From Desulfosoma sp. (GTDB lineage Bacteria; Desulfobacterota; Syntrophobacteria; Syntrophobacterales; DSM-9756), in assembly GCA_037481835.1 (NCBI GenBank), contig JBBFKW010000006.1, positions 128,001 to 192,000 on the forward strand: 64,000 nucleotides of DNA. The letters are read 5' to 3'. A model generated the notes under the pieces. The model ran no database searches, was not told where the DNA came from, and saw only the letters and a program-made list of their open reading frames with translations. Positions within the stretch are counted from its first letter, which is position 1. Each line of letters opens with the position of its first letter. Made by a program: the position numbers and the translations under genes. Shown one piece after another: positions 1 to 64,000 of the stretch.

Positions 1-1
1 T

Positions 2-637
2 TCGGTCATCGCGTGGCTCATGGCCCGAGACGAAACCTTCAGCCGGTTTGAAGGTATCCTGCTCGTGGCGGGCCTTGCCCTCTTTATTGCCTGGATGATC
101 GTAACGGCGAAACAAGGCGCCCCTGAAGTCCTCTTGGAGGAAGCATCCCGGGGGGATGGCGCCCCCGGAGAAGCCTCTTTGTCGGCAAAGCCCGTCTTTT
201 CTCTTGTTGCCGGCCTGATCGGCCTCGTCGCCGGGAGTCGCTTGCTCGTGTGGGGCGGGGTCGCTTTGGCCCGAACCATGGGGATCAGCGAGCTGGTCAT
301 CGGGCTCTCCCTGGTGGCCGTCGGCACGAGTCTGCCGGAGCTGGCCACGTCCGTGGCCGGAGCCATAAAGAAACAGGACGACATCGCCGTGGGAAACGTG
401 GTGGGCTCAAACCTTTTCAACACCCTGGCCATCCTCGGCATTCCGTCCCTCATTCGCCCGCTCACGGTTTCCGCCGAAGCCTTCCACCGGGATTTTCCCG
501 TAATGCTTTTGGCCACGCTGATCCTGTGGCCCTTATGCCGATCGTGGAGGGGACGCCAGGGGAGGGTCAACCGCCTGGAAGGCGGCGCCCTGGTTGCGGG
601 CTACCTCGTCTACCTCGGCATCCTTTTGAAGTCCTGA
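2..637 (+). CDS. Ca2+/Na+ (cation:Ca2+) antiporter, YrbG-like; 5' end probably outside window
   Basis: Hydrophobic ORF with alpha-repeat motif GTSLPELATS and GNVVGSNLFN; frame open back to window start. Confidence 0.85.
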   Translation, partial: SVIAWLMARDETFSRFEGILLVAGLALFIAWMIVTAKQGAPEVLLEEASRGDGAPGEASLSAKPVFSLVAGLIGLVAGSRLLVWGGVALARTMGISELVIGLSLVAVGTSLPELATSVAGAIKKQDDIAVGNVVGSNLFNTLAILGIPSLIRPLTVSAEAFHRDFPVMLLATLILWPLCRSWRGRQGRVNRLEGGALVAGYLVYLGILLKS

Positions 638-651
638 GAAAACCGAGCCCT

Positions 652-2196
652 CTATAGAGACTCGCACAGGGCGCGGACCAACCCGGGGATGGTGTATTCG
701 TCGGCGATCACCGCCGGGTGGATCCCAAGGGATCGGGCCGTGTCCGCCGTGATGGGTCCGATACAGGCGACGAGGGTTTTTTGCAAAAGCCGGGGCACAT
801 CCCGATGGGAAAGGGCCTGGACGAAGAACCGCACGGTTGAGGAGGCGGTGAAGGTGACCACGTGGATTTCGCCCCGTTCCAGCATGGTCGCCACTTTTTC
901 CGCCCCTTCGGCCGCAGGGATTGTTTCGTAGGCGGGAACCACATCCACTTCGGCACCCCATCGGCGCAACGTCTGCGGGAGCACGTCCCGGGCCTGGGCG
1001 GCTCGAGGCAGCAGAAACCTGCGGCCCCGCACGGCTTCTTCCCCCAGGGCTTCCAGGAGCGATTCGGCTCTGTATTCTTGGGGCACCACATCCAGGCGAA
1101 GGCCGAACCGTTCCAGAGATTCGGCCGTCTTGGGGCCGATGGCCGCCAGGCGCATTCCGGCCAGAGCCCGCACATCCCGGCCCGCCGCCCACAGTCGGTC
1201 CATGAAAAACCGCACGCCGTTCACACTGGTGAAGATCAGCCAGTCGTATCGGCCGAGGGAGGCCAGGGCGGCGTCCAGGGGCTCCCATGACGCCGGCGGG
1301 GTGACGGCGATGGTGGGGAATTCCACGCACCGGGCGCCCCGTTCTTCCAGGGCCTTTCGGAAGTCGCTGGCCTGTTCCCGGGCCCGGGTGACGAGAACCG
1401 TCTTGCCGAAAAGGGGCTTGGTCTCGAACCAGTTGAGGGATTCCCGGAGGCGCACCACATCGCCGACGACGATCACCGCCGGGGGTTTCAGGCCCGCCTC
1501 CCGCACCTTGTCCACAATATCGGCCAAAGTGCCGGTGACGGTGCGCTGCTCGGGGGTCGTCCCCCACCGGATGACGGCCACCGGGGTTTGAGGGGATCGG
1601 CCGTGTTCCACGAGGCGCGCGGCGATCTCGGGAAGGTTCTTGACACCCATGAAAAACACCAGGGTGCCGATCCCGGAGGAGAGTTTTCCCCAGTCGATCC
1701 CTTCCTTGCCTTGGAAAGGCGCGCCGTCGGCCCTTTCGTGCCCCGTGATGAAGGCCATGCTCGAGGCGTAATCCCGATGCGACAGGGGGATGCCCGCATA
1801 GGCGGGCACGGCCACGGCGGCCGTGACGCCGGGGACGACTTCGAAGTCGATCCCCGCCGCCGCCAGTTCCTGGGCTTCTTCGCCGCCGCGACCGAAAACA
1901 AAAGGGTCGCCGCCTTTGAGCCGCACCACCACCCGATCCCGGGCCTTTTCCACGAGCAGACGGTTGATGGCCTCCTGGGGCATGGTGTGGTCTCCGCCCT
2001 TCTTCCCCACGTAGATGCGTTCCGCGTGGGGGGGCGCGTATTCCAGGAACGCTTCGTTGGCCAAGTAATCGTAGATGACCACATCGGCCAGACCGAGGAC
2101 CTCCCGGCCTTTGAGCGTGAGGAGGCCCGGATCTCCGGGGCCGGCTCCCACGAGGTAGGCTTTTCCTTTTTTCACGGCATCCTCATTCTTCGTCAT
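652..2196 (-). CDS. cobA: Uroporphyrinogen-III C-methyltransferase / uroporphyrinogen-III synthase fusion (CobA-HemD)
   Basis: LVGAGPGDPGLLT and RLKGGDPFVFGRGGEE, followed by HemD domain (VLVTRA, FTSVNGV, FTASSTV, IGPIT); start set at MTKNED; downstream of hemC. Confidence 0.93.
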   Translation of the reverse strand: MTKNEDAVKKGKAYLVGAGPGDPGLLTLKGREVLGLADVVIYDYLANEAFLEYAPPHAERIYVGKKGGDHTMPQEAINRLLVEKARDRVVVRLKGGDPFVFGRGGEEAQELAAAGIDFEVVPGVTAAVAVPAYAGIPLSHRDYASSMAFITGHERADGAPFQGKEGIDWGKLSSGIGTLVFFMGVKNLPEIAARLVEHGRSPQTPVAVIRWGTTPEQRTVTGTLADIVDKVREAGLKPPAVIVVGDVVRLRESLNWFETKPLFGKTVLVTRAREQASDFRKALEERGARCVEFPTIAVTPPASWEPLDAALASLGRYDWLIFTSVNGVRFFMDRLWAAGRDVRALAGMRLAAIGPKTAESLERFGLRLDVVPQEYRAESLLEALGEEAVRGRRFLLPRAAQARDVLPQTLRRWGAEVDVVPAYETIPAAEGAEKVATMLERGEIHVVTFTASSTVRFFVQALSHRDVPRLLQKTLVACIGPITADTARSLGIHPAVIADEYTIPGLVRALCESL

Positions 2197-2243
2197 CGAA
2201 GGGACATGGGTTTGCGGGTAATCTGGAATCTTCGGGCGGCGGC

Positions 2244-3167
2244 TTACGGCATCAAAGCGTCGAGAATGGCGCGGGCTCCCGCATCCAGCAGGCGCCGGGC
2301 CAGGTCCCGGCCGAGCGCCTCCTCGTCCCCCAAAGGAGCCGCCTGGGTCCTGCGATACACGGTGCGGCCGTCCAGGGACGCCACCAATCCCGTCAAGGTC
2401 ACGGTGTCGTCGGAAACCGTGGCGAAACCCGCAATGGGCACCTGGCATCCGCCCTGCAATTCGTCCAAGAAGGCGCGTTCGGCCGTCACCGCCCGCCACG
2501 TGGGTTCGTGGTGTAACGGCGCCGTGAGTTCATGGAGGGCGTCGTCTTCCTTGCGGATTTCGATCCCCAGAGCGCCCTGGCCGATGGCGGGCACAAACCG
2601 TTCGGGGTCCATGAAGGCCGTGACGGCGTCCTGCCAGCCCATGCGCCGGAGCCCCGCCGCCGCCAGGATGACGGCGTCGTAGACGCCTTCCCGCACTTTG
2701 CGAAGGCGGGTGTCCAGGTTGCCTCGAAGGTTTTCCACGCGAAGATCCGGCCGCAGATGGCGGATCTGGGCCGCCCGCCTCAGGCTGCTCGTTCCCACGA
2801 CGGCCCCGCGGGGAAGATCGTCCAAGCCGGACGCTTTGGGGGCGATGAGCACATCGCGGGGGTCTTCCCGAAGAGGAACCACCGCCAGGGTCAGGGGGGC
2901 GGGAAGTTCGGAGGGGACATCCTTCATGCTGTGGACGGCGAGATCCACGCGGCCCTCCATGAGGGCCTCTTCGATTTCCTTGACGAAAAGCCCTTTGCCG
3001 CCCACCTTGGCCAAAGGCACGTCGAGGATCTTGTCGCCCGTGGTTTTGATGATTTCCAGAGTGACCTCGAGGCCGGGCCATTGCCGTTCCAGGGCTTCTT
3101 TGATCATTTCCGCCTGGCGCAATGCGAGTTTGCTCCCGCGGGTGCCGATGACCAGGTGTTCTTTCAA
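2244..3167 (-). CDS. hemC: Hydroxymethylbilane synthase (porphobilinogen deaminase)
   Basis: IGTRGSKLAL, GGKGLFVKEIE, VHSMKDVP, GTSSLRR, RGNLDTRL, GGCQVP; TTG start at 3167 with upstream GGAG. Confidence 0.95.
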   Translation of the reverse strand: MKEHLVIGTRGSKLALRQAEMIKEALERQWPGLEVTLEIIKTTGDKILDVPLAKVGGKGLFVKEIEEALMEGRVDLAVHSMKDVPSELPAPLTLAVVPLREDPRDVLIAPKASGLDDLPRGAVVGTSSLRRAAQIRHLRPDLRVENLRGNLDTRLRKVREGVYDAVILAAAGLRRMGWQDAVTAFMDPERFVPAIGQGALGIEIRKEDDALHELTAPLHHEPTWRAVTAERAFLDELQGGCQVPIAGFATVSDDTVTLTGLVASLDGRTVYRRTQAAPLGDEEALGRDLARRLLDAGARAILDALMP

Positions 3168-3200
3168 GGGTGTCTCCCTGCGCGCGTATCGCCCCCGAGA

Positions 3201-3406
3201 CCCAGGGCGTTGCCGTGAGCTCGTATCCTTCGCCCCTCCGGGGCGATGCACGGTTTCACAATCTTTCGCCCCTGCGGGGCAATCCTCCGTGTCGGAATTG
3301 TTTACCCCCGGGGGGCGGGGCACGGTCCCGGAATTCTTTTACCCTGCGGGGCGATCCGGTGCCCGAAGGGGCACGGCATGTCAACCCGGGGCGCAGCCCC
3401 GGGTTG
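3201..3406. repeat. REP-like cluster: four 36-bp-period palindromic units bracketed by stem-loops
   Basis: CGCCCCTnCGGGGC-like hairpins start at 3231, 3267, 3303 and 3339; CCCAGGGCGTTGCC at 3201 and CAACCCGGGGCGCAGCCCCGGGTTG at 3382-3406. Confidence 0.65.
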
Positions 3407-3604
3407 GCGGGGTCCCAATTTCTTTCGCACGTTCTCCTACCCGCCGCGTTCCCACCGTGCACCGTGTCAACCCGTTACCTCGGCACCTAGCCGCCGTGCC
3501 CATGTCAACTCCCCATCCGGCCACGGTGCCACCCCGCTACCGTGCCCCGTTGGCCTTGGTGCCGGGGTGCCGCACGCGCCCGTTCGCGGGGGGCGCCTGG
3601 GGCC

Positions 3605-3841
3605 CTAGTGGCACGTGGCGCAGCTTCCCCCCGAACACCCGGAGCAGGAAGACGCACCGGCGGATCCCATGCGGCTGCTGGCCGCTCCCTTGTCCCCGCC
3701 GCTTTTGAACCCGAAGACGGACATTTCCCGCCGTGCGTCGCTGGAGCCGCACTTGGGGCACTGCACCGCCTCATCGCTTCGAAAAACCAGGCACTCGTAG
3801 CGTTCGCCGCAGCCTCCACATCGGTATTCATAGATCGGCAT
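3605..3841 (-). CDS. FmdB-family zinc-ribbon protein
   Basis: MPIYEYRCGGCG...CPKCGS, with C-terminal CSGCSGGSCATCH. Confidence 0.88.
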   Translation of the reverse strand: MPIYEYRCGGCGERYECLVFRSDEAVQCPKCGSSDARREMSVFGFKSGGDKGAASSRMGSAGASSCSGCSGGSCATCH

Positions 3842-3891
3842 GATGTTCACCTCTTTCCCGTGATCGTTCGCACCTTTGGTGCGTTTCCATC

Positions 3892-4269
3892 TTAAGTCGC
3901 CGCCACGACCCGAACAAGATCCCCGTCTTTGACCCCCTTAAAATGAGTAGGGTCTCCGCAGACCTTTCCCACGATATTGACGGCGCTGGCCGGACGGATT
4001 TCCCCCGGGGCGCTGATGGGCGTCGGGCCGAAAAAGATGCAGAAAGCCTTCCCCTTGGGCCAATAGCCCAGATCCCCCGCACTGACCAGTTCTTTGGCCC
4101 GATCGTCCAAAGGCATATTTACGGGAATGGAAAAATAGATTTCATCCCCCCACGTGTTCGCCTCCGCTTCAAGGGGAAGAACCTCGGCGATCTTTTGCGC
4201 CGTCGGGCTGTCGTTCAGCATGGCGTCCATGACGATCCCCGGCGCTTCGATGCGGATACGTGTCGGCAT
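3892..4269 (-). CDS. Cyclophilin-like fold protein (DUF369-like)
   Basis: WGDEIYF, GDLGYWP, FCIFFGPTP motifs; AGGAGG RBS before MPTRIR. Confidence 0.8.
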   Translation of the reverse strand: MPTRIRIEAPGIVMDAMLNDSPTAQKIAEVLPLEAEANTWGDEIYFSIPVNMPLDDRAKELVSAGDLGYWPKGKAFCIFFGPTPISAPGEIRPASAVNIVGKVCGDPTHFKGVKDGDLVRVVAAT

Positions 4270-5236
4270 GGCACCCTCCTTCATGGAGCCGTTCCTTGAC
4301 GGCCGCACAAAACAGCGGAAAAAGCATTTCATGATGCCCCACGAAAGAAAAACCTCGTCCCCCGCGGGCGGTGGGGCGTTCGACCACATTGACCTGGGGC
4401 CTGTAATGGCGCATGAAGTCCATATTGATCGTGGTGAGGCCGCTCAGGTCATGACCCAGATTGGCACAGACGCTCACGGCCTTGAGGAACACCTCGGGAA
4501 GGATCACCGCGGAGCCCAGGTTGATGTACACGCCGCCGGCCAAGCGGGACACCAGGGCGCAAAGGATCCGAAAATCCCGGTGACTCAACGCCCCCGTCGC
4601 CGCCCCATCCATAGACGGGTGCATGTGGATGATGTCGGTCCCGATGGCCACATGGACGGTCACAGGCCGGTCCAAGGCCGCGGCGGCGGCCAGGATGCTG
4701 TGCGCCGCATAGGGCGGGCAGGTTTCCCGCAGGGCGTCCCCGACGGCCCGGCCCAGCCCCACCTCCCCTCGGGCCGCACCGCGCGCCACCGCCCCATGGA
4801 TGAATTCCGCGGTCTCCCGCGCCATGCCGAACCGGCCGGCGTGAAGCTCGGCGGCCACATCTTCCGACGTCCTTCCCACGAGGGCCATTTCCACGTCATG
4901 GACGACGCCGGCCCCGTTCATGGCCACCCCCTGGAACAGGCCCGATCGCAACCCGTCAATGATGAGGGGGCTCAGGCCCACCTTGATGGGATGCGCTCCC
5001 ATCCCCAGGAGCACCGTTCGGCCGGCGCAGACGGCCTCGGCCGTCCTCGCCACGGCGTCCCGGAACTGAACCCCGGCAAGCTGCATGGGAAGCGATCGGA
5101 GAAATTCCCCGAAGGTGCCGCCGGCCTTCCAGGGCGATGCCATGTCTTCCAGGCAGACTTTGCCCGGCCGATCGTAAAGGCTCAGGGTGCGCAGGTGTTC
5201 CAGGGACAAAGGGTCCATAGCGGATGTCAGCAGCAC
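4169..5236 (-). CDS. Conserved hypothetical protein, resembling deoxyhypusine-synthase-like fold
   Basis: GAHPIKVGL, NGAGVVHD, GSAVILPEVFLKA, GHHE motifs; lies in operon after gmhA; 3' end overlaps next gene by about 100 bp. Confidence 0.65.
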   Translation of the reverse strand: MLLTSAMDPLSLEHLRTLSLYDRPGKVCLEDMASPWKAGGTFGEFLRSLPMQLAGVQFRDAVARTAEAVCAGRTVLLGMGAHPIKVGLSPLIIDGLRSGLFQGVAMNGAGVVHDVEMALVGRTSEDVAAELHAGRFGMARETAEFIHGAVARGAARGEVGLGRAVGDALRETCPPYAAHSILAAAAALDRPVTVHVAIGTDIIHMHPSMDGAATGALSHRDFRILCALVSRLAGGVYINLGSAVILPEVFLKAVSVCANLGHDLSGLTTINMDFMRHYRPQVNVVERPTARGGRGFSFVGHHEMLFPLFCAAVKERLHEGGCHADTYPHRSAGDRHGRHAERQPDGAKDRRGSSP

Positions 5237-5859
5237 ACCGTCGGGGTGGGGTCTTGCGGCGGCCGGGCGCCCCCGAAGAGCATCTCTTCCACCAGTTCAC
5301 AGATCACATGACCCACGGCGATGTGCACTTCCTGCACCCGCGCGGTCACCGCATCGGGCACATGGAGGATGAGATCGCAATAGACGTCCATGTCGGTCTG
5401 CCGAAGGCCCGCCAGGCCCAGGGTGTGCAAGCCGTGTTCCCGGGCCCACCGAAGGGCCCTCAGGACGTTTTCCGATCGACCGCTGGTGCTCAGCCCCACG
5501 GCCACATCGCCCGCTTCACCGAGGCCCCGAAGCTGGCGCACGAACACGTCCCGGAAATCGTAATCGTTGGCGATGCTCGTGAGCACCGAAGTGTCCGTCG
5601 TGAGGGCCACGGCCGGCAAAGGAACGCGCTCCTTTTGGAAACGGTTGATGAATTCGGCGGCCAGATGCTGGCAGTCGGCCGCACTGCCGCCGTTTCCAAA
5701 GAGGTAGAGGCGCCTTCGAGCCCGGAAGGCTTCGGCCACAACCCGAGCCATTCGGACGATGGTTTCGGCGTCTCGCACTTTCACCGCATTGAAAGCCCGG
5801 GAAGCCGCATCGAAGGCCTCATGCACCCTTCGGGTCCACACGTTTTCTTCCGCACTCAT
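5227..5859 (-). CDS. gmhA: D-sedoheptulose-7-phosphate isomerase
   Basis: GNGGSAADCQHLAAE, ANDY, STSGRSENV, VQEVH motifs. Confidence 0.93.
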   Translation of the reverse strand: MSAEENVWTRRVHEAFDAASRAFNAVKVRDAETIVRMARVVAEAFRARRRLYLFGNGGSAADCQHLAAEFINRFQKERVPLPAVALTTDTSVLTSIANDYDFRDVFVRQLRGLGEAGDVAVGLSTSGRSENVLRALRWAREHGLHTLGLAGLRQTDMDVYCDLILHVPDAVTARVQEVHIAVGHVICELVEEMLFGGARPPQDPTPTVCC

Positions 5860-6896
5860 CGCCCCGCCTCCCCGCCCGACGAGGCGTCGTCCCCGCCGGC
5901 CGGCTCATCGTCGTCGGTCCACACGGGTGTGCGCACCCCGAAGCCCGATCGGGCGTCTTCCAGCATGAGGGATCGGAACCGGCGGAAACACGGCCCGGGC
6001 AGCCCGTCCCCGATAAGCTTTCCGTCGTAACGGACCACGGCAAGGACCGGGTACGTGGTCCCGAAGATCATCATTTCAGCCGCGCTGTAGGCGTCTTCCG
6101 GCCGAAGGTCGGCTTCGGCCACGTCCGTGAGTTCTCCGGTCGTGACCAAAGGCCGGGCCAATTCCAGCATCCGGGTCACCGTCGTCCCTTGCAGGATGCG
6201 GTCGAACCGCGGCACGAGAAAACGGCCCTCCCGGGTGACGATCCCCACGTTTTCCGTGGCCCCTTCACCCAGGAAGCCGTCGTCGTCGATGGAGACGGTA
6301 AAATCAACGCCGGCATCCCGGGCTTCCTTGGTCATGAGGACGTTCGGGAGATAGTTGCAGCTCTTGACGTTGGCAAAATAGGATTTTTTTATGGGAATGC
6401 GGCTGCTTTTGAGCGTGACGCCTCGCGCCAGTTTGTCTTCGGGGACAGGCTTTAGGCGGGTGACCATGATATAGAGCTGGCTTGCCGGGCATTCGTACGG
6501 GTCGGTGCTGAATCCTCCCGGACCTCGCGACATGTAGATTCGAACCAGGCAATCCCGGGATCCCGACGCGCGCACGGTTTCCTTCACAAGGCCGATGAGC
6601 CGTCGCCGGTCCACGGGCCATGACAGCTGGGCGATGTCCGCCGAGCGGCTCAGACGATCCAAATGCCGATCGAGCAGATAGAGGTGTCCGTCCACGCACT
6701 GCAAGGCTTCGAAGACCCCGTCCCCGCGGTGGACCAAATGGTCGTCCAAGGGAATGAGCATGGCCCTAGGATCCGTGCAGATCCCCCCGTACCAGGACGA
6801 GTACATGGCCAGGTATTCGGCGTGATACGGTTCTTTTTTCTGGAGCAATCGATCCACGACGGCGTCGAAACTCAACACGGGAACCCCTCGACCCAT
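5856..6896 (-). CDS. PLP-dependent aminotransferase class IV (branched-chain/D-amino acid type)
   Basis: HRGDGVFE, HLDRL, KSCNYLPN, EGATENV, ILQGTT; start set at MGRGVP. Confidence 0.88.
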   Translation of the reverse strand: MGRGVPVLSFDAVVDRLLQKKEPYHAEYLAMYSSWYGGICTDPRAMLIPLDDHLVHRGDGVFEALQCVDGHLYLLDRHLDRLSRSADIAQLSWPVDRRRLIGLVKETVRASGSRDCLVRIYMSRGPGGFSTDPYECPASQLYIMVTRLKPVPEDKLARGVTLKSSRIPIKKSYFANVKSCNYLPNVLMTKEARDAGVDFTVSIDDDGFLGEGATENVGIVTREGRFLVPRFDRILQGTTVTRMLELARPLVTTGELTDVAEADLRPEDAYSAAEMMIFGTTYPVLAVVRYDGKLIGDGLPGPCFRRFRSLMLEDARSGFGVRTPVWTDDDEPAGGDDASSGGEAGR

Positions 6897-7075
6897 GCCC
6901 GAACCCTCCAAACCCTCTTTACGCCAAGCGCTGTCTTCTTCAAAAGCGCTTAACAATAGACAAGGCGCCTCGGATGTGCAAGGCTTTGTGCGATTCCCGA
7001 AGGGAACGGCTTCGAGTGTGGGCGTCAATCCATGAGCGTGAACCGGGCGGAAACTTCCGCACCTCTGCAGCATTC

Positions 7076-7756
7076 ATGATCATCCAAACCATCCTTTTCG
7101 ATTTCGACGGGACGCTGGCCGAATTGCGGATTGACTTTTCCGACATGAAGAGGCGGATTGCCGCCGTCGCGGCGGGATTTTTTGGGCGCGTGCCCGAGCC
7201 GTCGTCCCTTCCGGCTTTGGAATGGATCGACGCTCTGGCTCGTGAACTGAGCGGCACCGCGGACGGACGGGCTCGGGCGTTCCGATCCGAAGCCATGGCG
7301 AGCGTCCAAGCGCTGGAAATGGAGGCCGCCTCAAAGGGTAGCTTGTTTCCCTTCACGCGCCGGGTTCTGGAGGAACTGCGCGGACGGGGTGTGAAAATCG
7401 CCGTTGTCACGCGAAACTGCGAAGAAGCGGTCCGCGCGGTCTTTCCTGACATGGACGGATACGGTTTCAAGCTTTTTTCGCGAGACCAGGTGGCTCGGGT
7501 GAAACCCGACCCGGAACACCTCCGCACGGCCCTGCACGCTTTGAACGCCGGTTGCCGGGAAAGCCTCATGGTCGGGGATCATCCCTTGGACATCGAAACG
7601 GGAAAGCGCCTTGGAGTGAGAACGGCGGGTGTGGCCAGCGGCCGTGTTCCCTTGGAGGAACTGAAAGCCCACCGGCCCGATTGGACCGCCCAAGACTGCG
7701 CGGCGCTCCTGCGCCTCCTCGATGCGCAAAACCTCCTTCCCCCACGAAGGCTTTGA
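7076..7756 (+). CDS. HAD-superfamily hydrolase (phosphoglycolate phosphatase-like)
   Basis: ILFDFDGTL, VVTRN, KPDP, MVGDHPLD. Confidence 0.88.
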   Translation: MIIQTILFDFDGTLAELRIDFSDMKRRIAAVAAGFFGRVPEPSSLPALEWIDALARELSGTADGRARAFRSEAMASVQALEMEAASKGSLFPFTRRVLEELRGRGVKIAVVTRNCEEAVRAVFPDMDGYGFKLFSRDQVARVKPDPEHLRTALHALNAGCRESLMVGDHPLDIETGKRLGVRTAGVASGRVPLEELKAHRPDWTAQDCAALLRLLDAQNLLPPRRL

Positions 7757-7761
7757 CCGCG

Positions 7762-8622
7762 ATGCTTCAGCAGAAAGAAACGCTTTACATCCCCAAGATG
7801 TTCGTCGTCTTGAAAGGCTGGGCCGACGCCGGGGGCATGGCTCAGGCTGTTTTCGCGAGGATTCGGGAAAGACTCCCCTGCCGGCGTATCGCCCGGATGG
7901 ATATGGACGTCTCCGTCCACGGGGCGGAGCATCGCCCGCAGGTCGTGGTGCACCACGGGGTGCTCAAGGATTTCCGGTGGCCGGCCCTGGAATTTTACCT
8001 CCCGGAAGACCCGGCCCACCAAGACGTGGTCTTCGCCGTGGGCTGGGAACCGGCTTCCCATTGGCGGTCCTTTCTTTCGGACTTCGTGTCTCTCCTGGAA
8101 TCGTGGCGTTGCCGGCACCTCCTCCTCCTGGGAAGCCTCTACGACCAGATTTTTTACGACGAAATCCGCATCTCAGGGGTGGCCGTCGATGCCGCGGGCT
8201 ACAATCTGCTGCGCCGCTGGGGATGCCAGTTCGCCGAATACGCAGGACCGGGAGCCATCCATTCGGCGATCCTCAACGAAGTGCGCGGAAAACCCCTCAC
8301 GGCCGTGAACCTCTGGGCCCATGTGCCCTTCTACCTCAAGGACGCCCATGAACTCCTGGTCCATCGCGTCATGGAAATCGTCGGGGATTTCGCGGGCCTG
8401 TCCTGGAACCTGGACGATCTCCTGGCGGAATGGAAAGAACGGGAACGGGAAATCGAACAGATCCTTTCCCAGGACCCGTCGCTCAGGGAACAAATCCGAG
8501 CCCTCAAAAAGGAAGGAGCCCCCCCGGCGCCGAAGGACTCCAAACCCGCCCGCGGAGAAGTCATCGACCTCAGAAGGTTTCAGAAGAAAGCCAAAAATGA
8601 GGAGGCGGACGATCCGGCCTGA
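7762..8622 (+). CDS. PAC2-family (proteasome assembly chaperone-like) protein
   Basis: GWADAG, EP..HW, YAGP.AI, LWAHVPFY motifs. Confidence 0.75.
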   Translation: MLQQKETLYIPKMFVVLKGWADAGGMAQAVFARIRERLPCRRIARMDMDVSVHGAEHRPQVVVHHGVLKDFRWPALEFYLPEDPAHQDVVFAVGWEPASHWRSFLSDFVSLLESWRCRHLLLLGSLYDQIFYDEIRISGVAVDAAGYNLLRRWGCQFAEYAGPGAIHSAILNEVRGKPLTAVNLWAHVPFYLKDAHELLVHRVMEIVGDFAGLSWNLDDLLAEWKEREREIEQILSQDPSLREQIRALKKEGAPPAPKDSKPARGEVIDLRRFQKKAKNEEADDPA

Positions 8623-8818
8623 TCCCGCCGCCGAAAAGTGTTGATAATCCCGTGGGCTTGGGGGGCGAAGGGAATCCCAAGAACAAAAAATGGAATAGGC
8701 CCCCCGAAGAGGATCGCCCCATGGGCCGACCTTTCATGGGCGATGGGTCCGGAGGCCGCCGGGGCTGCGCGTCCGTAAGCCGGCAGTTCCGGAATCCGCT
8801 GGTTCCGGGGGCCAAGGG

Positions 8819-9634
8819 TTATGGGGCGAAGGACCAGCCGGCCAGGCGATACAGCGCGTGGAAATGGTGGACCGGCCCGTGGCCCCGCCCCAACGGCAAG
8901 GCTTCCCGGATGGCCCCGGTGATGTATTCCTTGGCCCGGGCGACGGCCTCGGGCACATCCAGGCCCTTGGCCAAACCGGCGGCGATGGCGGAGGCGAACG
9001 TGCACCCGGTGCCGTGGGTGTGGGGGGTGTGGAATCGTTCCGTGGGGAAACGCACGACGCGCTCCCCGTCGTCCATAAGATCCATGGGGTCCCCTTCCAG
9101 GTGCCCTCCTTTGAGGACGACGTACCCAGGGCCAAAGCTCTTAATCTTTCGAGCGGCTTTTTCCATGTCCTCGGGGTTTTTCACGGGAAAGCCCACGAGA
9201 ACTTCCGCTTCATGCAAATTGGGGGTCACCACCAAAGCCAAAGGCAGGAGTTCTTCCACCAGGGCGGATACGGCATCCGAGCGCAGCAAGGGATCGCCGC
9301 TCTTGGCCACCATGACGGGATCCACCACCAGGGTCCTCAGGCCCAACTCCCGCACATCTTGAGCCACACGCCGGATGATGGCCGAGGTCGCCAGCATCCC
9401 CGTCTTGACGGCGTCCACCCCGATGTCTTCCACCACGGCGCGGATTTGCGCGGAAACGAATTCCGGGTCCACTTCCAGCACGGCCCGCACCCCCACGGTG
9501 TTCTGCGCGGTCAAAGCCGTCAGCGCGCTCATGCCGAAAACGCCCAAAGCGGAAAAGGTCTTAAGATCGGCTTGAATGCCGGCCCCTCCACCGGAATCGG
9601 AGCCGGCGATGGTCAAGGCCCGAGGGATTTTCAT
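8819..9634 (-). CDS. thiD: Hydroxymethylpyrimidine/phosphomethylpyrimidine kinase
   Basis: TIAGSDSGGGAGIQADLKT, VVDPVM, TPNLHEA, HTHGTGCT. Confidence 0.95.
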   Translation of the reverse strand: MKIPRALTIAGSDSGGGAGIQADLKTFSALGVFGMSALTALTAQNTVGVRAVLEVDPEFVSAQIRAVVEDIGVDAVKTGMLATSAIIRRVAQDVRELGLRTLVVDPVMVAKSGDPLLRSDAVSALVEELLPLALVVTPNLHEAEVLVGFPVKNPEDMEKAARKIKSFGPGYVVLKGGHLEGDPMDLMDDGERVVRFPTERFHTPHTHGTGCTFASAIAAGLAKGLDVPEAVARAKEYITGAIREALPLGRGHGPVHHFHALYRLAGWSFAP

Positions 9635-10668
9635 GGCGCCTCCTTTCGAAAATGATCCCAGGCATGATGGGGCCCTCCGACGGCCCTTCCGTCCGGGCGG
9701 ACGCACCGGATGCCCTCTTCCCGAGGCACGATGCGCCCGATGACCCGGCACGGCGTTGCTCGAGCCTCCTCGAGAGCCTGGGTGATGTCCGGAAACCCGC
9801 CGGGATCGACCGCTGCAAGGAGTTCGTAATCTTCTCCCCCGTACAAGGCCCATTCCAGGGGATCCCGACGGACGGCCCTCGCCACGGCGTCGCAGGCCGG
9901 ATCCACCGGCACGGCGTCGGCGTACAGCACGGCCCCGACGCCGCTCGCCCGGCACAGGTGGCCGAGATCGCCCATGAGCCCGTCACTTAGATCGATCATG
10001 GCGTGGACCCGTCCCGAGGCGGCAAGGAGCCGCCCTTCGGCAAGGCGGGGTTCGGGCGCCCAATGCTTCTGGACGGCGGCCGCCCGGATCGGCTCGTCCA
10101 CCCCTGAAAGATCCCCCTTCAGACATTCCAGGCCCGCTCGGGATGCGCCCAGGGTGCCGGTGACGACGATGAGGTCCCCCGGGCGGGCACCACTTCGCAG
10201 GATCACTTTTTCGGGATCCACGTCCCCGAGGAGCGTCACATCGATGACGAGGCGTTCCGGATGCCGGGCCGTGTTGCCGCCCACCAACGCAGCCCCGAAA
10301 CGCTCCAAAGTGTCGCCGAAGCCCTGGTAGATTTCTTCCACCAGAGAGATCGGCGTGCTTTCGGGAACCATGAGCGACACCAAGGCCCACAAGGGGGTTC
10401 CGCCCATGGCCGCCATATCGCTCAGGTTTACCGCGGCGGCGCGCCGCCCCAGAAGATTCCCCGGAACGGCAGGCAGGCTGAAGTGGACGCCCTCAATCTG
10501 GCAGTCGCAGGTGGCCAGAAGAAGGCGGCCGGCTGAAGTGCGAAGGACGGCCACGTCGTCGCCCATCCCGACGACAACCGAAGGCGCACTGTGGGGAAAA
10601 AGACTCCTGATGCGGTCGATGAGGCCGAATTCGCCGAGTTCTTGGACGGTCGGGGACACGGGATTCAT
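9631..10668 (-). CDS. thiL: Thiamine-monophosphate kinase
   Basis: GEFGLI, GDDVAV, NLSDMAAMGG, DLSDGL, GGEDYEL; start uncertain (10668 or 10701). Confidence 0.92.
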   Translation of the reverse strand: MNPVSPTVQELGEFGLIDRIRSLFPHSAPSVVVGMGDDVAVLRTSAGRLLLATCDCQIEGVHFSLPAVPGNLLGRRAAAVNLSDMAAMGGTPLWALVSLMVPESTPISLVEEIYQGFGDTLERFGAALVGGNTARHPERLVIDVTLLGDVDPEKVILRSGARPGDLIVVTGTLGASRAGLECLKGDLSGVDEPIRAAAVQKHWAPEPRLAEGRLLAASGRVHAMIDLSDGLMGDLGHLCRASGVGAVLYADAVPVDPACDAVARAVRRDPLEWALYGGEDYELLAAVDPGGFPDITQALEEARATPCRVIGRIVPREEGIRCVRPDGRAVGGPHHAWDHFRKEAP

Positions 10669-10697
10669 GGCGGGTCCATGGGGTCTTTCGCAGGGGA

Positions 10698-11366
10698 TCA
10701 TGGGCGGTTCGAAAGGGGGGTGAGGCGTGCCTCATTGATCAGGCGCCGCAGAGTTCGGGCGGCATCTTCGGGGTCGTCCCGCCCCAAGACGGCCGAGACG
10801 ACGCACACGCCCTTAACGCCCGTGCGGATGACATCGGCGATATTGTCGGCGTTGATGCCGCCGATGGCCACGGCGGGGCACGTGACGCCTTCCATGAGCC
10901 TTTTGAGCCCTTCCACGCCCATGGGGGGCTGATGGTCGGGCTTGGTCGGCGTCGCGAAAACCGGCGCCAACGAAATGTAATCGGCCCCGCCACGCTCGGC
11001 TTCCTCGATTTCCCTTCGGTTATGGACCGTAACGCCGATGAGGCGATTCGGGCCGAGAAGGCGCCGGGCCACATGCAGGGGCATGTCGTCCTGACCCAGA
11101 TGCACCCCGTCGGCGTCCACGGCCAGAGCCACATCGATCCGGTCGTTGACGATGAAGACGGCGCCGTAACGCCGGCACAGGGCCGCCAACGCGGCGGCTT
11201 CTTCCACCATGCGCCGTGTGGACTTCTTTTTTTCCCGGTACTGAACGACGCCGGCACCTCCCCGCAGCGCCGCTTCCACCACTTCGGGTAAGGGTCGATC
11301 CCCGATGACGGCGGCGTCGGTGATCACGTAAAGAGACCAGTCCCCATGAATCGGCCGACGTTCCAT
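10698..11366 (-). CDS. thiE: Thiamine-phosphate synthase
   Basis: LYVIT, VQYREK, IVNDRIDVA, GVHLGQDD, TPTK, AIGGI. Confidence 0.93.
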   Translation of the reverse strand: MERRPIHGDWSLYVITDAAVIGDRPLPEVVEAALRGGAGVVQYREKKKSTRRMVEEAAALAALCRRYGAVFIVNDRIDVALAVDADGVHLGQDDMPLHVARRLLGPNRLIGVTVHNRREIEEAERGGADYISLAPVFATPTKPDHQPPMGVEGLKRLMEGVTCPAVAIGGINADNIADVIRTGVKGVCVVSAVLGRDDPEDAARTLRRLINEARLTPLSNRP

Positions 11367-11377
11367 GAACGGCTCCC

Positions 11378-11415
11378 CCCTCACCCTGCCCTCCCCCCCG
11401 CAAAGGAGGAGGGGG
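11378..11415. repeat. Degenerate CCCTCACC..CCCTCTCCC/GGGAGAGGG palindromic element (same family as the comEC insertion)
   Basis: CCCTCACCCTGCCCTCCCCCCCGCAAAGGAGGAGGGG resembles CCCTCACCCCAACCCTCTCCCTCAAGGGAGAGGG in comEC. Confidence 0.5.
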
Positions 11416-11514
11416 CGTCCCGGGAGCCCCCCATAGACGAGAAAGCGTCCCGATTTCCCATCTTCATCCCTAGGGCCGGCAACGGCGGAAAGGCGACTCC
11501 CACCGGGTCCGGGA

Positions 11515-12684
11515 TCATGCGATTTTTCGGGCGTAATCCTGGTCGATGCGAAGCCCTTCGATGTCCGTCGTCTTTTCGCCGCGGGCCGCCTTGATGCGGT
11601 CTACGCCCCGTTTGACTTCCGCCCGGTTGGACGCATACCCCAGGGCCGTCTCTTCGGTAATGAGGCCCTTTTCGTACAACGACACGATGGAATCGTCAAA
11701 CGTTGTCCAGCCGAAGGGGCGCGACTGCTGCATCATTTCGTAAAAGGTCTTGCCTTCGCTTTCCCCGTGGATGATGGATTCGCGCACCCGCAGGTTGTTC
11801 CCCATGATTTCGAAGGCCGCCACGCGCCCTCCGCCCACCTTGGGAAGGAGCCTTTGGCTCACCGTCCAGCGCATGGCGTCGGCCAACCGGATGCGGATCA
11901 GCCGTTCTTCTTCCAACTCGAACATGCCCACGATCCGGTTCACCGTATGGGACGCATCGATGGTGTGCAAAGTGGTCAGGACCAAGTGCCCCGTTTCGGC
12001 GGCGCTCAACCCGATTTCCACCGTTTCCCGGTCGCGCATTTCGCCCACGAGGATCACTTTGGGCGCCTGGCGCAACGCCGCCCGCAATCCGTTGGCGAAG
12101 GTGTCGAAGTCCTGGCCCAGCTCCCTCTGGTTGAAGGTGGCCTTGAGCTGCGGATGGACGAATTCCACGGGGTCTTCCAGCGTGACCACGTGCACCGATT
12201 TGGACCGGTTGATTTCGTTGAGCATGGCCGCAAGGCTGGTCGTCTTACCGCTTCCCGTGGCGCCCGTGACGAAAACGATGCCGTTGCGTTCTTCGGCGAT
12301 CCGCTTGAACACCTCCGGCAGTCCCAGCTCCTCGATGCTCAGAACCCGCGTGGGCAGCACGCGCATGACCACCGAATAGCAGCCGCGCTGGGAAAAGACG
12401 TTCACGCGGAACCGGGCGCGGGCGTCCAAGGCGTACGAGAGGTCGCAGGAGCCCGTATCCAGCAGGTTTCGGATGAGGCGCCGGTCCGGGCCGATGAGCC
12501 CCAAGGCGATGTGTTCCGTATGGTACGGGCTGAGGACGCCCAGGCCCAGGTCGGCGCACGCCGGCCTCAGGACCCCGTCCACCTCTGCCTGGACCGGTTT
12601 TCCCACCGTGAAGTTGATGTCCGACAGCGTGGGGTGTTCGTCCAGGAGCCGATGCAGGATTCTGTTCAAGTCTTGGCGCTTCAT
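11515..12684 (-). CDS. PilT/PilU-family type IV pilus retraction ATPase
   Basis: GATGSGKT, TLEDPVE, ALRQAP.VILVGEMRD, TGHLVLTTLHT; tandem with pilT. Confidence 0.92.
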   Translation of the reverse strand: MKRQDLNRILHRLLDEHPTLSDINFTVGKPVQAEVDGVLRPACADLGLGVLSPYHTEHIALGLIGPDRRLIRNLLDTGSCDLSYALDARARFRVNVFSQRGCYSVVMRVLPTRVLSIEELGLPEVFKRIAEERNGIVFVTGATGSGKTTSLAAMLNEINRSKSVHVVTLEDPVEFVHPQLKATFNQRELGQDFDTFANGLRAALRQAPKVILVGEMRDRETVEIGLSAAETGHLVLTTLHTIDASHTVNRIVGMFELEEERLIRIRLADAMRWTVSQRLLPKVGGGRVAAFEIMGNNLRVRESIIHGESEGKTFYEMMQQSRPFGWTTFDDSIVSLYEKGLITEETALGYASNRAEVKRGVDRIKAARGEKTTDIEGLRIDQDYARKIA

Positions 12685-12736
12685 GAGGGGATGCTCCCTT
12701 GTTTTCCGCGTTCCTGCCCGTTGGGTGGCGCTTGCG

Positions 12737-13819
12737 TCACACTTCCGTGAAATCGGTCGGCGGTTCGGTGAGGAACTGCTTGAATTTTTCTTTCTCCACG
12801 CACTTCATGTAGGCTTCGTTGGGACTGATGCGCCCGGCCCGCAGGTGCTCCATGATCCCATCGTCCAGGGTTTGCATACCGTATTTCTTTCCAGTCTGGA
12901 TGGCCGACGGGATCTGGTGGGTCTTGCCTTCGCGGATGAGGGCTCGCACGGCGTGGGTGGCGATGAGGATTTCCAGCACGGCGATCCGGCCCTTGACGTC
13001 CACGCGCTTGAACAGGGCCTGGGACACCACGGCCCGCAGGCCGTCGGCCAGGGTGGATCGGATCTGGGCCTGTTCCCCAGTGGGAAAGACTTCGATGATG
13101 CGGTCCACGGTCTTGGCGGCGCTGGTGGTGTGCAGGGTGGAAAAAACCAGGTGCCCTGTGGCGGCCGCTTCGATGGCGAGGCGCATGGTTTCCAGGTCGC
13201 GCATTTCGCCCACCAGGATGATGTCCGGGTCTTCGCGCAGCGCCGCGCGAAGGGCGCTTGAGAAGGTGCGGGTGTGAGTCCCCACTTCCCGGTGGTTGAT
13301 GACGCAGTTCTTGCTCTTGTGGACGAACTCGATGGGATCTTCGATGGTGATGATGTGGTCTTTGCGCTTGCGGTTCGCTTCGTCGATGATGGCCGCCAGG
13401 GTCGTGGACTTGCCGCTTCCCGTGGGGCCGGTCACAAGCACCAGGCCTCGGGGCAGGAGGGCCAAGCGGGAAATGACGGGCGGCAGGCCCAGCTGCTGCA
13501 CGGTGAGGATTTCTTCCGGGATTTCGCGAAAGACGGCGCCGATGCCGTTCTTTTGCATGAAATAATTGGCCCGGTAACGACTCAGCCCGGGAATTTCATA
13601 GGAAAAGTCCAAGTCCCCCGTTTCTTCGAAGACCTTGATCTTCTCTTCCGGGGTGATTTCATAGAGCATGGTGCGCAGTTCGTCGTCGTCCAAAACCTTG
13701 TACTTGACCCGTTCCAGTTCGCCGCGGATGCGCAGCACGGGCTGCTGGCCGGAAACCAGGTGAAGGTCGGACGCCTTCTGTTCGTGCATGAGCCTGAAAA
13801 ACGCATCGATTCTCGCCAT
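12737..13819 (-). CDS. pilT: Type IV pilus twitching motility ATPase
   Basis: GPTGSGKST, ITIEDPIE, ALREDPD, GHLVFSTLHT, AVRALIRE. Confidence 0.93.
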   Translation of the reverse strand: MARIDAFFRLMHEQKASDLHLVSGQQPVLRIRGELERVKYKVLDDDELRTMLYEITPEEKIKVFEETGDLDFSYEIPGLSRYRANYFMQKNGIGAVFREIPEEILTVQQLGLPPVISRLALLPRGLVLVTGPTGSGKSTTLAAIIDEANRKRKDHIITIEDPIEFVHKSKNCVINHREVGTHTRTFSSALRAALREDPDIILVGEMRDLETMRLAIEAAATGHLVFSTLHTTSAAKTVDRIIEVFPTGEQAQIRSTLADGLRAVVSQALFKRVDVKGRIAVLEILIATHAVRALIREGKTHQIPSAIQTGKKYGMQTLDDGIMEHLRAGRISPNEAYMKCVEKEKFKQFLTEPPTDFTEV

Positions 13820-13840
13820 GGAAACCCTCCGGGTCGCCCG

Positions 13841-14485
13841 TCAGACGCTGTAAAAAACCTCGTCGGGAAGACACACGCACGTGAGCTTATTGCCGTAGAC
13901 GGCTCCCGTGTCGATCCCGATTTTTCGCCTGTCCACGAAGGGTTTCAAAAACGGCGTATGGCCGAAGACAACCTTCTTGCCGAAGTCATAATCGGAGGCG
14001 ATGAATTCGTCTCGAATCCAGTAGACGTCTTCGTCCACCTGGTCGGCGACGGGGACGCCCGGGCGAAACCCTGCGTGGACAAACAAGTAATCGTCCGTTT
14101 CGTAGAACTTCTTGAGTCCACGCAGGAAATTTTTGTGGGTGTCGGGGACGACGCACCGGCCGTCTTCATGGCCCACCGAGTAGCTGTGCACCGTGCTGGC
14201 CCCGCCGTTGATGAGGAAAAACGCCACGTCTTGGTCTTTCAGATAGTTTTCCATCATGACTTCGTGGTTGCCTCGAAGGCACACCACGTCGAGGCCCCGG
14301 GTGATGAGCTGGAGGATGCGGTGGATGACGCCGCGGGAATCGGGACCTCGGTCCACGTAATCCCCCAAGAAGACGAGCCGGTCCCGATCTTCACGAAACG
14401 GAATTCGGTCCAGGAGCCGTTCCAGCTTGGACAGCATCCCGTGGATGTCTCCGACAGCGTAGACTTTGCACCCGTTGTCGCTCAT
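13841..14485 (-). CDS. Metallophosphoesterase (Ser/Thr protein phosphatase family)
   Basis: GDIHG, GDYVDRG, RGNHE, FVHAG, FGHT, IDTGA. Confidence 0.92.
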   Translation of the reverse strand: MSDNGCKVYAVGDIHGMLSKLERLLDRIPFREDRDRLVFLGDYVDRGPDSRGVIHRILQLITRGLDVVCLRGNHEVMMENYLKDQDVAFFLINGGASTVHSYSVGHEDGRCVVPDTHKNFLRGLKKFYETDDYLFVHAGFRPGVPVADQVDEDVYWIRDEFIASDYDFGKKVVFGHTPFLKPFVDRRKIGIDTGAVYGNKLTCVCLPDEVFYSV

Positions 14486-14495
14486 GGGATCAGAG

Positions 14496-15422
14496 TCACC
14501 ACACGATGAAGCGGCGGGTTCTTCGGTCCAGGCGGCTCAGCCCCGCCCGTCGGGCGGCGGCCACGGCGTTTTCGTATTCCTCGGTCGTGATCCGACGGCG
14601 CAACGCCGGCACTTCCATGGCCCTCCCGCACGGCCGATACTGGTTCATGATGTTGATATACGTGTCGGGAGAGACGTGGCGGGCGATGAAGGCGCACACT
14701 TCCTCGGTCCCCGCGAGGTTTTCCGGCATGACCAGATGGCGCACGAGGAGCCCCCGAAGGGCGATCCCCGAAGGGTCCAGGGTGAGGTCCCCGACCTGGC
14801 GGTGCATTTCCAGGAGTGCTTCCCGGGCCCGCCGGGGGCAATCCGGGGCCCCGCACAGCATGTCGGCCACTTGAGGGTCCCAGAACTTGAAGTCGGGCAT
14901 GTAGATGTCCACGATCCCCTCCAGCAGCCTCAGGGTCGGCACCCTCTCGTAGCCGCCGCAGTTGTAGACCAGAGGGACCTCGAGGCCGTGTTCCACGGCC
15001 AGGGGCAGAGCTTCAAGGATCTGGGGAACGACGTGGGTCGGGGTCACGAAGTTGATATTGTGGCAGCCTCGGTTTTGCAGCTCCACCATGACCCCGGCAA
15101 GCTGCTCGGGCGATGCGGGCACGCCGTGGCCTTCGTGGCTGATATCGTAATTTTGACAGAAAAGGCACAGCAGGTTGCAGTGGGTGAAAAAGATGGTCCC
15201 CGAACCGTTTCGCCCCACAAGGGGGTCTTCTTCGCCGAAATGGGGGCCGTAGCTGGAAACAACGGCGTAGCGGCCCGTGCGGCACACGCCCTTTTCGTCG
15301 GCAAGGCGGTTCACACGGCACAGGCGCGGACAGAGGGAGCATTTCTTGAGCTGGCGCAAGGCGGTTTCGATCTTGCGCCGCAATCGCCCGCTGCGATAAG
15401 CTTCCACATACGCCGCGGCCAT
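14496..15422 (-). CDS. Radical SAM protein, PflX-like
   Basis: CSLCPRLC, HFGEE, CNLLCLFCQN (CxxxCxxC), YMPDFK, VRHLVMP. Confidence 0.9.
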   Translation of the reverse strand: MAAAYVEAYRSGRLRRKIETALRQLKKCSLCPRLCRVNRLADEKGVCRTGRYAVVSSYGPHFGEEDPLVGRNGSGTIFFTHCNLLCLFCQNYDISHEGHGVPASPEQLAGVMVELQNRGCHNINFVTPTHVVPQILEALPLAVEHGLEVPLVYNCGGYERVPTLRLLEGIVDIYMPDFKFWDPQVADMLCGAPDCPRRAREALLEMHRQVGDLTLDPSGIALRGLLVRHLVMPENLAGTEEVCAFIARHVSPDTYINIMNQYRPCGRAMEVPALRRRITTEEYENAVAAARRAGLSRLDRRTRRFIVW

Positions 15423-15437
15423 GGGGCGCCCCCTTCT

Positions 15438-16067
15438 TCATTCCTTGTTGAGGATGACAACTCGGACGACGCCTTCCAATGCCTTTTGAAAACGCCGAGC
15501 GTCGTCCGCGCTTCCCACGATGGCTCCATAGTGCATGGGAATGGCCACCTTGGGGGCGATGGCCTTGGCCGCTTCCACGGCTTCCGCGGCATCCATGACA
15601 TAGGTGCCGGAGACGGGCAAGAAGGCCACATCCACCTGGAGGTCCTTCATCTCCGGGATGAAGTCCGTATCGCCGGCATGGTAATAGGTCACCCCGTCCA
15701 GGGTGACCACGAAGGCGAGCATGCCGGCACCCTTGGGGTGAAACTTCTTGTTCACGTTGTAGGCGGGAACCACCTGGACCACGACCCCGTCGATTTCCAC
15801 GCGGTCGCCGGGTTTGACCACCCTCACGTCGCCCGAAAGTTTTTTGGCCGAAGCCGAATCGGTGACGATGACCGTTCCGGCCTTTTGGATTTTGGCCACG
15901 TCAGTTGGCGAACAGTGATCGAAATGTTCATGGCTGATGAAGATGACATCCGCCGGAGGGCCGCCTGAAATCTCGTAAGGGTCGAAATAGATGATTTTCG
16001 TGCCGTCCACGCGAAAGGCGTCGTGGCCGAGCCAGTGGATCTTTTCCAAGGCTTGATCCAGATTCAT
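15438..16067 (-). CDS. Metallo-beta-lactamase-fold hydrolase
   Basis: WLGH, SHEHFDH, HAGDT, PMHYG. Confidence 0.9.
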   Translation of the reverse strand: MNLDQALEKIHWLGHDAFRVDGTKIIYFDPYEISGGPPADVIFISHEHFDHCSPTDVAKIQKAGTVIVTDSASAKKLSGDVRVVKPGDRVEIDGVVVQVVPAYNVNKKFHPKGAGMLAFVVTLDGVTYYHAGDTDFIPEMKDLQVDVAFLPVSGTYVMDAAEAVEAAKAIAPKVAIPMHYGAIVGSADDARRFQKALEGVVRVVILNKE

Positions 16068-16285
16068 GGAACCCTCCTCTCCCCCGTGTGCTCCAGCATC
16101 TGCTCCCAGGCGTATAGACCGGGCGCGTCCTCTGACCTACCCGACACGTAACCGGCTCCTTCGACCCATGTCAATGCCGAGATGCGGGCCGCTTGCCTCC
16201 ACGAGCCCTTTCGAGTAGCATGAAGGCAAATTTCGGGCGGATCGATCCCCCGAAAACGACGGAAACGACCAAGGGCCCTAAAATC

Positions 16286-17170
16286 ATGACGATCAGTGTC
16301 AGCCTCGTTCGAAAATTGGACCGGATGCCGCCGGACCTCAGAGACATCCTGTTGGCCGTTATCGAGGAAATGGCCCAATACCGCCAGGCCGCGGTGTCCA
16401 AGGAAGAATTCGGCGAATTGAAGGGTATCGTGGCCGATCTGGCCTCGGCCGTCCGGGATTTGGCCGAGGCCCAGAAGCGCACGGAACAGCGCGTCAACGA
16501 ACTCGCCGAAGCTCAAAAACGCACTGAGGAAAGGCTTAATGAGCTCGCCGAGGCCCAGAAACGCACTGAAGAGCGCCTCAATGAACTGGCCGAGGCTCAA
16601 AAACGCACCGAGGAAAGGCTTAATGAGCTCGCCGAGGCCCAGAAGCGTACCGAACAGCGCGTCAACGAACTCGCCGAAGCTCAAAAACGCACTGAAGAGC
16701 GCCTCAACGAGCTGGCCGAGGCTCAAAAGCGCACCGAGGCGGAAGTGGAATCTCTCGCCCGAGCCGTCAAGGGCACCCGGGAACAGGTGGGCGGTCTGTC
16801 CCGAAGTATGGCCTACGCCCTTGAAAACGAAGCCTATCGCAAATTACCGGCCTACCTCAGCAAGGTGCATGGCATTCGAATCGTGGAAAGCATGATCCGA
16901 ACGGAGCTGGCCGACGAGGAAGTGAACTTCTGGGCGAAAGCCGTCAAGGACGGCAAGGACGTGCGGCTTGTGGGCGAGTCCGTGCTCCGGCTGGACGACC
17001 CGTCAAAGCTCAAGGCCTTGCACCGGAAAGTTCAGAAAATCAGCCACCTTCTTGGAGCGGACCTCGTCCCCATTCTGGTCACCCATTACGCCAAGCCCAA
17101 AGTGCTGCAGCAGGCGACCGAAAGCGGGATTCTCGTCGTGCAAAGCTACGAGTGGGACCAGAACCTTTAA
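16286..17170 (+). CDS. Coiled-coil repeat protein with C-terminal PD-(D/E)XK-like domain (putative)
   Basis: About 7 copies of LAEAQKRTEERLNE, then a globular domain (ENEAY...EEVNF...VGES); domain call by resemblance only. Confidence 0.65.
   Translation: MTISVSLVRKLDRMPPDLRDILLAVIEEMAQYRQAAVSKEEFGELKGIVADLASAVRDLAEAQKRTEQRVNELAEAQKRTEERLNELAEAQKRTEERLNELAEAQKRTEERLNELAEAQKRTEQRVNELAEAQKRTEERLNELAEAQKRTEAEVESLARAVKGTREQVGGLSRSMAYALENEAYRKLPAYLSKVHGIRIVESMIRTELADEEVNFWAKAVKDGKDVRLVGESVLRLDDPSKLKALHRKVQKISHLLGADLVPILVTHYAKPKVLQQATESGILVVQSYEWDQNL
16460..16740 (+). repeat. 42-bp coding tandem repeat (about 7 units)
   Basis: Units of CTCGCCGAGGCCCAGAAGCGCAC.GA...AACGAA with synonymous variation. 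Confidence 0.9.
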
Positions 17171-17203
17171 TATGCCCTGCATGAATCCGCCGGCCGCGCT
17201 GCC

Positions 17204-20167
17204 ATGAAACGGTTTGTCAAAAAGTTGCTCACCCAGGACTGGAAAACGGCTCGAGTGGTCCACCACGCCGTTTTGGAAGCCCGGGAGGCCCAATACGGCG
17301 CCCCTGCGCGCCCGATTCCGGATCCCATCCGGCAGGCGCTGCGCTTCCTGGGCATTGAGCGCTTGTACAGCCACCAAGTTGAGGCCCTGGATTACCTTCG
17401 AAACGGCCGACACGTGGTGGTGGCGACGCCCACAGCCAGCGGCAAGTCCCTCATCTACAACGTGGCCGTCACGGAAACCCTGCTTGAAGCCCCGAAGACC
17501 CATGCCCTGTATCTCTTTCCCATCAAGGCCTTGAGCCGCGATCAGCACGAGGCCCTGCAGGCTTTCTTCCAGGCCGTTTCCCCCGACCGGCCTTTGACGG
17601 CGGCCGTCTACGACGGCGACACGTCGTCCCACCACCGAGCCGTCATCCGGAAAAAGCCGCCCCACGTGCTCGTGACCAATCCCGACATGCTCCACTACGC
17701 CCTGCTTCCCTATCACGCCAAATGGGAATCCTTTTTCCGAGGGTTGCGCCATGTGGTCGTGGACGAACTCCATACCTATCGAGGCATCTTCGGAAGCCAC
17801 GTGGCCCAGATTCTTCGGCGGCTGCTGCGCGTAACGGCCCTGTACGGGTCCCGGCCGCGGTTTGTTTTTCTTTCCGCCACTATCGGCAATCCGGGGGAAC
17901 TGGCCCGAAAGCTCATCGATCAGCCCGTGGAAACCGTAACCCAGTCAGGGTCTCCCCAGGCCCCTCGCCATTTCCTCTTTATGGAATCGGAAGGCCCCCT
18001 GGCGGGCCTGGCGGCTCGCATCACCCAGACGGCCGTGCGCTCGGGCCTCAAGACCATCGTCTTCACCCAATCCCGGCGCATGACGGAACTGGTGCACATG
18101 AGCCTTACGAGGGCGGCGCCGGATTTGGCGTCCAAGGTCAGTTCGTACCGAGCCGGCTTCCTTCCGTCGGAACGCCGCACGATCGAGCAGGGTTTGGCCG
18201 AAGGGCGCATCGCCGCGGTCATTTCCACAAGCGCCCTGGAAATGGGGATCGACATCGGCGGCTTGGATGTGTGCGTCCTCGTGGGATACCCCGGTACGGT
18301 CATGACCACATGGCAGCGGGGCGGACGCGTGGGCCGAAGCGGTCGGGAAAGCGCGGTGATCCTCATCCCCCAGCCGGATGCTCTGGACCAATACATCGTG
18401 CGCCACCCGGAAACGTTCCTCCAAGGATCCTGTGAAACGGCCGTCACCGATCCGGACAATTCAACCATCGTCGCCGAGCACTTGCCGTGTGCGGCCGCCG
18501 AAATCCCTCTCGACGCCGCCGAAATGAGCGAGTGGTCGCAGACCCGGCGTCAGGCCCTCACTTCAGCCACAGACCAAGGGACCCTCATTCGATCGGAAGA
18601 CGGCCGCCGGTGGTTCTCCGCCGCATCCTACCCGCACCGCAGCGTGGACATTCGAAGTGTGGGCCCGTCCTTCACGATCCTGGGGCCGGACCCGCAGGAC
18701 AGGAACCGCTGGGTTCCCATCGGCACGACGGACGGGGTGCGCGCTTTCAAGGAATGCCATCCGGGAGCGGTCTATCTTCACCGCGGAAGGACTTTTGTGG
18801 TGCACACCCTGGATATGGAAAAGCGCCTCGCCCGGGCTGTGCCGCAAGACGCCGAATATTTCACGTGGGTCAAGAGCGAAAAAGAGACGGAAATTCTGGA
18901 AATCCAGGCGTCCAAGCCGTGCAACGCCTTCATCGCGCGCATGGGACGGCTTCGCGTTCGGGAACGCATCACGGGCTACGAGAAAAAGCGCCTCTTCACC
19001 CAGGAACTGCTGGACTTCACCCCCCTGGATCTTCCCGAACAGGTCTTTGAAACCCAGGGCTTTTGGGTGGAAATCGAAGACGCCGTGGTGGAAAAGATCC
19101 GCCGGGCGGGCCTTCATTACATGGGCGGCATCCACGCCATGGAGCACGCCGCCATCAGCATGTTTCCCCTTTTCGCCCTGTGCGATCGAAACGACATCGG
19201 CGGCATTTCCATCCCACTGCATCCGCAGCTGGGAAAAAGCGCCGTCTTCATCTACGACGGCTATCCCGAAGGGATCGGCTTGGCCGCCCGGGGCTACGAT
19301 ATCGTGGAGCCGCTCCTGGAACGAACCATGGAACTCATCGAAAGCTGCCCGTGCGATGCAGGCTGCCCCGGATGTATCCATTCACCCAAGTGCGGTGCGG
19401 GAAACACGCCCCTGGACAAACAGGCGGCTCTGGAAGTGCTGCGATACCTGCTGGGTCGAAAACCCTTGGGAATGGCGGGGGCGCTGAACGCCGAACCGGA
19501 CGAACCCCGGGGCGTGCCGGGCCCGGAACCGCCCGCCGCCGCCAAGGACCCGGCCATCGGGTTTTTTGATTTGGAAACCCAGAAGTTGGCCCAGGATGTG
19601 GGCGGCTGGGACAACAAGCACCTCATGCGCGTCTCCGTCGCGGTCCTTTACGACCACCCCCGCGGCGTCTTCGAAGTCTACCGGGAAGAGGACGTCCCGG
19701 CCCTCATCGAAAGGCTGCACGGCTTCGACCTTGTGGTGGGTTTCAACGTCACCCAGTTCGACTATGCGGTGCTCCAAGCCTACACGCCCAAACCCCTGCG
19801 GAACCTACCCACGTTCGACCTTTTGGAAAACATCCGCCGCCAGCTCGGGTTTCGGCTGAGCCTCGACCATCTGGGCGAAAAAACCCTGGGCCGCAAGAAA
19901 ACCGCCGACGGCGTCCAAGCCGTCCAGTGGTTCCACCAAGGACGCTGGGACCTCTTGACCCAATACTGCCGAGAGGATGTGGCCTTGACCCGAGACCTCT
20001 TTTTCCATGCCTTGGAAAAAGGCTATCTTCTCTATGAAGATCGGTCGGGAAACCGGCTGAGGCTCCCCACCCCGTGGCGCCTGGAAACGATCCTCGAAAC
20101 GTGCGGCCGAAAGAAAAACGACGGCGGAAACGCCATGCATCGGATGGGGCGCGTGTCGAGGGCCTAA
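17204..20167 (+). CDS. DEAD/DEAH helicase with DUF1998 domain fused to C-terminal RNase H-like exonuclease
   Basis: PTASGKS, DELH, SAT, QRGGRVGR; C...CPC..GCPGC cluster; C-terminal FFDLETQ, GFN...FD, SLD, YCREDV. Confidence 0.9.
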   Translation: MKRFVKKLLTQDWKTARVVHHAVLEAREAQYGAPARPIPDPIRQALRFLGIERLYSHQVEALDYLRNGRHVVVATPTASGKSLIYNVAVTETLLEAPKTHALYLFPIKALSRDQHEALQAFFQAVSPDRPLTAAVYDGDTSSHHRAVIRKKPPHVLVTNPDMLHYALLPYHAKWESFFRGLRHVVVDELHTYRGIFGSHVAQILRRLLRVTALYGSRPRFVFLSATIGNPGELARKLIDQPVETVTQSGSPQAPRHFLFMESEGPLAGLAARITQTAVRSGLKTIVFTQSRRMTELVHMSLTRAAPDLASKVSSYRAGFLPSERRTIEQGLAEGRIAAVISTSALEMGIDIGGLDVCVLVGYPGTVMTTWQRGGRVGRSGRESAVILIPQPDALDQYIVRHPETFLQGSCETAVTDPDNSTIVAEHLPCAAAEIPLDAAEMSEWSQTRRQALTSATDQGTLIRSEDGRRWFSAASYPHRSVDIRSVGPSFTILGPDPQDRNRWVPIGTTDGVRAFKECHPGAVYLHRGRTFVVHTLDMEKRLARAVPQDAEYFTWVKSEKETEILEIQASKPCNAFIARMGRLRVRERITGYEKKRLFTQELLDFTPLDLPEQVFETQGFWVEIEDAVVEKIRRAGLHYMGGIHAMEHAAISMFPLFALCDRNDIGGISIPLHPQLGKSAVFIYDGYPEGIGLAARGYDIVEPLLERTMELIESCPCDAGCPGCIHSPKCGAGNTPLDKQAALEVLRYLLGRKPLGMAGALNAEPDEPRGVPGPEPPAAAKDPAIGFFDLETQKLAQDVGGWDNKHLMRVSVAVLYDHPRGVFEVYREEDVPALIERLHGFDLVVGFNVTQFDYAVLQAYTPKPLRNLPTFDLLENIRRQLGFRLSLDHLGEKTLGRKKTADGVQAVQWFHQGRWDLLTQYCREDVALTRDLFFHALEKGYLLYEDRSGNRLRLPTPWRLETILETCGRKKNDGGNAMHRMGRVSRA

Positions 20168-20312
20168 AGCGTCGGGACATTTTGGCCGATGGAGGATGTG
20201 AGAGGCGACGCAGGCTCCGGAGGGCAAAAAAGGCAACCTTCCAGGGGCCGGGCGCGTGACCGAGCATGGGAAAGGCCCTACCCGTTCATTCGCCGTTACG
20301 AGGGAAAGAAGG

Positions 20313-20927
20313 ATGATGATCACGGAAAAGATGGATGGTTCCATCAAGAATGCGTCCCCGCTCGCGGCGGTTCCTGAGCAGGCGGGGCTGCTTTCCGCGG
20401 AAGACGTTCCAGGCTGGTATGCCCTTTACGTTCAGGTGAACCACGAAAAGAAGGTGGCGGATCAGCTCCGGAAGAAAAACATCGACCATTTCCTGTCGCT
20501 CATGAACACGTGGAGCAAAAGGCGGGATCGGCGACTGCGGATCCAAGTGCCCCTTTTTCCGGGATACGTGTTCGTCCATGCCGCCTTGGACAACACGGTC
20601 CACGTGGAAATCCTCAAGATTCCCGGGAGCGTCTACATTGTCCGAAGCAGCCGAGGACCGGCGCCCATTCCGGACTACCAGGTGGAAAGCCTGCGGAGGG
20701 TCCTGGAAAAAGCGGATTCGCTCACGTTGCATCCTTACATGGCCGAAGGGGATTGGGTGGAAGTCGTGCGCGGCCCCTTTGCCGGGTGCGTGGGCATACT
20801 CCGACGGCTCGATCCCAAAAAAGGCACGCTGATCATCAGCATTGACGTCATCCGCCAGGCGGCCAGCGTGCAGTTGGCCGTCGAGGACGTGGTGCGGATC
20901 GACGGCCCTCCCGTTTTACGCCGTTAA
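20313..20927 (+). CDS. NusG-paralogue transcription antiterminator (UpxY/LoaP/RfaH-like)
   Basis: WYALYV...HEKKV, PLFPGYVFV (NGN domain), GDWVEVVRGPFAG (KOW); start uncertain. Confidence 0.88.
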   Translation: MMITEKMDGSIKNASPLAAVPEQAGLLSAEDVPGWYALYVQVNHEKKVADQLRKKNIDHFLSLMNTWSKRRDRRLRIQVPLFPGYVFVHAALDNTVHVEILKIPGSVYIVRSSRGPAPIPDYQVESLRRVLEKADSLTLHPYMAEGDWVEVVRGPFAGCVGILRRLDPKKGTLIISIDVIRQAASVQLAVEDVVRIDGPPVLRR

Positions 20928-22172
20928 GCTTTCCATGCCGAAGAGGTGCACGGTCACCTCCGTTGCGGCTTCATAACCTTCCACGTGTTCGGGAACGATG
21001 ACGTAGCCGTCGGCCTGAGACAGGCTGCTGATCATGGCCGATCCCCCGAAAACCGGGTCGGCCCACACCGTGCCGCCTTCTTCCAAAAGCCGGACTCGGA
21101 TGTAGTCCGCTCGACCGTGGACGGACGGCATATTACGCCGAAGCATCGCACGGCACGTATGGGCTTTGGGCCGAAGTGCCGGGTCCACCCCCTGGAGCCG
21201 AAGCAGGCTCGGACGCACAAACGCCGTGAAAACAATCATGGCCGAAGCGGGCTGTCCGGGAAGGCCCCAGAGGATCTTTGATCCGATGCGCGCCAAAATG
21301 GTGGGTTTTCCCGGGCGGATGGCCACGCCGTGCACCAGAAGCTCCGATCCGCCGAGACGGTCCAGCACCTGGACCGTGTAGTCCCGCGCTCCAACGGAAC
21401 TGCCTCCCGAAAGGAGCACGACGTCGTGGCCTGCAAGCGCCTGACGGCACTGGGCGGCGAGCGCTTCCAAATCGTCCGGCACGACCCGCCTTAAACCCGG
21501 AATCCCTCCCGCTTCCCGCACCTGGGCCGCCAGGACGAACGTGTTGATGTCTCGGATTTTTCCCACGGGAACGGGAGCCGTTTCCGGAGAGACGATTTCG
21601 TCCCCCGTGGAAAGAATCGCTACGCGAGGCGGACGAAAAACGGGAACGGATCGCAGCCCCACGGCCGCAAGCACCCCGACGTCCTGGCTGCGCAGCGGCC
21701 AACCCGCCCGGAAAAGCGGGCTTCCTCGAGCGATATCGTCCCCCGGTTCCAAGATATTGTCACCTGGAGCCACGGGGCGGGTCACTTCGATGGTCCCGTC
21801 GCCCACATCCTGGGTGTATTCCACCATGACCACGGCGTCCGCCCCTTCGGGAATGGCCCCTCCCGTGGGCACGATGACGGCATCCCCCGGCCCGACCGCG
21901 GTTTCAGCCGGTTTTCCCATGAACACTTCGCCCACAACACGGAGCAGGGCCGGCAACGATTCCGTGGCGCCGAAGGTGTCTCGAGCCCGCACGGCATAGC
22001 CGTCCATGACGGCACGGCGGAAATGAGGCACCTCGTCCGCCGCGTGGATGTCCCGAGCCACGACCCTCCCTGCGGCTTCTTCCAAAGAGACGGTTTCTTC
22101 CCCCAGCGGGCCGATGCGGTCCACGAGGGCCAAAACCTCTTCGGCCGTCTTCACCTTGAGAAATTCCGGCAT
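20916..22172 (-). CDS. moeA: Molybdopterin molybdotransferase
   Basis: MDGYAV, TGGAIPEGADAVVMVE, STGDEI, SGGSSVG, RPGKP, GLPGQP. Confidence 0.93.
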   Translation of the reverse strand: MPEFLKVKTAEEVLALVDRIGPLGEETVSLEEAAGRVVARDIHAADEVPHFRRAVMDGYAVRARDTFGATESLPALLRVVGEVFMGKPAETAVGPGDAVIVPTGGAIPEGADAVVMVEYTQDVGDGTIEVTRPVAPGDNILEPGDDIARGSPLFRAGWPLRSQDVGVLAAVGLRSVPVFRPPRVAILSTGDEIVSPETAPVPVGKIRDINTFVLAAQVREAGGIPGLRRVVPDDLEALAAQCRQALAGHDVVLLSGGSSVGARDYTVQVLDRLGGSELLVHGVAIRPGKPTILARIGSKILWGLPGQPASAMIVFTAFVRPSLLRLQGVDPALRPKAHTCRAMLRRNMPSVHGRADYIRVRLLEEGGTVWADPVFGGSAMISSLSQADGYVIVPEHVEGYEAATEVTVHLFGMESLTA

Positions 22173-22293
22173 GAACGTCTCCTTCGATGCGTTCCTCTCC
22201 CCCATCCGTTGACCCGAAAGGGTCCCCGTGCGAAGATTCTTGTAGCGGACGGCGGGCGCCGGGGCAAGAAGGCCGCGCACACAAGGGGGGAAC

Positions 22294-22653
22294 ATGGTGG
22301 CTCAGGGACGAAAGCTCCTCGTCCACTGCAAGGTGTGGGTGGAAGATGAAACCGGGGAACTCATCTTCGGCGCCGGCCGGCTTCGCATTTTGGAAGCCGT
22401 GGAACGGTCGGGATCCATCGTGGGGGCGGCCAAGGAACTGGGAATGAGTTATTCGGCGGTTTGGGGGAAAATCCACGCCACGGAACAGCGCCTGGGCCGG
22501 CCTATCCTGGAAAAGAAAATCGGAGGGCCCAGAGGCGGAGGATCGGTCCTTACGCCCTTTGCCAAGGAACTGCTGGAACGCTTCCGCACCCTGGAAGACC
22601 GAACCCAACAAGCCGCGGAAGCCATCTTCGAAGACGTCTTCCACGACCCCTAA
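22294..22653 (+). CDS. ModE-family winged-helix regulator (DNA-binding domain only)
   Basis: FGAGR..ILEAV...GSI..AAKELGMSY...W, GGGSVLT; divergent from moeA. Confidence 0.85.
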   Translation: MVAQGRKLLVHCKVWVEDETGELIFGAGRLRILEAVERSGSIVGAAKELGMSYSAVWGKIHATEQRLGRPILEKKIGGPRGGGSVLTPFAKELLERFRTLEDRTQQAAEAIFEDVFHDP

Positions 22654-22690
22654 CGTCGGTTGGGGTTCGCTTCGCTCACCCCAACCTACG
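22654..22690. repeat. GTAG-type REP palindrome between convergent genes (possible terminator)
   Basis: CGTCGGTTGGGGTTCGCTTCGCTCACCCCAACCTACG; reverse-complement copy at 34432-34463. Confidence 0.8.
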
Positions 22691-22753
22691 GGTTTGAATA
22701 AGGATTTTAGTTGTGGGAGGCTGCACAGGAGTGGCCTCCGCCCGTCCCGTCCC

Positions 22754-23632
22754 TTACAACACGGACGCGAAGGCGTCCTTGCAGACGGCTCCCAACTCGC
22801 CCAGGTTTTCCACCACGGTGATTCCCGCCTGCTTCATGGCCTGGATTTTTCCCTGGGCCGTGCCGCTGGATCCGCTGATAATGGCTCCCGCATGGCCCAT
22901 GCGCCGACCGGGAGGGGCCGTGAGGCCCGCGACGAATCCCACCACGGGTTTGGTCATGTTCCGGGCGATGAACTCCGCCGCTTCCTCTTCCGCGGAGCCG
23001 CCGATTTCCCCCACCATGACCACGGCCTTGGTTTCCGGATCGTCCTGGAAGGCCTTCAAACAGTCGATAAAATTCGTGCCGTTTACGGGGTCTCCACCGA
23101 TCCCCACGCAGGTGCTCTGCCCGATGCCTTGCAAGGTGAGCTGGTGCACCACTTCGTAGGTCAAGGTGCCCGAGCGGGACACCACGCCCACGGAACCCGG
23201 TTTGTGGATGGGACCGGGCATGATCCCCACCTTGCATTGGCCCGGGGTGATGATGCCCGGGCAGTTGGGGCCGATGAGGCGCGAAGACGACCCTTTAAGG
23301 GCGTTTTTTACCTTGAGCATGTCCATGACGGGAATGCCTTCCGTGATGGTGACGATGACACGCACGCCGGCGTCCATGGCCTCCAGAATGGCATCCGCGG
23401 CGAAAGGCGGCGGCACGAAAATCATGGAACAGTCGGCTCCCGTCGCCCGCACGGCCTCTTCCACGGTGTTGAACACCGGGATGTCATCCATGGTCTGCCC
23501 GCCTTTTCCCGGCGTGACGCCCGCCACCACGCGCGTGCCGTAAGCCACGCACTGCCTCGTGTGGAACTGCCCTTCCCGACCGGTGATTCCCTGAACAAGG
23601 ACTCGTGTCTGCGCATTCACCCAGATGCTCAT
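22754..23632 (-). CDS. sucD: Succinyl-CoA synthetase alpha subunit
   Basis: [28 protein letters not shown]. Confidence 0.96.
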
Positions 23633-23643
23633 GGTGTTTCCTC

Positions 23644-24807
23644 CTACGCCTTGGCGATGGCCGCCACTTTGTGGGCCGCGTCTTTGAGGTCCTGTGCCAC
23701 GATGAGGTTCAAGCCCGATTCCTGCAGGATTTTCCGTCCTTGTTCCACGTTCGTCCCTTCCATGCGGATGACCACGGGGACTTTCACGCCCACTTTGCGG
23801 CTGGCTTCCACCACGCCCTGGGCCAGCACGTCGCAGCGGAGGATCCCGCCGAAAATGTTGATGAGCACCCCCTTGACGTTGGGGTCGCTCAAGATGATCC
23901 GGAAACCGTTTTCCACCATCTCCGCGCTGGCACCGCCCCCCACGTCCAGGAAGTTGGCCGGTTCGGCTCCCGCCAGCTTGATGATGTCCATGGTGGCCAT
24001 GGCCAAGCCGGCGCCGTTGACCATGTTGCCGATGTTGCCGTCCATCTTGATGTAGTTCAGGTTGTATTTGGACGCTTCCACTTCCAGCGGGTCCTCTTCG
24101 TCCAGGTCGCGATAGGCGAGCACGTCCTTGTGGCGGAACAGGGCGTTGTCGTCGAAGTTCATCTTGGCGTCCAAGGCGAGAAGGCGCCGATCCTTGGTGA
24201 TCACCAGGGGGTTGATTTCCACCAGGGAGGCGTCATAGTCCAGGCACAGCCGATACAGGGCGTGAACCATGGGCAGGAACAACTTGACGATGTCGGCATC
24301 CAGGTTCAGCCCGTAGGCGAGTTTTCGGGCCATGAACGGCTGCAGCCCGACGAGCGGGTCCACGTAGACCTTGACGATCTTTTCCGGCGTTTTGGCCGCC
24401 ACTTCTTCGATGTCCATGCCGCCCGCCTCGCTCGCCATGAACACGATTTTCGCCGTGGATCGGTCCGGCAGGAGGCTCAGGTAGAGCTCCTTTTCGATGT
24501 CCAGCCCCTCTTCCACAAGCACCTTGCGCACCAGCCGCCCTTCCGGCCCCGTCTGGTGGGTGACCAGGGTCATGCCGAGGATGCTTCCGGCGACGGAAGC
24601 CACCTCGTCGGCCGTCTTGGCCAGTTTTACGCCGCCGCCCTTGCCTCGGCCGCCCGCATGGATCTGGGCCTTGATCACCACAGGCAGCGTGCCCAGATCC
24701 CGGGCCGCCGCTTGCGCTTCTTCCACCGTAAAGGCCACCCGGCCCCTGGGGATGGGGACACCGTACTTCTGAAAGAGCTCCTTCGCTTGGTATTCGTGGA
24801 TCTTCAT
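23644..24807 (-). CDS. sucC: Succinyl-CoA synthetase beta subunit
   Basis: [37 protein letters not shown]. Confidence 0.96.
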
Positions 24808-25099
24808 GGCCACCCTCTCTCGTTGATCATCCGTCGCACCACACGCCGTTTCCCAATGAAAAGTCGTTTGAAGCGCCACGCGAAAAGCCCCGCCGGGCCC
24901 TTTCCGCTGCCCTCTTTCTAGATGAAAAGTTTCGCAAAGTCAAAAACCCATGCATCCCTTACGGCTTGACATTTTGGGGATCGCGATTCTGGATTCACGT
25001 TTGCCCTCATCGGTGTTAAAAGGAGCGGGTGTGAACCTGCCCGAATGGGGGGGGGGACGCTCCCGACCTGTGCAACCGATTGTGCTGCGAGGCGCCGAC

Positions 25100-26533
25100 A
25101 TGGAATGGGAAACCGTCATCGGACTGGAAGTGCATGCGCAACTCCTTACGGAAAGCAAAATTTTCTGCGGCTGTTCCACCGCCTTCGGGGCCGCCCCCAA
25201 CACGCACACGTGCCCCGTGTGCCTGGGCATGCCGGGGGTGCTGCCCGTCCTGAACCGCACCGTCGTCGAATACGCCATGAAAATGGCTTTGGCCACCCAC
25301 TGCCGCATTGCGTCCCGGTGCCGATTCGCCCGCAAGAATTACTTCTATCCGGACCTTCCGAAAAATTACCAGATTTCCCAATACGAGGAACCGCTGGCTA
25401 CGGGAGGCTGGATCGACATCGAAACGGACGCCGGAACACGCCGGATCGGCATCACCCGCATCCACATGGAAGAGGACGCGGGAAAGCTCATCCACGACGA
25501 GACCCAGCCGGTGAGCTACGTGGATTTCAATCGCACGGGCGTGCCGCTCATCGAAATCGTGAGCGAACCCGACATCCGGACTCCGGAAGAAGCCGCCGCT
25601 TATCTCCGGACGCTGCGGGACATCCTGCGCTACCTGGGCGTCTGCGACGGCAACATGGAAGAAGGGAGTTTCCGCTGCGACGCCAACATCAGCCTTCGGC
25701 CTGTGGGCAGCACGGCTTTCGGCGTCAAGACGGAACTCAAGAACATGAATTCCTTCCGAAACGTGCAACGCGCCCTGGAATTCGAAGTGCGCCGCCAGCG
25801 CGCCCTGCTCGACAAAGGGGAAGCCGTCGTCCAGGAAACGCGCCTGTGGGATGCGGGCCGGGGAGTGACGGTGAGCATGCGGGGCAAGGAAGAAGCCCAC
25901 GATTACCGCTATTTTCCCGACCCCGATCTGGTCCCGCTGGTCATCGATTCGGAATGGATCGAGTCCGTCCGCAGAAGCCTTCCCGAACTTCCCGACGCCA
26001 AGCGGGAACGCTTCATGGCCCAATACGAACTGCCGGCCTACGATGCGGCGGTGCTCACCGCATCCAAAGACGTGGCCGACTATTTTGAAGCGGTCCTGGC
26101 GGACTTTCCCCAGCCCAAGACGGTGAGCAACTGGATCATGAGCGAACTGATGCGGGAACTCAAACGGGACGAACGCGATATCGACGCCTGCCCCGTGCCG
26201 CCCAAGCACCTGGCCGAACTGCTGCAGCTCATGGAAAAGAACGTCATCAGCGGAAAACTGGCCAAGTCGGTTTTCAAGGACATGTACGAAACGGGGGCGG
26301 CCCCGTCCCGGATCGTGGAAGAAAAGGGCCTCCGCCAGGTGACCGACGAAGGGGCTTTGGCGGCCGTGATCGACCAGGTGCTTGAGGAAAACCCCAAGGA
26401 AGTGGACGCCTATCGACAGGGCAAAGAAAAATTGATGGGTTTTTTTGTCGGCCAGGTCATGCAGAAAACCCGGGGCAAGGCCAATCCCCAGCTTGTCAAT
26501 CGCATCCTGAAAGAAAAGCTTTCCACATCTTAG
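25100..26533 (+). CDS. gatB: Asp/Glu-tRNA amidotransferase subunit B
   Basis: [38 protein letters not shown]. Confidence 0.96.
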
Positions 26534-26553
26534 TGAATTAAAGGAGCGCCCCC

Positions 26554-27615
26554 ATGTCCGGATCATCCCTTCGGCCCATATGGTGGGACGGCGACGCCGT
26601 CATGATCGTCGATCAGAGGTTGTTGCCGCACAAGCACAAGGTTCTGCGGTGCACCACTCCCGACGAAGTCATCCGGGCCATCAAGACCATGGCCATCCGC
26701 GGCGCGCCCGCCGTGGGGATCGCCGGAGCCATGGCCGCGGCTCTGGGGGCTCGAACCGTCACGGCCGCCGACGTGGCCACCTTCCGGCGAAAATTCACGC
26801 ACCTGTGCGAACGCATCCGCTCCGCCCGCCCCACGGGGAACAATTTGAGCTGGGCCGTGGATGCGGTCTTCGCCGTGGTCATCGAAAACCCAGGAGCCGA
26901 CGTGCCCGAGCTGCAGCGGCTCATCCGCCGAAAATCGGAAGAAATCCTCGCGGAAGACATCCGCACCAACGAGGCCATTGGGCGGTGGGGGGCGGAAATC
27001 GTGCCCAAAGGGGCGCGGATCCTGACCTACTGCAACGCGGGGGCTCTGGCCACCGGGGACTACGGAACCGCCTTGGGAGTGGTGCGCGCCGCTTTCGCCG
27101 CGGACCCGTCCATCCACGTGACCTGCTGTGAAACCCGCCCGTTCCTTCAAGGAAGCCGCCTGACGGCCTACGAACTCATGACGGAAAAGATCCCCTGCAC
27201 CCTGATTACGGACAACGCCGCGGGAAGCCTCATGCAGCAGCGGAAAATCGACCTCGTGATCGTGGGAGCGGACCGGATCGCCGCCAACGGGGATACGGCC
27301 AACAAAATCGGGACTTACACCCTGGCCGTGCTCGCCCAGGCCCACGGCATTCCTTTTTTCGTCGCGGCGCCCCGATCCACCATCGACCCCAGGCTCCCCA
27401 ACGGAGCCGGCATCCCCATCGAACAGAGGGATCCCCGGGAAGTGACCCATTTTTACGGCCGGCTTGTGGCACCCCGGGGCATGGCGGCCGCAAACCCGGC
27501 CTTCGACGTCACCCCTCACCGGCTTATCACGGGGATCGTCACTGAAGTCGGGGTCATCCGAAAGCCTTTCACCCGAGGCATCCGAAGGGCCCTGGAGGCG
27601 CCGCCGCCGGCATGA
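26554..27615 (+). CDS. mtnA: S-methyl-5-thioribose-1-phosphate isomerase
   Basis: IRGAPA, RPT, CNAGALAT, ETRPFLQG, GADRIAANGDTANKIG, NPAFDVTP. Confidence 0.93.
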   Translation: MSGSSLRPIWWDGDAVMIVDQRLLPHKHKVLRCTTPDEVIRAIKTMAIRGAPAVGIAGAMAAALGARTVTAADVATFRRKFTHLCERIRSARPTGNNLSWAVDAVFAVVIENPGADVPELQRLIRRKSEEILAEDIRTNEAIGRWGAEIVPKGARILTYCNAGALATGDYGTALGVVRAAFAADPSIHVTCCETRPFLQGSRLTAYELMTEKIPCTLITDNAAGSLMQQRKIDLVIVGADRIAANGDTANKIGTYTLAVLAQAHGIPFFVAAPRSTIDPRLPNGAGIPIEQRDPREVTHFYGRLVAPRGMAAANPAFDVTPHRLITGIVTEVGVIRKPFTRGIRRALEAPPPA

Positions 27616-27633
27616 CGAAAAAGCCACGCACCC

Positions 27634-28998
27634 TTACCCGAACAGGCGTTTGACGGCTTCGGCGACTGAACGCACCCCGAGGCATACCCCTTGGGGATCG
27701 CAGGCGGCCAGCTGTTCCTGATTGCCGCGGGGACAAACCACGGTTCGAAACCCCAAGGAGACCGCCTCGGCGAGACGCCTCGCCGCGTGCCCCACGCCGC
27801 GCACTTCCCCCGACAGGCCCACTTCCCCCCAGGCCACGAGATCCTCGGGCAAGGGGGCATCCATGGCGGACCCGGCCACGGCCAGAACCACCGCAAGATC
27901 CGCGGCGGTTTCGGTGAGTTTCACACCGCCCGCCACGTTGACAAAGACGTCCTGCTGGAGAAAACTGAATCCCGCCTTTTTTTCCAGCACGGCCAGGAGC
28001 AAGGACACGCGGTTGGCATCCACGCCCATGAAGGTGCGTCGCGGCTGCGCCCAGCCGCTGGACGACACCAGAGCCTGCACTTCCACCAGAATGGGCCGCG
28101 TGCCTTCCATGGCGCAGACGACCACGGACCCGGAAACCCCTTTGGGCCGTTCGGCCAGGAGGAACCGGGACGGGTTGGGCACCTGCTCCAAACCCGTTTC
28201 CTTCATTTCGAAGACACCGATTTCGTTGGTGGATCCGAACCGGTTCTTGACCGCTCGAAGGAGCCGGAACGTGTGGCTGCGGTCCCCTTCCAGGTACAGG
28301 ACCGCATCCACCAAGTGTTCCAGGACGCGCGGCCCGGCCACGATCCCCTCCTTGGTCACGTGGCCCACGAGGAAGACCCCGATGTTTTTCTCCTTGGCCA
28401 GACGCTGCAGCCACGCCGCCGATTCCCTCACCTGGGATACGGACCCCGGGGCGCTTTCCAAAAGATCCAGGCGCATGGTCTGGATGGAATCCACGGCCAG
28501 GACGGCCGGAGGCCGTTTCTGCACCAGGGACTCCAGGGCGTCCAGGTTCGTTTCGGCAAGCACCCAGAGATCGTCGGTGCGTTCCAGGCCCAGGCGCTGG
28601 GCGCGGAGCTTGATCTGGGCGAGGCTTTCTTCGCCGGAGACGTAGAGCACGGGGCCGAGCCGGGCCATGCGGCCCAGGGCCTGCAGGAGCAAGGTGGACT
28701 TGCCGATCCCGGGATCTCCGGCAAGGAGAATGAGGGATCCCGGCACCAGGCCTCCTCCCAAAACCCGGTCCCATTCGTCCAGGCCTGATTTGAGGCGCAT
28801 TTCGCCGGTCACGGGCATGTCGAAAAGGCGAACCGGTTCGGCGCATGGAGCACGACCCTTGGCGGAAGAACCCGCGGGGGCGGCTTTGACGGCTTCCTGG
28901 AGCGTGTTCCAGGCCTGGCAGCCGGGACAGCGCCCGAGCCACTTGGGAGTTTCGTAGCCGCATTCCACGCATTGGAAAATCGTTTTATCTTTAACCAT
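27634..28998 (-). CDS. radA: DNA repair protein RadA/Sms
   Basis: C4 zinc finger, GDPGIGKST, KNRFG, Lon-like C-terminus. Confidence 0.96.
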   Translation of the reverse strand: MVKDKTIFQCVECGYETPKWLGRCPGCQAWNTLQEAVKAAPAGSSAKGRAPCAEPVRLFDMPVTGEMRLKSGLDEWDRVLGGGLVPGSLILLAGDPGIGKSTLLLQALGRMARLGPVLYVSGEESLAQIKLRAQRLGLERTDDLWVLAETNLDALESLVQKRPPAVLAVDSIQTMRLDLLESAPGSVSQVRESAAWLQRLAKEKNIGVFLVGHVTKEGIVAGPRVLEHLVDAVLYLEGDRSHTFRLLRAVKNRFGSTNEIGVFEMKETGLEQVPNPSRFLLAERPKGVSGSVVVCAMEGTRPILVEVQALVSSSGWAQPRRTFMGVDANRVSLLLAVLEKKAGFSFLQQDVFVNVAGGVKLTETAADLAVVLAVAGSAMDAPLPEDLVAWGEVGLSGEVRGVGHAARRLAEAVSLGFRTVVCPRGNQEQLAACDPQGVCLGVRSVAEAVKRLFG

Positions 28999-29161
28999 AA
29001 CGAGAAACTCCCGTGACGCCGGCTGAGAAAAAACGGGCGAGCGGCCCCTTTCCGCTTAGGACTACTCCGGGACGGCGGTGATTTTCAAGTGGACAAAGGG
29101 CGCCGAGGTCGCTAGGGTCACTTTGATAGGGAAGGCAATGGGGAGCCGGGCTTGGCTGACG

Positions 29162-29190
29162 TTGACAAAAAAAGCGGGGTGGTTTATAGT
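29162..29190 (+). promoter_or_regulatory. Sigma70-type promoter of trxA
   Basis: TTGACA (29162) - 17 bp - TATAGT (29185), about 90 bp upstream of trxA. Confidence 0.75.
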
Positions 29191-29282
29191 CCCCGCATTG
29201 TGAACGACGCGGCACAGTATGGAAAAAACCCGGAGACGGCCCCATCGGACCGCTGGCACAATTTCCAGGGAGGCGTGCACAC

Positions 29283-29615
29283 ATGGCTGGAAAGAACATC
29301 ATTGAAATCAGCGACAACAGTTTCGAACAGGAAGTGCTCCAATCCAGCATTCCGGTTCTTGTGGATTTCTGGGCGCCGTGGTGCGGTCCGTGTCGCGCCA
29401 TCGCTCCGGTCATCGATGAACTGTCCGTGGAATACGCGGGAAAGCTCAAAGTGGCCAAGTGCAACGTGGATGAAAATCCCAACACGCCCGCACGGTTCGG
29501 CATTCGGGCCATCCCGACCCTGATCATTTTCAAGAACGGCAACGTCACGGAACAGATCACGGGCGCCGTCGCCAAATCCCAGATCGCCGCCGCGGTGGAC
29601 AAGGTGGTCGCCTAA
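29283..29615 (+). CDS. trxA: Thioredoxin
   Basis: WCGPC active site; GGAGG RBS. Confidence 0.96.
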   Translation: MAGKNIIEISDNSFEQEVLQSSIPVLVDFWAPWCGPCRAIAPVIDELSVEYAGKLKVAKCNVDENPNTPARFGIRAIPTLIIFKNGNVTEQITGAVAKSQIAAAVDKVVA

Positions 29616-29698
29616 TTCTCCCTCTTCCCACAACCCAGACCGCCATGGACCTTTTTCCCGGTCCATGAACGCTCTTCACGGATGCGTGCCCATTTCCC

Positions 29699-30640
29699 AT
29701 GACAACGCCTGAACCGTACGACATGGTGATCGTGGGCGGGGGGCCGGCCGGATTGACGGCCGCCCTATACGCCTGTCGCGCCCGTTACAAAACCCTCCTG
29801 GTGGAACGGATCGGCTTGGGCGGCCAGCTCCTCACCTACGAAAAGGTGGACAACTACCCGGGTTTCCCGGAAGGGATCACCACGTTCGAACTGACGGAAC
29901 TCTTCAAAGCCCAGGCGGTGCGCTTCGGCATGGAACATCGCAGCGCCGAAGTCACGTCCATGGACGTCTCGGGCCCCGTCAAGGTCTTGCACACGGCCGA
30001 CGGCCCGATCCGGGCCAAGGCGGTGGTCATCGCCACGGGCTGCGCGCCGAGAAAACTCCAGGTCAAGGGCGAAGCCGAATTCACCGGCCGGGGGGTTTCC
30101 TACTGCGCCGTGTGCGACGGGCCCTTTTACCGCAATGAATCCGTGGCCGTCGTGGGCGGAGGGGACACGGCGGTGGAAGAAGCCGTCTACCTCACCAAGT
30201 TCGCCTCCCAGGTCCACATCATCCACCGCCGGGACGCCCTGCGGGCCGTCAAAGTCATCCAGGAAGAAGCTTTCGCCAATCCCAAGATCACCGTCCACTG
30301 GAACCGGGTCGTCACCGAAATCCACGGCGGCCCCCAAGGCGTGACGGACTTGGCCCTCCAGGATACTCTGACCGGCGACGTTTCCCGACTCGAAGTGTCC
30401 GGCGTTTTCATCTTCGTCGGCCTGATTCCCAACACCCATTGGCTTCCCGAAGCCGTCCGACGCGATCCCCTGGGATTTGTCATCACCGATGACGATATGG
30501 CCACGTCGGTTCCCGGGGTGTTCGCCGCAGGAGACGTGCGGGCCAAGACCCTCCGCCAGATCGTCACCGCCGTCGGCGACGGCGCCACGGCCGCCTTCAA
30601 CGCCGGGCGTTACATCGAATCCCCGGCCCACCACGGATAA
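29699..30640 (+). CDS. trxB: Thioredoxin-disulfide reductase
   Basis: GGGPAG, CAVCDG, GGGDTA, AAGD. Confidence 0.95.
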   Translation: MTTPEPYDMVIVGGGPAGLTAALYACRARYKTLLVERIGLGGQLLTYEKVDNYPGFPEGITTFELTELFKAQAVRFGMEHRSAEVTSMDVSGPVKVLHTADGPIRAKAVVIATGCAPRKLQVKGEAEFTGRGVSYCAVCDGPFYRNESVAVVGGGDTAVEEAVYLTKFASQVHIIHRRDALRAVKVIQEEAFANPKITVHWNRVVTEIHGGPQGVTDLALQDTLTGDVSRLEVSGVFIFVGLIPNTHWLPEAVRRDPLGFVITDDDMATSVPGVFAAGDVRAKTLRQIVTAVGDGATAAFNAGRYIESPAHHG

Positions 30641-30675
30641 GGGACCTTGGATCCATCGGTCATGGAGTCCCCCCC

Positions 30676-31443
30676 ATGAAAGAGACAGCGCAGACGTCAC
30701 GACCAGAACGCATGGCGCGCTTCCTGGCGGCCCTTGCGCTCTGCACGGTGCTTCTCACCGGCTGCGGCACGAACCTTCTCAACTATTACTTCGACGACCT
30801 GTTCGATTCCGGGGATTCCATCGAGCGCACCCCGGAACAGCTGGCGTGGGAAGGCATGGAAGCCATGCGCGCCAAGAAGTACGGCAAGGCCTTGGAATCG
30901 TTCCAGAAGCTCAAAGAACGCTACCCCTACAGCAAGTACGCCATCCTGGCGGAACTCAAGATCGGGGACGCCCATTTTTACAAGAAAAACTACGAGGAAG
31001 CCGCTCTGGCCTACGAGGAATTCGCGCGGCTTCACCCCCGCAACGAAGTCATCCCGTACGTGCTGTACCAGTTGGGCATGAGCCAGTATCTCATCTCGCC
31101 GTCCGTGGACCGGGACCAGGACCAGACCCGCAAGGCCATGGAAACCTTCCGGCGGCTTATGGAGCTCTACCCCGGCACGGAATACGCCTCCAAGGCCAAA
31201 GTCCAGATCCTGGAATGCGAAAAGCGCATTGCGGCCCATGAATTCCGCATCGCCCGCATGCATTACCGCATGGGCAAGTACCGGGCCGCGGAGCTGCGCC
31301 TGACGCGGCTTCAGGAAGACTACCCGCAGGCGGTGGAAAAACTGGGCTTTCAGAAGGACATCGAAAAGATGCTCGCCGACTGTCGTGAATGCCTCAACCG
31401 TCAAGGGGACGGCAAGAGCATTTGGACTCGGCTGGGATTCTAA
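30676..31443 (+). CDS. bamD: Outer-membrane assembly lipoprotein BamD
   Basis: Lipobox LTGC, TPR helices, DRDQ motif, AAHE..IA..Y. Confidence 0.88.
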   Translation: MKETAQTSRPERMARFLAALALCTVLLTGCGTNLLNYYFDDLFDSGDSIERTPEQLAWEGMEAMRAKKYGKALESFQKLKERYPYSKYAILAELKIGDAHFYKKNYEEAALAYEEFARLHPRNEVIPYVLYQLGMSQYLISPSVDRDQDQTRKAMETFRRLMELYPGTEYASKAKVQILECEKRIAAHEFRIARMHYRMGKYRAAELRLTRLQEDYPQAVEKLGFQKDIEKMLADCRECLNRQGDGKSIWTRLGF

Positions 31444-31466
31444 CGGCGGGATAAAGGGAAGGAGTC

Positions 31467-32783
31467 ATGATCGAAAACAACCACAACAACACGGCGAGCG
31501 CGGCAGCGAAGAAAGAAGTGCCCACCCACCGCGAAATGAACCTGGTGGAACTCAAGAGGCGCAACATCAAGGAACTGGTGGCTTTGGCGCGGGCCCTGCA
31601 AATCGAAGGGGCCACGTCCATGCGAAAGCAGGACCTGATCTTCGCCATCCTCCAGGCCCAGGCGGAAATGAGCGGCCTCATCTACGGCGAGGGCGTCCTG
31701 GAAATTCTTCCGGACGGCTTCGGATTCCTGCGCACCCAGGACTACAATTACCTGCCCGGGCCGGACGACATCTACGTGAGTCCGTCTCAGATCCGGCGGT
31801 TCAACCTGCGCACGGGCGATACCATTTCGGGCCAGATCCGTCCGCCCAAGGACAACGAACGCTACTTCGCCCTCCTCAAGGTCGAAGCGGTCAACTTCGA
31901 AGAACCCGAAGTGGCCAAGGACAAGATCCTCTTCGACAACCTCACGCCCATCTACCCCGATCGGCGCATTAACCTGGAAACCACGCCGGACAACTATTCC
32001 ACGCGGGTCATGGATCTGCTCACCCCCGTCGGCTTCGGCCAACGCGGCCTCATCGTGGCCCCGCCCCGCACCGGCAAGACCATGCTTTTGCAAAACATCG
32101 CCAACGCCATCGCCAAGAACCACCGGGACGCCTACCTCATCGTCCTCCTCATCGATGAGCGCCCGGAAGAAGTCACCGACATGGAACGCAACGTCCGGGC
32201 CGAAGTGGTCAGTTCCACCTTCGACGAACCGGCCCAGCGCCACGTGCAGGTGGCGGAAATGGTCATCGAAAAGGCCAAGCGCCTCGTGGAACACCGCCGC
32301 GACGTGGTGATCCTCCTGGACAGCATCACGCGCCTCGCCCGAGCCTACAACACGGTGGTGCCCCCCAGCGGCAAGATCCTCTCCGGAGGCTTGGATTCCA
32401 ACGCGCTCCATCGCCCGAAACGCTTTTTCGGCGCGGCCCGAAACATCGAACAAGGCGGCAGCTTGACCATCATCGCCACGGCCCTCATCGATACGGGAAG
32501 CCGCATGGATGAAGTGATTTTCGAAGAATTCAAGGGCACGGGCAACATGGAAATCCACCTGGATCGAAAGCTCGCCGATCGACGCATCTTCCCGGCCATC
32601 GACATCAACAAGTCCGGCACCCGAAAAGAAGAGCTGCTCCTGCCGCCCGAAGATCTAAATCGCATCTGGATCCTCAGAAAACTCCTCTCGCCTCTGAACC
32701 CCGTGGACGCCATGGAATTCCTCCTGGACAAGATGCAGGGAACCAAGGACAACGCCGACTTCCTGGCTTCCATGAACCGCTAA
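31467..32783 (+). CDS. rho: Transcription termination factor Rho
   Basis: [36 protein letters not shown]. Confidence 0.97.
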
Positions 32784-32790
32784 AAAGGGC

Positions 32791-32818
32791 TTGAATCGCA
32801 CCGCCTTGTGGGTATACT
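32791..32818 (+). promoter_or_regulatory. Putative sigma70 promoter of rpmE
   Basis: TTGAAT - 16 bp - TATACT upstream of rpmE. Confidence 0.55.
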
Positions 32819-32856
32819 TAGGGGCTCTTGAAAGAAGAACCCATACGGAGGCGACG

Positions 32857-33090
32857 ATGAAAAAGGACATTCACCCGCAGTACTTCCAGACGGTCATCCG
32901 CTGCGCGTGCGGCAACGAAATCCAGACGGGTTCCACGAAAAAAGACATCCGCGTGGAAATCTGTTCCAAGTGCCATCCGTTCTTTACGGGAAAGCAAAAA
33001 CTTGTGGACACCGGCGGGCGCATCGAACGGTTCATGAAAAAGTACGAGCAGTATCACAAGAACCAAGAAAAAGCCGAAGAAAACCGTTAG
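32857..33090 (+). CDS. rpmE: 50S ribosomal protein L31 (Zn-binding type)
   Basis: [27 protein letters not shown]. Confidence 0.96.
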
Positions 33091-33190
33091 ACCCCGTCGC
33101 CCGGATCCTCCCCCTTTGGGGTGCCGCACCCCAGGGAAATGCAAGAGTGTCCGGGTTTTTTGTGTCCTGTGAAAGGGACGAAGGACCGCC

Positions 33191-34258
33191 ATGTTTGAAC
33201 GATTGGCCGGGCTGGAAGAGCGTTACGCCGAATTGGAAAAGCTTTTGAGCGACCCCGAGCTGCTGAGTCAGCCCAAGGAGTACCAGAAGGTCGCCAAGGA
33301 ACATGCCGACTTGAGCCCCCTGGTGGAGACGCTGCGGCGTTACCGCAAGGCCCGGGAGGAGATGGAAGCCAACCAGGACCTGCTGCGCAAGGAAGACGAC
33401 CCGGAAATGCGCGAGCTCATCCGGGAAGACCTGAACCGGCTGCGCGAAGAACTGGAAAAGACCGAAGCCGAGCTGAAGCGCATGCTCGTGCCCAAGGATC
33501 CCAACGATGAACGAAACGTCATCCTGGAAATCCGAGCGGGCACGGGCGGTGAGGAAGCGGCCCTTTTCGCCGCCGATCTTTTCAGGATGTATTCGCGCTA
33601 CGCCGAAAACCGCGGCTGGAAGGTGGAACTCCTGGACGTGCATCCCACAGGGATCGGCGGGTTCAAGGAAGTGATCGCCGCCATCAACGGCGCGGGGGCC
33701 TTCAGCCGGCTGAAATTCGAACGGGGAGTCCACCGGGTGCAGCGCGTGCCGGAAACGGAGAGCCAGGGACGCATCCACACGTCGGCCGTAACCGTGGCCG
33801 TGCTCCCCGAAGCCGAAGAAGTGGACGTGGACATCGACCCCAACGATCTTCGCGTGGACGTCTTCCGCTCCTCGGGCCCTGGAGGCCAAAGCGTCAACAC
33901 GACGGATTCGGCCGTGCGCATCACCCACATCCCCACAGGGCTTGTGGTCATCTGCCAGGACGAGAAATCCCAGCACAAGAACAAGGCCAAGGCCATGAAG
34001 GTGCTCCGGGCCCGGCTGCTGGACATGATGCGTTCGGAACAGGAAGCCAAGATCGCCCAGGAACGCAAGAGCCAGGTGGGATCGGGCGACCGCAGCGAAC
34101 GGATCCGCACCTACAACTTCCCCCAAAACCGCGTCACCGACCACCGCATCAACCTCACGCTCTACAAGCTGGAAGAAGTCATGCAAGGGGCCCTGGACGA
34201 TATCATCGACCCGCTCATCGCCGCCGCCCAGGCCGAAGCGTTGCAGGAAGGGACGTAA
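33191..34258 (+). CDS. prfA: Peptide chain release factor 1
   Basis: PET anticodon-mimic motif (VPETES), [14 protein letters not shown]. Confidence 0.96.
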
Positions 34259-34652
34259 TTGCGTTATTTCGTAATTGCGTTATTGCGTAATTGGGTCATT
34301 AGGGCATTGGGGCATTGCGTGATGGAGTCTTCGTTGGGAGACCGCGATGGGTGACCGCGTTCGTGATTTTGTCGGCACTCGCTGCGCTCACCCCAACCGA
34401 CATCTCGCCGGCCCCCATCCTTGGAAAAACTCGTAGGTTGGGGTGAGCGAAGCGAACCCCAACGCCCATCGCGCTCGGCCAAGACAACGAACCACGGTGT
34501 CCGGCCTTGCCAGGCTCTCAACGCGACTTACGTGGGCAATGAGCCATTGTCGGACAAGCTCCCAAACCATTGCGCAACTGCGTAATTGGGGCATTAAGTC
34601 ATTAGGTCATTAGGTCATTAGGTCACTAGGTCACTAGGTCATTAGGTCATTA
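34256..34652. repeat. 8-bp tandem repeats (TAATTGCG / GGTCATTA) interleaved with an inverted pair of GTAG-type REPs
   Basis: Octamer runs at about 34256-34320 and 34580-34652; REP copies at 34371-34402 and 34432-34463. Confidence 0.8.
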
Positions 34653-34773
34653 GGAGCGTGTCCGAGAATGGCATATTCCTGGGAGCGCGGGCGTCTCGCC
34701 CGCCCTACAAGCGGCCCGGAGGCCCGCACTCCCAGGGAAAACATCGTCATTTTTCATTGTCGGACAAGCTCCT
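34652..34773. mobile_element. Putative MITE (about 120 bp) with terminal inverted repeats and an internal palindrome
   Basis: AGGAGCGTGTCCGAGAATG (34652-34670) pairs with CATTGTCGGACAAGCTCCT (34755-34773) with 2 mismatches; internal IR 34678-34736; extra right-end copy at 34545-34562. Confidence 0.5.
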
Positions 34774-34894
34774 GGGGCATTTGGTCATTGGGCATGAGGT
34801 TACTGGGTTGTTGGGTCAGGGGGTTGGGCGGCTCGGGGACCCGCTGCTCGTTTCTCCCTCCGGCACCCTCGAATCAGTCTTTCGGCTTTTATCC

Positions 34895-35770
34895 ATGGAA
34901 GAAACCTGGACCATCCTCAAGGTCCTGCAGTGGACCACCGACTACTTCCGGCGCAAGGGCCTGGATCAACCCCGCTCGGACGCCGAAGTCCTCCTCGCCC
35001 ACGCCTTGAACCTTCGCCGTGTGGATTTGTACCTTCGCTACGATCAGCCGCTTCGGCCCGATGAACTCGCTCGCTACCGCGCCCTGATCCAGCGCCGGGC
35101 GGCGCGGGAACCCACTCAGTACATCACCGGCCGTCAGGAATTTTGGTCCCTGGAACTGGAGGTCTCCCCGGCGGTGCTCATCCCCCGGCCGGAAACGGAA
35201 CGGCTCGTGGAACTGGCCCTGGAAGCCTTCTCCGACGAACCTCTGCGCGCCCTCGATCTGGGCACGGGATCGGGAGCCATCGCCGTCGCCCTGGCCACCG
35301 AACGCTCCCACTGGTCGATCATCGCATGTGATATCTCCTGGGACGCTTTGATGACGGCGCGGCGAAACGCCGTCCGCCACGGCGTGAACTCTCGCATCGC
35401 TTTCGTGCTTTCGGACCTCACCGCGGCCTTCCGGCCGGATCCGCCGCCCTTTTCGCTCATCTGCGCCAACCCCCCCTACATCGGCGATGCCCAATGGGCC
35501 GCGCTGGCACCGGAAGTGGCCCGATATGAGCCTTCGCACGCCCTTAGGGGCGGAGGTCCCGACGGCACGGCGATTCCCATCCGGCTTCTTCGCCTGGCCT
35601 TCCCGCTCCTTCGACCCGGCGGGATCCTTTTCATGGAATTCGGCAAGGGCCAGGAACGGACCCTGCCAGCCGCGGCCCGTGAACTCCCCGGTGTGGACAG
35701 CGTGGAGGTCTTAAGGGATTATTCGGATATTCCCCGAATTCTTAAGGTCATTAGGTCATTGGGTCATTAG
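34895..35770 (+). CDS. prmC: Release factor glutamine methyltransferase
   Basis: VLIPRPETE, DLGTGSGAI, NPPY; follows prfA. Confidence 0.94.
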   Translation: MEETWTILKVLQWTTDYFRRKGLDQPRSDAEVLLAHALNLRRVDLYLRYDQPLRPDELARYRALIQRRAAREPTQYITGRQEFWSLELEVSPAVLIPRPETERLVELALEAFSDEPLRALDLGTGSGAIAVALATERSHWSIIACDISWDALMTARRNAVRHGVNSRIAFVLSDLTAAFRPDPPPFSLICANPPYIGDAQWAALAPEVARYEPSHALRGGGPDGTAIPIRLLRLAFPLLRPGGILFMEFGKGQERTLPAAARELPGVDSVEVLRDYSDIPRILKVIRSLGH

Positions 35771-35816
35771 GGCATTGGGGTGGGGTGGGAAGAATGACCT
35801 AATGACCTAATGACCC
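35746..35816. repeat. Inverted arrays of GGTCATTA/TAATGACC octamers spanning the prmC stop
   Basis: GGTCATTAGGTCATTGGGTCATTAG ... AATGACCTAATGACCTAATGACC. Confidence 0.75.
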
Positions 35817-35839
35817 AGCAACTGGAAAGGTAAACATTC

Positions 35840-37093
35840 ATGGACAAACTGGTCATTGAAGGGGGCGTTCCCCTGCACGGCGACATCCCCATCAGCGGGG
35901 CCAAGAATTCGGCCTTGCCCCTCATGGCCGCTTCGTTGCTCGCCCCGGGCCGCCACACCCTCACCAACGTTCCGCGCCTTCGCGATATCCGCACCATGGA
36001 ACGCCTGCTCCAACACATGGGCGCCCGGACGGATCACCAAGATACGCTCATGCTCGACACGTCCCACATCAGCCGCCCTGAAGCCCCATATGATCTCGTC
36101 AAGACCATGCGCGCTTCGGTCCTGGTCCTCGGCCCGTTGGCCGCCCGTTACGGTCGCGCCCGCGTATCCCTTCCCGGAGGGTGCGCCATCGGAGCCCGCC
36201 CCATCAATCTGCATCTTCGCGGGCTGGAAGCCATGGGCGCGCGCATCGACCTTGAAGGCGGCTACGTGCACGTGCACTGCGACCGACTTCGAGGCACCGA
36301 GTTCACCTTTGACCAGGTGACGGTCACGGGGACGGAAAACCTCATGATGGCCGCCTGCCTCGCCGACGGGGAAACGGTTCTGGAAAACGCCGCCCGCGAA
36401 CCGGAAGTGGTGGACCTGGCCGATTACCTTAAAGCCATGGGCGCCCGGATCGACGGCGTCGGCACGGCCATTGTCCGGATCCAGGGTGTGGAAAACCTTC
36501 GGCCGGGGTCGCACCGGGTCATTCCGGATCGCATCGAAACAGGCACGTACCTCGTCGCCGCGGGGATCACCGGAGGCCGCCTGCGCCTCACGGGGTGCCG
36601 TCCCGACCATGTGGATGCCGTCATTCGAAAACTGCGTGCGGCGGGAATGATCGTGACCGAAGACGGCGAAACCCTCATGGCGGAAGCCCCCGACGGACCT
36701 CTTCGCAGCGTGGACGTCACCACATGGCCCTATCCCGGTTTTCCCACGGACATGCAGGCCCAGTTCATGGCCCTCATGACCCTCGGTGACGGGGTCAGTG
36801 TCATCAAGGAACAAATTTTCGAAAACCGCTTCATGCACGTGAGCGAATTGCGGCGGCTTGGGGCGGACATCGTCCTGGACGGCCGAAGCGCCGTGGTGCG
36901 GGGCGTGCCGTTTCTTTCCGGAGCCCCGGTCATGGCCACCGATCTTCGCGCGTCGGCTTCCTTGGTGCTGGCAGGCCTGGCCGCCCGGGGCCGAACGGAT
37001 GTGAGCCGCATCTATCACTTGGAACGCGGCTATGAAAATTTGGACCGAAAACTGCAGGCCGTCGGCGCCCGCATCCGGCGGGAAAAGGAATGA
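35840..37093 (+). CDS. murA: UDP-N-acetylglucosamine 1-carboxyvinyltransferase
   Basis: [35 protein letters not shown]. Confidence 0.96.
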
Positions 37094-37232
37094 CGGGAAC
37101 CCCCGAAAGCCTTGTTCGGGCCCGGCCGCGGGCGGCGTTCCCGGGAGTCCGGGAAAAGAGCCGTCGCCGGGGAGACAATGCGAGGCCGGGGCACCCGCCG
37201 GCCCGGGAGGAAATCCGCCCCCGCCCCGGGCC

Positions 37233-40200
37233 GTGCTCGGGACCCGGCCGCTGCTCCCTCTCGCCCTAGGCTTTGCAGCGGGGATCGCCGGAGCCCGCCT
37301 TTGGGGCCTCACCCAGGAAACGCCGTGTCTTGTCGGCGCTTCGGCGGCCGTAGTCGCGGCGGCTCTCAGCCCTTTTTTTCGACCGGTATCCCCTCGGCTC
37401 TCAAAGATCGCCATTGCCGCTCTTCTCTGCACGGCGGCGGCCCTTTTCGGATCCTTTCTTCTCGTTCGCAGCGACAAAAAAGCCGTTCCCGACCCGTCTT
37501 TGGCGTCCCTCCTGGACGGATCGGAACGGCGCTACCGCGTGCTCATCCGACCGTATCCCGATTTTTATCCCGACAAAACCGTCTTCCCTGTCACCCTCCT
37601 TGCCGTTTGGGACACTCCCGAAGACCCCGGCCCTCTCTCCCTTGAGGTGCCTTCTTTGTTCCCCGTCCCCCTTGAAGCGAATTCGTTGTCTTCTCTCCCC
37701 CTCGAAGCGAAATCTTTATCTCCTCTCAGTCTTGAGGGGGACTCTTTGTCTTCTCTCCCCGTTGAGGGGAATTCTTTGTCTTCTCTCCCCCTCGAAGCGA
37801 AATCTTTATCTCCTCTCAGTCTTGAGGGGAACTCTTTGTCTCCTTTGCCCCTTGAAGGCAATTTTTTATCCCCTCTTCCCCTTCAGCGGGCCTCCTTACC
37901 TTCTCTTCCCCTTGAGGGGGATCATTCATCCCCTCTCCCCCTTCAGCGGGGTTCCGTGTCTCCTCTTCCCCTTGTCGGGGATCATTCATCCCCTCTCCCC
38001 CTTGAGGGGGAGAGGTCGGGTGAGGGGGTGTCCTTTCCCCGATCGACACCCTCACCCCAACCCTCTCCCTCAAGGGAGAGGGAGCCAATGAACAGCAAGG
38101 CGAGGGGGCCGGTGAATAGCAAGGAGAGGGAGCTCGTGAACGACAAGGAGTGGGAGCTCGTGAACGACAAGGAGTGGGAGCTCGTGAAGGGGAGCGAGAG
38201 GGAGGTAGTGAAGGACAAGGAGAGGGGACTTGTGAAGGACAGAAAGAGGGCGCTCGAGGAAGATCCCCTGGAACGAAACGCGGATGGGACACCCGCTCCT
38301 CCAAAATCGCTTCCCAGGGAACCCGCGCGCTCATCCTCTGCAAGGGCCGATCTCCTTCCTCACCCGGTCAGACAAAATCCCCCGGCTCCTCTTCCCCTTG
38401 AGGGGGATTCTTCTTCTCCTCTCCCCCTTGAGGGGGAGAGGTCGGGTGAGGGGGTGTCCTTTCCCCGATCGACACCCTCACCCCAACCCTCTCCCTCAAG
38501 GGAGAGGGAGCCAATGAACAGCAAGGCGAGGGGGCCGGTGAATAGCAAGGAGAGGGAGCTCGTGAACGACAAGGAGAGGGAGCCGGTGAGTGACAAGGAG
38601 TGGGAGCTCGTGAAGGGGACTGAGAGGGAGGTGGTGAAGGACAAGGAGAGGGGACTTGTGAAGGACAGGAAGAGGGCGCTCGAGGAAGATCCCCTTGAGC
38701 GAAACGCGGATGGGACACCCGCTCGTCCAAAATCGCTTCCCAAGGGACCCGCGCGCTCATCCTCTGCAAGGGCCGATCTTCTTCCTCACCCGGTCAAACG
38801 AAATCCCCCGGCTCCTCCTCCCCTTGAGGGGGCTCCTTCATCCCCTCTCCCCTTTCAGGAAGCTCCCGTGTCTCCTCTTCCCCTCGAGGGGGATCATTCA
38901 TCCCCTCTCCCCCTTCAGGGGGAGAGGTCGGGTGAGGGGGTGCCCTTTCCCCGATCGACACCCTCACCCCAGCCCTCTCCCTCAAGGGAGAGGGAGATGT
39001 TTAAGGACAAGGAGAGGGGGCCGAAGAGGAATCGTCTGACAAGCCTTCCAACCGGCGAGGGGGCCATGGGTGTGCGGGTCTCCGTCCGCACGGTCCTCGG
39101 ATCCTGGAAGGCGGGAGACGTCGTCGACATGCCGCTCACCCTGCGCCCCCTCACCAACTTCGAAAATCCCGGCCGATACGACTACGTGGCGGACCAGGCA
39201 AGGCGAGGCCTCCATGCTCGAGCCTCCTCCAAAAGCGACATTTTCTGGGTCCATGCCTTTCCTCCCGGCGTCGGCTCCGCCGCCGTGGGAGCCATCCATC
39301 GTGGGATCGACGCCGTCCGCCAACATTTTCGCCGCCTGATTGAAGAAAACATCCACGGTCCGCCGGGCGCCGTCGCCCAAGCGCTCTTTCTCGGCTATCG
39401 AAACGCCGTGCCGCCTTCCATCCAAGACCGCTTCCAAAAAGCCGGCGTCATGCACCTTCTCGCCATATCCGGTCTTCACGTGGGCCTTGCCGCGTGGGCG
39501 GCTTTCCGGGTGGCCCAGATCCTCCTTCGGCTTCTGTGCCCCGGAGTGCTCCTTCGGATCCCGGACGTCCACCTCGCCTGGTGGGCCGGCTGCGCCGCCG
39601 CCACCGCCTACGCCCTGATGGCAGGACTGGCCGTCCCCACGCAAAGAGCCCTCATTCTCCTCATTTCGGCCGCCGCCGCCTTGGTTCTCTACCGCAAGCC
39701 GGATCCCCTGAACCTTCTCGCCACCGCGGGGATCCTCATTCTCCTCCTGGATCCGAACAACCTCTTTCGCCCGTCCTTCCAGCTTTCCTTCGCTGCGTTC
39801 CTCGGGATCGTGCTGGCATATGCGCCGTGGAGCGCCTTCGCCCGAAAGAAAATCGGGAAGCTCCCCCGTCGGATTCGCTGGGCGGCGACCCTGTTCGCCG
39901 ACGCGTTCCTTCTTTCCGCGGCGGCGACCCTGACTGCGGCGCCTCTTACGGCCTACCATTTCCACAGCTTTTCCGCCGCAGGGCTTGCCGCCAACACGGT
40001 CATCGTACCCTTTCTCGCCCTTGCCGTGCTCCCGCCGGGCTTGGCAGCCCTGGCTCTGGGAGCGCTCGTCCCGCCCGCAGCCCCCGTGCTGCTTCTCCCC
40101 GTAGGCTGGACCTTGGAACTCCTCCTATGGCTCATTGAAGGATTTGCCGCCTTTCCCTTGGGCTTCGCCCATGTGGGGCCCGTTCCCGTCTGGGGGCTCG

Positions 40201-41273
40201 TTGCGTTTTATACCGCCGCAGCCGTGAGCTTTCTTCCCGTCACACCGAAAAAAAAGATTCTGGGAATGGCGGTTGTCATGGCCTTCGTTGCGGGTTTCAG
40301 CCTCGTTCGCCATCTTCACGGTCTTTCCAAGGTCGAATCCCTGTTCCAAGTGACGGCGCTGGATGTGGGCCAGGGGTCTGCGACCGTCATCCGCTGTCCC
40401 GAAGGCGCTGCGATCCTCGTGGACGGCGGCGGCTTTTACGACGATTCCTTCGACGTGGGCCGCCACGTGGTGGCTCCAGCCCTTTGGGCCATGGGCATCC
40501 GCCGCCTGGATACGGTCGTCTTGAGCCACGATCATCCCGACCATCGAAACGGCCTGCGCTTCATTCTGGAAACCTTTCCCGTCGGCCGATACGTGGAAAC
40601 GGGCATCACTTCGCGCGGCCTTGAAGGATCCGCGCTTTCGGCCGTCGCCGCCCGACGCCGCATTCCCATCGTGCACACCCTTATGGATGCGCCGCAAGAC
40701 GCCGACGGCACCGTGGATCTCGGACCCGTCGGACACTGCCGGATCCGATCCCTTCACCCGACCCCGGCTTTCATCAAGAACGCCTGGGACGGAAAAGACC
40801 TCAACGAAGTGTCCTTGGTCCTGGAAGTGACCTGCGGAGACGCGGGAATCCTCCTTCCCGGCGATATCGGGCAAGAGACGGAACGGATCCTCTTGGAAAA
40901 AGCCTTCCCCAAGTCCCTCTCCTTTTCCCGGCGCTGGGTGCTCATCGCCCCCCATCACGGAAGCGCCGGATCCTGCAGCCGCGCGCTTTTGGAAACCCTT
41001 CGGCCCGACGCCGTCCTGATTTCCTGCGGCCCTTCCAATCCCTTCGGCTTTCCCGCCCCGGCCGTGCTGGATCGGATCCAAGCCCTGGGCATTCCCGTTC
41101 TTCGCACCGATCTTCACGGCGCCGTCCACGCCGCCTGGGACGGATCCCGCTGGCGGTGGAGCACTATGATTGCCAAGCGACAACAGCTTTACACTCCCGC
41201 GTTGCTACCCGCGCCGAAGAGAGAATTCCCAGCAAAGAGGTCGGCTCCCCAAGGTCAGGATTGTCGTTCATAG
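37233..41273 (+). CDS. comEC: DNA uptake competence protein ComEC/Rec2 with large in-frame repetitive insertion
   Basis: NPGRYDY, HLLAISGLH, SFQLSF, LDVGQG, SHDHPDH, GD, PHHGS, RTD; start uncertain (open frame from 37032, GTG at 37233 chosen). Confidence 0.88.
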   Translation: MLGTRPLLPLALGFAAGIAGARLWGLTQETPCLVGASAAVVAAALSPFFRPVSPRLSKIAIAALLCTAAALFGSFLLVRSDKKAVPDPSLASLLDGSERRYRVLIRPYPDFYPDKTVFPVTLLAVWDTPEDPGPLSLEVPSLFPVPLEANSLSSLPLEAKSLSPLSLEGDSLSSLPVEGNSLSSLPLEAKSLSPLSLEGNSLSPLPLEGNFLSPLPLQRASLPSLPLEGDHSSPLPLQRGSVSPLPLVGDHSSPLPLEGERSGEGVSFPRSTPSPQPSPSREREPMNSKARGPVNSKERELVNDKEWELVNDKEWELVKGSEREVVKDKERGLVKDRKRALEEDPLERNADGTPAPPKSLPREPARSSSARADLLPHPVRQNPPAPLPLEGDSSSPLPLEGERSGEGVSFPRSTPSPQPSPSREREPMNSKARGPVNSKERELVNDKEREPVSDKEWELVKGTEREVVKDKERGLVKDRKRALEEDPLERNADGTPARPKSLPKGPARSSSARADLLPHPVKRNPPAPPPLEGAPSSPLPFQEAPVSPLPLEGDHSSPLPLQGERSGEGVPFPRSTPSPQPSPSREREMFKDKERGPKRNRLTSLPTGEGAMGVRVSVRTVLGSWKAGDVVDMPLTLRPLTNFENPGRYDYVADQARRGLHARASSKSDIFWVHAFPPGVGSAAVGAIHRGIDAVRQHFRRLIEENIHGPPGAVAQALFLGYRNAVPPSIQDRFQKAGVMHLLAISGLHVGLAAWAAFRVAQILLRLLCPGVLLRIPDVHLAWWAGCAAATAYALMAGLAVPTQRALILLISAAAALVLYRKPDPLNLLATAGILILLLDPNNLFRPSFQLSFAAFLGIVLAYAPWSAFARKKIGKLPRRIRWAATLFADAFLLSAAATLTAAPLTAYHFHSFSAAGLAANTVIVPFLALAVLPPGLAALALGALVPPAAPVLLLPVGWTLELLLWLIEGFAAFPLGFAHVGPVPVWGLVAFYTAAAVSFLPVTPKKKILGMAVVMAFVAGFSLVRHLHGLSKVESLFQVTALDVGQGSATVIRCPEGAAILVDGGGFYDDSFDVGRHVVAPALWAMGIRRLDTVVLSHDHPDHRNGLRFILETFPVGRYVETGITSRGLEGSALSAVAARRRIPIVHTLMDAPQDADGTVDLGPVGHCRIRSLHPTPAFIKNAWDGKDLNEVSLVLEVTCGDAGILLPGDIGQETERILLEKAFPKSLSFSRRWVLIAPHHGSAGSCSRALLETLRPDAVLISCGPSNPFGFPAPAVLDRIQALGIPVLRTDLHGAVHAAWDGSRWRWSTMIAKRQQLYTPALLPAPKREFPAKRSAPQGQDCRS
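37629..39065 (+). repeat. In-frame REP-derived repeat expansion within comEC
   Basis: 30-bp units (SLSPLPLEGx), 24-bp units (KERELVND), three copies of GGGAGAGGTCGGGTGAGGG...CCCTCACCCC.ACCCTCTCCCTCAAGGGAGAGGG spaced 426 and 486 bp apart. Confidence 0.9.
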
Positions 41274-41500
41274 TGAAAGCCCAGCCTTTTTTGACAGAGA
41301 GGCCATAAACGCTTCGCACTCCCTCAGCAAAAATATGCAACCATTTAAAGATATTAGATGCTTTGACGTTGACAAAGGAGGGGCGACCGGCTAATGGTTC
41401 AGTAAAATCAGATTGGTCAAATGGGTGATAGACATCCTACGCATCTGTGACATTACGCTGATGCGCTATTGACCCATTGCGAGACGGGGGTTTTTCATTA

Positions 41501-41860
41501 ATGGCAAAAATCTTAGTGATCGAAGATGATGACGGGCTGAGGGAACTCTTAGGAACATTTCTTCGGGAGGTCGGCTATGCCGTCGTGCAGGCGTCGGACG
41601 GCTTGGAAGGCATGGAATGCATGGAGCGAGAGCCCTTTGACCTTATCATCGTCGACGTGATGCTGCCTTATGTGAGTGGGATCGGATTAGTAAAGCTCAG
41701 CAAGGAACGTTCTCCAGATATCCCTATTATTTGCATTACAGGCTACGGCAATTCGCCTGAAAAACTGGCCCAGCAAGAACACGCCGACCAAGTGCTCTCT
41801 AAACCTTTCGATCTGAAGGATCTGGCTGGAGCGGTGGAAGCCCTCTTGTCGCGTCAATAG
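41501..41860 (+). CDS. Single-domain response regulator (receiver)
   Basis: ILVIEDD, IVDVMLP, ITG, KPF. Confidence 0.9.
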   Translation: MAKILVIEDDDGLRELLGTFLREVGYAVVQASDGLEGMECMEREPFDLIIVDVMLPYVSGIGLVKLSKERSPDIPIICITGYGNSPEKLAQQEHADQVLSKPFDLKDLAGAVEALLSRQ

Positions 41861-41947
41861 GAATGAAGCCGCAAACAAGGAGCCAGGTTTTCGGACGGGA
41901 TCCCCCATGTCTTGTTCGACCCGCCGTAAAGAGGAAAAAAACGGGAC

Positions 41948-42979
41948 GTGACGGAACCGCAAATCATCGGCATCAGCCCTTCCATCAATAAGATCCGCCA
42001 GTTGATCCGCCGCGTTGCGGACGTCGATCTGACGGTCCTTATCACTGGCGAAAGCGGGGTCGGCAAGGAACTCGTGGCCCGCTCTCTGCACTATTATTCC
42101 CGGCGTCGTCACGAGCCTTTCCTCAAGGTCAACTGCGCGGCCCTGCCGGGGGAACTCATTGAATCGGAACTGTTCGGGTATGAAAAAGGCGCCTTTACGG
42201 GAGCAGACCGTCAAAAGAAAGGCAAGTTTGAAGCAGCTGGAGAAGGATCCATATTTCTCGACGAAATCGGAGAAATTCCCCCGCCAATGCAGGCTAAGCT
42301 CTTGCAGGTCCTCCAAGACATGAAATATCCCCGCATCGGGGGAGTCCAAGAAATCCCAAGCAAAGCCAGGGTCATTGCGGCGACGAACATCAATTTGGAA
42401 AGCGAAATCCAGCGCGGCCGCTTCCGTGAAGATCTCTACTTTCGCATCAACACCATCAGCATTCCCGTGCCACCCTTAAGGGAACGCAAGGAGGACCTGG
42501 AGCCTCTCATTCATTTCTTCATGAAGACTTTTAAGAAGGAGTTCGGCCTGGAACCGTACCCTGTTCCGGATCGTCTCATGAAACTTTTTCACTTTTATCA
42601 CTGGCCGGGAAACGTGCGGGAGTTGGAAAACTACCTCAAGCGCCTTTGTGTTCTTGGGAATTCCAAGGAAATCGAAGAAGAAATCCAGCGCAGCCTGGAC
42701 GAAGGCCTTCCTCTGACCAACAGCAACAACGTCATGCGCCCAACCGAAGACTATGTTGTCATGAAAACCACGGAAGAGGTCTGCTCCCTCGCCGACAACC
42801 CCGAAAGCTTTCCTTCCTTAAAAGAAATCAGAGACCGCGCCGTGGAGCGGGTTGAAAGGGCCATTCTTGAGCACGTGCTTAGGGAAGTGAACTGGAACCG
42901 CCGGGAAGCCGCCAAAATCCTCAGGATCAGCTACAGGACCCTCCTTTACAAGATCAAGGACCTGGACCTTCGCCCTTAG
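41948..42979 (+). CDS. Sigma54-dependent enhancer-binding protein lacking an N-terminal sensor domain
   Basis: GESGVGKE, GAFTGA, FLDEIGE, WPGNVREL, C-terminal Fis-type HTH. Confidence 0.93.
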   Translation: MTEPQIIGISPSINKIRQLIRRVADVDLTVLITGESGVGKELVARSLHYYSRRRHEPFLKVNCAALPGELIESELFGYEKGAFTGADRQKKGKFEAAGEGSIFLDEIGEIPPPMQAKLLQVLQDMKYPRIGGVQEIPSKARVIAATNINLESEIQRGRFREDLYFRINTISIPVPPLRERKEDLEPLIHFFMKTFKKEFGLEPYPVPDRLMKLFHFYHWPGNVRELENYLKRLCVLGNSKEIEEEIQRSLDEGLPLTNSNNVMRPTEDYVVMKTTEEVCSLADNPESFPSLKEIRDRAVERVERAILEHVLREVNWNRREAAKILRISYRTLLYKIKDLDLRP

Positions 42980-43008
42980 CAGGAAGGCCGTTAGTGAGTG
43001 GGCTCTTT

Positions 43009-43062
43009 TGCAAATATATGCAAAACATTGCATGCCTCATATGCAAAATATTGCACATTGCA
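43009..43062. promoter_or_regulatory. Cluster of TGCA-N6-TGCA palindromes, candidate activator binding sites
   Basis: TGCA at 43009, 43019, 43029, 43042, 43052 and 43059 in AT-rich context. Confidence 0.45.
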
Positions 43063-43398
43063 TGGGTGTTCATAAGGATTGGGATGGCAGTTTAGCCCTA
43101 AAGCCCGCACGCATTCAGGCGATGATCAAATGAGAAAATATGGTCGTTGAGAGGTCTTGCGTGGATTTTACCAAACCAAGACTTGATCGAATACCGCCCT
43201 CTCGTCCTCCGGTACACTTCTTGCATGAAAACTTCGTCAATTTCAGCTCGAGGCCGCGCAGTTTTGGCGAGCTCGAGCGGCGTGCTTCGAAGAAATGCCC
43301 ATGCCCCAGGGCGATGGGATTTCTTGCGGCGGCGACAGGGACAAGAGAGATCACAAGGCTCAAAGGTTCTTCGGCGGTGCGGAAAAGATTGATGAAAC

Positions 43399-44595
43399 AT
43401 GGAGCAACTCATGAAAAGGCTCTCGGAGCGCATTGAACGTCGTCGGGACCGCCGGCTCCCGGTTTCCTTAGGCGCTGTGCTCAGGGCGCCCGATGGGCGA
43501 TGGGCCCGCCATGCTCATGTAAAAGATCTCCACCGCTTCGGCGCCCGCGCTTGCGTTGAGGACATGGACATTCTGGCCGAAGACGACCCCGTTCTTGTCG
43601 AGTTTGACCTGGATTCCGAAAAGGGAGAAGCCCTCGGACGTGTGCGGTGGACACTTAGGGGCGAGGGCGACAGCCTCCACTGCGGCGTTACGTTCGACGA
43701 GCCTCTTTCAATTAAACTCCCATTGGACACCGTCCAGGCGGCTTTCGCGCGCCTCCAGGAAGAGGCGCCTGAGCATAAGCTAAATATGAACTACTCTTTG
43801 CTGGAAAAAATCACCCTGGCCATGCATGGAGAGACGTGGGCTGGAGGTCTTCTCAACTTGTTTGCAATTCCTGCGCAGCACGCCTTGAATGCCTTAGGCA
43901 CACGCTTAGAATTGGATTCTCTGCGTCTTCAGAGGGCGTTATCGGAGACACATGCCCTTTCCGCCAAAGCCTCTTTGCACCCACTTTTATTAATTTTAAC
44001 GGACGTTTTTCAAGACCTTCAAACCATATCGAAAAAAATCAAAGAATTCATCAGGCATCTCAACTCACTCCATGGATCCTTGCTCCTTGAGCCGGATAAT
44101 TACGTCCGCCAAGTAGATCCGGCGGAGCTGATGCGGCAATCAGTAACATTCATGGAGGCGCTTTGCGGTTTTCTCGGGGGCAAAATGGCATCGCTGCGTT
44201 TTAGAACAGCGGAGGGTGCACTCCCCTTATTGGGGGTCCGCCCGCTGGATTTACGGCGGAGCCTTGATGCGTGCCTTCTAGGGATGATGGAATCAGCCCT
44301 GTGCAGCCAGGGCACCACCATAACTGTTGGACCTATAGAAACGGAAAGCTGGGTCGGGGTACAATTCGGCCATGACGGCTTTCGCATGATGCAAGCGCAA
44401 GCTTTACGTCTCCGCCTTGACGATGCCGGGTTCATCGGTGAAACGAGCAGCCGGGACGAACGGACTGCCCTCAGATTTTACCACGCCATTTTGCCCTTAC
44501 GGGAATATGGCGTGTTTCTCAATATTTATCCCGAATCCGGACGCAACCGAGTACAGCTGCGGTTACCCTTAACTACGCGAGCCAACAGCGCATAA
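43399..44595 (+). CDS. PilZ-domain protein with degenerate histidine-kinase-like C-terminus
   Basis: RRRDRR (RxxxR), DLHRFG, VRW...CGVTF; C-terminal half has helical then HATPase-like layout without canonical boxes (inference). Confidence 0.65.
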   Translation: MEQLMKRLSERIERRRDRRLPVSLGAVLRAPDGRWARHAHVKDLHRFGARACVEDMDILAEDDPVLVEFDLDSEKGEALGRVRWTLRGEGDSLHCGVTFDEPLSIKLPLDTVQAAFARLQEEAPEHKLNMNYSLLEKITLAMHGETWAGGLLNLFAIPAQHALNALGTRLELDSLRLQRALSETHALSAKASLHPLLLILTDVFQDLQTISKKIKEFIRHLNSLHGSLLLEPDNYVRQVDPAELMRQSVTFMEALCGFLGGKMASLRFRTAEGALPLLGVRPLDLRRSLDACLLGMMESALCSQGTTITVGPIETESWVGVQFGHDGFRMMQAQALRLRLDDAGFIGETSSRDERTALRFYHAILPLREYGVFLNIYPESGRNRVQLRLPLTTRANSA

Positions 44596-44883
44596 ATCCA
44601 GCACTCAGGGCGAGAAGCTCTCCAGGATGCCCTGAGCGCCGAACTCTCCCGCGACAATTCGAGTCACGCATGCTGGTGATTTTCGGAAAATTTCAGGGTA
44701 ACAATTGAATATTGGGAAAGTCTGGTTAACTTTGGGGATGTCATTTCACCTTTTCCTACCCCTCATTTCGTTCTTTTTTCCCTTTTCCAGACAGTCTACG
44801 TGCACCATGGAGTCAGGATGTCGCCAGGAGAGGTGCAGGGACAAGACTCTACAAGCCTGGAGGGGCAAAAGGAAAAGTGAACG

Positions 44884-45258
44884 ATGGAAACAACAAGGGA
44901 AAGGCGCCTTCATGAGCGGTTTCGCCTCGCTGGCGATGTTTTCCTCGCTTTCCGACCCAGCTTCGAGAGGGTGGGAAGAATCCTTGACATCAGCGCCGGT
45001 GGGATTGCCGTGGAATACGCTTCAGACCTTGGCCCCCTCGAGCGGGGTGAAGTGCTGGTCGACATTTTTGTGAAGCATAAGAACACACGAATCCGCAGCC
45101 TTCCATGCCATGTTGTCTATGATGTCGAGGAGCCATCGGGTTTCGAATGGGGGGGAGTTGCACTGCGGCGTTGCGGCTTGAAGTTCTTGGCCCTGGCAGA
45201 GGAACACTTTTCGGAACTCAGAGGATTCTTCAGCGACTGCATAATGGCACCAGCATAA
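44884..45258 (+). CDS. Single-domain PilZ protein
   Basis: ERRLHERF (RxxxR), DISAGG, CGLKF. Confidence 0.85.
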   Translation: METTRERRLHERFRLAGDVFLAFRPSFERVGRILDISAGGIAVEYASDLGPLERGEVLVDIFVKHKNTRIRSLPCHVVYDVEEPSGFEWGGVALRRCGLKFLALAEEHFSELRGFFSDCIMAPA

Positions 45259-45278
45259 GGCCTATCTTCTTTGGTTTC

Positions 45279-46196
45279 TTACTCCTTGAGGCCTTCTCGA
45301 CAGGTTGCCAAGTAGCTTCGAAGGTCGGTCTTGGTGTCGGCCAAGTTCAACTTCCTCCGGATGTTTCTCCGGTGCGTTTTGACGGTGCTTAGCGAAACGT
45401 GAAGCTGTCGGGCTATTTCTTCCGTAGTCAGGCCACTCTTGATAAGCGTTGCAACCCGTAACTCTGTGAAGGACAACGTGGAGACGATTCTGCCGCTCAA
45501 AGCATCCCCGGAGGTCAACTCGTCGATTATTTGTTGCATGGCCGCCTCCAGTTCGGCGGCTTTATCCGCGGTTCGGGCATTAAGGGCCAGTCGTCCCACT
45601 AAAGGCATAATAACCCCGCGTAGTTGAATAGCGATGCGCCTCTCTGTTTCTTCACGTTCCCTGGCGATGTTCTGAGCGAGAACGGCCATGGCTTTGTTGG
45701 TTTTGAGCAGCTGCTCGTTCAGAAATTCCAGTCGGCGGTTTTGCTCCGTAAGGAGCCTTTCGTTTTCGCGAAGCTCTTCCAGCAAAGCCCTGAGTCGGTC
45801 TTCTTTCCGTTTGGCGTCCAAGGCCCTCTCAATGGCATGCTTGAGAATCGAGTAATCAAAAGGCTTCTCAATAAAGTCGAAGGCCCCAAGCTTGAGAGCC
45901 TGTATCGCTGTATTCTTGTCGGCGTATCCGGTGACCATGATGACCTTTACGGAGGGGAATCGCGTTTGAATCTGAGGCAGGAAGTCCAAACCGTTGCCGT
46001 CCTGGAAATGGACGTCGAGTAAAATGACATCATACTCGGGACGACTCTCTGAAACGCTGAGGACGTGGGAAGGATGCGGACAGGTGTCGGCCCTCATCTG
46101 CCACGATTCAAGGAGGCCCTGGAGGGTTTCACAGATCATGGGCTCGTCGTCGACGACGAGAACCTTGGGCAATCCATCGTTCTCGGTGTATTTCAT
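45279..46196 (-). CDS. Response regulator: receiver + coiled coil + LuxR-type HTH
   Basis: VVDDE, ILLDV, VTG, KPF; LSFTE..VA...GLTTEEIA...STVKTHRRNIRRKL. Confidence 0.9.
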   Translation of the reverse strand: MKYTENDGLPKVLVVDDEPMICETLQGLLESWQMRADTCPHPSHVLSVSESRPEYDVILLDVHFQDGNGLDFLPQIQTRFPSVKVIMVTGYADKNTAIQALKLGAFDFIEKPFDYSILKHAIERALDAKRKEDRLRALLEELRENERLLTEQNRRLEFLNEQLLKTNKAMAVLAQNIAREREETERRIAIQLRGVIMPLVGRLALNARTADKAAELEAAMQQIIDELTSGDALSGRIVSTLSFTELRVATLIKSGLTTEEIARQLHVSLSTVKTHRRNIRRKLNLADTKTDLRSYLATCREGLKE

Positions 46197-46325
46197 GGTT
46201 GTGCCCTTCTTTCAGGGGTCACTCACGACAAATATGGTTCGACCAAACAGTGGAGACCCTGCCGCACACGAGTCTTAAAGCTCATCGCATTGACACCCAT
46301 TAATAGGGCAAAACGCCGGTAGGTT

Positions 46326-47315
46326 TCAAGGAATATCCGGATGGGGGGCTTCCAGTGACCGTTTTGAACGTCTGCGGCCGCTCAGGGAATTTTTCAGACT
46401 ATAAATTCTTCCACGGATCCCCAGCTTTCTTCGGATGTTTTTCCTATGCGCTTGCAAGGTCGTGACACTTACCCCCAAGTGTCGAGCCAGAATCTCACTG
46501 GGCACCCCCTGTTGGACCAGTATGGCGACTCTAAGTTCGGTGGGGCTTAACCTGGCGATCATCTCCGCATGAATGCTGGTCGGGTCCGTGAGTCCTTGCA
46601 GGGCACACAGGATCATGCTTTTCAATTCCGCGCCCGCAATTGCCGTTTGAGGGTCTTCGGTCATTTTCATGATGATGGGCAGGAGCCTGGCCGAAACTTT
46701 TTTTCTGACGGATTCCGCAGCCTCCTGCCGCTCCATTTCCATTCGTTCCATGAGAATGGAAAGGGCTTTGCGCGCCTCAGAAAGTCGCTGCAGAAGGACT
46801 TGAAGGCCCCGTTTTTGCCCCATCAGCCGATTTCTGCTTTCTTCCAATCGGGTCAGCTCTTCTTGGAAGCGTTGCGTCATCTCCAGATCACGGAGCACCA
46901 TGAGGAAGCGATGTTCAATTACGGTGATGTCATAAGGCTTTTCCACCCAGGCATGAACACCGGGCGGAAGCGTCGGAACGTCTCCCCCGACTCCCACCGG
47001 TCTGCTTATGATGATTTGTGGAAAGGCGTCCCCGTCATGTTGCTTTGGAAGGCGTTTCTTCATGTCGGAATGGGCGAGGAGCTCCGCCGGCACCAAGACA
47101 ATGTGGTAAGGCTTAAGCCCTTGGCGAGCTGAGATGTCCCTCGGATGTTGGACCCAATCGGCCTGCAATCCATTGGCCTTGGCGCAGCGCAAAACCTCCA
47201 CGCAGGAATCCCAATCGCTGTCAACAATGAGGACGCGGTATATGCGGCATTCGTCTGTCTGCGTCTTCTGCCGTCTTGTTCTCACACGGCAACCTCTACT
47301 TCCGGTCTCGAGCAA
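46326..47315 (-). CDS. Pseudo-receiver + coiled coil + LuxR-type HTH regulator
   Basis: VLIVDSD and KPY present but phosphoacceptor Asp absent (IVLVP); LSPTELRVA...HRKNIRRKL; start uncertain. Confidence 0.78.
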   Translation of the reverse strand: MLETGSRGCRVRTRRQKTQTDECRIYRVLIVDSDWDSCVEVLRCAKANGLQADWVQHPRDISARQGLKPYHIVLVPAELLAHSDMKKRLPKQHDGDAFPQIIISRPVGVGGDVPTLPPGVHAWVEKPYDITVIEHRFLMVLRDLEMTQRFQEELTRLEESRNRLMGQKRGLQVLLQRLSEARKALSILMERMEMERQEAAESVRKKVSARLLPIIMKMTEDPQTAIAGAELKSMILCALQGLTDPTSIHAEMIARLSPTELRVAILVQQGVPSEILARHLGVSVTTLQAHRKNIRRKLGIRGRIYSLKNSLSGRRRSKRSLEAPHPDIP

Positions 47316-48355
47316 CGGGAAGTGCCATCCGCCGGCATAATCCAGAGCCCTGGTGCCTTAATAGGCCTTTTCAGCGCGCCGCCGATTTCATGACATTCCG
47401 AAAGATATTCATGCCAGCGCACGACCTGGCTTTTTTTCGATCATTCGGTAAGTGCGGGCTCCACACTATCTTTTTCTTTACAGCGGAAATTTCGAGAATG
47501 AGATTTTTCGGGATCAAGCTTTCGTCCCTCCTATACGCTATGAAATTTTTCTCATTCCTTGTAGCCCTTTAGGTGACATTAATTTTTCCAAGATTTCGCG
47601 GCTTCCGGTGCTCCTGTGGCACAATCCCTTCCCCGCCCAAGAGCCATCACACCGGCAATGCCTGCTTGCGCCACGCTACGGGAATCCACCAGGCACAAAG
47701 GGAAAGCCGTCATCATGCAAGCCCTTCGGCCAATTCAGCTAAGTCACCCCTCAATGTCATCAATCGGCTATTCATATGCGCTCTTGAGGAATTTTGCAGC
47801 TAAGATCCTGGGGCATCCTAGATGCCATCGGGCTGGCAAACACCGAGATCGACAGTCAAGGCTTTTGGATCTGGATCTGTCTCCAAAAACAAGACGTTTC
47901 GCAAAGCCGGGCCCAAGCCTTTAACATATTGTTCTCAAAAACGATTTGCATTGAATGGGTAAGATTTACCGCATTGCCTACCACGGCATTTCGATCTGTT
48001 TCTCCTGGGGACAACTGAGCGATGGAAAAACCGTATCGAAAGAGGTCCCAGAGCCCGATGGGAAATCTCATGTCCTCCTGTTCATGGATTCACCGACAGG
48101 CCAATTCGATCCCGCAGAGGTTCCTGTAACCGAGTTGGCGAAGCTCTGCCGCAACATGCCCCCCAGACGGTTCGGCAAGCCGGCCACGCTCATTCGACCG
48201 CTTGGATTTCGGGATCGCCTGAGATGCATGAAAACCGCTCCCTTACTCAAACAAACATCAGGCCGGACATGAGCGTGCTGTGGGGCCTCACTCTGAGAAA
48301 CTCTTAGATACCTTCAGGCGCCCAGAATTTCACATCACGAAAGGAGGCGAGACAT

Positions 48356-48523
48356 ATGGAACGGACAATTAAGAAAGCCCCTTATTCATCCCCGAAGCTC
48401 ACAACATTTGGAAACCTCAAAACCATTACCTTGTTTGGAGGAGGCAGGAGGCATTTTCGAGACCGCTTCAAGCCGCATGATGAAAAACCCGGGGCGAACA
48501 GTCCCCAGCCTTTTACTTCCTAA
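48356..48523 (+). CDS. Lasso-type RiPP precursor peptide (55 aa; absent from ORF track)
   Basis: Manual translation MERTIKKAPYSSPKLTTFGNLKTITLFGGGRRHFRDRFKPHDEKPGANSPQPFTS; AAGGAGG RBS at 48341; YxxPxL..G....T leader; C-terminal Ser; upstream of kinase, RRE and B2 genes. Confidence 0.88.
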   Translation: MERTIKKAPYSSPKLTTFGNLKTITLFGGGRRHFRDRFKPHDEKPGANSPQPFTS

Positions 48524-48669
48524 GCGTTTTGAATCGCCAGGCGATTGGCCAACACTTTTAGGAATCTTACCTCCTGATGCTTGGAAGGAAGCTGCCCGAT
48601 CTTCCCGCGCCGCGAGCATTCCGCTCAGGAGCATGACCCTGCTCCAAGAGGCGACCGGAGCGACAGCTC

Positions 48670-49689
48670 ATGCACACAGAACATAATTATAAGACAATGG
48701 CATATGAAGCTTTCGGTTTAACTATAGGCTCTGACATGGTTATTCCGGAACTAGTGAAATCTGAAAGCAGCCGTTGGGATATTCATGTTCGCAGAGGGCC
48801 TGTTTTTTACAGACTCAAAGGGATTGAAGAAGACGGGTACAAGTGTGCCATGACGGCCAATGAAGCCTATTTGGAATGGAAGATTGTGGGACGCTTCGCC
48901 ATTCTAAACGGCAAACACATCACCGTGGACCCGGCCCCGGGTGTGGACGAATCGGTCATTCGGGTTCCCTTGCTTGGCATGGTCATGGCCGTTGCCCTCA
49001 TGCAGCGCGGGCTGCTGGTCCTTCACGGGAGCGTGCTGGGGATGGGAAAAACGGCCGTCGCTTTTCTCGGAGACAAGGGTTTTGGGAAATCCACGTTGGC
49101 GGCGGCCCTCTATGCTCGGGGCCATCGGCTGATTTCCGATGACATCCTGGCCATCACGGCTTCATCGGCCAAACGCCCCAGGGTTTGGCCGGCCTTTCCT
49201 CAATTCAAGCTGTGGCCCGAAGTGATCCCCTCGATTTTCGGCTTGAAGGCAGAAGAACTCCCCAGGGTCCATCCGGAAGCGGAAAAGCGGATCCTAACGG
49301 TAGCGGAACGCTTTGAGAGACAAGTCCTGCCGCTCAGCCGCATCTACATCCTGGACGCCGGGCCGTGTGCTCGAATAGAATCTCTCCCGCCCCAGGAAGC
49401 CCTCATGGAGATTATCAAGAATTCCTACTTGGCCCGGTTTTCGGACCAGGCGGACCGAAGTGCAGAGGCTCTGCAACTGCGCGGCTGTTCGAATCTTCTC
49501 AAGTTCGCATCCGTCTTCCGATTGATTCACTGTTTCAGCCTTTCCAAGCTGGAAGAACTGGTGGAAATGGTGGAGGAGCACGCGGGAACAGCAACTCATT
49601 CAACCCGCGGCTTGCAACGGAGGGTCGTGGAGGAACCAGTCAGCGTGCCGGAAGCGGCGTCGTCTTCCGCCGGGAGCGCACAGCCTTGA
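48670..49689 (+). CDS. HPr-kinase-like protein (lasso precursor kinase type)
   Basis: LHGS, GDKGFGKST (Walker A), LISDD; start 48670 or 48697. Confidence 0.85.
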   Translation: MHTEHNYKTMAYEAFGLTIGSDMVIPELVKSESSRWDIHVRRGPVFYRLKGIEEDGYKCAMTANEAYLEWKIVGRFAILNGKHITVDPAPGVDESVIRVPLLGMVMAVALMQRGLLVLHGSVLGMGKTAVAFLGDKGFGKSTLAAALYARGHRLISDDILAITASSAKRPRVWPAFPQFKLWPEVIPSIFGLKAEELPRVHPEAEKRILTVAERFERQVLPLSRIYILDAGPCARIESLPPQEALMEIIKNSYLARFSDQADRSAEALQLRGCSNLLKFASVFRLIHCFSLSKLEELVEMVEEHAGTATHSTRGLQRRVVEEPVSVPEAASSSAGSAQP

Positions 49690-51521
49690 TGAAGAAACCG
49701 TCAAACCGGACCGCTCTTTTTCATCTTCCGGAAACCCTCCGTCTCGTATGGGGGGCATCCCCGAAGTGCACAATTCTATGGGGGACTTTGCTCGCCGTTC
49801 AAGGACTCCTTCCGGTCGTTCCCCTTTATCTGACCCGAAGACTGGTTGACGGATTGGTCGAAGCGGTCAACGCAAGCGGGGCCTGGCCTGTGATGAAGCC
49901 CTTGGCCGTGATGATCGGGCTCCTGGCGTTGACTATGCTGCTGATCGAACTGGTCCAATCGGTCTCGGAATCGGTGCGCGTGGCGCAATCCGAGCTGGTA
50001 AGAGATCACATTGCCGGCCTCATCCACGAAAAGTCGGCCGGCGTTGATCTGGCCTTTTATGAATCTTCTGATTACTACGACCATCTGCATCGGGCCCGTG
50101 ACGATGCCGACGGCCGATGTCTTGCCTTGATGGAAAGCGTCGGGAGTCTGGCACAAAACGGGATCACACTCGTGGCTATGGCTGCGGTCCTATTGCCTTA
50201 CGGGTATTGGGTGCCGTTGGTTTTGCTCGCCGGGACGCTGCCTGCTTTTTTGGTCATCTTCTACTTCGACAGGGCCTACCACGACTGGTGGAAGCGCAGC
50301 ACTCCTGATCGGCGTTGGGCGGATTACTATGATTTTATGCTCACCCACGCCACTACGGCCCCGGAAATTCGTTTGTTCGGCTTAGGAGACCCTTTCAGGC
50401 AATCCTATCAGAGACTTCGACGGAGCCTCCGTGCCGAACATATCAAGATCGTTCGCCATCGCAGCGCGGGTCGCTTCGCCGCAGGGGCCTTCGCTCTGTT
50501 GTCCACCGGCGCGGTGATGGGAATCATGGTCCTTAGGGTCACGAAGGGGCTTGCCACATTCGGCGACCTGGCCCTCTTTTACCAGGCCTTCACGCGCGGG
50601 CAGAATCTGATGCGTTCCCTGCTGAGCAATCTCGGCCGGATTTATACAAACGGCTTGTTTCTGAACAACCTTTTTGAGTTCTTCAATTTAAAGCCTCAAA
50701 TCACCGACAGTTCCAAGCCGCTTGGGGCTCCCCGAAAACTGAAGCGCGGCATCCGGTTCCATCAGGTCACTTTCCGCTATCCCGGAAGCGACAGGAAGGC
50801 TCTGGACGGTTTCGACCTGTTCATCCCCGCCGGACAGACCGTGGCCATCGTCGGCGCCAACGGCGCGGGGAAAAGCACATTGGTGCGCCTTCTTTGCCGG
50901 TTTTACGACCCCGAGTCCGGAAGCATCGAATGGGATGGTGTGGATGTAAGGCAAATGCCCTTGCAGGACCTTCGCCGAATGGTGACGGTGCTGTTTCAAA
51001 TACCGGTCCCCTACCATGCCACGGCTTCCAGGAATATCGCGTTGGGGGACATCGCCGCCGAAGGTGATCCGGCAGATGTGGAGATGGCGGCGCGATTTGC
51101 CGGAGCCCATGAAATCGTATCCCGCCTACCTCGCGGCTATCAGACCCTCTTGGGCAAATGGTTTGCCGACGGCACGGATCTTAGCGCCGGCGAATGGCAA
51201 CGCATAGCCCTAGCCCGGGCATTTTACCGGAAAGCTCAGATCGTCGTCCTCGACGAGCCCACGAGCTTCATGGATTCATGGGCCGAAAAAGAATGGTACG
51301 ACCGTTTTCAAACACTTGTACGAGGGCGTACGGCGGTTCTGATCACCCATCGATTCACTCTGGCCAGACGGGCTGACATCATCCATGTCATGAGCGACGG
51401 CCGGATCGTCGAATCCGGGACGCACGACCAGCTTTTGGCATGCAAAGGATTATACGCTGAAGCCTGGGGGGCCCAATGGGGCCATGACAAGCTTACCTCC
51501 TGCGCATTAGCCGAGGCGTGA
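49689..51521 (+). CDS. ABC exporter (fused permease/ATPase, no C39 peptidase domain)
   Basis: TM region, GANGAGKST, LSAGEWQRIALARA, LDEPTS, ITHR. Confidence 0.92.
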   Translation: MKKPSNRTALFHLPETLRLVWGASPKCTILWGTLLAVQGLLPVVPLYLTRRLVDGLVEAVNASGAWPVMKPLAVMIGLLALTMLLIELVQSVSESVRVAQSELVRDHIAGLIHEKSAGVDLAFYESSDYYDHLHRARDDADGRCLALMESVGSLAQNGITLVAMAAVLLPYGYWVPLVLLAGTLPAFLVIFYFDRAYHDWWKRSTPDRRWADYYDFMLTHATTAPEIRLFGLGDPFRQSYQRLRRSLRAEHIKIVRHRSAGRFAAGAFALLSTGAVMGIMVLRVTKGLATFGDLALFYQAFTRGQNLMRSLLSNLGRIYTNGLFLNNLFEFFNLKPQITDSSKPLGAPRKLKRGIRFHQVTFRYPGSDRKALDGFDLFIPAGQTVAIVGANGAGKSTLVRLLCRFYDPESGSIEWDGVDVRQMPLQDLRRMVTVLFQIPVPYHATASRNIALGDIAAEGDPADVEMAARFAGAHEIVSRLPRGYQTLLGKWFADGTDLSAGEWQRIALARAFYRKAQIVVLDEPTSFMDSWAEKEWYDRFQTLVRGRTAVLITHRFTLARRADIIHVMSDGRIVESGTHDQLLACKGLYAEAWGAQWGHDKLTSCALAEA

Positions 51522-52795
51522 CAATGAACCGAGACGACGACAGAGAAATTTTCTCCTCCGTGAGGCCTGAAATGGAGTTGCTCGTCCGATGCGTCGGCCT
51601 CCATGCCCACGAGCGCTGCTCGCAACGCATCGAGGAACTCCTCAAGGCAGATCTGGATTTTGATTATCTGGTCCAGCTGGCCGTGCAGCATCGTGTTATT
51701 CCCTTGTTAGAACGCGGTCTCGCAAACGGCCACGCCCGCAACCTGCCTGCGTGGTTCCTCCAGGAACTCAGGGAACTGCGTTGGTACAACACGCTGCACT
51801 CCTTGGCCATGCTCGAGGAACTGCTTGCGGTTTTGCGGATCTTTCGCTCCCATCATATCCGCGCCATCTCCTACAAGGGCCCTCTTCTTGCCGAATGCGC
51901 CTATGACGATCCCGCCCTGAGGCAGTTTTTCGACTTGGATCTCATTGTCCCGCTTCAAGACGTCCCGTCTGCAGTGGCTCTTCTTGAATCGCGGGGCTAC
52001 TATGTGAAACGCGAATTAACGTCCCCTATCAGGACGCGCTCTCTGAAGAGCGACCTGCATCCCCATCATGAGTACGCGCTGAGCAACCCCACCACCGGCG
52101 TGACCGTAGAGTTGCACTGCCTTTCCGGCCCACGCGCTTACGCCTATCCGCTGAACCCCCAAACCGTCTGGAAACAGGTCGAAACCGTGCGGATTGGAGA
52201 AGACACCCTGGACACTCTGCGAGCCGAAGCGATGGCATTGATTTTGTGCATTCACGGGACGAAACACCGCTGGGCCTGCCTGCAGTGGCTTTGTGATGTC
52301 GCGGCCCTGATCCACTCTCACCCCGATTTGGACTGGGACTGGATTCTCAAGACAGCTTTCCTTTCCGGAAACGAGCGAATTCTTCTCCACAGCCTGCTCT
52401 TGGCCCGGCAGTTGCTAGGAGTTCGGCTTCCGCCGGAGATTAATGCTCACATCCATGCGGATCCCCATGTACGTAGACTGTCGGTCCAGGCTCGAAACCA
52501 CCTCTTTCAGACCGGTGACGTTTCGTCGGAATTGGTGGCCTCGGCGCTTCGTTATCACTTCGAAACTCTCACCTCAGGAAAACACAAGACCGCTTTTGTC
52601 CTCCACAAAATCCTCTATTCCTTCAATCAATCTTTAACGTTGCTGATGCCCACCGAAAAAGAAAGAAAATTAGCAGCGCTGCCGGAATTTCTGACCTTTC
52701 TTTACTTGCCCCTGCGTCTCGCTCGGCTAGCCGTCAAGTATTCCTCGATGGCCCTTCTTCGTCGATACCCATCGAACACCGTCGAGGGCTTCTAA
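51518..52795 (+). CDS. Nucleotidyltransferase (NTP_transf_5-like)
   Basis: YKGP.L...Y....LRQFFDLDLIV, VELH, HGTKH...WLCD. Confidence 0.85.
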   Translation: MTMNRDDDREIFSSVRPEMELLVRCVGLHAHERCSQRIEELLKADLDFDYLVQLAVQHRVIPLLERGLANGHARNLPAWFLQELRELRWYNTLHSLAMLEELLAVLRIFRSHHIRAISYKGPLLAECAYDDPALRQFFDLDLIVPLQDVPSAVALLESRGYYVKRELTSPIRTRSLKSDLHPHHEYALSNPTTGVTVELHCLSGPRAYAYPLNPQTVWKQVETVRIGEDTLDTLRAEAMALILCIHGTKHRWACLQWLCDVAALIHSHPDLDWDWILKTAFLSGNERILLHSLLLARQLLGVRLPPEINAHIHADPHVRRLSVQARNHLFQTGDVSSELVASALRYHFETLTSGKHKTAFVLHKILYSFNQSLTLLMPTEKERKLAALPEFLTFLYLPLRLARLAVKYSSMALLRRYPSNTVEGF

Positions 52796-52824
52796 CCCGA
52801 GTAAATATCTCGCGCGAGGTTGCC

Positions 52825-53130
52825 ATGAGCAAGGAAAAGACCATCGGACCGGAAACGATTCTTCGAGCTTCTCAGAATCAGGTTTCCACGGATCTGCAAG
52901 GGGAAACGGTTATCTTGGATCTCAAGTCGGGGGTCTACTACGGGCTGGATGCCATCGGGACTGAGGTCTGGCGCATGATCCAGAAACCTCGGAGCGTAAA
53001 GAGCATCCTAGAAGCGCTCCTGAACAAGTACGAGGTCGCTCCCGATCGTTGTGAAATGGATCTAGTTTCCCTTCTTGAAGATTTGCACGCCAACAACCTG
53101 GTTGTGATTCATGATCAAGAAACTGCGTGA
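52825..53130 (+). CDS. PqqD-family RiPP recognition element (lasso B1)
   Basis: ETVILDL.SGVYYGLD.IG..VW, Y.V....C..DL..LL..L. Confidence 0.92.
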   Translation: MSKEKTIGPETILRASQNQVSTDLQGETVILDLKSGVYYGLDAIGTEVWRMIQKPRSVKSILEALLNKYEVAPDRCEMDLVSLLEDLHANNLVVIHDQETA

Positions 53131-53602
53131 TTTTCACGAACTGCCGCCTCGGGCGAAGAAATTCTGGCTGGCCGCCGCGTGGCTTGCTCTAGCGATGCGA
53201 TTGCTCTTAACGATTGCCCCTTTCCCTGTACTTCGGGCTTTGGTCGCAAAGCTCCACAAGCTCCACGATGTGTCTCACAGGGTTGATGCGGATACACTCA
53301 ATGAGATCGCCTGGGCCGTGAGGTCCGCGGCCCGATGGGTTCCCATTCGCGGGACGTGCCTCATTCAGGCTCTTGTCGGGCAGATTCTCTGCGCGTGCTG
53401 TGGGCAGCCTGTCACTTTGTGCATCGGCGTCACAAAGAGCAAGCAGGGGACTTTCGAGGCCCACGCCTGGCTTGTGACAAGCGAAGGAAAAACACTTATC
53501 GGGCAAGTGCCGAATCTGAAGTATTTCGTCCCCTTTGAGGGGGTGTGGGCGGAAAACGGCGCAAGGAGCCCCGCGAGACCGCCAACGTCTCTCGCGCATT
53601 GA
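53111..53602 (+). CDS. Lasso peptide leader peptidase (B2, transglutaminase-like)
   Basis: TCLIQAL, IGV, AHAWL catalytic Cys/His motifs; overlaps the B1 gene. Confidence 0.92.
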   Translation: MIKKLRDFHELPPRAKKFWLAAAWLALAMRLLLTIAPFPVLRALVAKLHKLHDVSHRVDADTLNEIAWAVRSAARWVPIRGTCLIQALVGQILCACCGQPVTLCIGVTKSKQGTFEAHAWLVTSEGKTLIGQVPNLKYFVPFEGVWAENGARSPARPPTSLAH

Positions 53603-53630
53603 TGTTCGCCGCACCAAGGAGATTTATGTT

Positions 53631-54653
53631 ATGAAGACATCTAGATTTCGCCAGGCACAAGCGTTCAGTTTTTTACTGTTCCTCTCGTTTTTCCTCTTGA
53701 CGCTTGCCGCGTGTGTGGGCACGGGTCCGGCACCGACGACGAGGCTTGAGGCGCTCGTCGCTCAGGATTCCGCGGACCGCAAACAAACCGAAGATCTCAA
53801 TGCGCAAATTTTCGCAGCCGCCAACACGGACGCTGAGCCAGCAAATTACGTTGTGGCCGAAGGAGACCTTCTTCAAGTGACAGTCTTCGGTGAAGACGAT
53901 CTCAGCAGCACAGTGCGGGTCAGCGACGACGGCACCATCACATTGCCGCTCATCGGCCTCATTGCCGCAAAGGGTCACTCCGTCCATGAATTGGAAAAGC
54001 GCATCGAACGGGCGTACGGAGAAAAATACCTTCAAGATCCCCATGTGAGCATCTTCGTCAAAGAGCAACAGGGGGGGAAGATCACGCTCCTGGGAGCCGT
54101 GATGAAGCCAGGCACCTACGATTACTTTTCGCGCCGGAGGTTGTTGTCCGTCTTGGCCATGGCCGGGGGACTGGCGAACAATGCGGGAAGCACGGTTCAG
54201 ATCCGCCGGAAGACGGACGACGCGGCAAGACCCACCACCTACATTATCGACCTCGCCGATATGCTCAGAACTGGAGATGAGCAGCTCAATTTGGAAATCA
54301 ATGCCAACGATGTGATCTTCGTGCCGGAAGCGGGAACGTTCTACGTCGACGGGGCCGTCAGAAAGCCCGGGGTATATCCCCTTAAGGCGGCAACAACCGT
54401 TCGGGAAGCCATCGCCATGGCCGGCGGTACCACATGGTATTCCAACGACGTGATCAAGCTTCTGAGGCGCTCCGGTGAAGGCAAAACGGACATTGTGGAC
54501 ATGAAGGCGAACAGCCTGGAAACCGCCAATGTGGCGCTTCGGGATCGGGATATCGTTTTTGTCGAGACGAATCAGGTCAAGCAAGTGATTTATGGCCTGC
54601 GTCTCTCCATCGTCGGCACGGGGGTCTCTTTTACCCCTGTGGAACCGAGATAG
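53631..54653 (+). CDS. Polysaccharide export lipoprotein (Wza-like)
   Basis: Lipobox LAAC, GDLLQVTVF, DGTITLPLIG, SLBB repeats (GAV.KPG.Y). Confidence 0.9.
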   Translation: MKTSRFRQAQAFSFLLFLSFFLLTLAACVGTGPAPTTRLEALVAQDSADRKQTEDLNAQIFAAANTDAEPANYVVAEGDLLQVTVFGEDDLSSTVRVSDDGTITLPLIGLIAAKGHSVHELEKRIERAYGEKYLQDPHVSIFVKEQQGGKITLLGAVMKPGTYDYFSRRRLLSVLAMAGGLANNAGSTVQIRRKTDDAARPTTYIIDLADMLRTGDEQLNLEINANDVIFVPEAGTFYVDGAVRKPGVYPLKAATTVREAIAMAGGTTWYSNDVIKLLRRSGEGKTDIVDMKANSLETANVALRDRDIVFVETNQVKQVIYGLRLSIVGTGVSFTPVEPR

Positions 54654-54753
54654 CTCTCTCAACGGATGACGATATGGGCCTTGGGGAATCCCGCTCGCCA
54701 AGGGGTTGAATCCGCACTCCGGCACAGGATCCCCTCACTGGAAAGGTGACGAC

Positions 54754-64000: not shown

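Follow-up and report, generated by a model that had tools for sequence, protein, structure and literature searches.

Background

[quoted passage not shown] According to the same account, the clusters are often located inside capsular polysaccharide loci, the product was demonstrated to be linear and polyphosphorylated on Ser3, and LPPs and paeninodins are stated to be restricted to Bacillota (PMC13381572). The paeninodin kinase is reported to phosphorylate the linear precursor, on its C-terminal Ser, but not the threaded lasso, and the pseudomycoidin nucleotidyltransferase to add hexoses to the phosphate on the C-terminal Ser (PMC8498205). In the Bsf system of Bradymonas sediminis, B1 is described as assisting both the kinase and B2, and B1 with B2 freed the linear core in vitro; precursors of phosphorylated lasso peptides are given there as carrying YxxPxL at -17 to -12 and Thr or Ile at -2 (Duan et al. 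2023, PMC10368454).

Here we describe a related locus in the window, which is the whole 64,000-nucleotide stretch of Desulfosoma sp. DNA that was analysed. Its best explanation, which we hold to be probable, is a lasso-derived, B2-dependent pathway without a cyclase that would make a linear cationic peptide, phosphorylated (perhaps also glycosylated) on its C-terminal Ser, from genes that head an exopolysaccharide (EPS) operon.

Precursor gene

The precursor was encoded by a 55-codon ORF on the + strand, which was read from an ATG at 48356 to a TAA at 48521-48523 and specified the 55-aa product MERTIKKAPYSSPKLTTFGNLKTITLFGGGRRHFRDRFKPHDEKPGANSPQPFTS. A preliminary description of this DNA had reported a strong ribosome-binding site and a lasso-type leader, and both were borne out: the Shine-Dalgarno sequence AAAGGAGG was found 8 nt before the ATG, and the leader contained YxxPxL together with Thr at -2, fitting the pattern YxxPxLx3Gx5Tx exactly (Tyr10, Pro13, Leu15, Gly19 and Thr25). 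The long, basic core described there was also read in the sequence, being 29 aa in length, Arg/His/Pro-bearing (4 Arg, 2 Lys, 2 His and 4 Pro; net +3 as K/R minus D/E) and terminated by Ser.

As the ORF is short and is overlapped by other ORFs on both strands at 48356-48523, it could be a chance open frame and no gene, but the strength of the ribosome-binding site and the rarity of the leader pattern make this extremely improbable. That exact family pattern had just five matches when the whole genome was translated in six frames (7.26 million residues), and here it was located approximately 170-340 nt upstream of the sole HprK-like kinase of the genome, in a cluster that also contains its sole B1 and B2. 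Residues 7-32 matched NCBIfam NF033528 (lasso_cyano) with 25.3 bits (E 1.1e-5), under the cut-off of 33, and a full-length homologue with 80% identity was identified (see below). The match of the leader to the pattern is therefore beyond chance. The same pattern occurred 78 times near related kinases, mostly just upstream of the kinase, and gave 70 distinct cores within 3.5 kb of it in 53 of 80 loci, which further argues against a chance frame. An identical 55-aa protein was present in the protein collection. On sequence grounds, we consider the ORF confirmed as a real lasso-style precursor peptide gene.

Gene cluster and surrounding region

Downstream of the precursor gene (A), the genes for a kinase, an MsbA-like exporter, a PF14907 nucleotidyltransferase, B1 (RRE) and B2 (protease) followed in this order, overlapping or nearly touching one another (Table 1). 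The kinase scored 32.2 bits on PF07475, just missing the gathering score of 33.3, and weakly on TIGR04352; it kept the family-invariant residues G115, G117, K118, S119, T120 and D136. The exporter matched PF00005, just missed the cut-off of 28 on PF00664 (27.2 bits) and was TIGR02203-like. Alignment of B2 showed that Cys83 and His118 were conserved. The kinase, B1 and B2 were each present as a single copy in the genome. A search of the genome for the archaeal-type signal peptidase model TIGR02228 gave 0 matches, which leaves B2 as the only leader-peptidase candidate found.

The exopolysaccharide genes (53631..64000) were encoded on the same strand as the RiPP genes and their content places the RiPP cluster within a polysaccharide biosynthesis locus. 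Just upstream of this RiPP/EPS string, the region 43399-47315 encoded two PilZ-domain proteins and two LuxR-type regulators, one of them with a receiver domain, which suggests control of the locus linked to c-di-GMP. The segment of about 1 kb 5' of the precursor (47316-48355), between the divergent LuxR-type regulator and the precursor, contained no protein-family match, Rfam match or convincing promoter. An Rfam search of 47000-49000 also returned nothing, the fold of the intergenic region between A and the kinase had a z of -0.86, and a promoter and terminator scan gave no signals above the shuffle level. Contigs of four DNA runs carrying the region showed 0 differences where they covered it and no variants or joints bearing on the cluster; metagenome runs from hot springs and sediment yielded contigs with the region unchanged.

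Table 1. Positions of the precursor, the genes of the cluster and its surroundings, and related features outside the window (window numbering unless a contig or locus is named)
Feature	Position	Strand	Details
Shine-Dalgarno AAAGGAGG	48340..48347	+	8 nt 5' of ATG; read from sequence
Leader peptide, residues 1-26	48356..48433	+	YSSPKL RRE-binding motif (Tyr at -17), Thr25 at -2
Core peptide, residues 27-55, and stop codon	48434..48523	+	29 aa, net +3, C-terminal Ser55; Asp36 = core position 10
HprK-like peptide kinase	48670..49689	+	probable start Met10 at 48697; P-loop GxGKST intact
MsbA-like ABC exporter, 610 aa	49689..51521	+	start overlaps kinase stop by 1 nt
PF14907 (NTP_transf_5) nucleotidyltransferase	51518..52795	+	175 bits; start overlaps exporter stop by 4 nt
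B1, PqqD-type RiPP recognition element	52825..53130	+	PF05402 66.7 bits; NF033536 75.1 bits vs cut-off 80
B2, transglutaminase-like leader peptidase	53111..53602	+	NF033537 85.7 bits vs cut-off 33
Wza-like exporter	from 53631	+	28 nt after B2, own AGGAG
Wzc-like tyrosine kinase	54706-57084	+	
Priming sugar transferase	57155-58573	+	
Two GT2 glycosyltransferases	58557-60511	+	
GT1/GT4 glycosyltransferase	about 61450-62568	+	
AsnB-type amidotransferase	62570 to past window end	+	
Orphan lasso-type precursor, 50 aa	G000:C1 about 31163-31315 (L126:9164-9316)	+	RBS AAAGGAGG, as window precursor
Clusters of L077 and L080	about 1700-6600 and 4500-9700		

Search for a lasso cyclase

Neither the cluster nor the genome, the completeness of which is 99.37%, yielded a lasso cyclase. 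A PF00733 search of the genome returned three AsnB paralogues and one weak match, which was the GMP synthase. All three paralogues passed TIGR01536 (asparagine synthase) and scored 150-203 bits on the lasso-cyclase model NF033535, the cut-off of which is 525; the best score was 203 bits on the whole protein and 173.6 in the genome scan. The kinase-adjacent cyclases of loci L024 and L041, included as positive controls, scored 962 and 852 bits on this model. With a custom HMM built from 58 kinase-adjacent cyclases (training members 452-1036 bits), the paralogues scored 188-237 bits, comparable to the housekeeping AsnB of other loci. Cys2 of AsnB is the glutaminase catalytic Cys; in the 58 cyclases this column contained Ser in 56, Thr in one and a gap in one, and Cys was present in 3/3 of the genome paralogues. 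A read-through search of the six frames of 43001-54000 revealed no cyclase remnant, the best E-value being 0.95. As no cyclase was found in the cluster, in this remnant scan or in the genome, and as the AsnB paralogues keep Cys2, the macrolactam cyclase appears to have been lost.

The product could still be a true lasso, with a ring between Phe1 and Asp10, or between Gly1 and Asp9 after a shifted cut, if a cyclase encoded elsewhere closed it, for example the AsnB-type amidotransferase 9 kb downstream or one of the other two paralogues. The pathway has kept B1 and B2, and this amidotransferase places an Asn-synthase-fold gene in the same + strand gene string, but the glutaminase Cys2 of all three paralogues, where nearly all kinase-linked cyclases have Ser, and their passing of the asparagine-synthase model far under the cyclase cut-off make such a role doubtful. 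Additionally, in the 64 of 80 related loci that have a cyclase, it is located close to the kinase. Together with the evidence from the homologue, the second precursor and the kinase family given below, this leads us to regard a true lasso as quite unlikely.

Cleavage register and acceptor residue

The two registers given in the preliminary description were correct, as Thr at -2 results in Phe1/Asp10 and a cut one residue later results in Gly1/Asp9. Two independent landmarks, Tyr10 at -17 and Thr25 at -2, agreed on a cut between Leu26 and Phe27. Since each of them puts +1 at Phe27, a shifted cleavage register, which had been one of three explanations offered for the unusual core, is not indicated. 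The core had also been called non-canonical on account of both Phe1 and Asp10. The second part stands, as Asp or Glu at core positions 7-9 was absent from the window core in the Thr(-2) register and Asp36, at core position 10, was its first acidic residue and the sole candidate acceptor near the ring positions. The first part does not hold for this kinase-linked family, in which two of the 58 cores from loci with a cyclase begin with Phe.

A precursor search of representative proteins revealed P0002 as the only real match; the other five matches were long unrelated proteins or a 133-aa protein matching the leader alone. P0002 is also 55 aa in length, shared 44/55 residues (80%) with the window precursor (P0001) and was encoded on the same contig as a kinase with 88-89% identity to the window kinase. 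The first 21 core residues of the two precursors were identical at 20 positions, the single difference being Asp36, which is Asn in P0002; the C-terminal PFTS was kept. The Asn at the acceptor position counts against a true lasso. It also weakens another explanation offered earlier, an unusual ring size, for which no ring-closing enzyme was found, even though a 10-membered ring is possible in principle. A non-lassoed product, the third, is the option favoured here, both by the failure to find a lasso cyclase in the cluster or genome and by this Asn.

A second, orphan precursor

The genome encoded a second lasso-type precursor (Table 1), with a terminator-like hairpin and T-run after its stop codon. 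No biosynthetic genes were located near it. Its 27-aa core has Ala1/Asp9 in the Thr(-2) register, a net charge of +4 and a C-terminal Ser. The two precursors shared 43% identity over 47 residues, and in the BLASTP alignment Asp9 of the orphan aligned with Asp36 of the window precursor across a one-residue gap. The protein collection contained no homologue of the orphan, nor the orphan itself, and its region was not found in a search of 20 relatives.

The predicted layout of the orphan is lasso-compatible and is a caveat to the linear reading of the pathway; its Ala1/Asp9 core, and the alignment of that Asp9 with Asp36, support a true lasso. We read the orphan as a probable trace of lasso ancestry, with the acceptor kept in the orphan, shifted by one in the window peptide and lost in P0002. 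At the same time, it leaves room for the rival idea of some unrecognised cyclase.

Cyclase presence and core type in related kinase loci

The window kinase had 261 homologues. From species-representative genomes, 80 related kinase loci with 33-43% identity were collected; the locus scan used a 14-sequence kinase alignment, a 41-kinase alignment being too diverse. A metagenome scan added 13 kinase loci with at most 45% identity. The closest kinases numbered just three, at 63-89% identity; none with at least 45% identity was found in 60 order-level relatives, which gave weak matches only, and the best kinase in 400 sampled genomes of the phylum had 40% identity.

A cyclase ORF was present in 64/80 loci, 58 of these ORFs being full-length and within 6 kb of the kinase; those that were not full-length were cut off or split, and were counted inside the fetched locus. 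The usual order in these loci was B1-B2-C-A-K-D-N. The remaining 16 loci had no cyclase ORF, of which eight were on short or edge-limited contigs and are uninformative. The other eight (L040, L057, L058, L077, L080, L081, L082 and L086) had several kb on both sides or comprised the whole contig. The genomes of L077, L080, L081, L082, L086 and L057, which are MAGs of unstated completeness, had no NF033535 match over the cut-off (best 346 bits); those of L040 and L058 encoded cyclases elsewhere.

The cores of the two groups differed. In the 58 distinct cores of cyclase-bearing loci, Asp or Glu was located at positions 7-9 in 46, at position 10 only in six and at none of positions 7-10 in six; 31/58 ended in Ser, the mean net charge was -2.1 and one of the 58 had a charge of +2 or more. 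The cyclase-less loci gave 12 distinct cores, 9/12 of which had no Asp or Glu at 7-10, with a mean charge of +2.6 and a charge of +2 or more in 5/12. L017, which is a contig of 1.5 kb, L057 and L058 supplied the other three, with Asp or Glu at 7-9; the genome of L058 encodes a cyclase at another site. The window core, with its charge of +3, Asp at 10 and Ser end, sits with the cores of the cyclase-less loci, and its charge is atypical for a cyclase-linked core, which argues against a true lasso.

The six cyclase-linked cores with Asp at 10 and none at 7-9 were from L025, L034, L041, L046 and L091 (two copies). They shared a conserved ..G.SDGFLF.G... and ended in Ser in the Thr(-2) register, and are candidates for a 10-membered ring or for a cut one residue later. 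Such a 10-residue spacing thus occurs beside real cyclases, which is a point in favour of a true lasso. Among the cyanobacterial loci (L016-L047), Gln was the first residue of 11/58 cyclase-linked cores in the Thr(-2) register (QGG...D at 8 or 9). Gln is an uncommon first residue in a lasso ring.

Two of the cyclase-less loci, L077 and L080 from Gemmatimonadaceae, encoded the same six parts as the window in the order B1-B2-A-K-N-D, with no cyclase in the locus (Table 1). Their precursors were nearly identical between the two genomes, with a 28-aa, Gly/Arg-rich core that contained no Asp or Glu and ended in Ser. L040 (8970-17532) had the order B1-A-K-D-N without B2 or a cyclase, two lasso cyclases being encoded elsewhere in the genome; its 25-aa core had a net charge of +13, and genes for a LodA-like lysine oxidase and a tryptophan-halogenase-like flavoprotein followed. 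In L082 (7800-10900; Phycisphaerales), a PqqD/short B2 pair and the kinase flanked a tandem array of four short precursors whose cores carried the motif GSG(I/L)P; no cyclase was present in this locus, and its genome gave no NF033535 match over the cut-off. Of the kinase loci of at least 12 kb (L015-L094), 17/55 had a homologue of Wza, Wzc or the priming sugar transferase no more than 10 kb from the kinase (phmmer, E below 1e-5), a count in which the Wzc matches may partly reflect the P-loop domain.

In a quick kinase tree the window clade formed a long branch within an unresolved polytomy, not resolved with other cyclase-less lineages. The cyclase-less label was not significantly clustered on this tree (68/500 shuffles were as low), and the tree shows neither a single nor a repeated loss of the cyclase.

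The rarity of the window clade, with three kinases at 63-89% identity and no others of at least 45% in the order-level relatives or sampled phylum genomes, would fit a phosphorylated lasso cluster whose cyclase was lost recently and which persists as a decaying or silent remnant, its precursor no longer yielding a useful product. The acceptor Asp also seems to drift, being at position 10 here and Asn in P0002. A remnant is nevertheless unlikely, as none of the six genes is disrupted, their catalytic residues are conserved and their starts translationally coupled, and a cyclase pseudogene was absent from 43001-54000. The precursor has kept its strong ribosome-binding site and is 80% identical to that of a relative whose kinase is 88-89% identical, with 20 of the first 21 core residues unchanged. 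A second precursor has been retained with its own ribosome-binding site and terminator-like hairpin, and cyclase-less clusters of the same parts recur, with conserved precursors, in Gemmatimonadaceae.

Proposed pathway and its meaning

The linear phosphopeptide pathway that we favour starts from the gene content, the intact catalytic motifs, the absence of the cyclase, the non-conservation of Asp36 and the link across the family between cyclase loss and basic cores without an acceptor. Its chemical steps, phosphorylation site and biological role are predicted from sequence. The RRE of B1 would bind the leader at YSSPKL, and the HprK-like kinase would phosphorylate the core, perhaps more than once; the conserved C-terminal Ser55 is the most likely site. 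One or more sugars may then be put on the phosphate by the PF14907 nucleotidyltransferase. B2, with B1, would cut after Leu26, with Thr at -2, to give a 29-residue peptide beginning at Phe27, which the MsbA-like ABC pump would export. The product would remain a linear peptide, cationic but for its anionic phospho(glyco) C-terminus, and its genes would stand first in an exopolysaccharide operon. Ser55 as the phosphorylation site is a guess; the kinase target in LPP and Bsf is Ser3 of the core, which is absent here.

If this pathway is true, the LPP idea, which its 2026 paper confines to Bacillota, extends to another phylum and to another leader peptidase, the lasso B2. It would also be a case of a lasso pathway turned into a linear-peptide pathway, with the traces left in the precursor as a shifted or lost acceptor Asp and a cationic core. 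The link to polysaccharide loci recurs, in Bacillota in the LPP paper and as an operon-like string here, which allows a role in the biofilm matrix to be tested directly. The locus is also a caution to genome miners that a canonical lasso leader with B1 and B2 need not mean a lasso product.

A much bolder extension, which we put forward as speculative and unlikely to hold, is that phosphorylated lasso pathways shed the cyclase repeatedly (in Thermodesulfobacteriota, Gemmatimonadota, Planctomycetota and Chloroflexota). The linear, cationic phospho(glyco)peptides cut by B2 would then form a distinct RiPP class, as yet undescribed. The peptide here would be co-transcribed with the exopolysaccharide machinery and work within it, for instance by adding a charged component to the matrix or by carrying a phospho-linked glycan, and would not be an antibiotic-like lasso.

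Comparison with described systems

Kinase-linked lasso loci among L015-L094 (Cyanobacteriota, Chloroflexota, Acidobacteriota and others, with NF033528 precursors) share with the window homologous kinases (33-45% identity), the leader pattern and usually PF14907 and an ABC exporter, but mostly carry a cyclase and have acidic or neutral cores with Asp or Glu at 7-9. The paeninodin and pseudomycoidin clusters of Bacillota, as described, have A, B1, B2, kinase, nucleotidyltransferase and ABC exporter in common with the window (PMC8498205), as well as a C-terminal Ser in the core and Thr at -2, and their kinase is reported to act on the linear precursor. The window cluster differs from them in having no C cyclase and no Asp or Glu at 7-9, in its cationic core and in its phylum. 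Bsf shares YxxPxL at -17 to -12 and the presence of B1 and B2, whereas it is described with a cyclase, a Gly1-Asp8 ring, Ile at -2 and phosphorylation on Ser3 (PMC10368454).

No published cyclase-less cluster of the B2 type was found beyond the LPP paper, the supplementary data of which may list B2-type or non-Bacillota clusters. From the account in that paper, the window and LPP clusters share an HprK-like kinase, a discrete RRE, an NTP transferase, an MsbA-like exporter and the lack of a macrolactam cyclase, and also YxxP in the leader and a setting in a polysaccharide locus; the window product is likewise expected to be linear and phosphorylated. [quoted passage not shown] The window leader is a lasso leader with Thr at -2, and only YxxP is common to it and the LPP motif YxxPxVLxHQxIxFETxxS. 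The core has Gly at position 3 and no Ser3, the residue reported as phosphorylated in LPP, so that the C-terminal Ser is the likely target here. The hosts also differ, being a Desulfosoma-like member of the Thermodesulfobacteriota here and Bacillota for LPP. Two housekeeping proteins of the genome grouped at 90% identity with proteins carrying the names Desulfosoma or Desulfacinum, one of them Thermomicrobium sp.; Desulfosoma belongs to the Thermodesulfobacteriota. In its predicted working, the window pathway is like that of LPP; it departs from LPP in two features, the peptidase type and the precursor motif, and from lasso pathways in another two, the cyclase and the acceptor at positions 7-9.
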